A stretch of DNA of 64,000 bases from the NCBI GenBank assembly GCA_905235635.1, contig CAJOMC010000005.1, positions 14,264-78,263 on the forward strand, in the 5' to 3' direction. Below, piece after piece: positions 1 to 64,000 of the stretch. The position numbers were made by a program, and so were the translations under genes. The notes under the pieces are model-generated. The model saw only the letters and a list, made by a program, of their open reading frames with translations. It ran no database searches and had not been told where the DNA came from. This DNA comes from an uncultured Bacilli bacterium (lineage in GTDB: Bacteria; Bacillota_I; Bacilli_A; Izemoplasmatales; UBA1188). The stretch's first letter is position 1; each line of letters starts with the position of its first letter.

Positions 1-1
1 C

Positions 2-1687
2 TATGGTAATCAGGAACTATATGAACTTAAAGTTGAATTAGTTGATGAAGACAGTACTGTCGATCAAGATAATGAACTAATTGGTTTAAGAAAGATGGAA
101 GTAGTAAGAGAAGATGATGAATTTGGTACTTCTTTTACGGTGAGAGTTAATAATCAAGATATCTTTATTAAGGGTTCAGATTATATAATTGAAGATAATA
201 TCCTCCCAAGAACTAGCATTGAAAGAACCAAATATCTACTCAACGCAGTTATTGAAGGCAATCAAAACTGTCTTAGAATTTGGGGAGGTGCATTATACCC
301 AAGTAATGAATTTTATACTCTATGTGATAAATTGGGTATTCTTATCTGGCAAGACCTCATGTTTGCGTGTGGATACTACGATATGGAAAATAAAGAGTTT
401 GTAGAAGAAATAAAAGAAGAGATAGTTGATAACGTAAATAGAATCCATAACCACGCATGTATAGTACTTATCTGTGGAAATAATGAAAATGAGACAGCCG
501 CAAATGACTGGCATATACCAGAAGAAGAATATACAAAGAAATGGTATTTATACCAATATGAAGAACTTATCCCATCAATCTTAAAAGATATTGCGCCTGA
601 TATTTTCTATTGGCCATCAAGCCCATCATCAGGTGGAGGTTTTATTGAACCTAACTCAGATAAAAAAGGCGATATGCATTACTGGGGTGTATGGCATAAT
701 GATGAACCAATAGAAAATTATAGATTATACTTCCCTCGTATGATGAGTGAATTTGGTATGCAGTCATTCCCATCTATTAAAACAATAAATGAATTCACAA
801 AAGCTGAAGATAGAAACATTTATAGTTATGTGATGGAACGTCACCAAAAGAATAGAAGTGCTAACCAAAAGATAATTAACTATATTGGATCTATGTTTAA
901 ATATCCAAAAGATTTAGAGAATATCTCATATATATCTGAGGTTATTCAGGCAGAGGCAGTAAGGTACTGTGTAGAGCACTTAAGACGTAATTACCCAAGA
1001 TGTATGGGTTCAATCTACTGGCAATTAAATGACTGTTGGCCAGTTGCATCTTGGAGTAGTATTGATTATTATGGTAGATATAAAGCCCTACAATATTATT
1101 CAAAGAGATTCTATAGCCCTGTGCTTTTAAGTATAGAAGAATCTAATACTCAATCAACCGATTACCTTCAAAATAAAGGTAGTCAAAACGCGAATATCTA
1201 TCTAACTAACGAAACAAGAGATAACATTAAAGGAAAGTGTCTTGTTGAACTACTTGATTTTGACGGAAACTTAATAGATTCTTCTATGAGTGAAATAGTG
1301 GTTAAACCATTTAGTTCTAATAAGCTACTCACTAAAACATATACACTATCTTTAGATGATCAAATGAATTATGTCTTAAGAGTAAGACTTTACACAGATA
1401 ATAATGTATATGAAAGTAATGTATCATTTGTAAGGGATAAGTATTTAAATCTTAAAAAGCCTAAGATAGAATATAGTCTTTTTAAAGAAGATGACCTATA
1501 TATTTTATCGCTTATAAGTAATACGTTTAGTAAATATGTATTTATAGATTTAAAAGATAAAGACGTAATATTTAGCGATAACTACTTCAATATGTTTAAA
1601 GGTGAAACTAAAATAGTAACATTTAAATCAAAAGAAGAAGTTAAACTGGATGATATTATAGTTAAAGATTTAACTAGTAGTTATTAA
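2..1687 (+). CDS. Glycoside hydrolase family 2 beta-mannosidase, C-terminal part (5' end lies upstream of the window)
   Basis: The frame is open from nt 2 (YGNQELYELKVELVDEDS...) into tracked ORF 95..1687. It carries GH2 barrel strings 'NCLRIWGGALYP', the acid/base-type 'CGNNENE' and the nucleophile-type 'MSEFGMQSFP', as in beta-mannosidases. Confidence 0.8.
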   Translation, partial: YGNQELYELKVELVDEDSTVDQDNELIGLRKMEVVREDDEFGTSFTVRVNNQDIFIKGSDYIIEDNILPRTSIERTKYLLNAVIEGNQNCLRIWGGALYPSNEFYTLCDKLGILIWQDLMFACGYYDMENKEFVEEIKEEIVDNVNRIHNHACIVLICGNNENETAANDWHIPEEEYTKKWYLYQYEELIPSILKDIAPDIFYWPSSPSSGGGFIEPNSDKKGDMHYWGVWHNDEPIENYRLYFPRMMSEFGMQSFPSIKTINEFTKAEDRNIYSYVMERHQKNRSANQKIINYIGSMFKYPKDLENISYISEVIQAEAVRYCVEHLRRNYPRCMGSIYWQLNDCWPVASWSSIDYYGRYKALQYYSKRFYSPVLLSIEESNTQSTDYLQNKGSQNANIYLTNETRDNIKGKCLVELLDFDGNLIDSSMSEIVVKPFSSNKLLTKTYTLSLDDQMNYVLRVRLYTDNNVYESNVSFVRDKYLNLKKPKIEYSLFKEDDLYILSLISNTFSKYVFIDLKDKDVIFSDNYFNMFKGETKIVTFKSKEEVKLDDIIVKDLTSSY

Positions 1688-1692
1688 ATAAA

Positions 1693-1736
1693 GAAAGAAG
1701 CATTCAATCATACGTTTGAATGCTTCTTTCCTTTTT
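1693..1736. terminator. Hairpin terminator between convergent genes
   Basis: A 15-bp perfect stem (GAAAGAAGCATTCAA 1693-1707 / TTGAATGCTTCTTTC 1716-1730) has an 8-nt loop and is followed by CTTTTT. The 3' arm overlaps the last codons of the minus-strand gene. Confidence 0.7.
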
Positions 1737-2505
1737 CTTTATAAGCTAATACTTTTTCGATATTAACATTCTCCATTGATCTAAAGATGTTTTTATCTAC
1801 TACATCAGTATCAAGCTTTAATTCTTTAATTAATCGTTTAATATATTGTCTTTTAGAGTTTTCGCATAATACCCTATTCTCGGTTAGGAAACAACCACAT
1901 TTAAGAAATGATAGATTATTTTCCTTTTCAAAAGAGATAATATCATCTTCCTTCACAAGATATAGCGGTCTTATAAGTGATAATCCTTCATAATTATCAC
2001 TCTTAACCTTAGGAAGCATTGTCTCAACTTTGCCTGAATAGAAGATACTCATAAGAGTAGTTTCTATTTGATCATCAAAGTGTTGACCTAGGGCAATCTT
2101 ATTACAGCCTATACTTTTTGCGTGGTTATATAAGGCACCTCTCCTCATTTTTGCGCAAATATAACATCTTTTGTCTTCATTTTTTGCGGATATTTCAAAG
2201 ATTTTTGTATCAAAGAATTCTATTGGAATACCCAGTAGTTCTGCATTATGTTTAATCTCATTAAGTTTTTCTTCTGTATAACCAGGATTCATTGAGACAT
2301 ACCTTACGCTAAATGGGAAATCACTCCATTTTAAAAGTTCCATAAAACATAAAGCCATTATAAATGAATCTTTTCCACCCGACATACATACCATAATGTT
2401 GTCACCTTCATTTATCAGGTTATATTCTTTAATAGCTTTAATAAATTTATGGTAAATCTTAAATCTATAATCTTTTATAAGTGATTTAGTATAAATACTA
2501 TCCAT
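1708..2505 (-). CDS. ttcA: PP-loop ATPase, TtcA-like tRNA 2-thiocytidine biosynthesis protein
   Basis: It has the PP-loop 'MSGGKDS', the TtcA-like 'CYICAKMRRGALY...IALGQHFDDQIET' string and a C-terminal 'CGC' cysteine pair. It uses TGA as its stop codon. Confidence 0.7.
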   Translation of the reverse strand: MDSIYTKSLIKDYRFKIYHKFIKAIKEYNLINEGDNIMVCMSGGKDSFIMALCFMELLKWSDFPFSVRYVSMNPGYTEEKLNEIKHNAELLGIPIEFFDTKIFEISAKNEDKRCYICAKMRRGALYNHAKSIGCNKIALGQHFDDQIETTLMSIFYSGKVETMLPKVKSDNYEGLSLIRPLYLVKEDDIISFEKENNLSFLKCGCFLTENRVLCENSKRQYIKRLIKELKLDTDVVDKNIFRSMENVNIEKVLAYKEKGKKHSNV

Positions 2506-3710
2506 TAACTTAGTTGATCAACGATATTATCTAAGACTTCTCTCATCTTATAGAAGTCATCTATATCTAGGTATTCATAAACACCATGGAAGTTATTTCC
2601 ACCTGTGCCTAGGTTTGGGCATGGAATTCCTTTATATGATAAAGTAGCACCATCAGTCCCACCTCTTACAGGTATTACATTGAAACTTAGACCTGCCTTG
2701 TGGTAAGCATTCTTTGCGACTTCTACTATCTCAGGTACCTTTATAATTAAGTCATGCATATTATAGTAAGAATCTCTCACATCAACTCTACATACGGTTT
2801 TGCCATACTCTTTATTGACTATATCTTGAGCGTTTAAGAAATCTTTCTTTTGTCTTTCAAGATTATCTCTATCAAAATTTCTAATTATATATTTATATAC
2901 TGCATTTTCGATAGAACCACTTGATTCAACTAAATGAATGAATGGTTCTCTATTTTCTGTATATTCAGGGCGTTCCATTTGAGGCAATAGTGAGTGGAAT
3001 TTTATCGCAACTTCTTGAGCGTTTACAAGGATTCCTTTACCTATTGATGGATGTACACTTGTGCCAAAGAAGGATACTTTGGCGGCTGCGGCATTAAAGT
3101 TTTCAGAATTGAATTCATCAATATCAGAGCCATCTACAGTATAAGCGTAAATCTTGTTTGTGTCTTCTTTAATGATATCAACATCTACACCTTCAGTACC
3201 ACGGCCTATCTCTTCATCAGACGTAAATACTAATGTGATATTAGGATAATTTCCTCTTTTAATCATTCTTTCAACTAAGTCAACGATTAAAGCGCAACCA
3301 CTCTTATCGTCTGCGCCAAGAAGTGTATCACCTGATGTAACCACAAGCTTATGGCCTCTATGGCGAATAAGATTAGAGAATGCTTTCTCAGATAATACTT
3401 TGCCGTTTCCTAAATTAATATCTTCACCAGTAAACAAAACTATTTGTGGTTTAATATCTTTGCCTTTTGCTTCAGGCGATGTATCAACGTGACACATTAG
3501 CATGAGGGTGTCTCTTTTACCACAATCACTTTTAAGTTTCCCGTAAACTATACCATTCTTAAATATAGTCTTAAGTCCTAAATCTTTTAGTTCTTTTTCA
3601 ATAAAAGATAATAAAACTAATTCCTTATCACTTGATGGATAAGTAGTAGAATTCTCATCTGATGTAGTTTCAAAACTTATATAATTTAAAAATCTATCTA
3701 ATAATTCCAT
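2505..3710 (-). CDS. pepT: Peptidase T (tripeptide aminopeptidase, M20B)
   Basis: It is colinear over its full length with PepT, with 'HVDTSPE', 'LGADDKSG', 'FTSDEEIG', 'FNAAAAKV..G..VHP' and 'RGGTDG'. Confidence 0.9.
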   Translation of the reverse strand: MELLDRFLNYISFETTSDENSTTYPSSDKELVLLSFIEKELKDLGLKTIFKNGIVYGKLKSDCGKRDTLMLMCHVDTSPEAKGKDIKPQIVLFTGEDINLGNGKVLSEKAFSNLIRHRGHKLVVTSGDTLLGADDKSGCALIVDLVERMIKRGNYPNITLVFTSDEEIGRGTEGVDVDIIKEDTNKIYAYTVDGSDIDEFNSENFNAAAAKVSFFGTSVHPSIGKGILVNAQEVAIKFHSLLPQMERPEYTENREPFIHLVESSGSIENAVYKYIIRNFDRDNLERQKKDFLNAQDIVNKEYGKTVCRVDVRDSYYNMHDLIIKVPEIVEVAKNAYHKAGLSFNVIPVRGGTDGATLSYKGIPCPNLGTGGNNFHGVYEYLDIDDFYKMREVLDNIVDQLS

Positions 3711-3758
3711 AACAAAAACCTCTCAATGACTATATTAACACATAAAGTGTTATTTGTC

Positions 3759-3787
3759 TTTACAAATATACCCTAGGGGGGTATAAT
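3759..3787 (+). promoter_or_regulatory. Sigma-A promoter with a CsoR-type operator in the spacer
   Basis: TTTACA (3759-3764), a 17-nt spacer, then TATAAT (3782-3787). The spacer and -10 contain the GC-rich inverted repeat ATACCCTAGGGGGGTAT (3768-3784). This resembles the TACCC-N-GGGGGTA CsoR boxes of Firmicute cop operons. Confidence 0.7.
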
Positions 3788-3805
3788 TAAGCGAGGTATT
3801 TTATT

Positions 3806-4093
3806 ATGGAAAATTGTAGATATAAGGAAACTAAAAGAGATACTGAAACTAAGAAGAGACTCATAAGTCGCGCAAATAGAATAAGTGGTCAATTAAGTGG
3901 CATCGCAAAAATGCTTGAAGAAGATAGATACTGCGTTGATATTTTAACTCAACTATCAGGGGCAAGTGCCGCGCTTAAATCTCTTGCGACAGAAATATTT
4001 AAGGAACACTTATCTTCCTGCGCTAAAGAAAAACTATCAAGAGGAGATGAAGATACTATTGATGAAATCGCTAGTATCTTTAAGAAATTTTAA
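3806..4093 (+). CDS. csoR: CsoR-family copper-sensing transcriptional repressor
   Basis: It is 95 aa with the DUF156/CsoR pattern 'RISGQLSGIAKMLEEDRYCVDILTQLSGASAAL...EHL..C'. The metal-ligand Cys/His positions are present. It lies directly upstream of copA. Confidence 0.85.
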   Translation: MENCRYKETKRDTETKKRLISRANRISGQLSGIAKMLEEDRYCVDILTQLSGASAALKSLATEIFKEHLSSCAKEKLSRGDEDTIDEIASIFKKF

Positions 4094-4095
4094 TT

Positions 4096-6531
4096 ATGAA
4101 AAAGGTATATGCGCTTAAAGGAATGATGTGCACTGCGTGCGCATCTAATATTGATCATACAGTTAGAAAGATTGATGGTGTTATAGATGTAAATGTTAAT
4201 TTCATTAAAAATGAAATGACAGTTGAATCTAATATTGATTTAAGTGACGCTATCATATATTATGTGAAAAAGGCTGGATATAGGGCTATCCCAGTAGAAG
4301 ACTTAATGGATGAAAATGAAAAAAAGGAACATAATGGGTTAAAACTCATTATATCCTACGTGTTACTTTTAACCCTAATGTATTTCTCTATGGGAAGCAT
4401 GATAGGTCTTCCAATCCCTAGGTTATTTACTAATAATTTATATCTATCTATTCTTGAACTAATACTCACAGTTCCAATAGTAATAATACATTTTAATTAT
4501 GTGATAGGTGGAGTTATACATCTTACGAAATTTAATCCTGACATGAATTCTCTTGTAGCTTTAGGTGTTATGTCATCACTAGTCTTAGGTATAATTACCA
4601 TTATACAAGTTATTATTAATCCAAGTATGGAACACGTTCATCTATATTTTGAATCTGCGGCTATGATAGTAACATTTGTATCAACCGGTAAATATATTGA
4701 AGGAAGATCAAGAGATAAGACCACACTCACTCTTAAAGAACTTGAAAAACTAGAACCAAAAGAAGCTCATGAAATTATAGAAGGTGTTGAATATACTAAG
4801 GAGATTAAAGATATAACACAAGGTAGCATTATTCTTATTAAACCGGGTGAAGTTGCCCCACTTGATGGGATAGTAGTAAAAGGTGAATCATCAATGGATG
4901 AATCATCTATTACGGGTGAATCTATTGAAGTATATAAAACTATAGGTTCTAAAGTACTATCAAGCGCAATAAATAGGGACGGAGCCTTATATATTAAGAC
5001 TACATCGACTGATAAAGACTCAACTATAAGAAGAATTATTACGCTCGTGAATGAAGCATCATCATCTAAAGCAAAGGTTTCAAGACTAGTAGATAAGGTA
5101 TCAAGGTTCTTTACTCCATTCGTGATACTAGTGGCTTTAATCACACTTATTATCCACTTAATAGTCTCCAAAGATGTAATGCATTCAGTAAATAGCGCAA
5201 TCACTGTGCTTGTGGTATCATGCCCTTGTGCTTTAGGTCTTGCGACCCCAATAGCCGTAATGGTTTCAACTGGAGTTGCCGCAAAAAATGGATTTATTAT
5301 CAACTCAGTATCCACACTTGAAAATTTATATAATGTTAAAAACATAGTATTTGATAAAACAGGAACTTTAACTAAGGGTAATTTAATAGTTAAAGAAGAA
5401 TTATTGTTTAATAAAAAATATAAAGACACATATAAAGATATTATTTATTCTCTTGAATCGCTTTCTATTCACCCAATAGCTTTATCAATCACAAAATATT
5501 ATGATGAATCTAAGTTGCTTAATGTATCTAATTTTGAAAGTAAATCTGGAAAAGGAGTTAGTGGTGTAATAGATAACACTAGATACTATATAGGATCATA
5601 TTCATATCTTAAGGATATGCTAAATGATATTGAAAATAATACTTTGGCTACTATAGATAAGTATCTTGAAAAAGGATTAAGTCCTATGTTTTTATTTAGT
5701 GAAAATTCGCTAATATCCGCGCTATACCTCTTTGATGATGCAAGAGCAGAATCAAAAGAAACAATAGAATACTTAAAGAACAATGGTTATAATGTTTATT
5801 TATTATCCGGGGATAATAGAGTTGTTGCGAACACTATAGGTAGTGAGTTATCTATTGATAATATATACTATGAAGTTCTCCCGGAAGATAAAAAGAATAT
5901 AATAAGTGAACTAAAGAATAATTATAAAACATTAATGGTTGGAGATGGAATAAATGATGCACCTGCTCTTGAGGAGGCAGATGTATCAATGTCGCTTGGC
6001 ACATCCACAGACATCGCAAAAGTTACCGCATCTATGATACTTTTACATAATAATGTATATGACGTGATTAATGCGATTAGATTATCTAAAAGGACTATTA
6101 CCACAATTATAATCAATCTATCATGGGCATTCTTTTATAACTTAATCGCAATTACACTTGCGACAGGTATATTTAAAGGAGCAGGACTTGAGATTAATCC
6201 AATGATTGCATCGCTTATGATGAGTATATCTAGCGTATTTGTGGTACTTAATTCACTATCAATTAATCTATTTAAAAAACTAGAACCTATCTCAAAAGAG
6301 AAAAACGATAATGAAGTAATTGAATTAAAGATCAAAGGAATGATGTGTGAACACTGCGTTAAAAGAGTATATGACGCACTATCTAAAGGCAGTGGAGTAA
6401 AGGGTGTTACAGTATCACTTAAACTTAAGAATGCAGTAATAGAAGGAAGCGCGTTAGATGCCTTAGAACTAATAGATTTAGTTAATAATGCATCTCCAGA
6501 TAAAAAATATAAAGCAAAATTAACAAAATAA
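4096..6531 (+). CDS. copA: Copper-translocating P1B-type ATPase with N-terminal and C-terminal HMA domains
   Basis: It has an N-terminal 'GMMCTACASN' (MxCxxC), the TM6 'CPC' motif (SCPCALGLATP), 'DKTGTLT' and 'GDGINDAPAL'. A second HMA domain sits at the C terminus ('KGMMCEHCVKRV'). Confidence 0.95.
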   Translation: MKKVYALKGMMCTACASNIDHTVRKIDGVIDVNVNFIKNEMTVESNIDLSDAIIYYVKKAGYRAIPVEDLMDENEKKEHNGLKLIISYVLLLTLMYFSMGSMIGLPIPRLFTNNLYLSILELILTVPIVIIHFNYVIGGVIHLTKFNPDMNSLVALGVMSSLVLGIITIIQVIINPSMEHVHLYFESAAMIVTFVSTGKYIEGRSRDKTTLTLKELEKLEPKEAHEIIEGVEYTKEIKDITQGSIILIKPGEVAPLDGIVVKGESSMDESSITGESIEVYKTIGSKVLSSAINRDGALYIKTTSTDKDSTIRRIITLVNEASSSKAKVSRLVDKVSRFFTPFVILVALITLIIHLIVSKDVMHSVNSAITVLVVSCPCALGLATPIAVMVSTGVAAKNGFIINSVSTLENLYNVKNIVFDKTGTLTKGNLIVKEELLFNKKYKDTYKDIIYSLESLSIHPIALSITKYYDESKLLNVSNFESKSGKGVSGVIDNTRYYIGSYSYLKDMLNDIENNTLATIDKYLEKGLSPMFLFSENSLISALYLFDDARAESKETIEYLKNNGYNVYLLSGDNRVVANTIGSELSIDNIYYEVLPEDKKNIISELKNNYKTLMVGDGINDAPALEEADVSMSLGTSTDIAKVTASMILLHNNVYDVINAIRLSKRTITTIIINLSWAFFYNLIAITLATGIFKGAGLEINPMIASLMMSISSVFVVLNSLSINLFKKLEPISKEKNDNEVIELKIKGMMCEHCVKRVYDALSKGSGVKGVTVSLKLKNAVIEGSALDALELIDLVNNASPDKKYKAKLTK

Positions 6532-6568
6532 TTGAAAAATATTAGATAAGATACGTATATTATAGTAG

Positions 6569-8728
6569 ATGAGTTATGTGAAAGGTGAGGTATCTCACCA
6601 AGTCTATTTCAATGTGAAGAATAATTATGGGGTTTATAAGGTTTCTATTGAAGAAACTGATGAACCCCTACTAGATTTTAAGAAAACTGTGACCGTAGTG
6701 GGCACGTTCTTTAATATTGATATTGGAAGTACTTATAAATTTACTGGAAAGATGTCTTTTAAAGAAAGGTATGGATATTCATTTGTCGCTGATACATCTG
6801 AAAGAGTACTACCAACATCAATAGAAGGTGTAATAGAATATCTATCAGGCGATAGATTTAAAGGTATCGGTAAAAAGACAGCGACTACTATAGTTGAAGC
6901 ACTAGGAACTGATGCGATAGCCAAAATTAGCGCATCAATCAATGCGCTTGATATGGTTCCATCTCTATCAGACACCAAGAAAGAATTAATTTATAATGAG
7001 ATAATAAATAGTGCTACTTTGGAGAATATTTTGATTACTCTTTATTCATATGATATTACTCCTAAAATGGCTATGAGAATCTATGATAGATTTGGCACTG
7101 AAACATTAGATATTATTAAAGAGAATCCTTATAGATTAATAAATGAAATAGAAGGTATAGCCTTTCTTAAGGCCGATAAAATCGCCCTTAAGACAGGCAT
7201 TAGCCCATATAATGAGAATAGAATTGATTCTTGTATCTCATACTCTATATTATTAAATGCTGAAGAGACTGGAGATACATATATTTCATATGATGATTTA
7301 ACTATAAGAGTTAGAAACCTCTTATCTTTTACATCCGATGATGATACTTTAATTCTAAAAGAAATAAATAAGTTAAAAGCTCAAAAAGTACTAATTGATT
7401 GCGATTTAAATAATGTTACTGACGCAAGACTATATATGTCTGAAAAATATATAGCGGACAAGCTATATCTTATGTCTAGCGCTAAGGTAGAAAAATTTAA
7501 TAAGAAAGAACTTGATAATTTAATTAGCGAATTTGAAAAAGTTAATGATATTAAATATGAAGATGAACAGATAGAAGCTATATATAATGCATTAAATAAT
7601 AATGTATCAATAATTACTGGAGGGCCTGGTGTAGGTAAGACTACTATTGAAAGAGGAATATTATATGCATACGAGGAACTTGTGACATCTGAAGCATCAT
7701 ATATTAAACTATGTGCCCCAACTGGTAAGGCCGCAAAAAGGATAGAAGAATCTACTAATTTTGCTGCGAGAACTATTCATAAATTATTAGGCTATGATAC
7801 TATGGGCAATTTTGCCTATAATAAATTTAATCCACTAGATGTAAAACTATTAATTCTAGATGAAGCATCTATGGTCGATATATTTTTATTTAAAAGACTT
7901 CTTGAGGCACTTCCACTAGATACTAAAGTAGTAATTGTGGGTGATAGTGATCAACTTCCTTCAATTGGACCTGGAGAAGTACTTAAGAATTTAATTGATT
8001 CAGGTAAATTTGTAGTTTCTAGATTAACTAAAATACATAGGCAAAAAGAGACATCTAAGATAGTATCACTCGCATACGACTGTCTTAAAGGAGAGGTTGA
8101 TACAATAATTGAAGATGATAGAGATGACCTTATATTTATCCCTGCCTATCAAGAAGATTTAAACTCTATTATTCTTAATGTGATTAATCGCTTTAGTGGT
8201 ATGGGCTATTCTCTTGAACAAGATATAGAAGTATTAATCCCAATATATAAATCAATTGTAGGAATAGAATCAGTGAATAAATTTATCCAGATGTCTATTA
8301 ATTCAAAAGTGTCAAATAAAAGTCCATATGAATATTATATAGATGATAAAGTTATTCAACTAGTAAATCAGTATGAAGATGGTGTAATGAATGGTGATAT
8401 AGGCATAGTTACTGATGTTTTGCCCGATGAGATTAAAGTAAGATTTCAGGAAAACGAGGTTACATATAAGGGTAGTGATATCTATAATATTCAGCTTGCT
8501 TATGCGATATCAGTTCATAAATCTCAAGGAAGCGAATTCCCTGTCGTTATAATACCTTTCTTTAATAACTATAGGATTCTATTAAACAAGAAATTAGTTT
8601 ATACGGCTATAACTAGAGCGAAAGATCATCTCATTATAATTGGTGATGCGAAATGTTTTAGAGATACAATAAAAGTAATCACAAAGCCAAGAAAAACAAT
8701 GCTAGTAAAGTTCTTAGATGATAAATAA
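6569..8728 (+). CDS. recD2: RecD2-type (YrrC-like) ATP-dependent DNA helicase
   Basis: The N terminus 'VKGEVSHQVYFNVKNNYGVYKV' resembles YrrC. It also has Walker A 'GGPGVGKTT', 'LILDEASM', 'VGDSDQLPS' and the C-terminal 'VHKSQGSEF'. Confidence 0.85.
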   Translation: MSYVKGEVSHQVYFNVKNNYGVYKVSIEETDEPLLDFKKTVTVVGTFFNIDIGSTYKFTGKMSFKERYGYSFVADTSERVLPTSIEGVIEYLSGDRFKGIGKKTATTIVEALGTDAIAKISASINALDMVPSLSDTKKELIYNEIINSATLENILITLYSYDITPKMAMRIYDRFGTETLDIIKENPYRLINEIEGIAFLKADKIALKTGISPYNENRIDSCISYSILLNAEETGDTYISYDDLTIRVRNLLSFTSDDDTLILKEINKLKAQKVLIDCDLNNVTDARLYMSEKYIADKLYLMSSAKVEKFNKKELDNLISEFEKVNDIKYEDEQIEAIYNALNNNVSIITGGPGVGKTTIERGILYAYEELVTSEASYIKLCAPTGKAAKRIEESTNFAARTIHKLLGYDTMGNFAYNKFNPLDVKLLILDEASMVDIFLFKRLLEALPLDTKVVIVGDSDQLPSIGPGEVLKNLIDSGKFVVSRLTKIHRQKETSKIVSLAYDCLKGEVDTIIEDDRDDLIFIPAYQEDLNSIILNVINRFSGMGYSLEQDIEVLIPIYKSIVGIESVNKFIQMSINSKVSNKSPYEYYIDDKVIQLVNQYEDGVMNGDIGIVTDVLPDEIKVRFQENEVTYKGSDIYNIQLAYAISVHKSQGSEFPVVIIPFFNNYRILLNKKLVYTAITRAKDHLIIIGDAKCFRDTIKVITKPRKTMLVKFLDDK

Positions 8729-8733
8729 TTAGT

Positions 8734-8786
8734 AAAATGATTTATAGATGAATAAGAAGGCAATTCATTTATAAATCATTTTTATA
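8734..8786 (+). terminator. Rho-independent terminator after recD2
   Basis: A ~20-bp stem (AAAATGATTTATAGATGAAT / AATTCATTTATAAATCATTTT, one mismatch) has loop AAGAAGGC and is followed by a T-run. Confidence 0.75.
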
Positions 8787-9036
8787 TTAAGCATATGAAG
8801 AGATCTTTATGGTTTAATACTATATAGTTTTTTATGTATACTAGATAAACCCCATATTTAGCGATTATTTATTATTCTCTTATCTAGAGATGCGTAATTT
8901 TCTACATATTAGAATGCCATTTATCTAAAGAGAATAGCGTTTTCTTTTAAGTAGAATTGTGATTCACAAGTTCTAATTGACCTCAATAATTATAAGAAAT
9001 AAAATCAAAGCGTCACTTAAAAAGGAGGTCGAACAA

Positions 9037-10197
9037 ATGATTATTACAATTTGTAGTGATGTGCTTGGAAAAGAAAACAATGGTACCACAATAGCCACAA
9101 TGAACTTAATTAGGTACTTAGCTTCTAAAGGCCATGAGGTTAGAGTTGTTGCGCCTAGTATGGAAAAAGTAAAGAACGTAAAACTTTATAGATTAGATGT
9201 AAGACATTTAGGAAAAATACTTGATAATATGCTTAAAAATAATCAGGTGGTTCTCGCTAAATATGATGAAGAATTATTTAAGAAGGCTATAGATGGAGCT
9301 GATATAGTAGATATCCCCTTTTCTATAGGGGTATCTGAAAAAGTAATAGATATGTGCAAAGAAAAAGGGATTCCTGTCGTTGCATCTATGCATCTTCAAG
9401 CCGAAAATGTGTCATCACATTTTGGGCTTATAGATTCAAAATTCGTCAATAAATTAATATACAATAGCTACTATAAAAGAATTTATTCGAAGGTAGATTC
9501 TGTCCATTTTCCGACTCAATTTTTAAAGAATATATTTGAATCTAGTATTCAAAAAACTATTAAATATCCCTATGTTATTTCAAATGGTGTAAGTGATAGA
9601 TTTGAAAGAATAAACACAGTTAAACCAAAGGAACTTGAGGATAAATTTATAATACTTTCAACCGGAAGAATATGTACCGAAAAGAATCAAAAAACATTGG
9701 TAGATGCGATTTCTAAATCTAAATACAAAGATATGATTAAAGTGATATTCGCTGGAGATGGCCCAGATAAAGAATCACTACTTAAAAAGATTAATAAAAA
9801 GAAGATAGATGCGAATATTGAGTTTTTCTCAAGAGATGAAATAGTTAATGTCATTAATTACTCTGATCTTTATGTCCACACTGCTATTATTGATCTTGAA
9901 TCTATCGCATGTCTTGAAGCACTTAAATGTGGATTAACCCCTATATTTATGGACTCTAAGAGATCAGCTCCTCATCTTTTCGCTATTGATGATAGGTCTT
10001 TATCTAAATATAAAGACTCAAGTGATCTCGCAAAAAAGATAGATTATTTCGTTGAACATAAGGAGGAAAGGTTAGAACTATCAAGATTATATGAAAATAA
10101 GATGAAAAATATGAGTCAAAAAGAATGTATGGAAAAGATGGAAGAGATGTTTATGGAGACAATAGATAGATATGGAAAAGAAAGTAATCTATTATAA
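9037..10197 (+). CDS. GT4-family glycosyltransferase (probable membrane glycolipid synthase)
   Basis: The preferred start is ATG 9037, preceded by AAAGGAGG (9021-9028); the tracked TTG at 8977 has no RBS. It shows the GT-B/GT4 pattern ('ENNGTTIATMNL', 'FAGDGPDKESL', 'ESIACLEALKCG'). Confidence 0.75.
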   Translation: MIITICSDVLGKENNGTTIATMNLIRYLASKGHEVRVVAPSMEKVKNVKLYRLDVRHLGKILDNMLKNNQVVLAKYDEELFKKAIDGADIVDIPFSIGVSEKVIDMCKEKGIPVVASMHLQAENVSSHFGLIDSKFVNKLIYNSYYKRIYSKVDSVHFPTQFLKNIFESSIQKTIKYPYVISNGVSDRFERINTVKPKELEDKFIILSTGRICTEKNQKTLVDAISKSKYKDMIKVIFAGDGPDKESLLKKINKKKIDANIEFFSRDEIVNVINYSDLYVHTAIIDLESIACLEALKCGLTPIFMDSKRSAPHLFAIDDRSLSKYKDSSDLAKKIDYFVEHKEERLELSRLYENKMKNMSQKECMEKMEEMFMETIDRYGKESNLL

Positions 10198-10945
10198 AGA
10201 TGAACTTAACGATGACTTTACAAAAAGTTCAGGGCTAAAGAAGAAAGATTTACCTAGTAACTTTAAATATATCCATACCAGTATAATCTATAGATTTTTT
10301 GAATTTATAGCATACCAATTAATCGCAAGACCAATCGCATTCTTGTTTGTAAAAATAGCTTTTTTCCAATCTTTTAAGAATAAGAAATTATTAAAAGAGG
10401 CTAAAAGAAATGGGGCCTATTTCTATATTAACCATACAAATGGTCCACTTGATGCATATCTTCCTAATCTTTTAACTCCTCCAAAAAAGAATTATATAGT
10501 TGTGGGAAGAGAGGCATTTAGTATTAAAGGTATTGGAACAATAGTTCAAATGATGGGTGGAATCCCTTTAGGTGATACTTTAAAGAATAAGAGCGAATAC
10601 TTTAAATGCATCAAAAAGCGAATTGAAGAAAAGAAAACAATCACCATATATCCTGAAGCTCATATTTGGGATTTCTATAATAAAATAAGACCCTTTAGAG
10701 AACAATCATTCATATTTCCTGTTAAATATAATGCACCAGTATATGCGATTACTAACTGTTATCAAAGAAGAAAAATAGGTAAATATCCTAAAGTAGTTAC
10801 CTATATAGATGGACCGTTTTATCCTAACGATTTATTATCTGAAAAAGAGAAACTAACTGATTTAAGAAATAGAGTATATGATTCTATGGTAGAAAACTCA
10901 AATAGATACAGCACATATGAGTATATTAAATATATAAAAATTTAA
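10172..10945 (+). CDS. Lysophospholipid/glycerolipid acyltransferase-like protein (PlsC superfamily)
   Basis: It has the 'INHTNGPLDAY' (HX4-5D-like) block and a 'YPEAHIW' block. It overlaps the upstream glycosyltransferase gene by 26 nt. Confidence 0.6.
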   Translation: MEKKVIYYKDELNDDFTKSSGLKKKDLPSNFKYIHTSIIYRFFEFIAYQLIARPIAFLFVKIAFFQSFKNKKLLKEAKRNGAYFYINHTNGPLDAYLPNLLTPPKKNYIVVGREAFSIKGIGTIVQMMGGIPLGDTLKNKSEYFKCIKKRIEEKKTITIYPEAHIWDFYNKIRPFREQSFIFPVKYNAPVYAITNCYQRRKIGKYPKVVTYIDGPFYPNDLLSEKEKLTDLRNRVYDSMVENSNRYSTYEYIKYIKI

Positions 10946-11002
10946 TATAAGATTAAGTTTGTGTTATAATATGAAACGTAAATATTTGTTAGGAGAAATA
11001 TT

Positions 11003-11461
11003 ATGGCTCAAAATTTAATTAAAATCACAAAACAAGGGTTAGAGAAAAGACAAAGTGAACTAGATGAACTTGTGAATGTTAAACTACCTGAAATATTAGA
11101 TAGACTAGAAGAAGCAAGATCAAAAGGTGACTTATCAGAAAACTTTGAATATACAACCGCAAGAAATGATCAATACCAAACTGAAATGCGTATTGCTCAA
11201 CTCAAGAACATTATTCAAAATCATCAAATCATCAAATCAAAAGATATTAAGGTTAGATTTGTTGAAACAGGAAGAGAAAGATTATTCCATGTTGTTGGTT
11301 CTATCGATGCTAATACAGAGGAACAACAAATCTCTGAAGAGTGCCCACTATGTAAAGCACTAAAAGGCAAAAAACCTAATCCAGATGAAGAAATTACTTA
11401 TATTTCTGAATCAGGTAAAAGAGTTTCTATCATATTCTTAGAAGAAAAAGAATCTCTATGA
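11003..11461 (+). CDS. greA: Transcription elongation factor GreA
   Basis: It has the coiled-coil finger 'GDLSENFEYTTARNDQ' and a C-terminal 'VVGSIDAN...ISEECPLCKALKGKK' GreA-type domain. A TGTTATAAT extended -10 lies at 10962-10970. Confidence 0.85.
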   Translation: MAQNLIKITKQGLEKRQSELDELVNVKLPEILDRLEEARSKGDLSENFEYTTARNDQYQTEMRIAQLKNIIQNHQIIKSKDIKVRFVETGRERLFHVVGSIDANTEEQQISEECPLCKALKGKKPNPDEEITYISESGKRVSIIFLEEKESL

Positions 11462-12105
11462 TTATAGGTGTAATAGGCGCTTTAAAACAAGAAATAGAAT
11501 TCATTAAGAATTCACTCACTAATGTAAAAATGGAAAAACATTCAGGTTTTTCCTTTTTCGTGGGAAATATAAATAATCATAAGGTAATACTAACCGTAAG
11601 TGGTGTTGGCAAAGTAAATATGGCTATTTGTGCTACCACATTAATTAATGCTTATAATCCAGAAATGCTAATAAATACTGGAATTGCGGGTAGTATTAAC
11701 ACAAACATAGGTTCAGTTGTATTACCTAAAGTCACAAAATATTATGACTTTATCTTTGATGAAGCTGAAGATAATATGGGATTCCATGGAGTATTTAAAA
11801 CAAATAAGATATTATTTGATAAAGCATTATCTCTATTTAAAGATGAAGTAGTTACAGGTACCATCCTTACTGGTGATAGATTTGTCACAAACAAGAATCA
11901 ACTAAATGGAATATCACTTAGAAATGTAAAAGCGATAGATATGGAATCAGGAGCTTTCGCTCAAACATGCTTTAGATTAAAGAAAAAATTCTTAATCTTT
12001 AGATGTATTTCAGATCATCTTGATGAAAATGAATTTTATGATAATAAAGAATTTAGTGTAACACTTGCGGCATCTTTATGTCTTAAGTTTATTGAAAATA
12101 TTTAA
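11458..12105 (+). CDS. mtnN: 5'-methylthioadenosine/S-adenosylhomocysteine nucleosidase
   Basis: It has 'IIGVIGALKQEI', 'SGVGKVNMA', 'GIAGS' and 'DMESGAFAQ'. It overlaps greA by 4 nt. Confidence 0.85.
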   Translation: MIIGVIGALKQEIEFIKNSLTNVKMEKHSGFSFFVGNINNHKVILTVSGVGKVNMAICATTLINAYNPEMLINTGIAGSINTNIGSVVLPKVTKYYDFIFDEAEDNMGFHGVFKTNKILFDKALSLFKDEVVTGTILTGDRFVTNKNQLNGISLRNVKAIDMESGAFAQTCFRLKKKFLIFRCISDHLDENEFYDNKEFSVTLAASLCLKFIENI

Positions 12106-12107
12106 TT

Positions 12108-13685
12108 ATGGTTTCTATTCATATGAGTAGAAACTTTTTATGCAAGAATATGGCTATTTTAGAAGTAAAAGACCTTAAATTTTCATATGATAATACTGGA
12201 CTTTATAAGTCCATTAATTTTGCTATCCAACATAAAGAACATGTAGTACTTGTAGGTCCTAATGGAAGTGGTAAATCTACATTTATGAAATTAATAGCCA
12301 AAATACTAAACCCAGATAGTGGATCAATAGAATGGCTTAATGGTATTAAGTATTCATATTTAGATCAAAATCTTGAGGTTAAAAAGGATATACCTATTAA
12401 AGACTATCTTTATGGAGTATATAAAGAACTATTTGATAGAGAAGAAAAGTTAAATAAATTATATAAGGATATATCAACCGTAGATGGCGATATACAAGAT
12501 AAAATGTTAGAAGAAGCTGAGAACTTAAGGCTATCTCTTGAAATGGATGATTTCTACAATATAGAAACTGAAATTAATAACTGTATTGTTGGACTTGGTC
12601 TTAATAAGCTTAATTTATCAAGCCATATATCAACTCTATCAGGTGGTGAAAAAGCTAAGGTATATCTCGCAAAGATTCTTCTTGAAAAACCTGATTGTAT
12701 CCTAATGGATGAACCAACAAACTTCCTTGATAAGACACATATTGAATGGCTTGAAAATTATTTGAATAACTTTAGTGGTGCCTTCTTAATTATTTCCCAT
12801 GATCAAGAATTCTTAAAGTCTATCGCTAGGGTAGTCTATGCGATAGAGAATAAAGAAATTAATAGATATAAGGGAGACTATGAATTTTATTTAAGAGAAA
12901 GAGTAGTTAGATTTGATCAACAACTTAAAAACTTTAATAAGCAACAAGAATTTATTAAAAGGACTAAGATATTTATTGAGAAAAATATCGCAAGGGCTAA
13001 AACATCAAAACGTGCAAAATCAAGAAGAAAACAACTTGAGAAAATAGATATAATTGAAGCACCTAAAGAGGAGGCTTCTATAAAGATTAATTTCCCTTTT
13101 TCTCGCGATTTACCGATGGATGTGCTTGTGATAAAAGACTTAGAAATAGGATATAATAATATTCCACTTCTTGAACCACTATCAATTAAGATATCAAAGG
13201 GTGAAAGAGTAGAAATAATCGGTAAAAATGGTATAGGTAAAACTACACTAATAAAAACCATTTTAGGTGAAATAGAGAAGATAAGTGGTGAATTTAGGTT
13301 CTCACCTAGTGTAGATATTAACTATTTTTCACAAGAGGAAGATATAGATTTATCCATTAATGCGATTGATTATTATAGACAAAAATATCCACATATGGTT
13401 AAAGAAGATATTTTAAGGAATCTCGCAAGAATAGGTATAAGAGGAGAACTTCCTCTAAGACCATTAAAGGAATTATCAGGCGGTGAACTTGAGCGTGTTA
13501 GATTATCTTTGATGACTTTAAATAAATCAAATATTCTAATACTAGATGAACCAACAAATCATCTAGACAAAAAGATAAAAGATGCCTTACATGATGCGAT
13601 AGAAGATTTCCCTGGTTCGCTCATTCTAGTATCCCATGAAAAGGGATTTGCGGATGATTTAGTAGATATCATAATTAAGTTTTAA
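12108..13685 (+). CDS. ABC-F family ATPase (two ABC domains, no transmembrane domain)
   Basis: It has two Walker A motifs ('GPNGSGKST', 'GKNGIGKTT') and two signatures ('LSGGEKAK', 'LSGGELER'), joined by a charged linker. The true start could instead be Met15 (nt 12150). Confidence 0.85.
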   Translation: MVSIHMSRNFLCKNMAILEVKDLKFSYDNTGLYKSINFAIQHKEHVVLVGPNGSGKSTFMKLIAKILNPDSGSIEWLNGIKYSYLDQNLEVKKDIPIKDYLYGVYKELFDREEKLNKLYKDISTVDGDIQDKMLEEAENLRLSLEMDDFYNIETEINNCIVGLGLNKLNLSSHISTLSGGEKAKVYLAKILLEKPDCILMDEPTNFLDKTHIEWLENYLNNFSGAFLIISHDQEFLKSIARVVYAIENKEINRYKGDYEFYLRERVVRFDQQLKNFNKQQEFIKRTKIFIEKNIARAKTSKRAKSRRKQLEKIDIIEAPKEEASIKINFPFSRDLPMDVLVIKDLEIGYNNIPLLEPLSIKISKGERVEIIGKNGIGKTTLIKTILGEIEKISGEFRFSPSVDINYFSQEEDIDLSINAIDYYRQKYPHMVKEDILRNLARIGIRGELPLRPLKELSGGELERVRLSLMTLNKSNILILDEPTNHLDKKIKDALHDAIEDFPGSLILVSHEKGFADDLVDIIIKF

Positions 13686-13799
13686 CCCCATGCCTAATAT
13701 TTATTTTGATTTAAATCAAAAAAAGTTTTAAAAATGGGGAGTTGTAGTAAAATATATTTAGACATATAAACAATAAATTATAAGGAGAATTACTAAAAA

Positions 13800-14828
13800 A
13801 TGTCAGTAAAAGTAGCTATTAACGGATTTGGTAGAATCGGAAGACTTGCATTCAGACAAATGTTTGGAGCTGAAGGATATGAAGTTGTTGCAATCAACGA
13901 TTTAACTAGTCCAAAAATGTTAGCACATCTATTAAAGTATGATTCTGCACAAAAGAGATATGATCTCGCAGATAAAGTAACTTGTTCTGAAGAAGGCGAA
14001 GCTGAAGGCTGGATCGCTGTTGATGGACATAAAATCAGAATCTATGCTGAAAAAGATGCTAATAATTGCCCATGGGGTGAACTCGGAGTTGATGTAGTTT
14101 TAGAATGTACAGGTTTCTATGCATCTAAAGCTTTAAGCATGGCTCATATCAATGCAGGAGCTAAGAAAGTTGTTATCTCAGCACCAGCAGGAAAAGACCT
14201 CAAAACTATCGTTTTCAACGTTAACCATGAAACACTAACTAAGGAAGATCAAATCATTAGTGCAGCATCTTGTACAACAAACTGCCTTGCACCAATGGCT
14301 AAAGCATTAAATGATCTAGCTCCAATCCAATCTGGAATTATGCTTACAGTTCATGCATATACTGGAGACCAAATGGTACTTGATGGACCACACAGAAAAG
14401 GAGATTTAAGAAGAGCTAGAGCAGCTGCAGTTAACATTGTTCCAAATTCAACTGGTGCAGCTAAAGCTATCGGTCTTGTTATCCCTGAATTAAATGGAAA
14501 ACTAATCGGTTCAGCACAAAGAGTTCCTGTTCCTACAGGATCAACTACACTCCTTTTCGCAGTAGTTAAAGCTCATGATTTAACTGTTGATAAAGTTAAT
14601 GCATATATGAAGAGTGTTGCTAACGAATCATATGGCTATACAGAAGAACAACTTGTATCATCAGATATAGTAGGTATGAGATTTGGATCATTATTTGATG
14701 CAACTCAAACTATGGTAGCTAAAGTTGATGAAGATACATATGAAGTTCAAGTTGTTGCTTGGTATGATAACGAGAACTCTTATACTTCTCAAATGGTTCG
14801 TACTATTAAATATTTCTCAGAAATCTAA
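13800..14828 (+). CDS. gap: Type I glyceraldehyde-3-phosphate dehydrogenase
   Basis: It has '[11 protein letters not shown]', the active site 'SCTTNCLAP' and 'WYDNE'. An AAGGAGA RBS lies upstream. Confidence 0.95.
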
Positions 14829-14847
14829 TATTTTATAATATTTTTAT

Positions 14848-14881
14848 AAGAGTATCCTGATTGTGGGATACTCTTATTTTA
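14848..14881 (+). terminator. Rho-independent terminator after gap
   Basis: AAGAGTATCC (14848-14857) pairs with GGATACTCTT (14866-14875) around an 8-nt loop, followed by ATTTTA. Confidence 0.8.
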
Positions 14882-14942
14882 TACATTTAATAGATATCTC
14901 ATACAAAATCAATTATAATAATAATTGTAAGGAAGGTTTATT

Positions 14943-15275
14943 ATGAAGAAAAAATCCAATAATACGTCAAATGATATCTTAAGCATTCTATTTGATGAAA
15001 ATAATACTGATCCATTAGTACTTTATAATGATGATGTAAAATACACTTTTCATCAAATCGCAGTAATTCCTTATAACAGTGAAATCTATTCAATCTTAAA
15101 ACCAGTAGAAATGATTGAAGGAATAGCTGATGATGAAGCTATTGTATTTAAAGTTCTTGAAGATGAAAATGGAGATTCATATTTAATCGTTGAAGAGGAC
15201 GAAAATAAAGCAAAATTAGTATTTGATGAGTACCTAAAACTTTATAACGAAAAACACAATAATGAAGAGGATTAA
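14943..15275 (+). CDS. DUF1292-family small acidic protein
   Basis: It is 110 aa with the pattern 'YTFHQIAVIPYNSEIYSILKPVE...DEAIVFKV..DENGD..L..V.DE', typical of DUF1292. Confidence 0.6.
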   Translation: MKKKSNNTSNDILSILFDENNTDPLVLYNDDVKYTFHQIAVIPYNSEIYSILKPVEMIEGIADDEAIVFKVLEDENGDSYLIVEEDENKAKLVFDEYLKLYNEKHNNEED

Positions 15276-15277
15276 TC

Positions 15278-15826
15278 ATGGAAGAAGAATTAAAGAAAGA
15301 ATTAAAATCAAACGAAGCCTTTGACAAAACCAAGGCAACCCTAAATAAGAAAATAGTACCACTTGGCACAACAATCATAATATATGGTGTCTTACTACTA
15401 GTTATTACCGCAATTACTGTATTTGTCGCAGTAAAAGCACCAGATTGGTGGAGACTCTTAATTGTTGGGCTAATTGATCTTGCTGCGCTATTTTTCTTTA
15501 TTGCGCCACTTGTATCTTATATAGTTACTATTAAAGAAGATAAGATATCTATGAAGAAAGATTTTGGACTATTTGCTGAAGATAGAGTTCAATCAGTTCA
15601 AACAGTAGAATTAAAGGATGTATTGAAATATAGAGTAATATTATCTGAAAAGAACTCAGATAATGAACCATATGCATCTAAGACAGCTAAAAAGAAATAT
15701 ATTGAATTTGATATGGCTAACGAAACAAATAGAAGACTATATGTTTCTATGTTAAGTAAGAAACAATTAGTAGGTCTATTAAAATATGTAAGAGAAGTTA
15801 CAAATCTAGAAATATCAAACGAGTAG
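15278..15826 (+). CDS. Hypothetical membrane protein (2 TM helices plus a cytoplasmic C-terminal domain)
   Basis: Two hydrophobic segments are visible (IIIYGVLLLVITAITVFVAV and LLIVGLIDLAALFFFIAPLV). I recognise no family motif. Confidence 0.5.
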   Translation: MEEELKKELKSNEAFDKTKATLNKKIVPLGTTIIIYGVLLLVITAITVFVAVKAPDWWRLLIVGLIDLAALFFFIAPLVSYIVTIKEDKISMKKDFGLFAEDRVQSVQTVELKDVLKYRVILSEKNSDNEPYASKTAKKKYIEFDMANETNRRLYVSMLSKKQLVGLLKYVREVTNLEISNE

Positions 15827-15830
15827 TATT

Positions 15831-16148
15831 ATGTTTAAAGTATATGGAAGCGCTATGTGTCCAGATTGTGTTTGGTTAAAACTCAATTTTGATACATATG
15901 GTATTGAATATGAATTTATAGATATTTTAGACTCGCTAAAAAATCTAAAAGAATTTTTAAAATTAAGAGATAACCTAGAGGTCTTTGATAGACTAAAAAA
16001 GATTGGAGATATAGGTTTGCCTGCGGTTGTAAGAGAAAATGGTGAAGTTTTTGTCGCATGGGAAAAATATATCACAGATGAACTAGGATTAAAACTTTTA
16101 GAGTTAGAAGATAAAAAATCCTGTTCCATTGACGGAAAAGGCTGCTAA
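15831..16148 (+). CDS. Glutaredoxin/NrdH-like thioredoxin-fold protein
   Basis: It has the N-terminal 'KVYGSAMCPDCVWLK' CxxC motif in beta-alpha context and a 'GLPAVV' cis-Pro-type loop. Confidence 0.6.
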   Translation: MFKVYGSAMCPDCVWLKLNFDTYGIEYEFIDILDSLKNLKEFLKLRDNLEVFDRLKKIGDIGLPAVVRENGEVFVAWEKYITDELGLKLLELEDKKSCSIDGKGC

Positions 16149-16160
16149 AACATCAAAATT

Positions 16161-16189
16161 TACCCACATTGATTTGTGGGTATTTTTTA
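16161..16189 (+). terminator. Rho-independent terminator
   Basis: TACCCACA / TGTGGGTA stem with a 6-nt loop, followed by TTTTTT. Confidence 0.8.
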
Positions 16190-16225
16190 TATATAAATAT
16201 AATATATATGTCAAATATTTATATA

Positions 16226-16256
16226 TTTACTTTTTAAGAATCTCTTAAAAAGTAAA
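16226..16256. repeat. Perfect 14-bp inverted repeat with 3-nt spacer
   Basis: TTTACTTTTTAAGA-atc-TCTTAAAAAGTAAA. It lies 26 nt upstream of the -35 element of the jet-like operon promoter. Confidence 0.8.
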
Positions 16257-16281
16257 ATTAAAAAATATTTTTAAAAAAGTG

Positions 16282-16310
16282 TTGAAAAATTTTAAATAAT
16301 TTATTATAAT
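16282..16310 (+). promoter_or_regulatory. Sigma-A promoter of the kleisin/KITE/SMC-like operon
   Basis: TTGAAA (16282-16287), a 17-nt spacer, then TATAAT (16305-16310). GGAGG lies at 16331-16335 and the ATG at 16341. Confidence 0.65.
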
Positions 16311-16340
16311 ACTTTTAGTTAAATATATGGAGGATATGAA

Positions 16341-17765
16341 ATGGAATTCAAAGACATCCTGCCTATGAATTTCTTCAATCTTTTCCAAAGCAAACACCGA
16401 GATCTCTATCTTGAGTCTCTCATCCGCGTATATGAGAGGTACGAAGTGGGGTCTATTTTGGGTATGCCTAAGGAAGACGCTCGAGACATAATTGAGTCAA
16501 TGCTTGAAGAAATGAATATAGGTTTAAATGAATTTATAGACGAGGAAGATGAAGAAGAAATCCCATCTTATAGAGAACTCGCAAATTACATCATAAGAAG
16601 GCTTGAGGTTACAGGTTGGGTAACGATTGACGTTACAAATGATTATCTTGAAATCCTAAACTTCACTGATAATGCAGTATCTATAACACTTGCTCTTCAG
16701 GAGATTAAAAAGAATGCAAGCTTCTCATTATTTGCGGATAACTTCACTCTCAATTCAAATGAAGAAGCATTTAGAGGATATATCTTTACGATTTATTCGC
16801 TTCTTAACTCAAAAACTTATGACTATGGTTTACTACTAAGCCAGGTTTATAAGAACACAATTAATTTTGTGAGAGAAATAAGAAAAGTTGACCACAAGTT
16901 AAAAGAGTTTATCCAGTTAATTGATACGAAAGATAATCTTAAAGAACTTGTTGAACTCTTAATGGATTATAAGAGTGAGGTAATGGATAAGGCATATTTC
17001 AAGCTAAAGACATTCGACAACATCAATAAATATAAGCTTCAAATTATTAAAAAGCTTGAATCACTTCAAGAAGATCCTGATGCGATGACTATTATTGCGA
17101 ATGACTATCTATTCCTCGCAGAGAATGATATCTCAAGAGCGCAATTCATTGCGAATAAACAGATAAATGACTGTATAGATATCTATAACTCACTTGGTCA
17201 AATCATGGATGAGATTGATAAGAAGAATAGAGACTATATTACTCAAACACTCTCTAAGGTAAAATATCTATTAAATGATTCAACTGATGTGCTTGGGGAA
17301 TTATATTCAATCACAAATTATTATTCTGATTTAGTTAAACAAGGTAGAACCGATAAGGCATTTAATGATATAAGAGATCTATTTGAACTAAATGTGAATA
17401 AATCACTAACAATCTCAAGTATCTCACAACCAAGAGGTACATATAAGAAAACAGAGAATAATGTCCTTATTAAAACTACTGTAGACTTTAGAGGAATAGT
17501 GAATAACCTATTCGAACAATATAAGTCACAATATAAGGAAGAAGATATTAAGAATTTACTCGATCAAACTATTGAAAAAGGCACTGAAAAGAGTATGGTT
17601 GATTATATCTCATATGATTGTGACAAGAAGGGTATATTAAAACTACTTTATATAATTGTATTTGTTTCATCATCTAGTGAATATGAATTACTTGATGAAG
17701 AATCATTTACCGAAACAAAATACTTCATTATTAGAAACTTTACATTAAAAAGGAGGGTAAACTAA
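16341..17765 (+). CDS. Hypothetical protein in the kleisin (JetA/MksF) position of a Wadjet/Mks-like operon
   Basis: It is 474 aa, the JetA size class. It is the first gene of a tightly coupled trio whose second and third genes look like JetB and JetC. The call rests on position and size; I recognise no diagnostic motif by eye. Confidence 0.5.
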   Translation: MEFKDILPMNFFNLFQSKHRDLYLESLIRVYERYEVGSILGMPKEDARDIIESMLEEMNIGLNEFIDEEDEEEIPSYRELANYIIRRLEVTGWVTIDVTNDYLEILNFTDNAVSITLALQEIKKNASFSLFADNFTLNSNEEAFRGYIFTIYSLLNSKTYDYGLLLSQVYKNTINFVREIRKVDHKLKEFIQLIDTKDNLKELVELLMDYKSEVMDKAYFKLKTFDNINKYKLQIIKKLESLQEDPDAMTIIANDYLFLAENDISRAQFIANKQINDCIDIYNSLGQIMDEIDKKNRDYITQTLSKVKYLLNDSTDVLGELYSITNYYSDLVKQGRTDKAFNDIRDLFELNVNKSLTISSISQPRGTYKKTENNVLIKTTVDFRGIVNNLFEQYKSQYKEEDIKNLLDQTIEKGTEKSMVDYISYDCDKKGILKLLYIIVFVSSSSEYELLDEESFTETKYFIIRNFTLKRRVN

Positions 17766-17766
17766 C

Positions 17767-18372
17767 ATGTTACTAGATGAATTAAAAGGCTTTACTAAAG
17801 ATGTTCAAGATAACTTTACTAAAATCGTAAATATCTTGCTTTCTTCAAACTATCTTTGTAAGGACAAAAAGGATAATTATAAGAACTATATATTTGTTCT
17901 TAACTATAAAGATTATTTTGTAGAATTATTTAATCTACTTGGTGATGAACTAATTATTAATAGAGAGCTAGGTGTAATCCAACTTAAGAATAACTACTTC
18001 CAAGGCAATCTTAAACTTAAGAAAGAAGAAACATTTATTCTATTAATCCTACGTATCCTATACCAAGAAAAATTAATTAACACTACTATGGAAAACATAG
18101 TCGCAGTAACTATTGATGATATTCATAATAAGTATCAATCATTTGGTTTTAAGAGGAAAATCTTTAAGACAGAACTTGTGTCATCTTTAAGACTATTCAA
18201 AAGATATAATCTAATTGATAACTTAGGTGAACTAGATAAATCATCAACACGCCTCATGATTTATCCATCAATTGCCCTACTTATACCTATGAATAATGTT
18301 GATGAAGTATATTCATATATAAGACAACTATCTGAAGGAAAGGAGGAAGAAGGAAATGAAGACATTAACTAA
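17767..18372 (+). CDS. DUF4194-like (JetB/MksE, KITE-type) protein
   Basis: It is 201 aa. The pattern 'F..IVNILLSSNYL...Y..YF.ELFNLLGDELIINRELGVIQLKN...LKKEETFILLILRILYQEKL' matches the layout I associate with DUF4194/MukE-like proteins. It starts 2 nt after the upstream stop. Confidence 0.65.
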   Translation: MLLDELKGFTKDVQDNFTKIVNILLSSNYLCKDKKDNYKNYIFVLNYKDYFVELFNLLGDELIINRELGVIQLKNNYFQGNLKLKKEETFILLILRILYQEKLINTTMENIVAVTIDDIHNKYQSFGFKRKIFKTELVSSLRLFKRYNLIDNLGELDKSSTRLMIYPSIALLIPMNNVDEVYSYIRQLSEGKEEEGNEDIN

Positions 18373-21300
18373 TATTAGATTAATTAACTGGCATTATTTT
18401 GATAATCAGACAATCCCAATCAAAAATAATACTTTACTTACGGGACAAAATGCTTCTGGTAAATCTACTATTCTCGATGCGATATCATTCGTATTAACCG
18501 CAGGAGATCAAAACTTTAACCTTGCGGCTAACGAAAAAGGCAAAAGAGATTTAAGAAGTTATTGTAAATGTAAACTCGGTTCACTTGATCAAGAATACTT
18601 AAGAGATTATGACCTATCAAGTCATATCTGTCTTGAATTCTTCTCTGAAAAACAAGAAAAATATTTCTGCCTAGGTGCAATTATTGATGTGACGGGCAAT
18701 GTCGCACCACCTAAGGTATTATTCTATATTATTGATTCACCACTCAAAGATGAATTCTTCTATTCAGAAGATGAAGAAATCTATAATATTCAAGAATTTA
18801 AGAAAAAGAGATTCACTCCATATATCTTCACCACAAGAAAAGAAGCTAAATCAGCATTTAGACAAAAGATGGGTGGTGTATCGGATAAATACTTTACACT
18901 CCTTCCAAAGGCTTTAGCTTTTAAGCCACTAACTGATGTTAAAGACTATATCTATAAACATCTTCTTGACGAAAAAGAAGTAAATGTAGAAAACATTAAA
19001 GACTCTATACGTTCATATAAGGACTTAGAAGCCATTCTTAAAGTGACAAAAAATAAAATCAAAGACCTTGAGACTATTAAGATATCATATGAAGAGCTTT
19101 CTAAACTTGAGGAAAATAAGAAGTTTTATGATTATGTTTTAAAAGACCTCACTTTAAAGAGCAAGCAAAATGAGATAAACGCTAAAACTAAGGATATTTC
19201 AGTACTAGAGAGAGAAAGAGAAGACTTAAGAAAGCAGATAAGAGATATTGATGAAAAGATAGCTAATTTAGATGATCAATCTAAAGCATTATATTCAACT
19301 CTTTCATCATCAAGTGAATTTAAAGCATCAGAACTTTATGATAAACAAATTGAATCACTTGATAGAGATATTCTCACTCTTACAGAAGAAAAACGTAAAT
19401 TTGACAGAAAGAAACTACAATATAGAGATACGGTTTTATTATTTAAAGAAAATGACAGTAATCTATATAATGAATTATCTAAGTTAGATTTAAACTTTGA
19501 AGATGAAGAATCTATTAAAGAAGCAATTATAGAAATTGATTCACTAAAGACTATAGTTGATCAAAAGAAAGCCCAACTTTCAAGAGAAGAAGGTATTATT
19601 CTAATAAAGAAAGATGAGGCAAAAGCTAAGGTTGAAGATGTATTCCAAAAACTTAAAACTTTATCTTCAAATGAAATTCCTTATAGAAAAGAAATCACAA
19701 TCTTAAGACAAAAGATGGAAGATTACCTAAAAGATTTATACAATGAATCAATTAGGGTTCATGTGCTCGCAGAAGTAATCGATGTAACCGATAAAACATG
19801 GCATAACACTATTGAGGACTTCCTTGCGAACCAAAGATTTGCGCTAATTGTTGACCCTAAATATTATGAAGATTGCCTGGATTGCTACCGCAAATATAAA
19901 TCAAATAATATCTATGGTGTGACACTTGTTGATACAAGAGAAGCTCTCAAGTTTAGAAACTATCAAGTAGGTTCTATCGCATCTATAATTGAAACTGATA
20001 ATCCAGATGCAAGAAACTACATTAACTATCTATGTGGCAATGTGATGATGGTTGATGATCCAAAAGATATAAGAAAGAAAGGTTATCAATCTGCACTTAC
20101 TGTTGATGGAATGCTATATAGAGGTCTTGGAATTAGATATTTAAACCCTAATACAGAAAAACCATTCATAGGTAGAAACGCAAGATCAGAACAAAGCTCA
20201 AGATATACTAGACTTGGTGAACAAGCAAAAGAAGAATTCCAAAATCTTTCAAAGAGACAATCTACTATTAAGGAATTACTTGATTTACTAGAATCTTTAA
20301 ACTTAGAAGATTTAAGAGTACTAGTTGCAAAAGTAATGGAATTAGATAGAGATAAGGTATTAATTGAAGAATTAAAAGAAAAGAAAAAGAGATTATCATT
20401 ATCATCACTTAATGATGTACGTGCTGAATATGAAAACCTAAAAGTTGAAATTAGAACTGAAGGCCAAAAACGTTCAACTAAAGAACAACTAATTGGTGCT
20501 AAGAACCAAGGTATTGAGTCATTAACTGAAGCAGTACTCCTATTAAATAATGAGATTAATGCATTATCGGCTGAAATATATAATATTGAAACTGAAAATA
20601 TCTCATATAAAAGTGATGCAGATAAAATCTATGACGAAGAAAGAAAATCTGGTAAGAAAGAAAAAGACATCTTTATTAATGTAGAAGCAATAATCAAGGA
20701 TCACCAACAAATTCATACTAATTATTTATCTAGATTAAGTATCGCAGAAGCTAATTATGCATCTAAATATAATAGACCATTCTCTACAGGCTTTGATGCC
20801 GCAAAAGATTACCTTGATGAACTCGATAAACTGGTTACTAGTGAATTAGTAAAATATGAAGGAAAGGTAAGAGAGGCTAGAGAAGAAGCTGAAAAACTAT
20901 TCAAGGAAGATTTCTTATCTAAACTTAAGAGTTATATCTTAGAAGCCCAAGACGAAATAGGAAAGATTAATGAAACCCTTAATAAGATTCAATTTGGTAG
21001 AGATAAATATGAATTTATTTTCCCTAAATCTAAAGAGTTTGGAGCTATCTATAATATGATTGTGGATGAAGGTGCAGGAGAACTTGGTTATACAATCTTC
21101 AGTATGGACTTTGAAGAAAAATATCAAAAAGAATTAGATGAACTCTTTGATCATTTATCTCAAGATGAAGAAAATTCTATGGGTGCATTAAATAAATACA
21201 CTGATTATAGAACTTATATGGACTATGATATCAAAGTTACATCTGGTCAAGATGTCTTCTACTTCTCAAATATTAATAAAGAAAAATCCGGTGGTGAAAC

Positions 21301-21592
21301 ACAAATTCCATTCTATGTGGCAATACTCGCATCATTCGTTAGATTATTCGATAAAGCACAAAAGAGTGGACTTGATGATTCAATCGGACTAATCCTCTTT
21401 GATGAGGTATTCGATAAGATGGATAACGCTAGAACTGATGCGATGATGGAATTCATCTCTAATCTAGATGTTCAAATCTTACTCGCTTGTCCTCCTCAAA
21501 AGATGGATTCACTCTCTAAACATACTGAGACATCAATCGCAGTAGTTAGAGAAGATAAACATGCTAGTTGTATCTCGATAAGAGACAAATAG
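18356..21592 (+). CDS. SMC-like ATPase (JetC/MksB-like)
   Basis: It has an N-terminal 'INWHYFDNQ...LLTGQNASGKSTILDA' (Walker A) followed by about 900 aa of heptad-rich sequence. The C terminus has 'KSGGETQIPFYV' (signature) and 'LILFDEVFDKMD' (Walker B). It overlaps the upstream gene by 17 nt. Confidence 0.8.
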   Translation: MKTLTNIRLINWHYFDNQTIPIKNNTLLTGQNASGKSTILDAISFVLTAGDQNFNLAANEKGKRDLRSYCKCKLGSLDQEYLRDYDLSSHICLEFFSEKQEKYFCLGAIIDVTGNVAPPKVLFYIIDSPLKDEFFYSEDEEIYNIQEFKKKRFTPYIFTTRKEAKSAFRQKMGGVSDKYFTLLPKALAFKPLTDVKDYIYKHLLDEKEVNVENIKDSIRSYKDLEAILKVTKNKIKDLETIKISYEELSKLEENKKFYDYVLKDLTLKSKQNEINAKTKDISVLEREREDLRKQIRDIDEKIANLDDQSKALYSTLSSSSEFKASELYDKQIESLDRDILTLTEEKRKFDRKKLQYRDTVLLFKENDSNLYNELSKLDLNFEDEESIKEAIIEIDSLKTIVDQKKAQLSREEGIILIKKDEAKAKVEDVFQKLKTLSSNEIPYRKEITILRQKMEDYLKDLYNESIRVHVLAEVIDVTDKTWHNTIEDFLANQRFALIVDPKYYEDCLDCYRKYKSNNIYGVTLVDTREALKFRNYQVGSIASIIETDNPDARNYINYLCGNVMMVDDPKDIRKKGYQSALTVDGMLYRGLGIRYLNPNTEKPFIGRNARSEQSSRYTRLGEQAKEEFQNLSKRQSTIKELLDLLESLNLEDLRVLVAKVMELDRDKVLIEELKEKKKRLSLSSLNDVRAEYENLKVEIRTEGQKRSTKEQLIGAKNQGIESLTEAVLLLNNEINALSAEIYNIETENISYKSDADKIYDEERKSGKKEKDIFINVEAIIKDHQQIHTNYLSRLSIAEANYASKYNRPFSTGFDAAKDYLDELDKLVTSELVKYEGKVREAREEAEKLFKEDFLSKLKSYILEAQDEIGKINETLNKIQFGRDKYEFIFPKSKEFGAIYNMIVDEGAGELGYTIFSMDFEEKYQKELDELFDHLSQDEENSMGALNKYTDYRTYMDYDIKVTSGQDVFYFSNINKEKSGGETQIPFYVAILASFVRLFDKAQKSGLDDSIGLILFDEVFDKMDNARTDAMMEFISNLDVQILLACPPQKMDSLSKHTETSIAVVREDKHASCISIRDK

Positions 21593-21608
21593 AATTCCCT
21601 TCCCTTGA

Positions 21609-21645
21609 GACAAGGAACTTTTAAAAAGTTTCTTGTCTTTTCTTT
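21609..21645 (+). terminator. Rho-independent terminator after the SMC-like gene
   Basis: A 12-bp stem (GACAAGGAACTT / AAGTTTCTTGTC, one G-U pair) has a 6-nt loop and is followed by TTTTCTTT. Confidence 0.8.
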
Positions 21646-21681
21646 ATTTAATTTTTTTATTTTAGATATAAAATAATAATT

Positions 21682-23067
21682 ATGAAAAAAGTAGTAGATT
21701 TAACTGAAGGTAATCTATTTAAAAAGATATTAATATTCGCACTTCCCATAATGGCATCTGGTATGCTTCAATTATTCTATAATGCCGCAGACTTAATTGT
21801 ATGCGGAAAGTTTGGCACGGAGCACGCTATTGCCGCTGTATCTTCTACTACTGCCCTCATCAATTTATTAGTAAATTCATTTGTGGGATTATCAGTTGGT
21901 TCAAACGCCCTTATGGCGAGATCTCTTGGAGAAAAGAATAATGAAAAAGGTAATAGAATTGCCTATACATCACTCATTATCGCATTAGTTGGTGGCGTCC
22001 TTGTAGGATCTTTTGGTTTTATATTCTGTAGGAAGTTTCTTGAATGGATGGGCACTACAAGTGATGTAATTGATTTATCTACCGAATATTTAAGAATATA
22101 TTTCTTAGGTACACCATTTTCATTCCTTTTTAACTTTGGCGCAGCTCTTTTAAGAGGTACTGGTGATTCAAGAAGACCGTCAATAGCGCTATTCTTAAGT
22201 GGTGGATTTAATATCGGATTAAACCTACTCCTTGTTGCGGTATTTAATATGGACGTTGAAGGAGTTGCGATTGCGACTATCGCATCACAGCTTATCTCTG
22301 CAGCAATAGTGTGGTTTATTATATTCACAAAGAGGACTCACTTCTTTACCTTCGAATTTAAGAATATTAAATTCTATTTTAATGAAGCTAAAGAAATATT
22401 TATTATTGGACTTCCGGTAGCACTTCAAGCTGCAACATTCTCTATATCTAATATACTAATTCAATCATCAGTTAATTCACTTGGTACTGATGTTGTATCA
22501 GGTAATGGAGCCGCAAACTCTATTGAAGGATTTATATTTGTCGCAATGGATTCTATAGGTCAAGCAACCCTCGCCTTTACAAGTGCGGCATATGGAGCCA
22601 AAAAGAAAGAAAATATTAAAACTATATTCAAATATTCTATCGTTCATGTTTTATTAATTTATTTGGCTGTATCTGGCCTTATCCTCATATTTAGAAAACC
22701 ACTATTATCTCTTTATTTATCTAATCCTGAAGCACTAATTTATGGTGAAGGAAAACTTGTGATATTTGCGACAACTTACATAACTTGTGGAATTATGAAC
22801 ATTACCGCAAACTCAATAAGAGGAATGAATCATTCTATTACACCTATGGTTGTGGTGCTCACAACTGTATGTGGTACAAGAATTCTATGGATATATACAC
22901 TATTTAAATTAGAGTATTTCCACAACCTAAATGGTTTATCATGGAGCTACCCTGTATCATGGATACTTGCGATAATAGTCGATTTAATTTTCTTTATCAT
23001 ATTCTATAAATATCTAAAGTTTAATAAAGAAGAAGCTGTCTCAGAACTTGAACCAAGCACAATATAA
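21682..23067 (+). CDS. MATE-family efflux transporter
   Basis: It is 461 aa with about 12 TM segments. It has the N-terminal 'L..G.L.KKIL.FALPIMASGMLQ..YNAADL' and 'RGTGDSRRP' motifs typical of MATE/NorM-like proteins. Confidence 0.85.
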   Translation: MKKVVDLTEGNLFKKILIFALPIMASGMLQLFYNAADLIVCGKFGTEHAIAAVSSTTALINLLVNSFVGLSVGSNALMARSLGEKNNEKGNRIAYTSLIIALVGGVLVGSFGFIFCRKFLEWMGTTSDVIDLSTEYLRIYFLGTPFSFLFNFGAALLRGTGDSRRPSIALFLSGGFNIGLNLLLVAVFNMDVEGVAIATIASQLISAAIVWFIIFTKRTHFFTFEFKNIKFYFNEAKEIFIIGLPVALQAATFSISNILIQSSVNSLGTDVVSGNGAANSIEGFIFVAMDSIGQATLAFTSAAYGAKKKENIKTIFKYSIVHVLLIYLAVSGLILIFRKPLLSLYLSNPEALIYGEGKLVIFATTYITCGIMNITANSIRGMNHSITPMVVVLTTVCGTRILWIYTLFKLEYFHNLNGLSWSYPVSWILAIIVDLIFFIIFYKYLKFNKEEAVSELEPSTI

Positions 23068-23203
23068 AAATATGTAAGAAGAATTAGAGACATGCTAATT
23101 CTTTCTATATGATTGTTTGTTCAACTATAAATAGAATTCTATCAATTTTCTAGTTAGTGTTTAATTAGTATAACATGACTATGATTAAGTTAGGGAGAAT
23201 AAT

Positions 23204-23722
23204 ATGGATAATATAAAAATAGGAAACTATATCAAAGATTTAAGAACCAAACAAGGATTAACTCAAAAAGACTTAGCTGATAAACTTAACATTAGCTTTC
23301 AAGCAGTATCTAAATGGGAAAAAGGTGAAACATTACCTGATACAGCATTACTTCTACCATTATCTAAAGTACTAAGTACTAGTGTAGATCTCATTCTAAA
23401 TGGTGGTGTATATATAAACAATGAAAGAAAGCTCTTGAGTGTAAAAGATGTCGTAATGGGTTTTGAACACTTAAAAGATGTGAGGAGATGCTTTGGAGAT
23501 AAGAGTTTATTCTACAAAGGAATTGTGAATGGAATAAGCTCAGAAATGAACTTCGATTTTGAAGATGGCATTAAAAACTATCCTGAGGTTATGTATACAG
23601 AAGTAATCCTTCAAGCGATTATTAATGAAAACAAAACAGTGAGTCCTGATGAAGTAAAAGAATATATTAAAAATCCAAGAATGATTGAAATCATCGAAAA
23701 GAAGTTAGAACAATTAAGTTAA
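23204..23722 (+). CDS. XRE-family helix-turn-helix transcriptional regulator
   Basis: It has the N-terminal HTH 'IGNYIKDLRTKQGLTQKDLADKLNISFQAVSKWEKGETLPD'. The C-terminal ~100 aa are unassigned. Confidence 0.8.
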   Translation: MDNIKIGNYIKDLRTKQGLTQKDLADKLNISFQAVSKWEKGETLPDTALLLPLSKVLSTSVDLILNGGVYINNERKLLSVKDVVMGFEHLKDVRRCFGDKSLFYKGIVNGISSEMNFDFEDGIKNYPEVMYTEVILQAIINENKTVSPDEVKEYIKNPRMIEIIEKKLEQLS

Positions 23723-23734
23723 TTAGAATTAAAA

Positions 23735-23770
23735 AACCGCTAAGACTTACTCTTAACGGTTATTTTATTT
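23735..23770. terminator. Bidirectional terminator between convergent genes
   Basis: AACCGCTAAGA / TCTTAACGGTT stem (one mismatch) with a 5-nt loop. An A-run lies upstream and a T-rich tract downstream. Confidence 0.7.
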
Positions 23771-23787
23771 AGATTAACGATTACTGG

Positions 23788-24759
23788 TTATTCTTTATTT
23801 TTAGCGTTTTTCTTGGCTAATCTATTATCTTTCTTAGCTTGCTTTTTTGCAGCTTTAGCTTCGAGTTTGTTTTTCTTCCATAACGCATTATGATCTAGTG
23901 GTACATCCTCATCAGCAAGTGGATCAAGTAGAACTTTTGGATTCTTTAATATTCTAAGTAGCATTCTAAATGAATTCGCAAAATAGTATCCATCGCAGAA
24001 TCTTTCATCTGATACAAAACTAATTGGCATTACAATCTTAGATGTAACTTCACCAGTTTCTTTATTAAGCGATAACACTTCCTTATCAACACCAGTAGAG
24101 AAGAACATACCTGTTGTACCAAAGTTATAGATATGATGGTGTAGTGGTGGAAGTTTAATTGACCTCATATCAGTGATAAAGAATGTGGTGTGGAATGGTG
24201 ATGCTTCAAGCACGCCTTTTGGTAGTGCACCAATCTTATCTAGGAACTTAACAAATGATACAAGCGGTATCGTGAAAAATGGTGATGCACTACAAATTGC
24301 ATCCGTTAACTTATCTGTCGCATTCTTCATTCCTTCATGCTTTACCTTTTTAAATTCAGTTTCCATTACATCAGCTATCTCTTGCAATGATTCTTTACCT
24401 GTAAAATGCATCTTGATTGATGTTTCATCAGATTCTTTGCCTCTCTTTAAAGATTTTTGAGCAACTATAGAGAAGGCAATGTCATTGTGTTGATAAATCT
24501 TTCTATTGAAGATGAACCTATTTAATGCTGGTCTTAAACAAATTACTCTTATAATTGATGCGGTTAAAATTTCTGTATATGAATAAACTCTTCCAGTTAA
24601 TTCTTTTTGTTCTTTAATGAATTCATTCCAAGGTTCTAGGTCAACTTCAAATTGATTCCAGTTCATTGCATCATTTCTTTTAGGCATTATCATTGGAATG
24701 ATATTATAAAATCCTTTTAAATGTTTAACTCTTTTTCCATCTGATCTATATCCGAACAT
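23788..24759 (-). CDS. CAT/E2-fold acyltransferase-like protein (2-oxoacid dehydrogenase acyltransferase catalytic-domain-like, no lipoyl domain)
   Basis: The C-terminal 'SFVSDERFCDGYYFANSFRMLLRILKNP' aligns with the E2 'DHRxxDG...F...L..lLE.P' block. It ends in a Lys/Ala-rich tail. Confidence 0.5.
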   Translation of the reverse strand: MFGYRSDGKRVKHLKGFYNIIPMIMPKRNDAMNWNQFEVDLEPWNEFIKEQKELTGRVYSYTEILTASIIRVICLRPALNRFIFNRKIYQHNDIAFSIVAQKSLKRGKESDETSIKMHFTGKESLQEIADVMETEFKKVKHEGMKNATDKLTDAICSASPFFTIPLVSFVKFLDKIGALPKGVLEASPFHTTFFITDMRSIKLPPLHHHIYNFGTTGMFFSTGVDKEVLSLNKETGEVTSKIVMPISFVSDERFCDGYYFANSFRMLLRILKNPKVLLDPLADEDVPLDHNALWKKNKLEAKAAKKQAKKDNRLAKKNAKNKE

Positions 24760-24972
24760 AAAATCTCTCCTTTATAAAAGTTATAAAACATTATACACTA
24801 TTTTATTAATTTATTTTATAAATATTATAACTAGAATATCTAATTTCAAGAGAATTACATAAAAAATACTTATAATAATCAAATTACTAGTTTTAGGTTA
24901 TCTATTTTTTTGCTATCTCTTTTAGCCATTTAACATAATATATGTTAAGATATTATTAATAGAGATATTTTT

Positions 24973-25533
24973 ATGAATAATAATAAAACAAGGATTGTGT
25001 CAGGTATATATAAGGGAAGAATACTTAGCTGCGTTTCTAATGACATTACAAGACCAACTACTGATAAGAATAAGGAAATGATTTTCAATACTCTTGGTCA
25101 GTATTTTTCTGGTGGTGTAGCGCTTGATTTATTCGGTGGCATTGGTTCTCTTGGAATAGAGGCTATTTCAAGAGGTGTTTCTTCATGCTACTTCAGTGAA
25201 ATTAATCCTGATACATTTAAAGTACTAAAATCTAATATTAAGAATCTAGGTATTGAAAATGCCACTATATTTGAAGGTGATTATAGGCATTTTTTAACTA
25301 AATATCAAAATATAAAATTTGATTTAGTTATGCTTGATCCACCATATAGAATCTATGAAGAAATAGATTTTATTTTAAGTTTTATGTTAAAGAAAAACAT
25401 GTTTAATAAAGGATGCGATATCTTACTTGAAATACCGAAAGAGAAGACATATGTTAATGATAATTTTAGATTATTAAAAGAGAAACATGGTGCCGCATCT
25501 AAATTCTTATTCTTAAAATATGAAGGTGAATAA
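24973..25533 (+). CDS. rsmD: 16S rRNA (guanine966-N2)-methyltransferase RsmD
   Basis: It has 'RPTTDK', 'DLFGGIGSLGIEAISRG' and 'DPPY'. Confidence 0.85.
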   Translation: MNNNKTRIVSGIYKGRILSCVSNDITRPTTDKNKEMIFNTLGQYFSGGVALDLFGGIGSLGIEAISRGVSSCYFSEINPDTFKVLKSNIKNLGIENATIFEGDYRHFLTKYQNIKFDLVMLDPPYRIYEEIDFILSFMLKKNMFNKGCDILLEIPKEKTYVNDNFRLLKEKHGAASKFLFLKYEGE

Positions 25534-25534
25534 T

Positions 25535-26029
25535 ATGAAAATTGGTTTATATCCTGGGTCTTTTGATCCGCTTACACTTGGTCATTTAGGCGTTATAAAA
25601 AAAGGCGCAAAACTATTTGATAAGCTATATGTTTGTATCTTAACTAACGCCGCAAAGAAGTCAATGTTTAGTGAAACAGATAGGCTAAACATGATTAAAC
25701 TTGCGCTTAAAGATATAAAGAATGTTGAAGTAGTGTGTGAAAATACACTTACTGTTGATGCATGTAAGAAATATGGTGCATCATTTATTTTAAGAGGATT
25801 AAGGTCGAGTGCGGACTTTGAGTTTGAATTTCAAACTAATAACGTAAATATAACACTTGCTCCAGAAATTGAAACTGTTTTTGTGATCACAAATATCAGT
25901 GAATCACATATTTCATCATCTATAGTAAAGGAACTAATATCTTATAATTCACCTGGATATAAGAAAATGGTGCCTTTGGAAATTTATAAATATATTGAAG
26001 ATTTAAGAAAAAAGGGGGACGAGATATAA
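25535..26029 (+). CDS. coaD: Phosphopantetheine adenylyltransferase
   Basis: It has 'YPGSFDPLTLGHLGVI' and 'RGLRSSADFE'. The preferred start is ATG 25535, after GAAGGTG; the tracked start at 25520 is an upstream alternative. Confidence 0.9.
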   Translation: MKIGLYPGSFDPLTLGHLGVIKKGAKLFDKLYVCILTNAAKKSMFSETDRLNMIKLALKDIKNVEVVCENTLTVDACKKYGASFILRGLRSSADFEFEFQTNNVNITLAPEIETVFVITNISESHISSSIVKELISYNSPGYKKMVPLEIYKYIEDLRKKGDEI

Positions 26030-26030
26030 T

Positions 26031-27467
26031 ATGACCTTTGATGTTTTAATTATTGGTTCAGGTATTATAGGCACAAGTATCGCAAGAGAATTATCTAAAT
26101 ATCAAGCTAATATTATCGTATTAGATAAAGAAAACGATGTATCTTGCGGAACTACTAAGGCAAATTCTGGAATAGTACACGCTGGTTTTGATGCTAAACC
26201 TGGATCAAAAAAAGCTTATTTTAATGTACGTGGTGCACGTATGTTTAAGGAACTACAAAAAGAACTAGATTTTCCTTATGAGGAAAACGGTGCTTTTGTT
26301 TTATCCTTTAGCGCGGATGGACACGACACATTACTAGAACTTTTAGATAGGGCTCAAAAGAATGGAGTTGATGGATGTAGTATCATTTCTGGAGATGAGG
26401 TGAGGAAACTTGAACCTAATGTATCAAAAGATGTGGTTGAAGCACTGTACGCTAAAACATCAGGTATTGTATCTCCATATGAAATGGCTATCGCTATGGC
26501 TGAAAATGCAGGTGCAAATGGCTGTAAATTTGAATTTAATAAAGATGTTATATCTTTAACAAAGAAAGAATCTTTATTTGAAGTAAAAACTAAGGATGGA
26601 TCAACTTATAGTGCGAAAGTGGTGGTTAACGCTTCCGGTGTTCATAGTGATGAAATCAATAATCTAATTTCAAATAATAAATACGAGATAAAGGGAAGAA
26701 AAGGAGAATATGTCTTATTAGATAAAGAATTCTCTTATATTTCTAATACAACTTTATTCCAACTCCCTACAAAAATGGGTAAGGGTATCCTTGTAACCCC
26801 AACTTGTCATCATAATATTTTAGTTGGGCCTACTGCCCTTGATACTGATGATAAAGATAACACTTGGACTACATTTGATGGTCTTTTTGAAGCGTTCACT
26901 AAAGGGTTACTTAGTGTACCAAGTCTTCCAAGAGGCGGTATTATCACTCAATTTAGTGGTATAAGAGCTCATGAATCACATGATGACTTTACTATAGAAT
27001 TCTCAAAAGATGTGAAAGGCCTTTATAACCTTATAGGTATTGAGTCTCCTGGTCTTGCATCTTCACCCGCAATAGCGTCTCATGCCGCAAAAGAAATCGC
27101 AGATTACTTAAAACTAAGTCCTAATCCTAACTTTAATCCAATAAGAAAAGGAATTAAGCATATTAGCCATATGACAAGTGAAGAACTAAAAGATGCGATA
27201 AAAGATAATCCATTATATGGACATGTTATCTGTAGATGTGAAGTTGTATCTGAAGCTGAAATAAGAGATGCAATTAGACGTTATCCAGGCGCAAAAGATC
27301 TTGATGGTGTTAAGCGTAGAGTTAGAGCTGGTATGGGAAGATGCCAAATGGGTTTCTGTACACCAAGAATAATGGAAATCTTAGCTGAAGAACTCAATCT
27401 TTCACTTGATGAAATAACAAAGAAAGGTGAAGGTTCTAAAATAGTAGTTGGAGGTATCAAGGAATGA
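26031..27467 (+). CDS. FAD-dependent oxidoreductase, anaerobic glycerol-3-phosphate dehydrogenase-like, with BFD-like [2Fe-2S] domain
   Basis: It has the N-terminal 'DVLIIGSGIIGTSIAREL' dinucleotide fold and the C-terminal 'ICRCEVVSEAEIRDAI...GMGRCQMGFC'. It lies in a cluster with glpK. Confidence 0.75.
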   Translation: MTFDVLIIGSGIIGTSIARELSKYQANIIVLDKENDVSCGTTKANSGIVHAGFDAKPGSKKAYFNVRGARMFKELQKELDFPYEENGAFVLSFSADGHDTLLELLDRAQKNGVDGCSIISGDEVRKLEPNVSKDVVEALYAKTSGIVSPYEMAIAMAENAGANGCKFEFNKDVISLTKKESLFEVKTKDGSTYSAKVVVNASGVHSDEINNLISNNKYEIKGRKGEYVLLDKEFSYISNTTLFQLPTKMGKGILVTPTCHHNILVGPTALDTDDKDNTWTTFDGLFEAFTKGLLSVPSLPRGGIITQFSGIRAHESHDDFTIEFSKDVKGLYNLIGIESPGLASSPAIASHAAKEIADYLKLSPNPNFNPIRKGIKHISHMTSEELKDAIKDNPLYGHVICRCEVVSEAEIRDAIRRYPGAKDLDGVKRRVRAGMGRCQMGFCTPRIMEILAEELNLSLDEITKKGEGSKIVVGGIKE

Positions 27468-28726
27468 AACACGTAAGACTATTAATTATCGGTGGAGGAC
27501 CAGCTGGTCTTGCTGCCGCAGTAAGTGCTTATGATAAAGGTGAAAGAGATATTCTTATTTTAGAAAGAGAAAATAAACTTGGTGGAATATTAAACCAATG
27601 TATCCACAATGGTTTCGGCCTTCATACTTTCAAAGAAGAATTAACTGGACCTGAATATGCCCAAAGATTTATTGATCAAGTAGTTGAAAGAAAGATACCT
27701 TATCTTTTAAATACTACAGTTATAAATGTTAATAATGATAAAACTGTATCCGCATTAAATGAAGATGGTTTACTTGAAATAAAGGCTGACGCCATTATTC
27801 TTTCTTGTGGATGTAGAGAACGTCCAAGAGGTGCAATTAATACCGCAGGTTCTCGCCCCGCAGGTGTATATAGCGCAGGAACAGCTCAAAAACTGGTTAA
27901 TATTGATGGACTACTCCCTGGAAAAGAAGTGGTAATCCTAGGTTCAGGCGATATTGGACTTATTATGGCGAGACGTATGACATTTGAAGGTGCAAAAGTT
28001 AAAGCTGTAGTGGAAATAATGCCATATTCATCTGGTTTAAATAGAAATATAGTTCAATGTTTAAATGACTTTAATATTCCTTTATATTTCTCTCATTCTG
28101 TAGTTGAAATAAAAGGAGATAAGAGAGTTGAATCTGTAGTTATCGCAGAAGTAGATGAAAGACTTAATCCAAAAATGGAAACAGCATTTGAAATTAAATG
28201 TGACACTTTATTACTTTCTGTCGGACTACTTCCTGAAAATGAACTAGCACGTGGTGCAAATGTTGATATATCAAGAGTTACAAGAGGCGCTATTGTTGAT
28301 GATAGATTAATGACATCTGTTGATGGCATCTTTGAATGTGGTAATGTCTTACACGTTCATGATCTTGTCGATTTCGTGTCTCAAGAAGCTAAAGAAGCAG
28401 GTGAGAAGGCGGTTGAATATATCAACTCTAGTGCCAAGAAGGAATATGAAAAGATTATAGTTGAAACTGATGGAAAAGTAAGATATGTAGTACCCGAAAT
28501 TATCCTTAAGAATGATAACTATAATCCTTTAACTTTCAAACTTAGAGTCGGAAATGTCTATAAAAATATTAAGCTAGAAGTAAGTGCTGATGATGAGGTT
28601 ATTTACTCTAAGTCAAAACAAGTTGTCGCGCCAGGTGAAATGGAAACAATCTCTTTAAGAACAAAAGAAGTTGAAAAGATGAGAATTGCCAAGTCAATCA
28701 AAGTATATTTAAGGAGCGAAGAATAA
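27464..28726 (+). CDS. Pyridine nucleotide-disulfide/FAD-dependent oxidoreductase (second subunit of the cluster)
   Basis: It has 'LLIIGGGPAGLAAA' and a second Rossmann 'VVILGSGDIGLIMA'. It overlaps the upstream gene by 4 nt. Confidence 0.75.
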   Translation: MKHVRLLIIGGGPAGLAAAVSAYDKGERDILILERENKLGGILNQCIHNGFGLHTFKEELTGPEYAQRFIDQVVERKIPYLLNTTVINVNNDKTVSALNEDGLLEIKADAIILSCGCRERPRGAINTAGSRPAGVYSAGTAQKLVNIDGLLPGKEVVILGSGDIGLIMARRMTFEGAKVKAVVEIMPYSSGLNRNIVQCLNDFNIPLYFSHSVVEIKGDKRVESVVIAEVDERLNPKMETAFEIKCDTLLLSVGLLPENELARGANVDISRVTRGAIVDDRLMTSVDGIFECGNVLHVHDLVDFVSQEAKEAGEKAVEYINSSAKKEYEKIIVETDGKVRYVVPEIILKNDNYNPLTFKLRVGNVYKNIKLEVSADDEVIYSKSKQVVAPGEMETISLRTKEVEKMRIAKSIKVYLRSEE

Positions 28727-29109
28727 TGGAAAAAGATTTTATTTGTATAAATTGCCCTATGGGATGTCATCTTCATGTCACATATGCACTTGATTCAAAT
28801 GGTAAAATTGATGAATCTAGTGTAAATGTTAGTGGATATACTTGTGGAAGAGGCAAAAAATATGGAGCTGAGGAACTTGTTCATCCATCAAGAATGGTTA
28901 CATCTAGTGTAAAAGTTATTGGTGGAGCTGAAGCAGTAGTTTCAGTTAAAACTAGAAATGCTATACCAAAGGAACTCATTTTTGATTCTTTAGAAGAACT
29001 TAAGAAAGTAGAATTAAAAGCTCCAGTTAAAATAGGTGATATTGTAATATCAAATCTTTTAAATACTGGAATAGATGTTATTGCAACAAGAAATATAGGA
29101 GTAAAGTAA
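28726..29109 (+). CDS. DUF1667-domain protein
   Basis: It is 127 aa with the 'CINCPMGCHL' motif. It occupies the usual position after the two oxidoreductases and has 1-nt overlaps on both sides. Confidence 0.7.
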   Translation: MEKDFICINCPMGCHLHVTYALDSNGKIDESSVNVSGYTCGRGKKYGAEELVHPSRMVTSSVKVIGGAEAVVSVKTRNAIPKELIFDSLEELKKVELKAPVKIGDIVISNLLNTGIDVIATRNIGVK

Positions 29110-30602
29110 TGGGAAAATATATCTTAGCTTTAGACCAAGGTACAACATCATCAAGAGCTATTCTTTTTGATAAGAAAGGTGAAATTTGGGGATTAGCCCA
29201 ACAAGAGTTTAACCAAATATATCCAAAACCAGGTTGGGTAGAACATGACCCTAAAGAAATACTATCTAGTGAACTTGCGAGCGCTTTTCAAGCTATTGTA
29301 AGAGCGGGTGCAACTTTAGAAGATATTGATTCTATCGGTATTACAAATCAAAGAGAGACCACAATTCTCTGGGATAAAACTACCGGAAAACCTGTATATA
29401 ACGCGATTGTCTGGCAATGTAGAAGAACAGAAGAATATTGTAAGAATCTTTTAAAAGATCCTACTTTAGATGAAAAAATCTATGAAAAAACAGGATTAAG
29501 ACTAGATGCATATTTTAGTGCTTCAAAGATTAATTGGATTTTAGAAAATGTTAAAGAAGCAAAAGATGTATATGAAAAAGGAAACCTCTTATTTGGTACA
29601 GTTGATACCTATCTTTTATGGCATCTAACAGGTAAAAAAGTTCATGCGACAGACTATACTAATGCATCAAGAACACTACTTTTTAATATCCATGAATTAA
29701 AATGGGATAAAGAATTATGTGATTTATTTGGTGTACCTATGGATATTCTTCCAGAGGTACATCCATCAAGTTATGACTATGGAATTACTGCCCAAACAGT
29801 AATCGGGGCAAATATCCCAATTACTGGTATTGTAGGTGACCAACAGGGTTCACTCTTCGGCCAACTATGTATAAATAAAGGTGACATTAAAAATACCTTT
29901 GGAACTGGTTGTTTCATGCTTATGAATACCGGAGATGAACCAATAAAATCTAAACATGGTTTACTAACCACCTTAGCTGCATCATTAGATGATAAGCCAC
30001 AATATGTTCTTGAAGGTAGCGTATTTATTGGTGGTGCTGCGGTTAAATGGTTAAGAGATGAGCTTAAAATGATCAAAGAACCAGAAGATTCTGAAACACT
30101 AGCGTTATCAGTTCAAGATACCGGTGGAGTATATATTGTCCCTGCCTTTACAGGACTTGGTGCACCATATTGGGACGGGGAAGCAAGAGGTATGGTTGTG
30201 GGCATTACAAGAGGAACATCACGTGCTCACTTTGTAAGAGCTACTCTTGAAGGTATAGCCTACCAAGTATATGATGTCTTAAAAGCAATGGAAAATGATT
30301 TAGGCATCGATATTCGCACCTTATGCGTTGATGGCGGTGCTTGTAAAAACAATTTCCTTATGCAATTTGAAGCTGATATCTTAAAGGCTGAAGTTAAACG
30401 TCCTAAAGTTGTAGAGGTTACTGCACTTGGTGCAGCATACCTTGCGGGCCTTAAAACAGGATACTGGTCATCTATAGATGAAATAAGAGATAATAAGGAA
30501 ATTGAAAAATATTTCTTCCCTGAATTAGATGACTCACAAAGGACTGTAAAAATACATGGATGGCATAAAGCAATCCATCTTGTAACTACACACGAAAAAT
30601 AA
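29109..30602 (+). CDS. glpK: Glycerol kinase
   Basis: It has 'YILALDQGTTSSRAILFD', 'GITNQRETT', 'GDQQGSLFGQ' and 'GGAVKWLRD'. Confidence 0.95.
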   Translation: MGKYILALDQGTTSSRAILFDKKGEIWGLAQQEFNQIYPKPGWVEHDPKEILSSELASAFQAIVRAGATLEDIDSIGITNQRETTILWDKTTGKPVYNAIVWQCRRTEEYCKNLLKDPTLDEKIYEKTGLRLDAYFSASKINWILENVKEAKDVYEKGNLLFGTVDTYLLWHLTGKKVHATDYTNASRTLLFNIHELKWDKELCDLFGVPMDILPEVHPSSYDYGITAQTVIGANIPITGIVGDQQGSLFGQLCINKGDIKNTFGTGCFMLMNTGDEPIKSKHGLLTTLAASLDDKPQYVLEGSVFIGGAAVKWLRDELKMIKEPEDSETLALSVQDTGGVYIVPAFTGLGAPYWDGEARGMVVGITRGTSRAHFVRATLEGIAYQVYDVLKAMENDLGIDIRTLCVDGGACKNNFLMQFEADILKAEVKRPKVVEVTALGAAYLAGLKTGYWSSIDEIRDNKEIEKYFFPELDDSQRTVKIHGWHKAIHLVTTHEK

Positions 30603-30603
30603 A

Positions 30604-30631
30604 TTGACATCTTAAATTCTTGTGATAAAAT
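30604..30631 (+). promoter_or_regulatory. Near-consensus promoter of the tRNA gene
   Basis: TTGACA (30604-30609), a 16-nt spacer, then the extended -10 TGATAAAAT (30623-30631). The tRNA starts about 12 nt after the -10. Confidence 0.75.
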
Positions 30632-30642
30632 AATAGTGCTGT

Positions 30643-30716
<74 letters not shown>

Positions 30717-30732
30717 CGTACTATAGATAACT

Positions 30733-30758
30733 AAACATCTCTTTTGAGATGTTTTTTA
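30733..30758 (+). terminator. Rho-independent terminator after the tRNA
   Basis: AAACATCTC / GAGATGTTT stem with loop TTTT, followed by a T-run. Confidence 0.85.
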
Positions 30759-30834
30759 TTCACAATTGAATTTAACTAAGTTAAATTATGGTGATAAATG
30801 GAGCATAATATTTACTATATGATATAATATAGGT

Positions 30835-30986
30835 GTCGATGTAACAAAAATGGGCCCCAAATATATCCTCGGGGATGATGCGTGTTCTGGTGTTGAATGC
30901 CTATATTTATATGGGAATCCTAAAAGTTCAGTCAAGTCCTCATCTTTTTGATAGAAGCGTCGGCCTTCTATTAATGTTACATCGGC
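30835..30986 (+). ncRNA. Unclassified structured 5' leader (riboswitch-like candidate) of the downstream membrane-protein gene
   Basis: An extended -10 TGATATAAT (30820-30828) sits just upstream. A 12-bp closing helix pairs GTCGATGTAACA (30835-30846) with TGTTACATCGGC (30975-30986). Internal hairpins include ATAGAAG-CGTCGGC-CTTCTAT (30951-30971). The region is visibly more G+C-rich than the neighbouring spacers. Confidence 0.45.
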
Positions 30987-31015
30987 TTTAATTTTATATA
31001 TAAGAGGAGAAACGT

Positions 31016-31771
31016 ATGAAGTTTACTTTCAAAAATAATATATTGAATATAGTTATAGGATCAATACTAAGTGTACTTGTTGTTATACAGCTAATTGGCA
31101 TATTTGTAAAAGAATTAAATTATGTTGGTGCTGCACTAAAATATATAATAGGTGCATTTACTTTAGTAGTTGCTGGATTTAATCTTGGTCGTCACCTTAA
31201 AAAAGAGAACAAAACTGCGGAAACTATAGTATGGTTATTAGGAAATCTTATCATCATTGTTCTTGCTATACTTCTTATGTTTTTAAAACAAGAAGAAGAC
31301 AAGGTATGGTTAACTCCATCTATAGTCGCAGGTATTGATATTTATCTTGAAGGTGTAATGCTAATTATCACATCAACCATATCTAATAAAACAAACATTG
31401 CTTCTTCACTAGTTGGTATATTATTTATTTCTCTAGGTATGATTTGTTTCTTCAAACTAGTGGATAATATCCTAATATGGGGATTTACCGGAGCTTTACT
31501 TATCATTGGTTTAATTTTCCTATTAGATGGTATATATGGAATACGTCAAAAGAAATCAGAAGTAGAAAAGCCTAAAAAGAAGGCAGTGACAAAAGAACCG
31601 GATGATATAAAAGAAGTTATATTAGAAGATTTGGATGAAGCAGAATCTAGTCAGGCTACACCACAAGAAATACCTATTAAAGACGTTGAAACTGTCACAC
31701 ACAAAGAGAGTGATAAGAAGGAAATTGAAAAAGAAATTACTAATCTACTCGAACATAGTGATGATGAATAA
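31016..31771 (+). CDS. Integral membrane protein (about 6 TM helices, possibly DUF308/HdeD-like) with a charged C-terminal tail
   Basis: It has six hydrophobic segments, with repeated 'G..liilG...l..G' patterns. The C-terminal ~80 aa are Lys/Glu/Asp-rich. An AAGAGGAGA RBS lies upstream. Confidence 0.55.
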   Translation: MKFTFKNNILNIVIGSILSVLVVIQLIGIFVKELNYVGAALKYIIGAFTLVVAGFNLGRHLKKENKTAETIVWLLGNLIIIVLAILLMFLKQEEDKVWLTPSIVAGIDIYLEGVMLIITSTISNKTNIASSLVGILFISLGMICFFKLVDNILIWGFTGALLIIGLIFLLDGIYGIRQKKSEVEKPKKKAVTKEPDDIKEVILEDLDEAESSQATPQEIPIKDVETVTHKESDKKEIEKEITNLLEHSDDE

Positions 31772-31784
31772 ATATTGATATAAT

Positions 31785-31816
31785 AAAAGAGAAGTTCGTT
31801 GAAGAACTTCTCTTTT
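31785..31816. terminator. Bidirectional terminator between convergent genes
   Basis: AAAAGAGAAGTTC / GAACTTCTCTTTT form a 13-bp perfect stem with a 6-nt loop and A/T runs on both sides. Confidence 0.8.
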
Positions 31817-34610
31817 ACTTATCTTTCCTGCCGTTTAATACATAAACAGAAGGATGATCATATTTATTGTTTATTTCCTTAATAAGCGTTTTATAGCGAG
31901 TCTTGTAGTCATAAATGAATGCATTTTTCTCAAATTTATAACTATTAATTGAATCCTTTCCAGCTTTAAGTATTGGTCCGTATGCATTTTTTGATAAAGA
32001 GTAAACTATATCATTTTTTTCATTTAGTGCGGAACTAAATTCATCGAAATCATCTATGATAGCTTTAGTATAAGAATCCATACATTGCTTTAACGCGATT
32101 ATACTATCATCGAATTCATTCTTTGAATATAAATTATTATTGTCTAAAACTTGTTTATAATAATTAATTGTTTCAATTGATGAATTATTTATTTCATCAA
32201 TACTATTTAAAGTATTAGAAGAAACATCTTCCATACTTAAAAATTGAAGCTTATTTTCATTATCAATACTTTCAATTTTAGTAGTTAATTCTTGATGTAG
32301 AGAATTAATCTCTTTTTGATGTCTTAAAGAAGTCCTTCTATATGATATATTATAATCATCATCGTTATATTTTGAAGAAATACGTCTAATCTCATCAATT
32401 ACAGGAGTTAATTCTTTATCAAGAATATTATCGATTCTTTCTAGACCATTATTGTAATCTGATTGATACTTATTATATATATCATTAAAATTGAAAGAAT
32501 CTTTTGAGTTAAGAGTATTTACTATACTATCTATTTCAGATTCAGCAATTTTAATGGATTTTGTCGCTTCAAGAAGAGAGTGATTATGTATTTTATTGGC
32601 GATGTCTAAATTATCAATGTAAACTTCTATTCTTTCATCTATATCGCTTCTTGAGTAATTGATATCAGTATCTTTCTTAATGATTTTTATAATATCATTC
32701 ACGCTGTCGTTATAGTCAGTTAATATTTCATTTGTTTCTTCGGTCATTCTATCTTTAAAAGAAGCAGGTTTTTCTCTAACGGCATCTAGTTTTAAAAGAA
32801 TTGCGTTTAGTCTTATTTCTTTAATTTGATTTAGTTCTTTTATTTCATCAAGGAACTTACCCACTAAAAAGTTGATCCTATATTCAGAGAAACCATTGGA
32901 TACATTTTTTTCCTTGGTTAATATCTCAATTCTTAGTTCTAACTCTTTTTGAGCGAGTTCGATAAGTTCACTCGCAGATGTTATCCTATGTTTCATAAAA
33001 GCATTTAAGAATTCAAAACTAGATAGTGCAAATAACTCCTCTCTTGCCTTAGTCTGTTCTAAAAGAGCGGTTTGAGAGCTTTTAATAATATCAAGTGATT
33101 TCTTATTAACGTTATATGAATTAATTATCTTTTCGTATTCAAATTTTTTAGGAAGAAGATCTATGTCTCTAGATTTATGTGCTAAAGAATTTGATAAGAA
33201 GAGGATGGCTTTTTGGATGACATACGATCTATGAACTTTATTTAATTTAATCTCATAGTCTAAAACTGCTTGGAATTTTAAGTCAGAGGCATAGATTTCA
33301 TTTCTATAAATATTAAATAATTTATAGTTTTCATTTGCGCTTTTAATAAGATTAAAGATTTCTCTTTCCATGTTTACTTTAGCGACATTTAGGCTAAAAT
33401 TTAATTCATTTAGTAAGAGAGAAGATTTATATTTGTATGTAATGAGAACTCTTTTTAAAGTGTCAAAAAGTTCTAATTGTTTAAGAGAGAATTCAAGTGT
33501 ATGTTTAAGCCTATTATCAACCGATTCCTCAAATAATAAATCTAATAAATCGCTATATTTTTTAAAGAATATGATGTTTTCGATGATAGCGGAGCCTTTA
33601 AATTTTTCATCCTTTATGAGTAATTTCTTAAATAAGTTTTGATTTCTGTATCTTAGAAGAAGTTCACGATATTCTTTTTCATTAGCTTCTTCTAAAGATA
33701 AATATTTTAAATAGAGATCGTGATGATATGATTTAAAGATTTCAGTAATACAGTTTTCTAGTTCCTCATCGTTAAAAGCATTCTCAAGTTTAATAAATAA
33801 TTTTTTGTTTAGAGGGTTTTCTTTAATTTCTTTTTTAATAAGCTTAAGAGTATTCTTTTTGCTTTCAAAGAAATCCTTCTTAAAACCTAATGTTTCTATA
33901 AGTATTCTCTCATATTTCTTAATCTCTTTATCTGACAATTCTTTAAACTCTTGATAGAGAGACTCTTGAGTTTCAACGTATTTATTTTTGATATCATTTT
34001 CTATTTTCTCAAGGTTTTCATATAGGAAGTTTTCATCATTTAATATATCTTTATATGAAAGCTGAGAAATATTATTACTATCTAACTCTTCCTTATATGC
34101 TTTATTATCTTCAATTAGTTTAATTTTATAGTCATTATATAATAAAGTATATAATTCTTGAAGTTCTTTAATTTTAGTTATAATACCTTCAAAATCAGCA
34201 CTTAAATGTTCATAGTAATTTTTAATAATGGATGAATATTGATCGAGGGATTTCCCTAAAACTTGGGAAATACTATCATTTGTGTTAATAGAAGAAGATT
34301 CAAGTTCTTTAGTTTTTAATACTAAACTTTCTATTTTTTCAAGAGTAGTATTGTGATAGTTATCTAAAGAAGTTTCAAGGGAATCTAGATTTTCAATCAT
34401 AAAATTCATAAGGTCATTTTTAATTAGATTTAGTGAATTAAAATATTCAACCTTTAAGTCTTTCATTTCATGTGTTAATCTATCATCTTGAGTTTCTATT
34501 TTTTCTTCAACACCTTTAATAAGTTCTTCAAGTGAAGAAACGTCTTCTTTAATTAAATCAAAAGAAGCCTTAGATTTTTCTAAGGTTACATATATTATTA
34601 ATTTCATCAT
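31815..34610 (-). CDS. Giant coiled-coil protein of unknown function (931 aa as tracked; the true 5' end is probably upstream, see 34570..34698)
   Basis: It is continuous heptad-rich, low-complexity, helical-looking sequence rich in E/K/N/I/L/S. I see no P-loop, signal peptide or TM segment by eye. Confidence 0.6.
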   Translation of the reverse strand: MMKLIIYVTLEKSKASFDLIKEDVSSLEELIKGVEEKIETQDDRLTHEMKDLKVEYFNSLNLIKNDLMNFMIENLDSLETSLDNYHNTTLEKIESLVLKTKELESSSINTNDSISQVLGKSLDQYSSIIKNYYEHLSADFEGIITKIKELQELYTLLYNDYKIKLIEDNKAYKEELDSNNISQLSYKDILNDENFLYENLEKIENDIKNKYVETQESLYQEFKELSDKEIKKYERILIETLGFKKDFFESKKNTLKLIKKEIKENPLNKKLFIKLENAFNDEELENCITEIFKSYHHDLYLKYLSLEEANEKEYRELLLRYRNQNLFKKLLIKDEKFKGSAIIENIIFFKKYSDLLDLLFEESVDNRLKHTLEFSLKQLELFDTLKRVLITYKYKSSLLLNELNFSLNVAKVNMEREIFNLIKSANENYKLFNIYRNEIYASDLKFQAVLDYEIKLNKVHRSYVIQKAILFLSNSLAHKSRDIDLLPKKFEYEKIINSYNVNKKSLDIIKSSQTALLEQTKAREELFALSSFEFLNAFMKHRITSASELIELAQKELELRIEILTKEKNVSNGFSEYRINFLVGKFLDEIKELNQIKEIRLNAILLKLDAVREKPASFKDRMTEETNEILTDYNDSVNDIIKIIKKDTDINYSRSDIDERIEVYIDNLDIANKIHNHSLLEATKSIKIAESEIDSIVNTLNSKDSFNFNDIYNKYQSDYNNGLERIDNILDKELTPVIDEIRRISSKYNDDDYNISYRRTSLRHQKEINSLHQELTTKIESIDNENKLQFLSMEDVSSNTLNSIDEINNSSIETINYYKQVLDNNNLYSKNEFDDSIIALKQCMDSYTKAIIDDFDEFSSALNEKNDIVYSLSKNAYGPILKAGKDSINSYKFEKNAFIYDYKTRYKTLIKEINNKYDHPSVYVLNGRKDK

Positions 34611-34698
34611 ATAGAGATTTTATATTTGATTTGAGGTTATCTTTGTAGCTTGAAAGAAGATCTAGAGTTTCATTTATTTTGTTTTCCAAATCACTCAT
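34570..34698 (-). CDS. 42-codon ORF, probably the displaced N terminus of the 931-aa coiled-coil gene (frame break)
   Basis: Its ATG overlaps the TAA of the upstream 1113-aa gene (TAATG). The peptide MSDLENKINETLDLLSSYKDNLKSNIKSLYDEINNI... has the same coiled-coil character. It overlaps the tracked start (34610) of the 931-aa ORF in another frame. Confidence 0.4.
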   Translation of the reverse strand: MSDLENKINETLDLLSSYKDNLKSNIKSLYDEINNICNLRKI

Positions 34699-37600
34699 TA
34701 TTTTTTCTCCATCTTGTCTTTAAATTCAGTGATTAAACTATTGATTCTATTTTCCATATTATTTAAAGAATCATTTAAATCTTCGTTAAGTTTTTCGTTT
34801 AATGAAGATAAGTGTTCTTTAAATGCGGAAATTGGAATAGAAACATTATCATATTTATTTAAAGTATCCGCAATAACATTATTAAACTTCTCCTCAAATT
34901 CGATTAAATTATCTGCCTTAAGATTCTCGTATTTTTCTATAATACTATTTTTCCTGTATTCAAACGAATCTTTTAATCTAATATTTTCAGAGTTAAGTTC
35001 GTCAAAATATGCGGCTTTATTTTGATCGTGGTCTATTATTCTTTTTTCGAGTTTATTCTTATTATCTTGTTTAAATGTTTCGATAGAATCCCAGAGCTTT
35101 AATGAATTATCTTTCATTAAATCGAAATATTTATTTCCTTCATCCAAGATCTTTTGTTTTTCTTCTTGGAAGTTGCCGTTTATATTTTCTATAACCCTAG
35201 ATAAATCTGTAGTTTTATCGTGAGATGAACTAATATTAGAAGCATTCTCTTGTTTCTTTTCGCCTATTCTTTCATCTCTTCTCTTAATATATGCTAAATA
35301 TGTAGAGTTAATAATATTTTTAATATCTTCATTACCAGTTTCTCTTTGTTTGATTATTCTAGTCTTTAAAGTATTAATGTGGTTAATTTTTTCTTTATAA
35401 TCATTTTCAATAGTTTTTACTGTCCTAAGATATAGTTCCTGATAATCAGATAATCTCTTTGCTAGTCTTTCTGAATCGTTTTCTTTAGCTATATCAATTG
35501 TATCTAAATTATCAAGGAATGGAGAAATATCAGAAGAAGTTTTTTCTATCTCTTTAACTAATAAGTATTCTTTTAAATCTTCTAATACAAAGACGTTTCT
35601 AATATATTCACTATATGAGATTGGTGCATTTTTCTTTAATTCTTTATTAAATGCCTTTTTAAGCATCTTAACACTTTCATTTGCACTTCTTAAAAGATAT
35701 TTATATGCTTGATGTAAAGAAGAAGTGTTTTTAGATTTTATAAATAGTGATCTAAAAGTTTTATAGTCTTTATATAATTCCTTTTTATTGTATGCTTTAG
35801 TAAATGATTTGTTGTATATTTTATTTAGAATATTATCTAAATCAATTACTAAAGTATCAAGTATATAATATACCTGATTTAATATTTGGTCTGTATCAAC
35901 CTTTTTCACGTATTCATTAAATTCAGTTTTAGGTGAAAGATCAAGTAATGAAGACTTACATTTATCTAGAGCCATAACAAATAAAGCATGTGCTCTTTTT
36001 TCATTAACAAGTGATGCTCTATATTCTTCTATTACTTTAGCCTGGCTCTCTTTAATGGATTCCCTAATATGATCCATCTTAGATTTAAGAGATTCTTTTT
36101 CGGTTCTAATGAATGGATATATACGTTTCTTAGCCTCATCTGATTCCTTAAGAACTTTTATCTTATTAGCCTCAAAGTTATTTCTCTCTATTTCTAATAC
36201 ATTATTTAAATAACGCATTTTATTTGTGAGTTGTTCATCGAGGATTTCTATACCTTTATTATATCTTTCCATTAGATCTTCAAATTGTTCATTTCTTGAG
36301 ATTGCTTCAAGATATGCAATTTCTAAAATCTTTTGAATTTGAATTTGAGTCTTTAGTTTTTCTTCAGCATCTTCATCTCTATCTTTAATTTTTACTATTT
36401 TAGAGATGTTTTCAAGCCTAGTATATGCAGCCATATAGTCGCATTTAAGCATTTCTATATTTTTGTTTGTATCTAGTATCTTTACTTCATTATTTAATCT
36501 ATTTTTAACAAGAAGAACATCAATCTCATAGTCTTTTTTAAGCAACACTAGATCGCACTTGGAATTCATGATTTCAAGTTCTGCTTTTGCGGTTTCTTCA
36601 AGTTCTTTTCTCTTGATGTCATATTCTATTTTCTTTATTTCTGTTTCATCATCAATAGTTAAATATTGTCTTCTTAAATCAAGGAGAGAAAGTCTTAATA
36701 ATTCATCGTTTGTTAGTAACTTGAATGATAATAAATCTAATTCTTTATTTTGATTAACATTATCTTCAATATAAGTAAGATATTCTTTTAAAGAAACTAT
36801 CTTAGCATCGAGACCGAGACTTTCATAGCTTTTCTTGTAATAATAAAGTAAATCTTTAGTTCTTTTAGCATCTTCAGTTAAATTACCTAGTGCGTTCTTT
36901 TGATAATTAAGAATTTCAATAATAGATGAGAAGGTATTAAGCATTAGCGATTTACCATTATCTAAGAAATTATTATAAGATTCAAATAGATGGTCTCTTG
37001 CATCTTTTAATATAGAAGAATATCTATTTAACTCTTCATTTTGTTTATTTAGTAAATCGAGTTCAATAGAATATTTGATTAATAGTTTTTGATTATTAGT
37101 GGTAATGAAGTTAATTAAAGATGATTTTTGTTCAAGAAGAAGAGATTTTTCTTTATTAGTAGCTTTCTCTATTAATGAATCATAATATTTGTTTAAAGCC
37201 TCTATATCAGCATCTTTTTTCTTATTTAATTCCTCAAGACCTTTCTTGATTGATTCACATTCATCAGAGTTATCTTTTTTATTTTTAATAATTATATTAA
37301 TAAATGTATTAAAAGAAGACCTAATAGAATCAAATTTAGAGACATATTTACTTGTGTCACTTAAAAGCTTTTTAGCATCTTCAAAACACTCTATGTAGAT
37401 ATCAGAAAGATGACGAGATGACTCAATAGAAGTAAGTGTAGCATTTTCTGTTAAAGAAGAAGTATAGTTTTTGAATTCTTCAAGGAATGTGATTAGCTTC
37501 TTAATGTCTAAAGCGTGCTTTTCTGCGTTCTTATAGAATTCAAGGTTCTTCAAAATACTTTCTTTGGCATTAAAAATAGTATAAGTATAAACTTCCTCTT

Positions 37601-38039
37601 CCTTATCTATTTTGTTTTCGATTTGTCTTTTGTGAGCGAGAGGCCTTGATTTTGCCTCATATAATGTTCTAACAAAAGAATGCCTAATACGTTCAAGAAG
37701 AACTTCTTCAAATTCGATTCTTGATTCTAAGTCTTGTTTCTCTTTGTAATATTCATCTAACAAAGCAATAAGCTCAACATTTGCTTTTTCATTTAAAGCT
37801 TCGTAATCCTTAAAATATTTTTGAAGAATGATAACCCTATTTTCATCATGTTTTTGAAGTCTTGTCTCATAATCTTCATAAATATCTCTATAATCGTCAC
37901 TTTGCTTTTCTTTTAAATCAAAAAGATCCTTCTCAAGAGATGAGATGGTTTTGTCAAAATATCTTTCTACTTCGGCAGGGCTATAACCAAAACCCTCTAG
38001 TAGATTCATGTATACAGATTTTTTCTCGTTGTTATTCAT
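34698..38039 (-). CDS. Giant coiled-coil protein of unknown function (1113 aa)
   Basis: It is heptad-rich helical sequence along its whole length, with no enzymatic motif, signal peptide or TM segment seen. It is the first gene of a two-gene minus-strand unit. Confidence 0.6.
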   Translation of the reverse strand: MNNNEKKSVYMNLLEGFGYSPAEVERYFDKTISSLEKDLFDLKEKQSDDYRDIYEDYETRLQKHDENRVIILQKYFKDYEALNEKANVELIALLDEYYKEKQDLESRIEFEEVLLERIRHSFVRTLYEAKSRPLAHKRQIENKIDKEEEVYTYTIFNAKESILKNLEFYKNAEKHALDIKKLITFLEEFKNYTSSLTENATLTSIESSRHLSDIYIECFEDAKKLLSDTSKYVSKFDSIRSSFNTFINIIIKNKKDNSDECESIKKGLEELNKKKDADIEALNKYYDSLIEKATNKEKSLLLEQKSSLINFITTNNQKLLIKYSIELDLLNKQNEELNRYSSILKDARDHLFESYNNFLDNGKSLMLNTFSSIIEILNYQKNALGNLTEDAKRTKDLLYYYKKSYESLGLDAKIVSLKEYLTYIEDNVNQNKELDLLSFKLLTNDELLRLSLLDLRRQYLTIDDETEIKKIEYDIKRKELEETAKAELEIMNSKCDLVLLKKDYEIDVLLVKNRLNNEVKILDTNKNIEMLKCDYMAAYTRLENISKIVKIKDRDEDAEEKLKTQIQIQKILEIAYLEAISRNEQFEDLMERYNKGIEILDEQLTNKMRYLNNVLEIERNNFEANKIKVLKESDEAKKRIYPFIRTEKESLKSKMDHIRESIKESQAKVIEEYRASLVNEKRAHALFVMALDKCKSSLLDLSPKTEFNEYVKKVDTDQILNQVYYILDTLVIDLDNILNKIYNKSFTKAYNKKELYKDYKTFRSLFIKSKNTSSLHQAYKYLLRSANESVKMLKKAFNKELKKNAPISYSEYIRNVFVLEDLKEYLLVKEIEKTSSDISPFLDNLDTIDIAKENDSERLAKRLSDYQELYLRTVKTIENDYKEKINHINTLKTRIIKQRETGNEDIKNIINSTYLAYIKRRDERIGEKKQENASNISSSHDKTTDLSRVIENINGNFQEEKQKILDEGNKYFDLMKDNSLKLWDSIETFKQDNKNKLEKRIIDHDQNKAAYFDELNSENIRLKDSFEYRKNSIIEKYENLKADNLIEFEEKFNNVIADTLNKYDNVSIPISAFKEHLSSLNEKLNEDLNDSLNNMENRINSLITEFKDKMEKK

Positions 38040-38353
38040 CGCTAAACTTCTATAATGTATTATAGCATATGGTCATTATAAATAAAACATTAAATGTTTT
38101 AATTTTTATTTGACAAAAAAATAAAAAAGTAGAGAAAAAACGAAAATATTTACAGATTTAGTAATGCTTATATTTTGATTCAAATTATTAAATAAAGCAC
38201 ACGTATTTGACTTTATAGTCTTAATTAAGCTTTTGATATAAATAGTTAAAATTATATGTTTTTTACACTATAAACAAATTTTGACGATTTATGGGTCCAT
38301 AAATCTCTATTTAATAATAGAGAGTTATGATATAATTTAAAAAGGAGATTTAT

Positions 38354-39347
38354 ATGAGCACAAATAAGGAATTAGAAACATATAGAAGTCAGGTTGAGGA
38401 AGAACAATTTTTAAGACCTCAAACATTAAGAGAATATGTTGGTCAGGAACAAGTGAAAGAGATGCTAGGAGTATCAATTATGGCTGCTAAACAAAGAAAA
38501 GAGCCAATTGATCACGTCTTACTTTATGGTCCTCAAGGTCTCGGAAAGACAACTTTAGCTCAAGTAATTGCTAATGAGATGGGTGCAAATATTACTGTTA
38601 TTAGTGGTCCTGCAATCGAAAAGACAGGCGATTTAGCGGCTATTCTTTCTGCGCTTCAACCTTATGATTGCCTATTTATAGATGAAATACATAGATTGCC
38701 AAAAGTTGTATCAGAAACACTATATTCCGCAATGGAAGATTTTGTGATTGATATAGTTGTTGGTCGTGATAGTGATGCTCATACAATTAGGCTAGATCTT
38801 CCACCTTTTACGCTTATTGGCGCAACAACAACTTATGGTATGCTAACTGGGCCTTTACGTGATAGATTTGGCTCAACTTATAAACTTGATTTCTACACTG
38901 TTGATGAACTTAAAAAGATTTGTGAAAGAACTTCAAGAATTTATGGAAATCCGATAGATTCTGATTCATCATTTGAAATCGCAAGGCGTTCTCGTGGTAC
39001 GCCAAGAATAGTAAATAGAATATTTAAAAGAGTTCGTGATTTTGCTGATGTATATAATGGTGGTGCTATCAATTTAGATATCACAAACAGAACGCTCACA
39101 AATTTAAATATTGATGACCAAGGTCTTGATCAAAAAGACAGAGATTATCTTGAAACCATTATCTCTCATTTTGGCGGAGGACCAGTTGGTGTTGATAATC
39201 TCGCATCAAGTATGTCTGAAGATAGACTCACTATTGAAAATGTGTATGAACCTTATTTAATCAAAGAAGGCTATATTCAGCGTACATCAAGAGGACGTAT
39301 CGCTACTCCAAAAGCCTATAAACACATGAAAAAGGATTTGTTTAGTT

Positions 39348-39358
<11 letters not shown>
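38354..39358 (+). CDS. ruvB: Holliday junction branch migration helicase RuvB
   Basis: It has '[16 protein letters not shown]', Walker A '[11 protein letters not shown]', 'FIDEIHRL' and 'RGTPRI'. Confidence 0.95.
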
Positions 39359-41511
<2,153 letters not shown>

Positions 41512-41523
41512 GAGAGTCGTGCT

Positions 41524-42666
41524 ATGTATAATCAATATGATCAATTTTCACAACATGCTGTAATAAAAGTAGTCGGTGTCGGAGGTGGTGGCGGTTCAGC
41601 CGTTGATAGAATGGTTGAAAACGATGTATCAGGCGTTGAATTTGTTGCTATCAATACCGATAGTCAAGCTTTAAAAAAGTCAAAGGCAGATGTTCGTATT
41701 TTACTTGGAAGAAAAACAACTGAAGGTTTAGGTGCTGGAGCCGACCCAGATGTAGGACGTCGTGCTGCTGAAGAAGCTGCAGATGAAATAAGAGATAACT
41801 TGTCAGGTGCTGACATGGTTTTTATCACCGCTGGTATGGGTGGTGGAACAGGTTCAGGCGCATCTCCTGTAGTTGCTAAAATAGCACGTGAAATGAAATG
41901 CTTAACTATTGGTGTTGTCACAAAACCATTTAGTTTTGAAGGTCCAAAAAGAATGTCAGTTGCACTTAATGCTATTGAAGAATTAAGACCTTATGTTGAC
42001 GCATTAATCGTTATTCCTAACGATAGACTTTTAATCACTAGTGGTGGTGAAGATATCTCTATCTTTGATACATTTAGAAAAGCAGATAACGTCTTAAGAT
42101 CTGCTGTCCAAGGTATTACTGAGATTATCAATGAAGAAGGACTTATTAATGTTGACTTCGCCGATGTTAGGACAACTTTAAAAGATAAAGGTACTGCACT
42201 TATGGGCATTGGTATGGCATCAGGTGATAACAGAGGTATTGTTGCCGCAAACCTCGCAATTAGGTCTCCTTTACTTGAAACATCAATAGATGGCGCAACA
42301 AGCGCAATTGTTAATATTACCGCATCAACTAAGGTAACTATTAACGAAATTCAAAGTATCATTCATGAAATTCAAAACTCATCATCTAAAACTCTTGATA
42401 TTATATGGGGTCAAGCAATTAATAAAACATTTGATGATCAAATTGTTGTCACAGTAATTGCGACAGGTTTTGCCACAGACCCACTTAAAAATATCAATGA
42501 TAAAAATGAATATAAACCAGAACTAAGCACTCAAGATGATGACGACATTTTATCTGGCTTAACTGGTAAAGGTGGAAAGAAAAAAATATATAGAAGAGAT
42601 AAAAAATCTAAAGATAAAAAGAACGCAGAATATAATTCACTTCCTGAATGGATAAGCAAGAAATAA
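41524..42666 (+). CDS. ftsZ: Cell division protein FtsZ
   Basis: It has 'IKVVGVGGGGGSAV', 'GLGAGADP' and the tubulin signature 'GMGGGTGSGASPV'. The C terminus is basic and ends in an 'SLPEWISKK' peptide. Confidence 0.95.
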   Translation: MYNQYDQFSQHAVIKVVGVGGGGGSAVDRMVENDVSGVEFVAINTDSQALKKSKADVRILLGRKTTEGLGAGADPDVGRRAAEEAADEIRDNLSGADMVFITAGMGGGTGSGASPVVAKIAREMKCLTIGVVTKPFSFEGPKRMSVALNAIEELRPYVDALIVIPNDRLLITSGGEDISIFDTFRKADNVLRSAVQGITEIINEEGLINVDFADVRTTLKDKGTALMGIGMASGDNRGIVAANLAIRSPLLETSIDGATSAIVNITASTKVTINEIQSIIHEIQNSSSKTLDIIWGQAINKTFDDQIVVTVIATGFATDPLKNINDKNEYKPELSTQDDDDILSGLTGKGGKKKIYRRDKKSKDKKNAEYNSLPEWISKK

Positions 42667-42667
42667 A

Positions 42668-45070
42668 ATGGAACTAGTAAAAGCATCAACTTATTTGGAA
42701 AATTTAGATATATCACTCGTTAGAAGACTTGAAAGATTAGTCTCTATTTACCCAAGCAAAAAGAAGATAGAAGAGGCAAGAAAACTAATAAATATCTATA
42801 TAAATAAATCTAAAGTAGCCTATTTCTATCAAGCTTTAACATCTCCATCATATAAAGAAAATGAATTCACAAAGGAAATTGTTGCGATTTTATCTTATGG
42901 AAAAGGTGACCTGTTCTGTGATTATCTTCTCCAAAAACATGCTTATTACGCTTATGGATGTTATAACTATAATGTTATGGCTGAAATCAAAAAAGCTTTA
43001 AAAGAATTAATAAAGGATAGAAAATCCTATGATGCAGTGTATCTATATAGTGATTTACTAATTCTTGAGGGAAATCCTAAAACTGAAGAAGAAGCGTTTG
43101 ATAATTTCTTGGTTCTTGCAAGAGAAGGCCATGCATATTCATGTCTTTCCCTCGCGTTAATTATTATCGCATCAGGCGAAGAATATAAAGCTTCAAGTGG
43201 CGCTATTGTGCCATTCTTGTCCTTTGCTGCACAAAGCGGCATCAAACAAGCTCAAATAGTACTTCTTGATGTACTAAAAAATGGTTTTGATGATATGGTT
43301 CAAAAGGACCCTAGACTCGCAGAACAATTTGAAAAAGCATTCGAGAATCAAAGCTTTGATACATCACAACTAATATTTGAAAAATATTATAGAGAGGGTG
43401 CTTTCTTTAATGAATCAAATGAAAAAGCCGTTGAATTATTACCTTTAATTGGTAGAACTCCTAATAATAATCATTATGGACTAAGTCTTTATCGTAAATA
43501 CCTTAAAGAAAAAGAAGATGGTCTTGATTATAAAGATTCATTAAATAAAGCATATAAGGAACTATATTCTACCTATAAATATCAAGACTACGATACTCTT
43601 GTTGCACTATCTAACATTTTCTTTAATGAGGAACCCTACTTAGATAGAAAACTGGGATTTAATCTACTTCTTGATGCATATAGGAAATACCCAAATCCAG
43701 ACATTTCCTATACCCTCTATAGATTAATTAAATCAAGTGATGAATATAAAGACCATAGCGATATGCTTCCTGAACTTTCATATCGTTCCTTCTATTATTA
43801 CATAAAGAAGGATATTAACCCATTCATAGATCATTACTATAATATGGCATCACCTTCTGATGGATATAAATATGCGAGAAAATTGCTTAGTTTTATTAAG
43901 AAATATGAGCCAGAGTTCTCTCACGCAGAACTAGCATATATTTATCTTAAAGAAGGCAAAAAGAGAAAAGCTAAAAAAGAATTCAATAAAGTTAGAAACT
44001 ATGTAGATGTCTTAAAATATCCTTATACTTACGCTAAATTATATGAGAATCTTCCTTCTGGTGAACTAGATTTTCTAAAGGCTATTAATCTCTATAAAGC
44101 TGCATCGGTAATAGGAAACTCAAAAGCTTCTTATACCTTAGGTAGATATTATGAAAAAGGCCTACTTATCGCTAAAAACTTAGAAGAGTCCGTAAATTAT
44201 TATAAACTTGCCGCAAGGCAGGGCATTACTGATGCATATTTTAAAGCGGGTTATGTTTTAATTATGTTAGGCCACGATAAAGCTGGTTTAGCTGAACTTG
44301 AAACTGGTGCTTCTCTCTCAAATAGTAAATGTGCTAACGCATTAGGTGACCTATATTTTTATGGTCAATATGTTGAAAAAGATTACACTAAGGCTGCTCA
44401 TTGGTATAGTGAAGGATCAAAAAATAAAGATCCTAGATGTATGTTTAAACTAGGAATAATATTTAAAGATGGCCTTGGTTATAAGAAGGACTTAGAAAAA
44501 GCTAGAGAATTATTTGAATTATCTAAAAAATATGGATATAGAGATGGCCTATTCAAACTATTTGGTAAACATCTTTATGAAAATAATGATAAAGAATGTT
44601 TAAGATATTTGAATCTTGCTTATGAGGCAGAAGGTGATAGAGAATCATTAGTTTTACTTTCTAAAATTTATTCTGAAGGAAAAATCACAGGAAAAAGACC
44701 ACTTAAAGCCAGAAAGTATTTATTACTCTCAAAAGCAACAAATGATCCTGAGTCCTTATTTAAATTAGGGTTAAAGACATCTGGTAAATCGAGAAAACTT
44801 AAATATTTTGAAGACGCATATATGTATGGATACACTAAAGCTATATCCTATGCGGGTATTTGGGCATATAAAAATAAGGAATATCAAAAGGCATATTCAT
44901 ATTTATCTAATGGTTTATCAGAAGAAATTCCTGAAACATATTATATATATGCATTACTACACATGAATAATGTGATAAAGAATTTAAATTCAAAAGATGC
45001 GCTTTATTATATGAAAAAAGCTGCGGAGCTTAAATATCAAAAAGCAGTGTTATTTTTAAGAGGTGAATAG
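42668..45070 (+). CDS. Sel1-like repeat (SLR/TPR-class) protein, 800 aa
   Basis: It has multiple SLR-type units, for example 'ASYTLGRYYEKGLLIAKNLEESVNYYKLAARQG', 'ANALGDLYFYGQYVEKDYTKAAHWYSEGS' and 'MFKLGIIFKDGLGYKKDLEKARELFELS'. It starts 1 nt after the ftsZ stop. Confidence 0.7.
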   Translation: MELVKASTYLENLDISLVRRLERLVSIYPSKKKIEEARKLINIYINKSKVAYFYQALTSPSYKENEFTKEIVAILSYGKGDLFCDYLLQKHAYYAYGCYNYNVMAEIKKALKELIKDRKSYDAVYLYSDLLILEGNPKTEEEAFDNFLVLAREGHAYSCLSLALIIIASGEEYKASSGAIVPFLSFAAQSGIKQAQIVLLDVLKNGFDDMVQKDPRLAEQFEKAFENQSFDTSQLIFEKYYREGAFFNESNEKAVELLPLIGRTPNNNHYGLSLYRKYLKEKEDGLDYKDSLNKAYKELYSTYKYQDYDTLVALSNIFFNEEPYLDRKLGFNLLLDAYRKYPNPDISYTLYRLIKSSDEYKDHSDMLPELSYRSFYYYIKKDINPFIDHYYNMASPSDGYKYARKLLSFIKKYEPEFSHAELAYIYLKEGKKRKAKKEFNKVRNYVDVLKYPYTYAKLYENLPSGELDFLKAINLYKAASVIGNSKASYTLGRYYEKGLLIAKNLEESVNYYKLAARQGITDAYFKAGYVLIMLGHDKAGLAELETGASLSNSKCANALGDLYFYGQYVEKDYTKAAHWYSEGSKNKDPRCMFKLGIIFKDGLGYKKDLEKARELFELSKKYGYRDGLFKLFGKHLYENNDKECLRYLNLAYEAEGDRESLVLLSKIYSEGKITGKRPLKARKYLLLSKATNDPESLFKLGLKTSGKSRKLKYFEDAYMYGYTKAISYAGIWAYKNKEYQKAYSYLSNGLSEEIPETYYIYALLHMNNVIKNLNSKDALYYMKKAAELKYQKAVLFLRGE

Positions 45071-45072
45071 TT

Positions 45073-47349
45073 ATGGCACTTTCAAGCAAAGATAAACTAA
45101 ATTTGACAGTTGGTAAGGACAATTGGTTTTTAAATGTACCATCAAACCTTAAAGGAAAAAGATTAAGAACTTGTGATGGACCACTTGGTGTTAGAGAAGA
45201 AAAAGACTATACATACACATATCCATCTATTTGTTTCCCATCTCCCGCATCACTTGCCTCATCGTTTGATAAAAAACTAGTTTATGATATCAATAAAGAA
45301 ATTGGAAAAGAGGCAAAAAATAGGGGCATTAGCGTAATGCTTTCGCCTGGTATAAATATTAAGCGCAATACCTTATGTGGTAGAAACTTTGAATATTTTA
45401 GTGAAGACCCAGTTTTATCTGGACTAATGGCTAAAAGCGCAATAAGAGGTCTTGAAGAGAGCGGGAGTGCCGCATGTGTTAAGCACTATTTATTAAATAA
45501 TTTTGAAAATTCAAGATTTAATATTTCTCATAATGTTGATGATAAGGCTTTAAATGAAATATATTTAAAGAATTTTATGATTGCGATAAAAGAAGGTAAA
45601 CCTTCATCTATTATGACTTCATATAATCTCGTTAACGGTAAATATATTTCAGAATCTAAAGAGTTTCTAGATTTGCCTAGAAATAAATGGGGTTTTTCTG
45701 GCTTATATATTTCTGATTGGGGCGGTGTAAGAGACAAAAAGACAGCGCTGCTTTCTGGACTCGATGTAGAAATGCCACACTCAAATAAAAACGATGAATT
45801 AGTTGATCAATTAGATGATTTAAGTGAATCACTTGAAAGAACCACTAAGAATATAACTAAATTTATTAAGAAATATGGATATAGAGAAAAAGAAAGAAAA
45901 GATGTAAATAATGGAAGAGATTTAGCTAGTTATGCAGTAGCGAATTCTATTATCTTACTTAAAAATGAAGAGAACATTCTTCCTATCGGAAAACCTGAGA
46001 AAATAGCCTTAATCGGTCATTTAGCTGAGGAGCCATGTTATGCTGGATATGGTTCATCTCAGGTGACCCCTATTAATGTCTTAAGACTAAAAGATAGGCT
46101 AATTAAATATATCGATAATATCTCATACACACCTGGATATGATAAAGACGGAAAAACAAACGATAAATTCCTTGAAAAAATAGAGGAATGTGTTAAAGGC
46201 AAAGAAAAAGTTGTTTTTGTTTTAGGTGCACTTCCTTTCCATGAGGGCGAAGGATGGGATAGAGGAAATATGGAAATCCCAAGAGGTATGCTTGTCGCAT
46301 TAGCTAAAGCATATTCCATAAATCCAAACATCATAGTACTACTTGAGGCAGGTAGCCCACTTGAAATTGAAGATGTAAAGAAATATGCAAAAGGTATTCT
46401 TTTATCATATATGGGTGGTGAAATGATGGCTGAAGGTGAAGCACTTGTTTTAAGTGGCAAGGTATCACCATCAGGAAGACTTGCTGAAACATGGCCTAAA
46501 TCATTTAAAGATAGCCCAATCTACTATAACTATAATAGAGATATCTATAACCTTTATCAGACAGAATCAATCTATGTTGGATATAGATATTATGATAAAG
46601 CTAAAATAGATGTATCTTATCCATTTGGTTATGGCTTATCTTATTCAAAATTCTTATTTACTAAACTAAAATGTAGAATTAGTAAAAAAGAGTTAATAGC
46701 CAAGGTTACAGTAAAAAATATTGGAGATGTATCTCAATCAACTCCAATTATGCTTTATATATCTAAAGAAGACTCTAATACTTTTAGACCAATCAAGGAA
46801 CTTATAGGTTTTGAAAAGGTATTCTTAAACAAAAACGAAAAGAAGAGAATTAAAATATCTGTCCCTCTAGATTATTTGAAAGTTTATGACTTTGACACAA
46901 AAGATATGGTTTTAGAGGATGGAGAATATATACTTTTAATTGGTGATTCATCTGTGAATCTATCACTTAATAAGACCTTTACATTAAAGGGTGTTACTCT
47001 AAACAAAGACTTAAAAGCCAAAGTACCAGAATATTTCTATATTAAAGATAATAAGTTTCCTCTTTCATCATTTAAGAGAATCTTTGATAATGATATTAAC
47101 CATGATGGAAGTTCAAAAAAAGCTGATTGGAATACCGTATTTAAAAACCTAACATCACTTCCAAATGGTAGACTCGCAAGAGATACTTTCTATAAGGCTA
47201 TAGAAGAACTATATAAAGGTGATGATGAAAGAATAGAAAGATCTAAGAGAGATATTCAATATTTCCCATTTAGAATAATTAAAACTTTCTCAGGCATCCA
47301 AAATGATGAAATCTTTAAACTAATCTTCTCAATTGTGAATGGCGAGTAA
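45073..47349 (+). CDS. Glycoside hydrolase family 3 beta-glucosidase
   Basis: It has 'GPLGVR', 'CVKHYLLNNFENSR' and the nucleophile block 'YISDWGG', plus C-terminal alpha/beta and FnIII-like regions. I see no signal peptide. Confidence 0.85.
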   Translation: MALSSKDKLNLTVGKDNWFLNVPSNLKGKRLRTCDGPLGVREEKDYTYTYPSICFPSPASLASSFDKKLVYDINKEIGKEAKNRGISVMLSPGINIKRNTLCGRNFEYFSEDPVLSGLMAKSAIRGLEESGSAACVKHYLLNNFENSRFNISHNVDDKALNEIYLKNFMIAIKEGKPSSIMTSYNLVNGKYISESKEFLDLPRNKWGFSGLYISDWGGVRDKKTALLSGLDVEMPHSNKNDELVDQLDDLSESLERTTKNITKFIKKYGYREKERKDVNNGRDLASYAVANSIILLKNEENILPIGKPEKIALIGHLAEEPCYAGYGSSQVTPINVLRLKDRLIKYIDNISYTPGYDKDGKTNDKFLEKIEECVKGKEKVVFVLGALPFHEGEGWDRGNMEIPRGMLVALAKAYSINPNIIVLLEAGSPLEIEDVKKYAKGILLSYMGGEMMAEGEALVLSGKVSPSGRLAETWPKSFKDSPIYYNYNRDIYNLYQTESIYVGYRYYDKAKIDVSYPFGYGLSYSKFLFTKLKCRISKKELIAKVTVKNIGDVSQSTPIMLYISKEDSNTFRPIKELIGFEKVFLNKNEKKRIKISVPLDYLKVYDFDTKDMVLEDGEYILLIGDSSVNLSLNKTFTLKGVTLNKDLKAKVPEYFYIKDNKFPLSSFKRIFDNDINHDGSSKKADWNTVFKNLTSLPNGRLARDTFYKAIEELYKGDDERIERSKRDIQYFPFRIIKTFSGIQNDEIFKLIFSIVNGE

Positions 47350-48084
47350 ATGAATTTTCTTTTAACTAATGATGATGGATATAAAAATCCATATTTCGAA
47401 CAAACTAAAGAAGCACTTAAAAAGTATGGTGAAGTATATGTTTCTGCGCCAATGGTTCAAAGAAGCGGTGCATCGTGTTCATTAAAACTTGATGGTCCAA
47501 AGAAGGTTTTATATTTAGATGATAAATCAATTGCGATAGATGGAACACCTGCGGATTGTGTAAGTATGGGCCTTGAATATTTTAAGAATGTTAAATTTGA
47601 CTATGTAGTATCTGGTACAAATGAGGGATTAAACATTTCATACGATACTATTTTTTCTGGCACGGTGGGTGCTGTGCTTGTTGCATCATCACTAGGTCTT
47701 AAGGGGCTTGCTTTAAGCGCATGTTTTAATGAGACACCTAGTCAAGTTTATAATAAAACAATTGATGCACTAGATTTTGTATTTAAGAATAACCTATTTG
47801 AACATGCTATTATACTCTCAATTAATTACCCTATAAAAGAGTATGAAAAAGGCCTAGGCTTTAAGCTAGGCCATATCTATAATTCTCCCACAATTGACTT
47901 TGTTAAATTCGATGGAGAACTTGTTGATTCTGAAAGACTATATAGTATTAAGCGCGGCGTCTTAAAAGATAGTGATGCGTATTATACAAATAGTGGTTAT
48001 TATTCTATTACTCCACTTTCTATCACATATGAAGATAATAAACAATCAAAAATATTAGAAAAGGTTTTAGAAGAACTTAATTAA
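47350..48084 (+). CDS. surE: 5'/3'-nucleotidase SurE
   Basis: It has the N-terminal 'FLLTNDDG', then 'QRSGAS' and 'SGTNEGLN'. It starts immediately after the GH3 stop. Confidence 0.85.
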   Translation: MNFLLTNDDGYKNPYFEQTKEALKKYGEVYVSAPMVQRSGASCSLKLDGPKKVLYLDDKSIAIDGTPADCVSMGLEYFKNVKFDYVVSGTNEGLNISYDTIFSGTVGAVLVASSLGLKGLALSACFNETPSQVYNKTIDALDFVFKNNLFEHAIILSINYPIKEYEKGLGFKLGHIYNSPTIDFVKFDGELVDSERLYSIKRGVLKDSDAYYTNSGYYSITPLSITYEDNKQSKILEKVLEELN

Positions 48085-48916
48085 ATGTTTTAAATGATAG
48101 CTTGGCGATGTGATATAGTATCTTACTATTTCCATCGCTTTTAATTTTATCTATAACTTTATTAACCTCTTTTGAGCCACCTAATTTAAGTTTATAACCA
48201 TATTTTTCTTCTAGTTTTTTAATTGATTCAAGAAATAGATATCTTGCGATTATGGAAGAAAGCGCAACAGCGATGCTTTTGCCTTCGCCCTTCGTTTCAA
48301 AAGAAATACCAGTTACTGGATTAGATTTATCATATTTAGATAGATAATTATAATATTTCTTTTCACCACAGAAATCATCTAGACAAATATAATCATACTC
48401 AAATTTATCTTTAAGGATCCTTATGTTGTGGTTATGAATATAGGCCTTAAATTCATTTAGATTAAACTTATCTTTGAAATCATTTAAGCGCTCATTATCT
48501 AAAATATAGTAAGTATATATATCTGGATATTTTTTAATTACATATTGTGCGATTTGAACTATTTTATGATCAGGAATTGTCTTTGAATCTTTCACACCTA
48601 ATTCTTTAAGTTCACTGACCATCTCTTTTTTAACATAAGTACTCGCAACAACTATAGGCCCAAATATATCACCAGTCCCTACTTCGTCTGAGCCAATTGT
48701 ATTAGCGTTATCATATTTGCTTATAGGGAAGTATTTATTAAACATGGATAAATCTTTTCCCATAAAAACCACTTTTCCACTTTCATAAATAGAGACGGTT
48801 ACACCATCTATTTTGAAAAAATACTTAATGTATTCATTAGTATTTGGAAGAAGATACTTCTTATAAGTATTATAAAATTGTTGAATTTGTGATGGAGTCA
48901 TTACTGTTACAGGCAT
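48077..48916 (-). CDS. rnhC: Ribonuclease HIII
   Basis: It has an N-terminal TBP-like region, the catalytic 'GSDEVGTGDIFGP' and 'DSK...' blocks. Its 3' end overlaps surE convergently by 8 nt. Confidence 0.85.
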   Translation of the reverse strand: MPVTVMTPSQIQQFYNTYKKYLLPNTNEYIKYFFKIDGVTVSIYESGKVVFMGKDLSMFNKYFPISKYDNANTIGSDEVGTGDIFGPIVVASTYVKKEMVSELKELGVKDSKTIPDHKIVQIAQYVIKKYPDIYTYYILDNERLNDFKDKFNLNEFKAYIHNHNIRILKDKFEYDYICLDDFCGEKKYYNYLSKYDKSNPVTGISFETKGEGKSIAVALSSIIARYLFLESIKKLEEKYGYKLKLGGSKEVNKVIDKIKSDGNSKILYHIAKLSFKTFN

Positions 48917-48978
48917 ACTTGTATTATATCATAAGATAAGTAATAGATTATTTTGTTGTTTTAGAGTAGAATTAATTT

Positions 48979-51309
48979 GTGAGTAAATATTTTGATTTAA
49001 AATTACTTGAGTTCGACAAAATATTAAATAAAATAAAAAAATATGCTGTACTAGATGAATCACTTGATATGATATCTAGTCTTTCGTCATATGAAGAAGA
49101 TGCACTTTCTCTTAGTGCACTAAATGACACTAAAGATATGCTTGATGTTATAAAATACAATGGTTCTATTGATTTTACACCATATAAATTATCTTTAGTT
49201 CTACCTAGAATAAAAATAAAGGCTCCACTTGAAATAGTAGATTTTCTTGAATTATGTAAATTATCTAATAATGTATATAAAATAAGTGGAATAGTAAAAA
49301 AAGCTAAAGCTAACATAGAACTTAAAACTTTACCTAAGTATTTAGATACCCTCACAAGCTTAGTTGATGTAGAAAATGCAATTAAAAATATAATGGACCA
49401 AACTGGAGAAATTTATGATAGCGCATCTCCACTATTAAATAACTTAAGGAAGAATTTAAGAATAGAAGAAAATAATTTAGATAGTAAATTTCAATCTATT
49501 TTAAAAAGTGATTCAGATAAATTATCCGATCAAATTATTACTATAAGAAATGGAAGAAGAGTAATACCTGTGAAAAGTGAGTATAAATCCCATATTAAAG
49601 GTATTTTTCATGGTACATCCTCCTCTGGACTCACATCTTTTATAGAACCATACTCTATTATTGAAATCGAAAATAAGATAGAAGATATTAAAGATAAGAT
49701 AAATAAAGAAATATCTAGGATCTTATTTGAATTAAGTTTAAAAGTGGCGGAATATTATCACGAAATTAAAAGTGATTATGAAATCATTAATTACTTTGAT
49801 TTTCTATCCGCTAAGGCTGAATACGCTAAAGAGATTCATGCGGTAATGCCTATAATTGGCGATAATACAGAACTATATGATGCAAGACATCCTTTAATTG
49901 ATGAAGAAAAAGTTGTGCCTAACGATATAAAAATAAATCTAGGTACCTCAATGATTATTACAGGCCCTAATACTGGCGGTAAAACAGTGGTACTTAAAAC
50001 ATTAGGTCTTTTAACTCTTATGGCTAAATCAGGTATACTTATTCCTGCGAAAGAAGGATCTATAATAGCGCTCCCTAAAAATGTATTCACAGACCTAGGT
50101 GATGAACAATCCATCGAACAATCTCTTTCTACGTTTTCTTCACATATGACTAAAATTATCTTCATCATCAATAATCTTGAAGAGAAATCTTTAGTATTAA
50201 TCGATGAGCTAGGCGCAGGAACTGACCCAGTTGAGGGCTCATCTCTCGCAAGAGCGATAATTGATTATTTGAAGAGTTTTAATATATATCTATTGGTTTC
50301 AACTCATTATTCATCACTAAAGATTTATGCTTATAATACTAAAAATGTTATAAATGCCTCAGTTGAGTTTGATGAAGAGAGTCTTAAACCTACCTATAAG
50401 TTATTAATTGGTATCCCAGGTTCATCAAACGCACTGGTTATTTCAAAAAGATTAGGTCTTAATGAGTCTATTTTAAGAAATGCGGAAATATCTGAAGAGG
50501 ACAAGACTGATATTGAGAAAACTATTAAAAAGATAGAAGATGAATCGCTTTCCTTAAAAAATGCCAGAGAAGAATATGAGAGAAAGTTAGAAGATTTAAA
50601 TAAGATTGTTGAAAGAACTAATAAAGAACTAGATGAAAAGAGAAAAATATTAAATAAAGAAATAGATGATCTTGAAGCTAATAAAACTAAAATCTTAATT
50701 AAAACTCAAAGAAACGCAAATAGAATTCTTGATGAAATAGAAGAATTAAAAGAAGAGATTAAGAAATCAAATAAATATAAGGAAAATGAGATAATAGATG
50801 CGAAAGCTAAAATCTCATCACTTTATGAATCAAAAGAACTACTAAAGAAAAGCAATAAAGTGTCTGACCTTAAAATAGGAGATAAAGTAAATATTATCGC
50901 TTTTTCTAAGACAGGTTATATTACTGATGTTAAAAATGGAAAATACTTTGTTTCTTTTGGCAATATGACATCTTCTTTTAAAAAAGATGAACTTGAATAT
51001 CTAGAGGATAGTGAAGATAAACCTATTACATACTCAAGCCTACAAGGCATAAAGGTCCAAAGTGATATTAAAACTAGGCTTGATTTAAGAGGAAAAAGAC
51101 ATGAAGAAGCCCTATCTTTACTTGATCAATTTTTAGATGAAGCAATCTTAACTGGTGTTGATCAGGTTACTATTATTCATGGATACGGCTCTTTAGCTTT
51201 AAGAAATATGACACTTGATTACGCCAAAACCCATTCTCAAATTAAGAAATATAGAAGTGGTGATGCACATGAAGGAGGAACGGGAGTCACAATCCTATAT
51301 CTTAAATGA
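48979..51309 (+). CDS. mutS2: Endonuclease MutS2 (MutS-II ATPase plus C-terminal Smr domain)
   Basis: It starts at a GTG codon. It has 'LEFDKIL', Walker A 'GPNTGGKTV', 'DELGAGTDP' and the Smr block 'LDLRGKRHEEAL...IIHGYG'. Confidence 0.9.
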   Translation: MSKYFDLKLLEFDKILNKIKKYAVLDESLDMISSLSSYEEDALSLSALNDTKDMLDVIKYNGSIDFTPYKLSLVLPRIKIKAPLEIVDFLELCKLSNNVYKISGIVKKAKANIELKTLPKYLDTLTSLVDVENAIKNIMDQTGEIYDSASPLLNNLRKNLRIEENNLDSKFQSILKSDSDKLSDQIITIRNGRRVIPVKSEYKSHIKGIFHGTSSSGLTSFIEPYSIIEIENKIEDIKDKINKEISRILFELSLKVAEYYHEIKSDYEIINYFDFLSAKAEYAKEIHAVMPIIGDNTELYDARHPLIDEEKVVPNDIKINLGTSMIITGPNTGGKTVVLKTLGLLTLMAKSGILIPAKEGSIIALPKNVFTDLGDEQSIEQSLSTFSSHMTKIIFIINNLEEKSLVLIDELGAGTDPVEGSSLARAIIDYLKSFNIYLLVSTHYSSLKIYAYNTKNVINASVEFDEESLKPTYKLLIGIPGSSNALVISKRLGLNESILRNAEISEEDKTDIEKTIKKIEDESLSLKNAREEYERKLEDLNKIVERTNKELDEKRKILNKEIDDLEANKTKILIKTQRNANRILDEIEELKEEIKKSNKYKENEIIDAKAKISSLYESKELLKKSNKVSDLKIGDKVNIIAFSKTGYITDVKNGKYFVSFGNMTSSFKKDELEYLEDSEDKPITYSSLQGIKVQSDIKTRLDLRGKRHEEALSLLDQFLDEAILTGVDQVTIIHGYGSLALRNMTLDYAKTHSQIKKYRSGDAHEGGTGVTILYLK

Positions 51310-52172
51310 AAGGATCTTTTATACTTTTAAATAAAGAAAAAGGAATATCGTCTAATAAGATAGATAATAAAGTGAAAAAAGCACTTTATTTTTCTAAGGT
51401 AGGACATCTTGGGACTCTTGACCCGGATGCAACAGGATTATTAGTGCTTATGACTGATAGAGCCACTAAGTGTGCTAAATATTTTGATAGTATGGATAAA
51501 GTATATGAGATGACAATACTTTTTGGTGCTACATCTAAATCCCTCGATTTAGATAGTGAAATAACTGACTCTATAGATATAGACCTAAGAGGAAAAGAAA
51601 AGGAAATTGATGAGGTTATTCATAGTTTTAAGGGAATTATATCTCAAAAACCACCAATCTATAGCGCTATAAAAATAGATGGTGTAGCACTTTATAAATA
51701 TGCTCATAAGGGAGAAGAAATCGATATTCCTAAAAGAGAAGTAACCCTATATAATATAGAAAGGATATCCCCTATTACTTATCTAAAGCCATATTCATAT
51801 GTCACAATAAAAGCTCATGTATCTAAAGGCTTTTATATGAGATCTCTTGCCTATGATATAGGCGAAAAACTAGGCATTCCATCTATGTCTAAATCTATCA
51901 ATAGATTAAGGGAAGGAGAGTTTAATTTAGACGATGCTTCTACGCTTGATGAGATTATAAATGGAAAATATAATCCCATTGATCCAATTGAATATATGGA
52001 CTTTCCTAAAATAGAGGTTAATGATCAAATATATACTGATATATTAAATGGGAAATGGCTAGTTTTAGATAATATCTCAGAATATATTAAAATCTATCAT
52101 AATAGTGAATTCGTTGCGATATATAAATTTGATAAAGACACTAACACATATAGAATGGATTTTTTAGCATAA
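51306..52172 (+). CDS. truB: tRNA pseudouridine(55) synthase TruB
   Basis: It has 'KVGHLGTLDPDATGLL' (catalytic Asp) and 'QKPPIYSAIK'. It overlaps mutS2 by 4 nt. Confidence 0.9.
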   Translation: MKGSFILLNKEKGISSNKIDNKVKKALYFSKVGHLGTLDPDATGLLVLMTDRATKCAKYFDSMDKVYEMTILFGATSKSLDLDSEITDSIDIDLRGKEKEIDEVIHSFKGIISQKPPIYSAIKIDGVALYKYAHKGEEIDIPKREVTLYNIERISPITYLKPYSYVTIKAHVSKGFYMRSLAYDIGEKLGIPSMSKSINRLREGEFNLDDASTLDEIINGKYNPIDPIEYMDFPKIEVNDQIYTDILNGKWLVLDNISEYIKIYHNSEFVAIYKFDKDTNTYRMDFLA

Positions 52173-52966
52173 TGAAAATAACTTATTTAACTGACTATAA
52201 ACAATTTAATAGAGATAACCTCACCATCGCATTAGGCTATTTTGATGGTGTCCATTTGGGACATAAAAAAGTGATTGAAAAGGCTATAAGATTAAGTAAA
52301 GAAACATCTACTAAATCCATTGTCTTAACTTTTTCATCAAGCATAAAATCTTTTATCTTTAACACAAAAGAAGAGCATCTTACATCAATTAATGACAAAG
52401 TTGAGATATTTAAGAAATTAGGAATTGATGAAGTTATATTCATTAATCTTAATGATGAATTTGTGAAATTATCATACATGGAGTTTTTTGATATTTTTTT
52501 AAGAAAGGCTAAGAATGTAGTGTGTGGTTTTGATTACACCTTTGGCAATTTAGGCAAAGGAAATGTCTCTATTTTAAAAGAATTACTTTCTGATAGAGTA
52601 TCGGTTATTCCGAAACTTGAACTAAATGGCATAAAGGTCGGGGCGAAAGAGATTAGCAGCCAAATCAAGGCTGGAAATCTAGAACTCTCTGAAAGATATT
52701 TAGGGCATAAGTATCTAATTGATGGAAAACTATATAAAAGGAATAAATATTTTGCGTTAAATACTCAGGATTATGTCGTCCCTAAGAATGGTTATTATAT
52801 TATTGAATTTATGTCAAATGGATCAGTTAAAGATATCAAGGCTAAAATTAAATTAATTGATCCATCAAACGGAATATTGCTTAGAGAAACTGATAATTCT
52901 GTGTTAGAAAATCTATTTAAAGAATCTAATAAGTTTAGGATTCATTTTAAAGAAATAGACAAATAA
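52172..52966 (+). CDS. ribF: RibF-like FMN adenylyltransferase with a short, divergent C-terminal (riboflavin-kinase-like) region
   Basis: It has the N-terminal 'ALGYFDGVHLGHKKVI' and 'VVCGFDYTFG'. The C-terminal ~95 aa lack the 'G(R)xLGFPTAN' kinase motif; 'RNKYFALNTQDY' stands in its place. The junction with truB is a TAATG overlap. Confidence 0.7.
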   Translation: MKITYLTDYKQFNRDNLTIALGYFDGVHLGHKKVIEKAIRLSKETSTKSIVLTFSSSIKSFIFNTKEEHLTSINDKVEIFKKLGIDEVIFINLNDEFVKLSYMEFFDIFLRKAKNVVCGFDYTFGNLGKGNVSILKELLSDRVSVIPKLELNGIKVGAKEISSQIKAGNLELSERYLGHKYLIDGKLYKRNKYFALNTQDYVVPKNGYYIIEFMSNGSVKDIKAKIKLIDPSNGILLRETDNSVLENLFKESNKFRIHFKEIDK

Positions 52967-53130
52967 AAGGTGTCAATTACCAAGATGATATTAGGGAAGT
53001 TCTGTGACTTTCCCTTATTGTTGCGCATTTTTTACATAAATTTATGAAAAATAGTGTATAATATTCAATGTTGAAAATATCCATTATTCTTTGATTAATC
53101 AAAGCATAATGAAACTTGAAGGAGAAAAAA

Positions 53131-54447
53131 ATGAATATAACAAATTTACCTGGCTCAAAAGTACAATTTGAGGTCGAAGTATCTGTCGAAACTTTTAAAA
53201 AAGCATTAGATGAAGCATACGAAGAACAAGCTAAGAATTATGAAATTCCTGGTTTTAGAAAAGGACATGTTCCAAAAGAAATCTATATGGCAAGAGAAGG
53301 AGAAAAATCATTATATCCAAAAGCATTGGATTTAGTAATCAATGACACTTATTATGAAGTAGTTGAAAACGAAAAACTAAAAGTTGTATCACAACCTGAT
53401 ATTGATTTAGATTATGAAAATATTAAATCATCTGAACCTTTTAAATACACAGTAACAGTTGAAGTCGTGCCACAAGTTACTCTTGGCGAATACAAGGGTC
53501 TTGAAGTTGAAAAAGACTCTATAGAAGTTAGTGATTCTGAAGTTCAAGCAGTTATAGATAGACAACTTAGAGAAGACACTATGGAAAGTGATAAAGAAGA
53601 ATCTGAACCTGTTGAAGATGGCGATAAAGTTATCATCGATTATGAAGGAAGTGTTGATGGAGAATTATTTGAAGGTGGTTCTGCAAAAGAACAACCATTA
53701 GTAATTGGTTCTCATACATTTATTCCTGGATTTGAAGAACAATTAATCGGCTTGAAAAAGGGAGATGTTAAAGATATTAACGTTAAATTCCCTGATGATT
53801 ATCAAGCTGAACATTTAAAAGGAAAAGATGCTGTATTTAAAATCACTCTTCACTCTATTAAACGTATGGAGACACCTGAATTCAATGATGATTTTGTTTT
53901 AGGTTTAGATCATGAAGGTGTTAAGACAGCTGATGAATATAGAGCACATATCAAAGAACATCTAGGTGAACACAAAGAACATGATGCTTCTGAAAAAGCA
54001 GAAAAAGCTTTACTTGATAAGATTATTGAAAATGCTAAATTTGATGTTCCTGAAAAACTTGTAGCAGAAGAAGCAAATTATATGTTTGAAGAAGAAGCTC
54101 AATCATTTGAGCAACAATATAAAGGATTCAAGTTTGATATGTATTTATCATATACTGGTCAAACTAAAGAATCTCACATTGAATCTTTAAAAGAAGAAGC
54201 TAAATTTAGATTTTCTCGTGATTTTGTTTTAGGAGCTATTGCTAAAGCTGAAAAGATTGATGCAACTAAGGAAGAACTTGAAAAGGAATACGAGGATATC
54301 GCTAAATATTACTCTTTATCAGTTGATGACGTTAAAGCTAGATTAAATGAAGAAAGAGTAACTGAACAAGTTACATTAAGAAAAGCATATGAATTTGTTA
54401 AAGAAAACAACAAATTTGTAGCAAAGAAAGAAGAAAAAACTGAATAG
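53131..54447 (+). CDS. tig: Trigger factor
   Basis: The preferred start is ATG 53131, after GAAGGAG (53118-53124). It has 'PGFRKGHVPKEI' and the FKBP-type 'DYEGSVDGELFEGGSA...FIPGFEEQLIG'. Confidence 0.9.
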   Translation: MNITNLPGSKVQFEVEVSVETFKKALDEAYEEQAKNYEIPGFRKGHVPKEIYMAREGEKSLYPKALDLVINDTYYEVVENEKLKVVSQPDIDLDYENIKSSEPFKYTVTVEVVPQVTLGEYKGLEVEKDSIEVSDSEVQAVIDRQLREDTMESDKEESEPVEDGDKVIIDYEGSVDGELFEGGSAKEQPLVIGSHTFIPGFEEQLIGLKKGDVKDINVKFPDDYQAEHLKGKDAVFKITLHSIKRMETPEFNDDFVLGLDHEGVKTADEYRAHIKEHLGEHKEHDASEKAEKALLDKIIENAKFDVPEKLVAEEANYMFEEEAQSFEQQYKGFKFDMYLSYTGQTKESHIESLKEEAKFRFSRDFVLGAIAKAEKIDATKEELEKEYEDIAKYYSLSVDDVKARLNEERVTEQVTLRKAYEFVKENNKFVAKKEEKTE

Positions 54448-54493
54448 TAAATATATTAAACGTTAATCTATGAAATATTAGAAAAGGAGGTCT

Positions 54494-56809
54494 ATGAGTC
54501 AAAATAATATTTTACCTGTAATAGCAATGAAAGAACCTGTAATGCTTCCAAATATCGAACAGAGAATCGAAGTCGCAAGAGTTCATTCAAAGAATGCTAT
54601 TGTACAATCAAAAGAAAATTATGATAGAGAAATTCTCTTAGTTTTCTATAATAAACCTCTTGATAATAATGAAGTTCCAACTCCTGAGATTTGCTATCCT
54701 ATAGGCGTTATCGCTAGATTTGATAGTGAACTTAAACTTGCTAACGCAAATTATAGAGTTAAATTTTCTACTTTCGGCAGAGTAAAACTAGACTATATCT
54801 TCTTAAAAGACAATTGCTTATATTCTGAATATCATTTCCTTGATGAAGAATATGGTGATGCTGAAGAAGAAAAAAACCTAGTATCAAAAGTTACACAAGA
54901 AGTAATGGAAAAAAGTGCTGCAATACTTAGAACACCTAAAACTGTTCTTGATGAAATCAATAAGAATAGTGGCGCAGCTAGATTTTCTGATGTTGTCGCA
55001 TCATCACTTTTAGTTGATGGAAGACAAATGTATAAATATCTTGCGGAAACTAAAGTTAATATTCGCCTTAAGATGATTTTAGACGATATTAGCGGAATCC
55101 TAAGCCATAAAGAATTAGATGACAAGATTGAAGATGCAGTTAGAAAATCGATGGAACAATCTCAAAAAGAGTATTATCTAAGAGAAAAAATTAAAGCTAT
55201 CCAAAATGAACTTGGAGATATCGATAATAATGTTACTGATATCGAGAAACTAAGGGAAAAAATTGAAAATGCTGGTATGCCTGAAAATGTTAAAAACCAT
55301 GTATCAAGAGAACTCCACAGATATCAATCTGTCCCAAGTGCCTCTCCTGAATCATCAATGATTAGATCATATATCGATACTATGATTGACATTCCTTGGA
55401 AATATGAGACAAAGGATGAAGAAGATATAAGGAAAGCGAAAGAAAAGTTAGATGAGACACATTTTGGATTAGATAAGGTTAAAGATAGAATTCTTGAATA
55501 TTTATCCGTTAAACTATATACAAAAAAGAATCCTCAAACTATTCTATGTTTCGCAGGCCCTCCAGGTGTAGGTAAAACTACTCTCGCTAAATCAATTGCT
55601 GAAGCTCTTGGTCGAAAGTTTGTTAAACAATCACTTGGTGGTATTAAAGATGAAGCTGAAATAAGGGGACACAGACGTACATATATTGGTTCACTTCCTG
55701 GTAGAATCATGCATGGTATGGCTGAAGCTGGTTCAATAAATCCTGTATTCTTACTAGATGAAATTGATAAGGTTGGCTCAGATTATAAAGGTGATCCATC
55801 TGCAGCACTTCTTGAGGTACTTGATCCAGAACAAAACAAATACTTTAGTGATAACTATGTAGAAGAACAATATGATCTCTCTAAAGTAATGTTCATCTGT
55901 ACCGCAAACTATACTGAAAATATTCCAGCTCCACTATACGATAGAATGGAAATTATTGAGCTATCAAGTTATACTGAACTTGAGAAGTTCCAAATAGCTA
56001 AAACTCACGTTATTAGAAAGGAACTTAAGGCAAATGGTCTAGAAGAAAATAAACTAGAAATTACTGATGGCGCTATTATGAGTCTTATTAAACATTACAC
56101 TAGAGAAGCTGGTGTTAGACAAGTTGAAAGACTAATAGGTTCAATAGTTAGAAAGTCAATTAGAAAGATTCTAGAAGAAAAACTAGATAAAGTTGTTGTT
56201 GATGAGTCTAACTTAAAAGACTATCTAGGCAAAGAAATCTTCCAAAATAACAGCACTGAAAATGAAGATTTAGTTGGTGTTGTTACGGGTCTTGCTTACA
56301 CTCAATTTGGTGGAGATACGCTCCAGATTGAAGTAACAACGTACAAAGGTTCTGGTCAACTCGTTTTAACTGGAAAGTTAGGCGATGTTATGAAAGAATC
56401 CGCTAGAACTGCCTTCTCATGGGTTAGAAGCCACGCCGCTGATTATAATATCGACGAAGAAATATTCTCTAAAGTTGATACTCATATCCACGTACCAGAA
56501 GGTGCTGTACCAAAAGATGGTCCATCTGCTGGTGTCACAATGGCAACAGCTATCGCATCAGCCTTCACAAAGAGGAAGGTTCATCACGAAGTTGGTATGA
56601 CTGGTGAGGCTACTCTTCGTGGAAGAGTCTTACCTATTGGTGGACTTAAAGAAAAATCTATTGCCGCAAATAGATCTGGCTTAAAGAGAATATTAATTCC
56701 TAAAGAAAATCTAAGAGATCTTGATGATATTCCAAAAGAAGTAAAAGATGCTTTAGAAATTATCCCAGTATCTTCGCTTGAAGAAGTTCTATCTTACGCA
56801 TTAGTATAA
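54494..56809 (+). CDS. lon: ATP-dependent protease LonA
   Basis: It has a Lon N-terminal domain, AAA+ 'GPPGVGKTTLA' and 'LLDEIDK', and the protease 'PKDGPSAGVTMATA' with a downstream Lys. An AAAGGAGG RBS lies upstream. Confidence 0.95.
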   Translation: MSQNNILPVIAMKEPVMLPNIEQRIEVARVHSKNAIVQSKENYDREILLVFYNKPLDNNEVPTPEICYPIGVIARFDSELKLANANYRVKFSTFGRVKLDYIFLKDNCLYSEYHFLDEEYGDAEEEKNLVSKVTQEVMEKSAAILRTPKTVLDEINKNSGAARFSDVVASSLLVDGRQMYKYLAETKVNIRLKMILDDISGILSHKELDDKIEDAVRKSMEQSQKEYYLREKIKAIQNELGDIDNNVTDIEKLREKIENAGMPENVKNHVSRELHRYQSVPSASPESSMIRSYIDTMIDIPWKYETKDEEDIRKAKEKLDETHFGLDKVKDRILEYLSVKLYTKKNPQTILCFAGPPGVGKTTLAKSIAEALGRKFVKQSLGGIKDEAEIRGHRRTYIGSLPGRIMHGMAEAGSINPVFLLDEIDKVGSDYKGDPSAALLEVLDPEQNKYFSDNYVEEQYDLSKVMFICTANYTENIPAPLYDRMEIIELSSYTELEKFQIAKTHVIRKELKANGLEENKLEITDGAIMSLIKHYTREAGVRQVERLIGSIVRKSIRKILEEKLDKVVVDESNLKDYLGKEIFQNNSTENEDLVGVVTGLAYTQFGGDTLQIEVTTYKGSGQLVLTGKLGDVMKESARTAFSWVRSHAADYNIDEEIFSKVDTHIHVPEGAVPKDGPSAGVTMATAIASAFTKRKVHHEVGMTGEATLRGRVLPIGGLKEKSIAANRSGLKRILIPKENLRDLDDIPKEVKDALEIIPVSSLEEVLSYALV

Positions 56810-56818
56810 GAAAAATAT

Positions 56819-56851
56819 AGACACTTTTCTTTTCGGAAAGTGTCTTTATTT
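56819..56851 (+). terminator. Rho-independent terminator after lon
   Basis: AGACACTTTTC / GGAAAGTGTCT stem with a 5-nt loop, followed by TTATTT. Confidence 0.8.
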
Positions 56852-56925
56852 AAATTGACTTTCATTTTTTAATCTTATACAATCTAATTGGATTTAAAAA
56901 TAAAATGACTATTATGAGGTTTCAT

Positions 56926-57522
56926 ATGGTCATTTTTGTTTATTTAGATGAATCAGGTTCTATTCATGAAAATAGTAATACTAAATATTTTGCGATAGGT
57001 GGATATCTTGTATCTAAAGAAGATAATCTTAAAGCGATATCTACCTATAAAAGAATTAATAAAAGTATAAAGGATAAATATAATATCCCACTATGTAAGG
57101 AACTTAAATCTTTTAATTATACAGTAAGCGATAAGATAGATATCTTTTTAAATATTCAAAGAATAAGAAGTTATATTGGATGCGCTAAAGTCTTTAGTAA
57201 AGAAGATATGAAAAAGAGCGTAAAAGATGTGAATGTATTTTATAACTATGGAGTAAAACTTCTATTTGATGATTGTATATTAAAACTATTTGATATAGAT
57301 AATATGTCATATCATATAGACTTTATAGTAAATATGGATAATAGAAGTATAAGTGTTGGTAAGCTAAAGGACCTTGAAACTTACCTCAATACTGAATATT
57401 GTCTATATGATATGACATTTAAGGTAACTTACTATGATTCTAAAACAAACTATGGTATACAACTCGCTGACTTAACAGTTAATACTTTTTATAATGTATT
57501 TAAAGATATAAGATGTAGTTAA
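56926..57522 (+). CDS. DUF3800-family protein
   Basis: The preferred start is ATG 56926, after TGAGGT. It has the N-terminal 'VIFVYLDESGS' and the C-terminal 'GIQLADLTVNT', both hallmarks of DUF3800. The gene is very AT-rich and stands alone. Confidence 0.65.
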   Translation: MVIFVYLDESGSIHENSNTKYFAIGGYLVSKEDNLKAISTYKRINKSIKDKYNIPLCKELKSFNYTVSDKIDIFLNIQRIRSYIGCAKVFSKEDMKKSVKDVNVFYNYGVKLLFDDCILKLFDIDNMSYHIDFIVNMDNRSISVGKLKDLETYLNTEYCLYDMTFKVTYYDSKTNYGIQLADLTVNTFYNVFKDIRCS

Positions 57523-57636
57523 GGCGATAAAACCTTATAGATATAGAATATCAACCTTTCCAGGCAATCAGATATATGGAAGAAAAAGACCAGTATATTA
57601 TTAAATGATTTATAATATAAGTAATGAGGTATTTAT

Positions 57637-59010
57637 ATGAAAAAAGGCTTGAGAATAACACTTATTGTGGTTTCATCATTTTTACTTGCGCTTCTTTTAT
57701 TCCTACTTTTTGCGGTAGTTAATCATAGCGTAAGAAATAGTGTTAAAGTGGATGAGAAAATAGAAAATACTACAGGTCTTGTTGTGGCAAAAGGGAGAGG
57801 CCTATATGATGAAGATGGTAATAAACTTATACTTAAAGGAGTGAATTTAGGTAATTTGTTTGTGACTGAAGGTTGGATTAGTCCATACGCAACTTACGAT
57901 ATGGAATGGAATAGCGATTCAAATCACTACGACTATAAAGAGTTATCTCATGAACAGTTCCTAAAAGGATTTAATTCTAACCCTAACCTAAATGATAATG
58001 AAAGAAGAGAATTGCTTGAAATTTATTACGAAAATTTCTTTAATGATCTAGACGCTAAATTTATTAAATCTATCGGTTTTAATTGTATAAGAATACCATT
58101 TTATTATAAGAATATATTAGACGAGAATGATGGCGTGTTTACTCTTAAAGACGAAGTTAGTGCATTTAAAGATTTAGATAGAGTAGTAAATATATGTAGC
58201 GATAATGATTTATATGTAGTGCTTGATCTACACGGTTGTCCTGGAAGCCAAAATGGTTATGAACATTCTGGCGCAATAGATTACGATAAATATAATAAAG
58301 ATACAATTAGATTTTGGTATAACGATACATATATTGATGCTATAGTTGACCTTTGGAAATATGTCTCTAATCACTATAAAGATAATAAAACTATTGCGAT
58401 GTATGATTTAATAAATGAACCAAGAAGTAGAAAACTTGTATCGGATAAAACTGTATGGAATGTATATGACAAAATATATAAAGTTATAAGAGAAAATGGT
58501 GATAATCATAATATCGCCCTTGAAGGGATATGGTCATTTTCAAGGCTCCCAAATCCAAAAAAATATTCTTGGGAGAATGTGACATATTCATATCATTTCT
58601 ATAACTGGTTTACAGGTAAAGGCTTATCAAATAATATGTTTTATACTTACCAGGATTTGTCTAATTTTGGCCGTAATTATGAAGTACCAGTTTATATAGG
58701 AGAATTCACTTTCTTTGATGATGAAAAGTCATGGAAGACAGGACTTAAGCTATATGATGAAAGGCACTACTCGTGGACTTTATGGACTTATAAGATGCCT
58801 GTAGAGGGCTCTTGGTGGACTAATTCATGGGGCATTATTAATCTTTATAATTATGACGATGAAGCATCAAAAGGCTGGCATAAAGTTAATGTGTCAACCG
58901 CAACCTATGATGAGATTAAGGCATGTTTTTTGGCAACTAATCTTTCAAATACATCATCAATAAAATATTCAAATACTTACAAGTTTTTAAAAGATTATTT
59001 TGATAAATAA
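57637..59010 (+). CDS. Membrane-anchored glycoside hydrolase family 5 (cellulase/beta-glucanase-like)
   Basis: It has an N-terminal TM anchor 'ITLIVVSSFLLALLLFLLFAVV', then 'GFNCIRIPF', the acid/base 'LINEPRS' and the nucleophile 'VYIGEFT'. Confidence 0.8.
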   Translation: MKKGLRITLIVVSSFLLALLLFLLFAVVNHSVRNSVKVDEKIENTTGLVVAKGRGLYDEDGNKLILKGVNLGNLFVTEGWISPYATYDMEWNSDSNHYDYKELSHEQFLKGFNSNPNLNDNERRELLEIYYENFFNDLDAKFIKSIGFNCIRIPFYYKNILDENDGVFTLKDEVSAFKDLDRVVNICSDNDLYVVLDLHGCPGSQNGYEHSGAIDYDKYNKDTIRFWYNDTYIDAIVDLWKYVSNHYKDNKTIAMYDLINEPRSRKLVSDKTVWNVYDKIYKVIRENGDNHNIALEGIWSFSRLPNPKKYSWENVTYSYHFYNWFTGKGLSNNMFYTYQDLSNFGRNYEVPVYIGEFTFFDDEKSWKTGLKLYDERHYSWTLWTYKMPVEGSWWTNSWGIINLYNYDDEASKGWHKVNVSTATYDEIKACFLATNLSNTSSIKYSNTYKFLKDYFDK

Positions 59011-59015
59011 CATAT

Positions 59016-59044
59016 TTGACATATACTTACATTGATGATAAAAT
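59016..59044 (+). promoter_or_regulatory. Near-consensus sigma-A promoter with extended -10
   Basis: TTGACA (59016-59021), a 17-nt spacer, then TGATAAAAT (59036-59044). Both strings are identical to those of the tRNA promoter at 30604-30631. Confidence 0.75.
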
Positions 59045-59050
59045 TACATT

Positions 59051-59141
59051 ACCTAAGACCTAGGTTAAGGTAACATTGTTTAAGCGTAATATCTAGTACG
59101 TACCCCCTAGGCACTATAAAACAGCTTAAAGCTGTTTTTTT
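59051..59141 (+). ncRNA. Unclassified ~90-nt structured RNA (small RNA or terminator-type 5' leader) ending in an intrinsic terminator
   Basis: The predicted transcription start is about 59051. Hairpin TTACCT...AGGTAA lies at 59050-59075, and two palindromic CCTAGG copies lie at 59059-59064 and 59105-59110. Hairpin TCTAG-TACGTACCCC-CTAGG lies at 59091-59110, followed by an A-rich tail. The terminator is AAAACAGCT/AGCTGTTTT plus a T-run (59118-59141). The stretch contains no ATG. Confidence 0.5.
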
Positions 59142-59215
59142 ATTTGCTTTTTCAAAAATATTTATTTATTTTTATATAAAATTATATAATAATAAATAAT
59201 GACGGAGGCACTCAT

Positions 59216-60571
59216 ATGAACCTTGAGCACTTTAAAGAAATATTAACTAAAAATGCAGTATATCTATATCCAAACATTAGAATTTCTAATGAAATATCGT
59301 TCCCAGGGAATGAACTTGTAGTACTAAATGAAGATGGTACTATGAACGCTAAAGGCGATATATCACAAGATACTGGATATCGTATCTCTCGTGAACAACC
59401 TTTTCTTCCTAATGATGTAGATTTACTAACTATTTTTATAGAAGAAAATAACACTATTGAGTCATATCCGAATATTGGTCAAGAATATAAAGAAGCATTT
59501 AAGAGTACCTCACTTACAAAAGCTATTTCAATGACTCTATCACCTAAATCATCTTCAACTATATTAAAGGTGATAGATGCGCTATCTCATATGGCAGAAC
59601 GTACATATGAAGGTGCACCGATTAGAATAGGCGTTATCATTAATGACGTATTGAGTGTTTCAAATAAAAAATCAAATCTATTATTCACTAACTTTATTCA
59701 ATCAAATTATGCAGCCGTTTTAACAAATGGTTCTGAATCATTTATTGAAATAGATAGTGATGGATATATTTATAGATACCTTCAATTAAATAGTGAAAAG
59801 AGTGAATTAGGTCTTGCGCCATATGACTATACAAGAGTTATTCAATATATAGGTAAAGATACTATTGGTATAGTTTTATCGAATAAAGGAGAACTCTTAA
59901 TATTCCACGATAATGAACTTAAATATACTAAACGTGGAGATAGATGGAATCCATATAACCACTCTCAAACTATTAAAGCAATTCATGAAAGAAGTGAAAA
60001 TGATAATTTAATGTTTGCGAGAGCAGTATATTTAACTGCGCTCGATATATCTTTTGGAAAATCAGGCGGTATTATATCTTTCCTAGATGAAAATGAAGTT
60101 GCGAATGCGCTTGCGCATATTAATATTCACGATATCGTTAATGAAAAATATTACAATATAAAACGTGACCTCATGAAAGACCAAGATGACCCTGAATATG
60201 ATCATATCAAAGATTTAACATTTGAAGAATTCTTAGAAGAAAAAGAAAATTCTAAGAGTAGTATGTTGAATAAATTAATTAGTGAGAAGAAGTTTTTCCT
60301 TTTATCTCGTAAATTAAGACAGGAAATAACATCAATTGATGGTGCAACTATCGTTGACTATAATGGAGATGTAGTAGCTTGTGGAGCTATCGTTAAGATT
60401 GAAGCGGGCTCCCTTGGTGGTGGACGCATCGCAGCCGCAAGGACGCTTTCACATTATGGTATTGCGATAGAAATATCTTCAGATGCATCCATTAAAGGTT
60501 TCGCTCTTGATGCATCGGGTGAACCTGAAAGAATTTTCACAATTGCGGACTTTGGAGAAGATTTTAATTAA
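59216..60571 (+). CDS. Hypothetical protein with a degenerate DisA/CdaA-type (DAC-like) nucleotide-binding fold; first gene of the addBA operon
   Basis: The C-terminal 'SIDGATIVDYNGDVVACGAIV...GGGRIAAARTLSHYGIAIEISSDASI' parallels the DAC blocks 'DGAxII..G.i.aA' and 'G(T/M)RHR(A/T)A...a.viSe'. The block 'KSGGIISFLD' parallels 'GALIVI'. Weaker copies of the same blocks lie at about aa 120-240. GGAGG lies 7 nt before the ATG. Confidence 0.5.
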   Translation: MNLEHFKEILTKNAVYLYPNIRISNEISFPGNELVVLNEDGTMNAKGDISQDTGYRISREQPFLPNDVDLLTIFIEENNTIESYPNIGQEYKEAFKSTSLTKAISMTLSPKSSSTILKVIDALSHMAERTYEGAPIRIGVIINDVLSVSNKKSNLLFTNFIQSNYAAVLTNGSESFIEIDSDGYIYRYLQLNSEKSELGLAPYDYTRVIQYIGKDTIGIVLSNKGELLIFHDNELKYTKRGDRWNPYNHSQTIKAIHERSENDNLMFARAVYLTALDISFGKSGGIISFLDENEVANALAHINIHDIVNEKYYNIKRDLMKDQDDPEYDHIKDLTFEEFLEEKENSKSSMLNKLISEKKFFLLSRKLRQEITSIDGATIVDYNGDVVACGAIVKIEAGSLGGGRIAAARTLSHYGIAIEISSDASIKGFALDASGEPERIFTIADFGEDFN

Positions 60572-62826
60572 TGAGTTTTATTAACCAACTAAATAAAGAA
60601 CAAAGAAATATTATTATATGTCCCTCATCTTATAATGAGGGTTTATTTAGTGAAGTAAATAAAGACTTTTTATTTGATGTAGTATTTAAACCCAAGAAAG
60701 AATTTCTTGAAAATATCTTTGGGTCATATACTGAAATTGAAGTAGAAAGCGATGGAACGCTTAATGGAGTTATACCTTTATTCCTTAATAAAGGCTATAC
60801 AGTTGATGCGATAGAAAATATCATATCTAATATGCCTTTAATTAGCGATAAATATCCAGAATTAGAAAAATTCCATAATTTAAATGAAGGTTTTATAAAC
60901 TATTATAAAGATAAAAATATCTTATATACAATGGATAATTTATTTGATCCAGTATTTCTTTATGCGATTAAATATTTAAGTGAACTTGGAATCGAGTTAA
61001 AACAAATATTATTTGAAGACGTAAAAGGGGAAGCCCTTTATAAAGAATATGAAAATATAATAAAAGAGGTTGAAGGTGCATCGGATTATATTTCATATCT
61101 CCTTCTAAATGGTGTTGATATTAATAAGATAAAGGTTCAAATTAATGGAACAGACTATAAAGAATTAATTAGAGATGTATTCTCTTTTTACCCATTTAAG
61201 AATGCATTTTATATAAACGATAGATATACCCTTTTTGAAAAAGATAGAATACTTTCGTTCTTTAATTCTCTAAAAGATAATAAACTAGATACATCGCTTG
61301 AAACTTTAAACAGTTATAAAGAAGAACTAGATGTTGATTCATATAATGTACTCGCGAATATGCTTAGTGGAACAAAACTCCCACTTGAATATTTTAAATA
61401 TAAGCTTCAAAACAGTTATATTAAACAACCGAAATATAATAACGCTATTGAAGTTGGAAATGTAATAAATAGATATCTTCCATCAGACACTTACCTTATT
61501 ATTCTTGGAGCTAATTCTGGCCTTTTCCCAAAAACAATTGTTTTATCTGGTGAGTTAACTGATAATATATTAAAAGAAATTCATACATCCGACAAAGATA
61601 TAAATACGACCAATGAAAAATACTATCTATCAAAGATATATTCTTTGAAACATGTATATATTTCATCATATTTAAAAGGAACAACCAAGAACTTTACTAA
61701 GTCTCCGTTCCTCTTTAAAATCCTTGATCTAAAGGAATATGTCCCTAGTGGCAATCATTATTCTAAATGTAGAGATTATTTAAAATTTAAGAAAGCTTTT
61801 GATGAATATGTAACATATGGTTCTAAAACATCTGATTATAAAAGGTTCTCTAAGTTACTCGCTGACGAAGACTACAAAAAATTTACAAATATTTACGACT
61901 CAACAATGTCTTATACAGATTTCGATAACTTTAAAGAACTTGTTGGCAAAAAACTCATGTTATCATACTCAAAGATGAACGAATATAATGAGTGCCCATT
62001 TAAATACTATTATGGGCATATATTAAAACTTGATCCATTCGAAAATTCACTCGCAACATTTATAGGTAATTTCTTTCATAAGATAATGGAAAATTATATT
62101 GATAGTGAGTTTCCGCTTGATGAAGAAACCTTAGAAATAGAGTTTGAAAAGTTTATTAAAACTGAGCCATACAAGTTAACTATTAAGGATAGGGTTATTA
62201 TTAAAATGTTTTATTCTGTAGTTATAGACGTCTATTATAAAACAAAGAGCCTAAATCTTGATGGCGGCTTTAAGGTTTATGCAAAAGAGTTAGAAATTAA
62301 TAAAGTTGAAGATTCTATAGATGATTTAGAGATTGAGTTTAATGGTAAGATTGACCTTGTATTAAAAGATGATAATGACAATACTATCGTTGTTGATTAT
62401 AAAACTGGACATTATCCTAAGACCAATTATGAGAAAGGTACTGGTTTACAACAGTTAGTTTATTTTAATGTTTTAAAAGAAACAAATGTAGATGAAACCT
62501 TTGTTCCTGCGGGTTTCATATTTGAAGTTGTCCCTATTAAAAAAAGGGGTGGTGAACTTAAAAAGATTTCGTGTTATGGTGAATTGCTTTTTGATTCATC
62601 AGTTAACTATGGTGAAATTAAGGTTAATAAACAATCGTGGAAATCAAAAGAAGAAATTGAGGATCACCTAATGCAAACTAAGGAAATTATAGAAAAAACT
62701 AAAAATTCTATACTTAGTTTAGATTTTAAACAAAGCCCAGGTGATGAAGCGTGTGATTATTGTTCATTTAAAGAGGTTTGTTACAAATATAACTTCGAGA
62801 ATGATGAAAACGAGGAGGATGAATAA
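60571..62826 (+). CDS. addB: AddB/RexB-like helicase-nuclease subunit (short form, PD-(D/E)XK nuclease with Fe-S cysteines)
   Basis: The C terminus has 'CPFKYYYGHIL', 'GKIDLVLKD...VVDYKTG' (D...D-x-K) and 'CDYCSFKEVC', the 1+3 Cys cluster of AddB. I see no N-terminal Walker A. Both junctions are TAATG. Confidence 0.75.
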   Translation: MSFINQLNKEQRNIIICPSSYNEGLFSEVNKDFLFDVVFKPKKEFLENIFGSYTEIEVESDGTLNGVIPLFLNKGYTVDAIENIISNMPLISDKYPELEKFHNLNEGFINYYKDKNILYTMDNLFDPVFLYAIKYLSELGIELKQILFEDVKGEALYKEYENIIKEVEGASDYISYLLLNGVDINKIKVQINGTDYKELIRDVFSFYPFKNAFYINDRYTLFEKDRILSFFNSLKDNKLDTSLETLNSYKEELDVDSYNVLANMLSGTKLPLEYFKYKLQNSYIKQPKYNNAIEVGNVINRYLPSDTYLIILGANSGLFPKTIVLSGELTDNILKEIHTSDKDINTTNEKYYLSKIYSLKHVYISSYLKGTTKNFTKSPFLFKILDLKEYVPSGNHYSKCRDYLKFKKAFDEYVTYGSKTSDYKRFSKLLADEDYKKFTNIYDSTMSYTDFDNFKELVGKKLMLSYSKMNEYNECPFKYYYGHILKLDPFENSLATFIGNFFHKIMENYIDSEFPLDEETLEIEFEKFIKTEPYKLTIKDRVIIKMFYSVVIDVYYKTKSLNLDGGFKVYAKELEINKVEDSIDDLEIEFNGKIDLVLKDDNDNTIVVDYKTGHYPKTNYEKGTGLQQLVYFNVLKETNVDETFVPAGFIFEVVPIKKRGGELKKISCYGELLFDSSVNYGEIKVNKQSWKSKEEIEDHLMQTKEIIEKTKNSILSLDFKQSPGDEACDYCSFKEVCYKYNFENDENEEDE

Positions 62827-64000
62827 TGTCTAATTTTACAGATGAGCAATTAAATGTCATCCGCCATCGTGGTGGTAATTTATTAGTTTCTGCAGGTGCA
62901 GGTTCTGGTAAAACAACAACTATGACCGAAAGAATAATCAGCCTACTTAGAGGAGATAATGGATTTGAGCCAATTCATCTATCTAATCTTATTGTTTTAA
63001 CATTCACAGATGCTGCAGCTAAAAATATCAAAGAAAAGATTATTAAAGAATTATCAAATAAAGAAAGTTTAATTGAAGAGTTAAATCATATCGAGGAAGC
63101 AGATATTTCAACGTTTGATGCTTTTTGTCACAAATTCGTTAAAAAGTATTCATCCAAATCCATTTTGCCAAAAAACTTTACAATAGGCGATAGCATTTTT
63201 TTCAATGTTAAAGCAAAAACTTTTATTAATGAAATACTCTTAGATTATTATAATAATCCTACATATCAAAATTCAGATTTTTATAAAAACAATTCTAATA
63301 CGGATACTTTTATTAAAATTCTTGAGAATACATCAAAGGGTAAAAATGATGACAATCTTGTTAAGAATTTATTGGACTATTATAAAGCGATTAATAATGA
63401 AATTGATGTAGACAAGTATCTTTCAACATATATGGACACATATTTCAGCAAAGATTATGCTGAATACCTTTTACATATATCTGTTGATTATATTAGAGAG
63501 CTTGTTGGTATAGCGTTAAATCTAGATATATTAGATAAGAATTTAATTAAAAAAGCTGCTGATGATAAGAAAGATGAAGAAGCAATACAGTTTATCTATT
63601 CAACAATAGATCAGTTTAATTCTTTTCTTAGTATTAAAAATGATGAAGAAGCTTTTAAGTATTTCCACACCTTCGCTAAAAATGATTCCGGGTCTGGCTC
63701 GATCAAAAAAGTAATTGGTATTGATATAACTAAACAATATAATTTTATTAAAACAGACATTTTTGACAATGCGTCAAGATATAACTCTAAGGGCAATGAA
63801 GTAACGGATAGATTATTTTACAATGTATTCTTTGAAATGGATGTTAACTCACTAGAGCCTGTAGATGCTTTTCATAAGACAATTCGAGGCAACAAAGAAT
63901 ACTATAAATTTATCAATGATGTAATGATTGAATTACACAAAAAGATGAAGATATATAAGAAAGAATATTCTATCTATGAATTTCAAGATATAGAAAAAGA
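62826..64000 (+). CDS. addA: AddA/RexA helicase-nuclease subunit (UvrD-like), 3' end beyond the window
   Basis: The ATG at 62826 overlaps the addB TAA. It has 'FTDEQLNVIRHRGGNLLVSAGAGSGKTTTMTERI' (UvrD motifs Q and I). The frame is open to nt 64000. It is absent from the ORF track because no stop lies in the window. Confidence 0.85.
   Translation, partial: MSNFTDEQLNVIRHRGGNLLVSAGAGSGKTTTMTERIISLLRGDNGFEPIHLSNLIVLTFTDAAAKNIKEKIIKELSNKESLIEELNHIEEADISTFDAFCHKFVKKYSSKSILPKNFTIGDSIFFNVKAKTFINEILLDYYNNPTYQNSDFYKNNSNTDTFIKILENTSKGKNDDNLVKNLLDYYKAINNEIDVDKYLSTYMDTYFSKDYAEYLLHISVDYIRELVGIALNLDILDKNLIKKAADDKKDEEAIQFIYSTIDQFNSFLSIKNDEEAFKYFHTFAKNDSGSGSIKKVIGIDITKQYNFIKTDIFDNASRYNSKGNEVTDRLFYNVFFEMDVNSLEPVDAFHKTIRGNKEYYKFINDVMIELHKKMKIYKKEYSIYEFQDIEK

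What the first reader, a model, noticed from the sequence alone, without database searches (positions are those of the whole stretch)
16341..21592. Self-contained kleisin/KITE/SMC-like (JetABC/MksFEB-like) operon with no JetD/MksG nuclease gene
Three genes of 474, 201 and 1078 aa are translationally coupled (a 2-nt gap, then a 17-nt overlap). They have their own TTGAAA-17-TATAAT promoter and are bracketed by strong terminators.

The third protein has the SMC/JetC layout: Walker A 'GQNASGKST', about 900 aa of coiled coil, then 'SGGETQ' and 'LILFDEVFDKMD'. The second has the size and pattern of DUF4194 (JetB/MksE). The first sits in the kleisin position. Gene order and sizes match jetA-jetB-jetC of Wadjet.

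The operon ends at a terminator 89 nt before an unrelated MATE gene. I see no Toprim/DUF2220 (JetD/MksG) gene anywhere in the 64 kb. Wadjet plasmid restriction depends on JetD, so three readings are possible:
- a nuclease-free, condensin-like Mks system in a low-GC streamlined genome;
- a Wadjet derivative whose effector is encoded elsewhere;
- a variant in which an unrecognised domain of the divergent 474-aa protein supplies the effector function.
Basis: partly seen in the sequence, partly recalled or inferred. Interest (0 to 1): 0.65.

Follow-up and report, generated by a model that had tools for sequence, protein, structure and literature searches.

The report
Nuclease-free Wadjet SMC operon, vertically inherited
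This is a real three-gene SMC-type DNA-motor operon (jetA-jetB-jetC of the Wadjet plasmid-defence family) that has lost its DNA-cutting partner JetD and is inherited like a core housekeeping gene across at least 80 species of Mycoplasma-related bacteria, so it probably now folds the host chromosome.

Summary
Window 16341-21592 (+) holds three translationally coupled genes with their own promoter and flanking terminators. Profiles identify them, full length, as type I Wadjet JetA (kleisin), JetB (KITE) and JetC (SMC-like ATPase).

No JetD was found in the 64-kb window, in 10 kb beyond its 3' end, or in 80 species-level relatives. These come from Izemoplasmatales, Acholeplasmatales/Anaeroplasmataceae and allied uncultured Bacilli.

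In those relatives jetABC is intact and the ATPase motifs are invariant. The operon sits in core housekeeping synteny: dnaK operon…rsmE-mtaB, or ychF…sepF-ileS with sepF overlapping the jetC stop. JetC distances track those of neighbouring housekeeping proteins (r = 0.83-0.93).

The JetD-less clade is monophyletic (50/50 bootstraps). Four of its five nearest outgroup representatives are canonical jetABCD, one inside a defence island.

Best reading: a Wadjet system domesticated by one ancestral JetD loss, now a MksBEF/MukBEF-like chromosomal loop extruder.

- A hidden effector domain in the 474-aa protein is rejected.
- Whether Smc-ScpAB co-exists is untested.

This is a new variant of a known kind and a natural test case for the hypothesis that condensins arose from Wadjet.

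The parts
16161..16182 (.). Upstream intrinsic-terminator hairpin with T-runs on both sides (bidirectional). It insulates the operon from the nrdH-like gene upstream.
   Evidence: 8-bp stem with 4 GC pairs; dG -14.6 kcal/mol, z -4.3, and 0 of 200 shuffles fold as well.
16282..16310 (+). Sigma-70-type promoter-like site TTGAAA-17 nt-TATAAT, 31 nt upstream of the jetA ATG.
   Evidence: 11 of 12 positions match, the best site in 15700-21900. This is a consensus match only; no transcription data exist.
16341..17765 (+). jetA: the kleisin subunit (474 aa), made of an N-terminal winged helix plus helical bundle, a disordered linker and a C-terminal winged helix.
   Evidence: - Pfam JetA PF18982: E 2.5e-59, covering profile positions 2-434 of 434.
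- PADLOC JetA1: E 2.3e-79.
- AF2 model pLDDT 73.7.
- Foldseek top hits are Wadjet-II JetA (E 7e-7), MukF and E. coli JetA.
17767..18372 (+). jetB: the KITE subunit (201 aa, DUF4194/MukE-like). It starts 1 nt after the jetA stop.
   Evidence: - Pfam DUF4194: E 1.7e-24.
- PADLOC JetB1: E 1.1e-55, full length.
- A profile of clade and canonical JetB hits solved JetB 8as8_C at E 7e-4.
- Junction sequence confirmed.
18356..21592 (+). jetC: the SMC-like ABC ATPase (1078 aa). Its parts are a head with Walker A G30-T38, coiled-coil arms, a hinge around residues 451-600, the signature S978-Q983 and Walker B/D-loop L1012-D1023. It overlaps jetB by 17 nt.
   Evidence: - PADLOC JetC1: E 5.8e-282, aligned 1-1073 to profile 1-1083 of 1097.
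- Pfam AAA_29 and SbcC_Walker_B match; the SMC_hinge match (21.7 bits) falls just below its 22.5-bit cutoff.
- Solved E. coli JetC matches at E 4e-15.
- Motifs are invariant in 81-82 of 82 clade members.
21607..21639 (+). Downstream intrinsic terminator: a 15-bp stem followed by a T-run. It ends the operon before the MATE gene at 21682.
   Evidence: One search found the site; dG -17 kcal/mol, z -4.8, and 0 of 200 shuffles fold as well.

Best explanation
The locus is a domesticated, nuclease-free type I Wadjet.

**Assembly (inferred by homology to solved JetABC and MukBEF).** JetA (kleisin), JetB (KITE dimer) and JetC (SMC-like ATPase dimer) form a dimer-of-motors SMC complex. The complex loads on DNA and uses ATP hydrolysis to extrude loops.

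**What is shown here.** The JetD Toprim nuclease that converts this motor into a plasmid-cutting machine was lost once, in an ancestor of the Izemoplasmatales and Acholeplasmatales/Anaeroplasmataceae-type Bacilli. The remaining trio has since been kept under purifying selection as a vertically inherited core locus.

**What is inferred.** The complex now works on the host chromosome in organisation or segregation, like P. aeruginosa MksBEF or MukBEF. It may be coordinated with cell division, because sepF is fused to the operon in one large sub-clade.

In this window the operon is an autonomous transcription unit with its own promoter, coupled translation and flanking terminators.
For: 1. **Identity.** All three proteins give full-length matches to JetA, JetB and JetC.
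2. **JetD is absent.** Two JetD profiles, of 3 and 7 seeds including the nearest outgroup JetDs, find nothing in the window or in 1.76 Mb of window plus fetched loci. The best non-seed E-values are 0.46 and 0.72, against 1e-146 or better for the seeds. Pfam annotation of the 10 kb beyond the window's 3' end also shows no JetD.
3. **The trio is conserved without JetD.** 80 species-level loci were fetched and 77 carry all three genes; the other three are cut by contig ends. None has JetD. 70 loci have at least 1.5 kb downstream and 54 have at least 5 kb.
4. **The context is housekeeping.** About 26 loci have hrcA-grpE-dnaK-dnaJ-(padR)-jetABC-rsmE-mtaB…era-recO-glyS. About 36 have ychF-jetABC-sepF…ileS, with sepF overlapping the jetC stop. 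No relative was found on IMG/VR viral contigs.
5. **JetC co-diverges with its neighbours.** Pairwise JetC distances correlate with those of DnaJ, DnaK, MtaB, YchF and IleS (Pearson 0.83-0.93). JetC evolves at a comparable rate, and the synteny contexts map onto separate JetC clades.
6. **Purifying selection.** Walker A K36, the SGGE signature and Walker B D-E are invariant in 81-82 of 82 members. The heads and hinge are the most conserved regions.
7. **One ancestral loss.** The clade is monophyletic in 50 of 50 bootstraps. It is separated by a sharp score gap, from 745 bits or more inside the clade to 574 bits or less outside it. Four of the five nearest outgroup representatives are canonical jetABCD, and one of them lies between McrBC-like, GmrSD and SNF2 genes.
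Against: - There are no functional data. A chromosomal role is inferred only from inheritance pattern, gene neighbourhood and precedent.
- Whole genomes could not be searched. An unlinked JetD or another effector, and the presence or absence of Smc-ScpAB, remain untested.
- The hydrophobic JetC 'larynx' residue that plugs into JetD in E. coli (F919, aligned to window F915) is retained as F or L in 81 of 82 clade members. The JetD+ outgroups also carry F or L there, and the alignment to E. coli is weak, so this does not discriminate.
- In the window itself the operon lies in a third context (gap-DUF1292-x-nrdH-like | jetABC | MATE). It is terminator-insulated and shows no link to a division gene.
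- Canonical JetABCD may also extrude chromosomal DNA, so a chromosomal role alone would not distinguish this system from a defence system.
Confidence: 0.6

Rival explanations
1. The trio still polices extrachromosomal circular DNA, but without cutting it. JetABC would sense small circles by complete loop extrusion. It would then compact, silence or mis-segregate them, much as Smc5/6 silences viral episomes.
For: - The proteins are still clearly type I Wadjet by sequence.
- The JetC larynx hydrophobic residue and neighbouring motif remain conserved.
- SMC-based, non-nucleolytic restriction is known for Smc5/6 (PMC10586767).
Against: - In tested JetABCD systems, a point mutation of the JetD Toprim glutamate abolishes plasmid restriction (bioRxiv 10.1101/2022.10.04.510915).
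- Defence systems are normally patchy and island-borne. This one is a vertically inherited, syntenic core locus that co-diverges with housekeeping genes.
- It is operonic with sepF in about 36 species.
Confidence: 0.15
2. This is a complete defence system whose effector is encoded elsewhere in the genome. The effector could be JetD or a different nuclease recruited in trans.
For: - Only about 10 kb on each side could be inspected in relatives, and about 74 kb of a genome of unknown size for the window's organism.
- The JetD-docking hydrophobic residue is retained.
- An independent type I jetABC (P0132) lacks JetD but is followed by an RmuC-family gene, so effector exchange may happen.
Against: - None of the 80 species has JetD within the flanks read, about 1.0 Mb of flank in total.
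- In all seven JetD+ comparators, jetD directly abuts or overlaps jetC.
- No gene other than housekeeping genes is conserved next to jetABC across the clade.
- A JetD profile search returned no named hit from these taxa among its top 120 hits. This is weak evidence.
Confidence: 0.12
3. The operon is a decaying remnant of a Wadjet system that lost JetD and no longer has a function.
For: Loss of one subunit is a common first step in the decay of a defence system.
Against: - All three ORFs are intact in 77 of 80 species, and the other three are cut by contig ends.
- The catalytic motifs are invariant in 81-82 of 82 members.
- JetC diverges at a housekeeping-like rate across an order-level radiation of reduced genomes.
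Confidence: 0.02
4. The 474-aa protein carries an unrecognised effector (nuclease) domain that replaces JetD.
For: None beyond the protein's sequence divergence from solved JetA. A sequence search against solved structures found no hit.
Against: - Pfam JetA covers residues 30-472 against profile positions 2-434 of 434.
- Its length matches JetA of JetD+ systems, which are 457-474 aa.
- The AF2 model is all-alpha apart from two winged-helix hairpins. Its best structural matches are JetA and MukF over the full length, with no nuclease fold.
Confidence: 0.02

Closest known systems
Type I Wadjet / JetABCD (E. coli GF4-3, P. aeruginosa PA14 and Bacillus systems; PDB 8as8, 8bfn, 8dk1)
   Same: The three protein families are the same: JetA PF18982/DUF5716, JetB DUF4194 and a JetC SMC-like ATPase. 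Gene order, overlapping genes and subunit sizes also match. PADLOC classifies all three as JetA1, JetB1 and JetC1.
   Different: - There is no JetD Toprim nuclease.
- The locus is not in a defence island or on a mobile element.
- It is vertically inherited as a core syntenic locus across at least 80 species.
- Its JetC shares only about 30-33% identity with the nearest JetD-linked JetC.
MksBEF of Pseudomonas aeruginosa (nuclease-free Mks condensin)
   Same: Both are three-subunit kleisin/KITE/SMC complexes without MksG/JetD. MksBEF is thought to derive from JetABCD by nuclease loss, contributes to chromosome organisation and backs up Smc-ScpAB (PMC10586767).
   Different: - The sequence family differs. 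Here the kleisin is type I JetA, and the KITE scores below the Pfam MksE cutoff (19.7 bits against 27).
- MksBEF is described as scattered across the tree by HGT. This clade is vertically inherited and monophyletic.
- Function is untested here.
MukBEF of gamma-proteobacteria
   Same: Both have the SMC-kleisin-KITE architecture with a dimerising kleisin. The predicted JetA fold matches MukF. MukBEF is lineage-wide and vertically inherited, and is hypothesised to descend from a Wadjet-like ancestor.
   Different: - MukBEF has replaced Smc-ScpAB and is highly diverged from Wadjet.
- Here the proteins are still recognisable as type I Wadjet.
- Whether Smc-ScpAB is retained is unknown.
- The Pfam MukB match is not significant (E 0.042).
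Smc-ScpAB
   Same: Both have the general SMC, kleisin and KITE logic, and JetC has an SMC-type hinge signal.
   Different: JetC scores 58.6 bits on TIGR02168 against a cutoff of 567. The match covers the coiled coil only. The partners are JetA and JetB, not ScpA and ScpB.

Membership tests
Wadjet type I (JetABCD) | JetA kleisin of the DUF5716/PF18982 family | tested here: met
   Pfam E 2.5e-59 over the full length, and PADLOC JetA1 E 2.3e-79. The predicted fold matches solved JetA and MukF.
Wadjet type I (JetABCD) | JetB KITE subunit (DUF4194) | tested here: met
   Pfam E 1.7e-24 and PADLOC JetB1 E 1.1e-55. A JetB profile hits solved JetB at E 7e-4.
Wadjet type I (JetABCD) | JetC SMC-like ATPase with intact Walker A, signature and Walker B motifs and a hinge | tested here: met
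   PADLOC JetC1 E 5.8e-282. Solved JetC matches at E 4e-15. The motifs are invariant in the clade.
Wadjet type I (JetABCD) | JetD Toprim/aCAP nuclease encoded in the operon, directly after jetC | tested here: not met
   No JetD was found in the window, in 10 kb beyond its 3' end, or in 80 related species. It is present directly after jetC in all 7 JetD+ comparators.
Wadjet type I (JetABCD) | Defence-system genomics: patchy distribution, defence islands or mobile elements | tested here: not met
   The synteny is housekeeping, JetC co-diverges with DnaJ, DnaK, YchF and IleS (r 0.83-0.93), and IMG/VR gave no hits. In contrast, outgroup L090 lies in a defence island.
Wadjet type I (JetABCD) | Restricts circular plasmids by cleavage | not testable with these tools
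   This needs transformation or cleavage assays.
Nuclease-free Mks/Muk-type condensin (MksBEF, MukBEF) | Three-gene kleisin-KITE-SMC operon without MksG/JetD | tested here: met
Nuclease-free Mks/Muk-type condensin (MksBEF, MukBEF) | Sequence membership in the MksE or MukB Pfam families | tested here: not met
   MksE PF21980 scores 19.7 bits against a cutoff of 27. MukB PF04310 scores 14 bits against 23. By sequence the proteins belong to the type I Jet families.
Nuclease-free Mks/Muk-type condensin (MksBEF, MukBEF) | Lineage-wide vertical inheritance, as for MukBEF | tested here: met
   The clade is monophyletic in 50 of 50 bootstraps. Synteny contexts map onto JetC sub-clades, and JetC co-diverges with its neighbours.
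Nuclease-free Mks/Muk-type condensin (MksBEF, MukBEF) | Acts in chromosome organisation or segregation | not testable with these tools
   Only indirect hints exist: sepF overlaps the jetC stop in about 36 species.
Smc-ScpAB | SMC equivalog (TIGR02168/02169) with ScpA and ScpB partners | tested here: not met
   TIGR02168 scores 58.6 bits against a cutoff of 567, and TIGR02169 scores 23.4 against 729. The partners are JetA and JetB.
SbcC/Rad50/RecN | Zinc hook or RecN architecture, with an Mre11/SbcD partner and no kleisin or KITE | tested here: not met
   Only the generic SbcC_Walker_B and AAA_29 head motifs match. A weak hinge signal and kleisin and KITE partners are present, and there is no SbcD or Mre11 neighbour. 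Rad50 NF003034 scores 9.3 bits against a cutoff of 700.

The most novel reading that the evidence does not exclude
In the Izemoplasmatales and Acholeplasmatales/Anaeroplasmataceae-type Bacilli, the JetD-less JetABC has become the principal chromosome-segregation SMC complex, replacing or functionally superseding Smc-ScpAB. It would be wired to cell division through its operon fusion with sepF. That would make it a second, independent and much younger MukBEF-like takeover, caught while the proteins are still recognisably Wadjet.
Probability: 0.12. Interest if true: 0.9.

Novelty: new variant of a known kind. Interest (0 to 1): 0.62.

Why it matters
SMC researchers have proposed, without a clear natural intermediate, that MukBEF and MksBEF arose when a Wadjet plasmid-defence system lost its nuclease and was domesticated for chromosome maintenance.

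This clade looks like that intermediate:
- The proteins are still unmistakably type I Wadjet.
- The nearest outgroups are JetD-containing.
- A single ancestral JetD loss explains the pattern.
- Inheritance since then has been strictly vertical and core-gene-like, in reduced genomes.

The clade includes a cultured member, Anaeroplasma bactoclasticum ATCC 27112, and complete genomes, so the hypothesis can be tested directly. One such test is to add an outgroup JetD back to the clade's JetABC.

There is also a practical point. Public annotation labels these genes 'Wadjet anti-phage system protein'. Defence-system censuses will therefore either miscount them or discard them as incomplete.

Tried and rejected
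**Hidden effector domains.** Rejected. All three proteins are covered end to end by the Jet profiles, have the same lengths as in JetD+ systems, and the JetA model is a kleisin.

**RecN/SbcC/Rad50 or canonical SMC identity for the 1078-aa protein.** Rejected.

**SMC-ScpAB presence.** Every route failed:
- Motif and long-ORF scans of all loci found none, but these cover only about 1-2% of each genome.
- The window and its contig extension show none.
- Papers and supplements on Izemoplasma, Hujiaoplasma, Acholeplasma and Bacilli-wide KO tables do not mention smc, scpA or scpB.
- One look-up of the window's first ORF, meant to reach the 5' contig extension, found nothing on record.

**JetD-docking surface as a discriminator.** Inconclusive. 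E. coli F919 aligns with window F915, which is F or L in both the JetD-less clade and the JetD+ outgroups. The alignment to E. coli is weak, and the JetB N-terminus is variable everywhere. E. coli JetB also has about 30 extra N-terminal residues that are absent from Firmicute JetB, even in JetD+ systems.

**JetD profile search of the protein universe.** No named hit from clade taxa appeared, but only the top 120 hits are listed, so this is not decisive.

**Source names for the window's own proteins.** None are recorded.

**Petrushenko 2011 (PMC3179180).** Not held in the library.

**Sequence-only PDB search with JetA.** No hit, either with the single sequence or with a profile.

Full report
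**Observation**

- jetA ends with TAA at 17763-17765.
- The jetC ATG at 18356 lies 17 nt inside jetB, behind AGGAGG.
- A TTGAAA-17-TATAAT site at 16282-16310 is the best promoter-like match in the region, at 11 of 12 positions.
- Hairpin terminators lie at 16161-16182 and 21607-21639. They fold at -14.6 and -17 kcal/mol (z -4.3 and -4.8), and none of 200 shuffles folds as well.
- The MATE gene starts 89 nt after the jetC stop.

The operon is a self-contained transcription unit in a ~30% GC chromosome segment. Its GC content does not differ from the neighbouring sequence.

**Identity of the proteins**

- The 474-aa protein matches Pfam JetA (PF18982) at E 2.5e-59 over the whole profile, and PADLOC JetA1 at 2.3e-79.
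- The 201-aa protein matches DUF4194 at 1.7e-24 and PADLOC JetB1 at 1.1e-55.
- The 1078-aa protein matches PADLOC JetC1 at 5.8e-282, aligned 1-1073 to profile positions 1-1083 of 1097. It also matches AAA_29 and SbcC_Walker_B, and it has a weak SMC-hinge signal.
- It is not a canonical SMC (TIGR02168: 58.6 bits against a cutoff of 567) and not Rad50 or RecF.
- Solved E. coli and P. aeruginosa JetC are its only PDB sequence relatives. A JetB profile finds solved JetB.
- An AlphaFold model of the 474-aa protein (pLDDT 73.7) shows an N-terminal winged helix plus helical bundle, a disordered linker and a C-terminal winged helix. Its best structural matches are Wadjet-II JetA (E 7e-7), MukF and E. 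coli JetA.

The trio is therefore a type I Wadjet JetA/JetB/JetC set.

**No JetD**

Canonical type I loci on plasmids from Rossellomorea, Butyrivibrio and Cohnella have jetD directly after jetC.
- A JetD profile built from these three found nothing in the six-frame translation of the window (best E 0.46).
- A 7-seed profile that adds the JetDs of the nearest outgroup systems found nothing in 1.76 Mb of window plus all fetched loci. The best non-seed E was 0.72, against 1e-146 or better for the seeds.
- The 10 kb beyond the window's 3' end on the same 100.6-kb MAG contig holds addA, transporters and other genes, but no JetD.
- The rest of the window is ordinary housekeeping: RecD2, GreA, GAPDH, glycerol genes, RuvB, QueA, Tgt, FtsZ, MutS2, TruB, Tig, Lon and AddAB.

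**Relatives**

A search of about 5.8 billion proteins found JetC homologues at 40-60% identity. Almost all come from Izemoplasmatales, Acholeplasmatales, Mycoplasmatota or 'Bacillales' MAGs.

A scan of one genome per species returned 80 loci (80 species) from the same groups. They include cultured Anaeroplasma bactoclasticum ATCC 27112 and complete Izemoplasma-type chromosomes.
- 77 of the 80 loci carry jetA, jetB and jetC; the other three are cut by contig ends.
- None carries JetD.
- 70 loci have at least 1.5 kb downstream of jetC and 54 have at least 5 kb. About 1.0 Mb of flank was read in total.

Subunit sizes are the same as in JetD+ systems.

**Context and inheritance**

Clustering the flanking ORFs shows two conserved housekeeping settings.
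- **Context A** (about 26 loci): Izemoplasmatales plus the 59%-identity group to which the window belongs. The order is hrcA-grpE-dnaK-dnaJ-(padR)-jetABC-rsmE-mtaB-…-phoH-ybeY-cdd-era-recO-glyS-dnaG.
- **Context B** (about 36 or more loci): Anaeroplasmataceae, Acholeplasmatales and RFN20-like lineages. The order is ppa…ychF-jetABC-sepF-…-ileS.

In context B the downstream gene was confirmed as SepF by Pfam (E 3e-11). Its start overlaps the jetC stop, with a median offset of -3 nt. The window's genome has a third arrangement.

Further evidence for vertical inheritance under selection:
- No relative occurs on IMG/VR viral contigs.
- JetC pairwise distances track those of neighbouring DnaJ (r 0.93), DnaK (0.92), MtaB (0.83), YchF (0.91) and IleS (0.93). 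Mean JetC divergence (0.38) lies between those of DnaJ (0.31) and MtaB (0.43).
- The two synteny contexts form separate JetC clades.
- Walker A K36, the SGGE signature and Walker B D1016-E1017 are invariant in 81-82 of 82 members. The heads and hinge are the most conserved regions.

This is the signature of a vertically inherited, selected core gene, not of a mobile defence module or a decaying remnant.

**Origin**

An exhaustive HMMER search of 1.84 billion cluster representatives shows the clade as five representatives at 40% identity or more (745 bits or more). The score then drops sharply to 574 bits and 33% identity.

The five nearest outgroup representatives are:
- P0129, P0130, P0133 and P0135: canonical jetA-jetB-jetC-jetD. 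P0129 lies between McrBC-like, AAA_15, GmrSD and SNF2 genes, a typical defence island.
- P0132: no JetD, but followed by an RmuC-family gene.

The most divergent in-clade representative (P0128) again lacks JetD and sits among housekeeping genes.

In a tree of 91 JetC sequences, the JetD-less clade is monophyletic in 50 of 50 bootstraps. One ancestral JetD loss is the parsimonious history.

- **Reading 1, a nuclease-free condensin-like system:** best supported.
- **Reading 2, an effector encoded elsewhere:** cannot be excluded, because only ~10-kb flanks of the relatives and ~74 kb of the source contig were readable. It would, however, require an unlinked effector in every one of at least 80 species, whereas jetD abuts jetC in all seven JetD+ comparators. 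A JetD profile search returned named hits from Clostridia, Paenibacillus, Butyrivibrio and Haloplasma contractile. None came from the clade's taxa, but only 120 hits are listed.
- **Reading 3, a hidden effector domain in JetA:** rejected.

**The JetD-docking site**

In E. coli, the JetD aCAP domain docks on the JetC larynx, where F919 inserts into a pocket (bioRxiv 10.1101/2023.11.03.565488). That residue aligns with window F915.

Position 915 is F or L in 81 of 82 clade members, and also F or L in the JetD+ outgroups. The segment is the least conserved part of the C-terminal head, apart from the C-terminal tail. This test is inconclusive.

**Mechanism**

- *Shown:* an intact, selected kleisin/KITE/SMC-ATPase trio without a nuclease, inherited vertically in housekeeping operons.
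- *Inferred from solved JetABC and MukBEF:* it forms a kleisin-bridged dimer of SMC motors that extrudes DNA loops using ATP.
- *Inferred from inheritance, context and precedent:* its substrate is the host chromosome, as for P. aeruginosa MksBEF. It may be coordinated with division, given the sepF fusion in context B.

Whether it supplements or replaces Smc-ScpAB is unknown.

**Relation to what is known**

[quoted passage not shown] MksBEF is described as scattered across the tree by horizontal transfer. [quoted passage not shown]

Five literature searches found no description of a JetD-less type I JetABC, or of any Wadjet or Mks system, as a conserved feature of Izemoplasmatales, Acholeplasmatales or Anaeroplasmataceae. 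NCBI annotates these genes as 'Wadjet anti-phage system protein JetA family protein'.

I therefore class this as a new variant of a known kind: a type I Wadjet derivative domesticated lineage-wide.

**Limits**

- There are no functional data.
- No whole-genome scan for JetD or Smc-ScpAB was possible.
- The trees are neighbour-joining trees on identity-based distances.
- The promoter call is a consensus match only.
- The taxon labels are those of the submitters.

Noticed in passing
window 31815-38039 (- strand): Two adjacent giant ORFs (931 and 1113 aa) lie in the lowest-GC stretch of the window (24-28%). They are extremely K/E/N/L-rich and look like coiled coils. They have no Walker A motif and no significant Pfam hit. 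They are not SMC, and their function is unknown.
   Followed up: partly
window 59216-60571 (+), directly upstream of addB-like 60571-62826 and addA: A 451-aa ORF with no Pfam hit has a stop that overlaps the addB start, so it appears to be co-operonic with addAB.
   Followed up: no
L093 4021-10909 and L094 2051-8939 (JGI metagenomes; L093 is on a 4.38-Mb contig): This is an independent type I jetA-jetB-jetC with 33% JetC identity to the window. It has no JetD, is preceded by an AlkZ-like gene and is followed after about 170 nt by an RmuC-family gene, with no terminator detected between them. It may be an effector swap or a second JetD loss.
   Followed up: partly
L037-L088 (context B loci), e.g. 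L060 12285-12629; L044 = Anaeroplasma bactoclasticum ATCC 27112: In about 36 Anaeroplasmataceae/Acholeplasmatales-type species, sepF (Pfam E 3e-11) starts on top of the jetC stop codon and is followed by ileS. The jetABC operon is thus fused to the tail of the division gene cluster.
   Followed up: partly
L004, L012-L034 etc. (context A loci), e.g. L028 1040-1438: A 116-aa PadR-family regulator abuts the jetA start in about 20 Izemoplasmatales species. It is a candidate dedicated regulator of the operon and is absent from the window.
   Followed up: no
P0420 (protein hit, Haloplasma contractile): Haloplasma contractile is a wall-less Bacilli lineage that branches near this group. It encodes a JetD with 52% identity to the JetD of the nearest outgroup system, which may help date the JetD loss.
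   Followed up: no
window JetC residues 915-923 (window 21098-21124): The larynx motif around the residue that docks JetD in E. coli stays conserved in the JetD-less clade: F915 is F or L in 81 of 82 members, and F919 and Y923 are invariant. This surface may bind something else or be structural.
   Followed up: partly
window 56905-57522 (+) / L089 6345-7034: A DUF3800 protein sits between lon and a cellulase-family gene. The precomputed gene call is 229 aa, longer than the 205-aa ATG ORF in the window.
   Followed up: no

Follow-up and report, generated by a model that had tools for sequence, protein, structure and literature searches.

Two coupled, very long helical proteins with a non-heptad hydrophobic seam in an uncultured Bacilli bacterium: a candidate rod or scaffold pair

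Two adjacent minus-strand genes of an uncultured Bacilli bacterium, located between ruvB and a membrane-protein gene in the 64,000-nt stretch of DNA that we analyzed (the window), specify very long helical proteins and raise the question of what such a pair might do. The upstream gene, ORF1 (34698-38039, minus strand), was recovered by ORF calling as the predicted 1113-aa gene. It is intact, and its all-alpha product (132 kDa, pI 5.6) is identical to P0001 of public assemblies. ORF1 runs into ORF2 (31815-34698, minus strand) through a TAATG stop/start overlap (34696-34700, minus strand) typical of translational coupling, and in every lineage the ORF1 stop and the ORF2 start overlap or lie at most 9 nt apart. 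ORF2 had been expected to be an intact gene of about 960 aa, but in the window it is split into two pieces in different frames. The frame opened by the ATG of the TAATG ends after 42 codons (34698-34570, stop codon at 34572-34570), and the remainder is a 931-aa ORF (34610-31815). A DNA alignment of the window with L001, L002, and L005 placed a 5-nt deletion (AGAGG/GAGGA) at 34590-34591 on the minus strand. Indeed, P0007, from the sister assemblies L001 and L002 of the same organism, equals the window ORF2 except for this 5-nt indel and is an intact protein of 962 aa (113 kDa, pI 5.1). If the frameshift is real, the window strain would be without the conserved N terminus; in practical terms, it is now flagged in the deposited assembly.

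The flanks of the pair agreed with the original prediction. An AT-rich region of 314 nt (38040-38353) separates ORF1 from the divergent ruvB, and a hairpin with a 14-bp stem (31784-31817), a strong bidirectional terminator common to the two convergent genes, overlaps the ORF2 stop codon. TGCTATAAT (38059-38067, minus strand), some 20 nt before the start codon of ORF1, is probably an extended -10 element; the pattern TGnTATAAT is conserved in four lineages (the L003 copy was read by eye and is displaced in the alignment). A palindrome, AAAACATTTAATGTTTT (38084-38100, minus strand), lies over the -35 region, is kept in the window, L005, and L004, and represents a candidate operator. Inspection of the ruvB-ORF1 spacer by eye revealed no LexA/Cheo box. 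On the other side, the convergent gene (31016-31771, plus strand) encodes an orphan 6-TM membrane protein (251 aa) whose C terminus is a charged tail, acidic for the most part. Syntenic homologues of this protein occur in L004, L005, L006/L016, and L007 (29 to 70% identity), whereas in L010, L011, and L012/13 the pair lacks this neighbor. The 6-TM protein is thus a facultative neighbor of ORF1-ORF2, and as these three lineages have the pair without it alongside, we rejected it as an obligatory third subunit. An Rfam scan of the window found one tRNA and nothing else.

The GC3 of both ORFs equals that of the adjacent genes, indicating that they are native. Furthermore, the pair is retained in at least nine divergent lineages despite identities down to 23 to 33%, and on these comparisons both ORFs are taken to be real, selected genes. 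Their sequences diverge far faster than that of their neighbor: over lineages in which RuvB shows 96, 90, 83, 70, and 63% identity, the corresponding values for ORF1 are 71, 48, 33, 30, and 27%. This divergence is almost free of indels, with a gap fraction near zero in the family alignments, and all 13 new full-length ORF2 relatives measure 952 to 971 aa. When 1.84 billion proteins were searched exhaustively with an HMM, just 23 ORF2 relatives came up, and the pair would seem to be restricted to a narrow set of uncultured low-GC bacteria from gut or rumen. In each lineage whose contig extends that far, the pair is divergent from ruvB-queA-tgt(-ftsZ), ftsZ being three genes away. In L012, three hydrogenase genes lie between ruvB and the pair, and L009 has ftsW-murG-murB in place of ftsZ. 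The position beside ruvB may be mere phylogenetic inertia within a narrow clade.

That homology-based annotation would leave the pair blank was borne out, as neither the family-library nor the PDB searches gave a significant match. Scans of the window proteins against Pfam, NCBIfam, PHROGs, and PADLOC had no match at or near threshold for either ORF, and the same was true of a Pfam scan of all family members (7 ORF1 and 18 ORF2). PDB sequence and profile searches with four alignments reached a best E value of 0.04, which is not significant. More specifically, the 7 ORF1 and 18 ORF2 members had no match to the DivIVA Pfam domain at E ≤ 1; the SMC_N, AAA_23, and SbcC domains were not matched in either family; and EzrA was represented neither by a Pfam match nor by an N-terminal TM anchor in the two ORFs. 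Two findings named in advance as contradicting a structural role, an enzymatic domain and a phage tape-measure protein, were looked for, and neither was found. As predicted, the two proteins have no P-loop (Walker A, [AG]xxxxGK[ST]), TM segment, or LPxTG cell-wall anchor, and their highest hydropathy over 19 aa is 0.9. We found no signal peptide in either ORF and no secretion system nearby, and detected no DNA-binding motif in the two proteins.

The predicted composition was also confirmed. Both ORFs are rich in K, L, E, N, and I, contain about 1% G and 0.6% P, and are nearly all-helical in AlphaFold2 models (helical throughout by DSSP). These models derive from shallow alignments and are of low confidence, with a pLDDT of 51 for ORF1 and 47 for ORF2. 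When compared to the PDB with Foldseek, both gave generic long-helix matches only (E > 0.07), among which were flagellar junction proteins, ClyA, and XaxB, all nonsignificant.

The description of these helices as heptad rich did not hold. In both proteins, the hydrophobic seam repeats every 3.62 residues (spectral peak), whereas the arms of SbcC, a control from the same window, peak at 3.54, the canonical heptad pattern. Spectral power was about 1.05 at 3.62 and only about 0.3 at 3.50. Similarly, autocorrelation was positive at lags 11, 18, 29, 40, 47, 58, 69, and 87 and negative at 28, 35, and 42; the long-range heptad lags (21, 28, 35, and 42) were absent or negative (mean z of -0.5), and no heptad signal extended past lag 14. 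ORF1 and ORF2 are therefore not canonical heptad coiled coils, and calling a coiled coil by eye on K/E/N/I/L-rich sequence requires a periodicity check. The seam covers about 80% of the more than 2,000 residues of the two proteins and does so without sequence repeat, no internal repeats being detected by self-BLASTP of either ORF. It stays in phase over 170 to 290 residues at a time (residues 2-172, 576-751, and 820-1113 of ORF1 and 1-226 and 778-958 of ORF2). It is about 120 to 150 degrees wide and made of bulky L, I, Y, and F residues, Ala amounting to 2 to 6% in the angular bins of the core. An amphipathic helix lying on a surface would also have a straight seam with a 3.6-residue repeat.

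Conservation in both proteins is concentrated at the ends and in the center, with variable arms in between. In the seven-lineage alignment, the most conserved part of ORF1 is a central core at aa 390-650 (36090-36872, minus strand). The 3.62 seam is missing from aa 437-575 of this core (36315-36731), where an invariant YLTxD motif lies, and an IERxxF motif (aa 617-622) follows just C-terminal of this seam-free stretch. The central core of ORF2 comprises aa 424-630 in the intact numbering (32814-33434, minus strand), harbors the motifs LDYEI...HR and KxRxE, is without significant seam at aa 424-590, and peaks in conservation at aa 481-630. The two proteins are thus alike in their rod-core-rod layout, as well as in a 2.22-residue signal within the core. 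Aligning them with each other, a check proposed in the original prediction, gave a BLASTP E value of 0.6 and an hhalign probability of 1.5% with 4 + 4 sequences, which rose to 23% (E = 8.6e-4; ORF1 324-609 against ORF2 227-545) with 7 + 18 sequences. By these comparisons, ORF1 and ORF2 are not demonstrable paralogues.

Taken together, we favor the reading that this is a lineage-specific two-gene operon whose acidic, cytoplasmic helical products are produced jointly and assemble with each other into a long heteromeric rod or scaffold, to which we give a little less than an even chance (roughly 0.45). Each protein would consist of a conserved N-terminal segment, rods, the seam-free central core, more rods, and a conserved C-terminal patch. 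It is the coupling of the genes that points to hetero-assembly. A cross-correlation of charges between ORF1 and ORF2, in parallel and antiparallel orientation, stayed within the scatter among offsets. Since a repeat of 3.62 residues matches an alpha-helix free of distortion (given as 3.63 residues, PMC4786415), the rod helices would bundle in a straight fashion with practically no supercoil. According to published work, the core of a dimeric hendecad has to be rich in Ala, the alternative being a higher oligomer (PMC9858780), and the bulky residues found here hint at bundles of three or more helices. If the seam has to keep its register against its partner helices for hundreds of residues, a fixed length and very few indels would be expected. 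We infer both the bundle order and a structural role, cytoskeleton-like or as a scaffold. Such a role, already proposed in the original prediction, is still the most economical reading; the proposed association with chromosome or division has no tie beyond the ruvB-queA-tgt(-ftsZ) position. The idea of a wall-less cytoskeleton of the Mollicute kind is not supported: in the most distant relative, the locus of the pair is flanked by ftsW, murG, and murB.

Among known systems, Scy and FilP, the intermediate-filament-like polarisome proteins of Streptomyces, offer the closest rod type. They resemble the pair in being bacterial rod proteins of great length, with more than 1,000 residues in Scy, and their non-canonical hendecad/51-residue (CC51) coiled-coil pattern has a periodicity of about 3.64 rather than 3.5 (PMC3718342, PMC9858780), close to the 3.62 found here. 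Like them, ORF1 and ORF2 would be two rod proteins acting together, a joint action that we infer for our pair. The scy and filP genes are adjacent. However, the pair lacks the DivIVA-like N-terminal domain or motif that marks the DivIVA/FilP/Scy superfamily (PMC9858780), has a bulky L/I/Y/F core instead of an Ala-rich one, and shows no sequence-level tandem repeat. It also differs in that its two members are similar in size, with no demonstrable paralogy, and in its host, a clade of Bacillota MAGs rather than Actinobacteria. The pair shares with coiled-coil-rich proteins (CCRPs) and crescentin-type bacterial intermediate-filament-like proteins, helix-only cytoplasmic proteins for which filaments or scaffolds have been proposed or shown (PMC7002697, PMC6599971), the absence of domains, the helix-only structure, and a predicted cytoplasmic location. 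Those proteins, in contrast, are heptad based and much shorter, whereas ORF1 and ORF2 are non-heptad and of about 1,000 aa each.

Other explanations have to be weighed against a heteromeric rod or scaffold. Because an unsupercoiled 3.62 seam is the pattern of in-plane amphipathic helices, the two proteins could instead bind lipids at a membrane surface in the manner of apolipoproteins, perilipin, or PspA, docked by the tail of the 6-TM protein. The near-3.6 periodicity over long helices is shared with exchangeable apolipoproteins and the perilipin 11-mers, the 6-TM homologue stays adjacent in two subclades though the genes beyond it change, and there are weak matches to Pfam Apolipoprotein (PF01442; 2 of 18 members, best E = 0.056) and Phasin and, in the PDB sequence searches, to apolipophorin-III and apoA-IV. 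All of these family matches are, however, far below threshold. Moreover, 11/22-mer repeats are lacking, the net acidity of both proteins (pI 5.1 to 5.6) would be unfavorable on anionic bacterial membranes, the hydrophobic face is narrower, rich in aromatic and bulky residues, and resembles a bundle core, and the 6-TM protein is not constant; we consider this reading unlikely. We judge equally improbable that the pair forms a chromosome or division tether, i.e., an SMC/Rad50-like hairpin without ATPase or a Z-ring or nucleoid scaffold, with a functional tie to ruvB and ftsZ. Conserved ends and center with variable arms do recall SMC-type hairpins, as do the long helical arms and the strongly conserved length, and the divergent ruvB-queA-tgt(-ftsZ) adjacency holds wherever the contig reaches that side. 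Yet the ATPase head with its Walker motifs, the hinge, and the zinc hook are all missing, the seam differs from that of SbcC, which is already encoded separately in the window, and no DNA-binding motif accompanies the helices. The linkage itself is interrupted by the hydrogenase genes in L012 and altered in L009, and it may be passive, as the ruvB-queA-tgt cluster has been retained widely across Firmicutes.

Very fast divergence relative to the housekeeping neighbors might also be expected of a nonclassically exported surface fiber, adhesin, or toxin component that diversifies under host or phage pressure, and the Foldseek matches to flagellar junction proteins, ClyA, and XaxB point in that direction. 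These matches are nonsignificant and come from low-confidence models, and the strictly conserved length and seam phase are unlike those of variable surface antigens. Given also the housekeeping-gene context and the lack of a signal peptide, TM segment, anchor, or nearby secretion system, this explanation ranks lower still. A structural protein of a phage or mobile element, such as a tape-measure protein, or an antiphage component with a ZorA-like tail is effectively refuted. Large helical size is shared with tape-measure proteins, and PADLOC ZorA models matched ORF1 weakly (19.6 and 18.7 bits, in the tail part of the profile only), but there is no MotA/ExbB TM domain, no PHROG match, and no relative of the ORF1 profile in 2.9 million viral contigs, whereas the GC3 is native and the chromosomal position between housekeeping genes is constant in all lineages.

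Going one step further than a heteromeric rod or scaffold, the pair could represent a new bacterial cytoskeletal or scaffold heteropolymer, a proposal that we regard as doubtful. Two chains of about 1,000 residues, unrelated or anciently duplicated, would form straight, unsupercoiled multihelix rods with a 29/8-type seam and be joined via conserved central cores in which the helices have two hydrophobic faces. In this uncultured, Bacilli-like clade from gut or rumen, they would serve as a ruler or scaffold of set length, perhaps with a connection to division, ftsZ being located three genes away. If the rod or scaffold reading is true, ORF1 and ORF2 would found a new bacterial family unrelated in sequence to DivIVA/FilP/Scy, crescentin, and SMC, and they would lend themselves to testing both structure predictors and the theory of non-heptad coiled coils, AlphaFold2 having low confidence on this pair. 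They would also open a first way into the cell organization of an uncultured low-GC Bacillota lineage of animal guts.

In the window, ORF1 (1113 aa) occupies 38039-34698 of the minus strand. The TAATG junction described in the original prediction is present, the TAA stop of ORF1 (34700-34698) and an ATG (34698-34696) having one base in common. The frame of this ATG is closed after 42 codons by a TAA at 34572-34570, and the long downstream ORF of ORF2 (34610 to 31815, minus strand, 931 aa) lies in a different frame. Two further public assemblies, L001 and L002, of the same organism are identical to the window through the aligned junction stretch except for five added bases, AGAGG, between 34591 and 34590, and encode one continuous 962-aa protein, P0007. 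The size of about 960 aa proposed for the second gene is thus correct, but the gene is not intact in the window, where it is frameshifted. The 5-nt deletion at 34590-34591 of the deposited assembly could reflect either an error in assembly or polishing or variation between strains. Since the GC3 of ORF1 and ORF2 (0.19-0.20) equals that of the neighboring genes, both are native. The 14-bp hairpin between ORF2 and the convergent gene (31784-31817) and the 314-nt AT-rich spacer between ORF1 and the divergent ruvB were likewise recovered.

We compared this arrangement with that of other public contigs carrying the locus (L001 to L018). Divergent ruvB-queA-tgt and ORF1-ORF2 units were found in all lineages whose flanking DNA extends far enough (window/L001, L005, L004, L003, L014, L016/L017, L008, L009, and L018); in L012, three inserted hydrogenase genes separate ruvB from the pair. 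tgt is followed by ftsZ in the window, L003, L008, L017, and L018, while ftsW-murG-murB occupy this position in L009, indicating that the latter lineage is walled. In the window (region 38354-45070, plus strand), ruvB has no ruvA immediately upstream, and ftsZ (41524-42666) directly follows ruvB-queA-tgt, outside any dcw-type cluster within the window; an 800-aa Sel1-repeat protein comes next, in an order identical to that of L003. In all lineages, the stop codon of ORF1 overlaps the start codon of ORF2 or is within 9 nt of it, which argues for translational coupling. In L003 (10002-10004), the public call of the ORF1 homolog (1125 aa) runs through an in-frame TGA overlapping the ORF2 ATG (ATGA), suggesting that this contig was gene-called with genetic code 4; under code 11, the homolog terminates at the overlap.

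An extended -10 element, TGnTATAAT (38059-38067 in the window), precedes the ORF1 start by about 20 nt in four lineages, and in three of them it is itself preceded by the palindrome AAAACATTTAATGTTTT (38084-38100); both rest on consensus and footprint observation and do not imply activity. The ruvB/ORF1 spacer also harbors a block, ACGTGTGCTTTAT (around 38180-38200, minus-strand reading), conserved in the window, L005, and L004. Just upstream of the TGATATAAT element before ruvB lies a perfect 8-bp inverted repeat, TCTCTATT-N4-AATAGAGA (38304-38323), whose stems, unlike its variable loop, are conserved in L005 and L004; it may be an operator.

As originally predicted, neither protein contains a Walker A motif, a TM segment, or an LPxTG motif. 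No significant match was found in the Pfam, NCBIfam, PHROGs, and PADLOC profile libraries, and PDB sequence and profile searches were negative. Among 5.8 billion clustered proteins, ORF1 had three matches, itself included, and ORF2 had five; searched exhaustively by HMM against 1.84 billion representatives, the ORF2 profile returned only 23 proteins, and the 13 full-length new matches all measured 952-971 aa. Pattern scans recovered two further loci in 185,579 species genomes, five in JGI metagenomes, and none in viral contigs. One of the species-genome loci (L006) belongs to a MAG labeled "Bacillales bacterium Tb.RUG.524." The other, a closely similar 2.6-kb contig with ORF2 and the 6-TM protein locus (L007, JAILNJ010000049.1), sits in a MAG labeled Gammaproteobacteria and is probably mis-binned. 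ORF1 and ORF2 are a new sequence family of very narrow distribution.

Both proteins diverge rapidly. In L005, L004, L003, L008, and L009, respectively, identity to the window protein was 96, 90, 83, 70, and 63% for RuvB, 71, 48, 33, 30, and 27% for ORF1, and 62, 44, 30, 28, and 23% for ORF2. The ORF1 and ORF2 alignments are nearly gap-free despite this divergence, and conservation is concentrated in the N-terminal 60-120 residues, a central core (about 390-650 in ORF1 and 480-630 in ORF2), and C-terminal patches. Within these cores, several polar motifs are invariant, namely YLTxD and IERxxF (ORF1) and LDYEI..HR and KxRxE (ORF2). By hhalign, the two central regions aligned colinearly with 23% probability using deeper alignments and 1.5% using shallow ones; the proteins are possibly remote paralogs.

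Glycine (about 1%) and proline (about 0.6%) are scarce in both proteins, and AF2 predicted helix throughout, at a confidence (pLDDT 47 and 51) too low for tertiary inference; Foldseek with these models found nothing significant. Contrary to the original prediction, the helices are not heptad rich. The hydrophobic power spectrum of both proteins peaked at 3.62 residues, with three-fold lower power at 3.50, and the family-averaged autocorrelation was strongly positive at lags 7, 11, 18, 29, 40, 47, 58, 69, and 87, about zero at 21, and negative at 28, 35, and 42. The coiled-coil arms of the window SbcC gave the canonical 7/14/21 pattern with a 3.54 peak, and the long-range pattern was absent from the Sel1, Lon, and MutS2 controls. 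Tracked in phase at 29/8 = 3.625, a hydrophobic seam stayed in register over residues 2-172, 576-751, and 820-1113 of ORF1 and 1-226, 591-690, and 778-958 of ORF2. In all, coherent stretches make up about 84% of each protein. This seam is about 120-150 degrees wide and made up of L, I, Y, and F, with only 2-6% Ala. The undistorted helix pitch is 3.63, nearby periodicities giving essentially no supercoil (PMC4786415), and dimeric hendecads require small (Ala) cores, otherwise forming higher oligomers (PMC9858780). Because of this, the rods are best interpreted as straight bundles, each probably comprising more than two helices. A single seam is missing from the conserved central cores (437-575 in ORF1 and 424-517 in ORF2), where the strongest signal, at 2.22 residues, modestly exceeded the shuffle 95th percentile; it may represent the second harmonic of 3.62 after aliasing, in which case the helices would have two hydrophobic faces, or else beta-like alternation.

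The data favor, with a probability of about 0.45, the reading that ORF1 and ORF2 are a lineage-specific, co-translated pair whose products assemble as an elongated heteromeric rod or scaffold. In such rods, a long straight seam would have to keep register, which would explain why indels are absent and the length is fixed. A role at the membrane surface, as amphipathic helices acting together with the 6-TM protein, is unlikely, as both proteins are acidic, their seam is narrow and aromatic, and the synteny is facultative. This orphan neighbor (31016-31771, plus strand) matches no family and has a charged, mostly acidic C-terminal tail (a basic and then an acidic stretch) in which ILED motifs are conserved, joined in the window subclade by LLEH motifs. 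Its syntenic homologs stand beside the pair in two subclades only, those of the window and of L006/L007; since unrelated genes replace it in L010, L011, and L012/13, it is a facultative neighbor rather than a fixed third subunit. A lone tRNA gene (30643-30716, plus strand), the sole Rfam match across the 64-kb window, is located between glpK and the gene of the 6-TM protein. Elsewhere, a minority-strand 323-aa ORF (23788-24759, minus strand), also gene-called in L001 and L005, has no Pfam or NCBIfam match.

A chromosome or division tether, for which position is the sole support, seems equally improbable, a non-classically exported fiber or toxin still more so, and a phage or defense element is effectively refuted; the probability left over was given to no particular reading. 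Among specific identities, we rejected an SMC-like protein (no Walker A), an EzrA-like protein (no TM segment), a tape-measure protein (no PHROGs match and no locus in viral contigs), and ZorA (PADLOC negative and no TM segment). Scy and FilP are the nearest analogs in mechanism and rod type; however, ORF1 and ORF2 have no DivIVA-like N terminus, Ala-rich core, or tandem repeat, and membership in that group failed on these grounds. Overall, the pair is classed among the bacterial non-heptad rod proteins.
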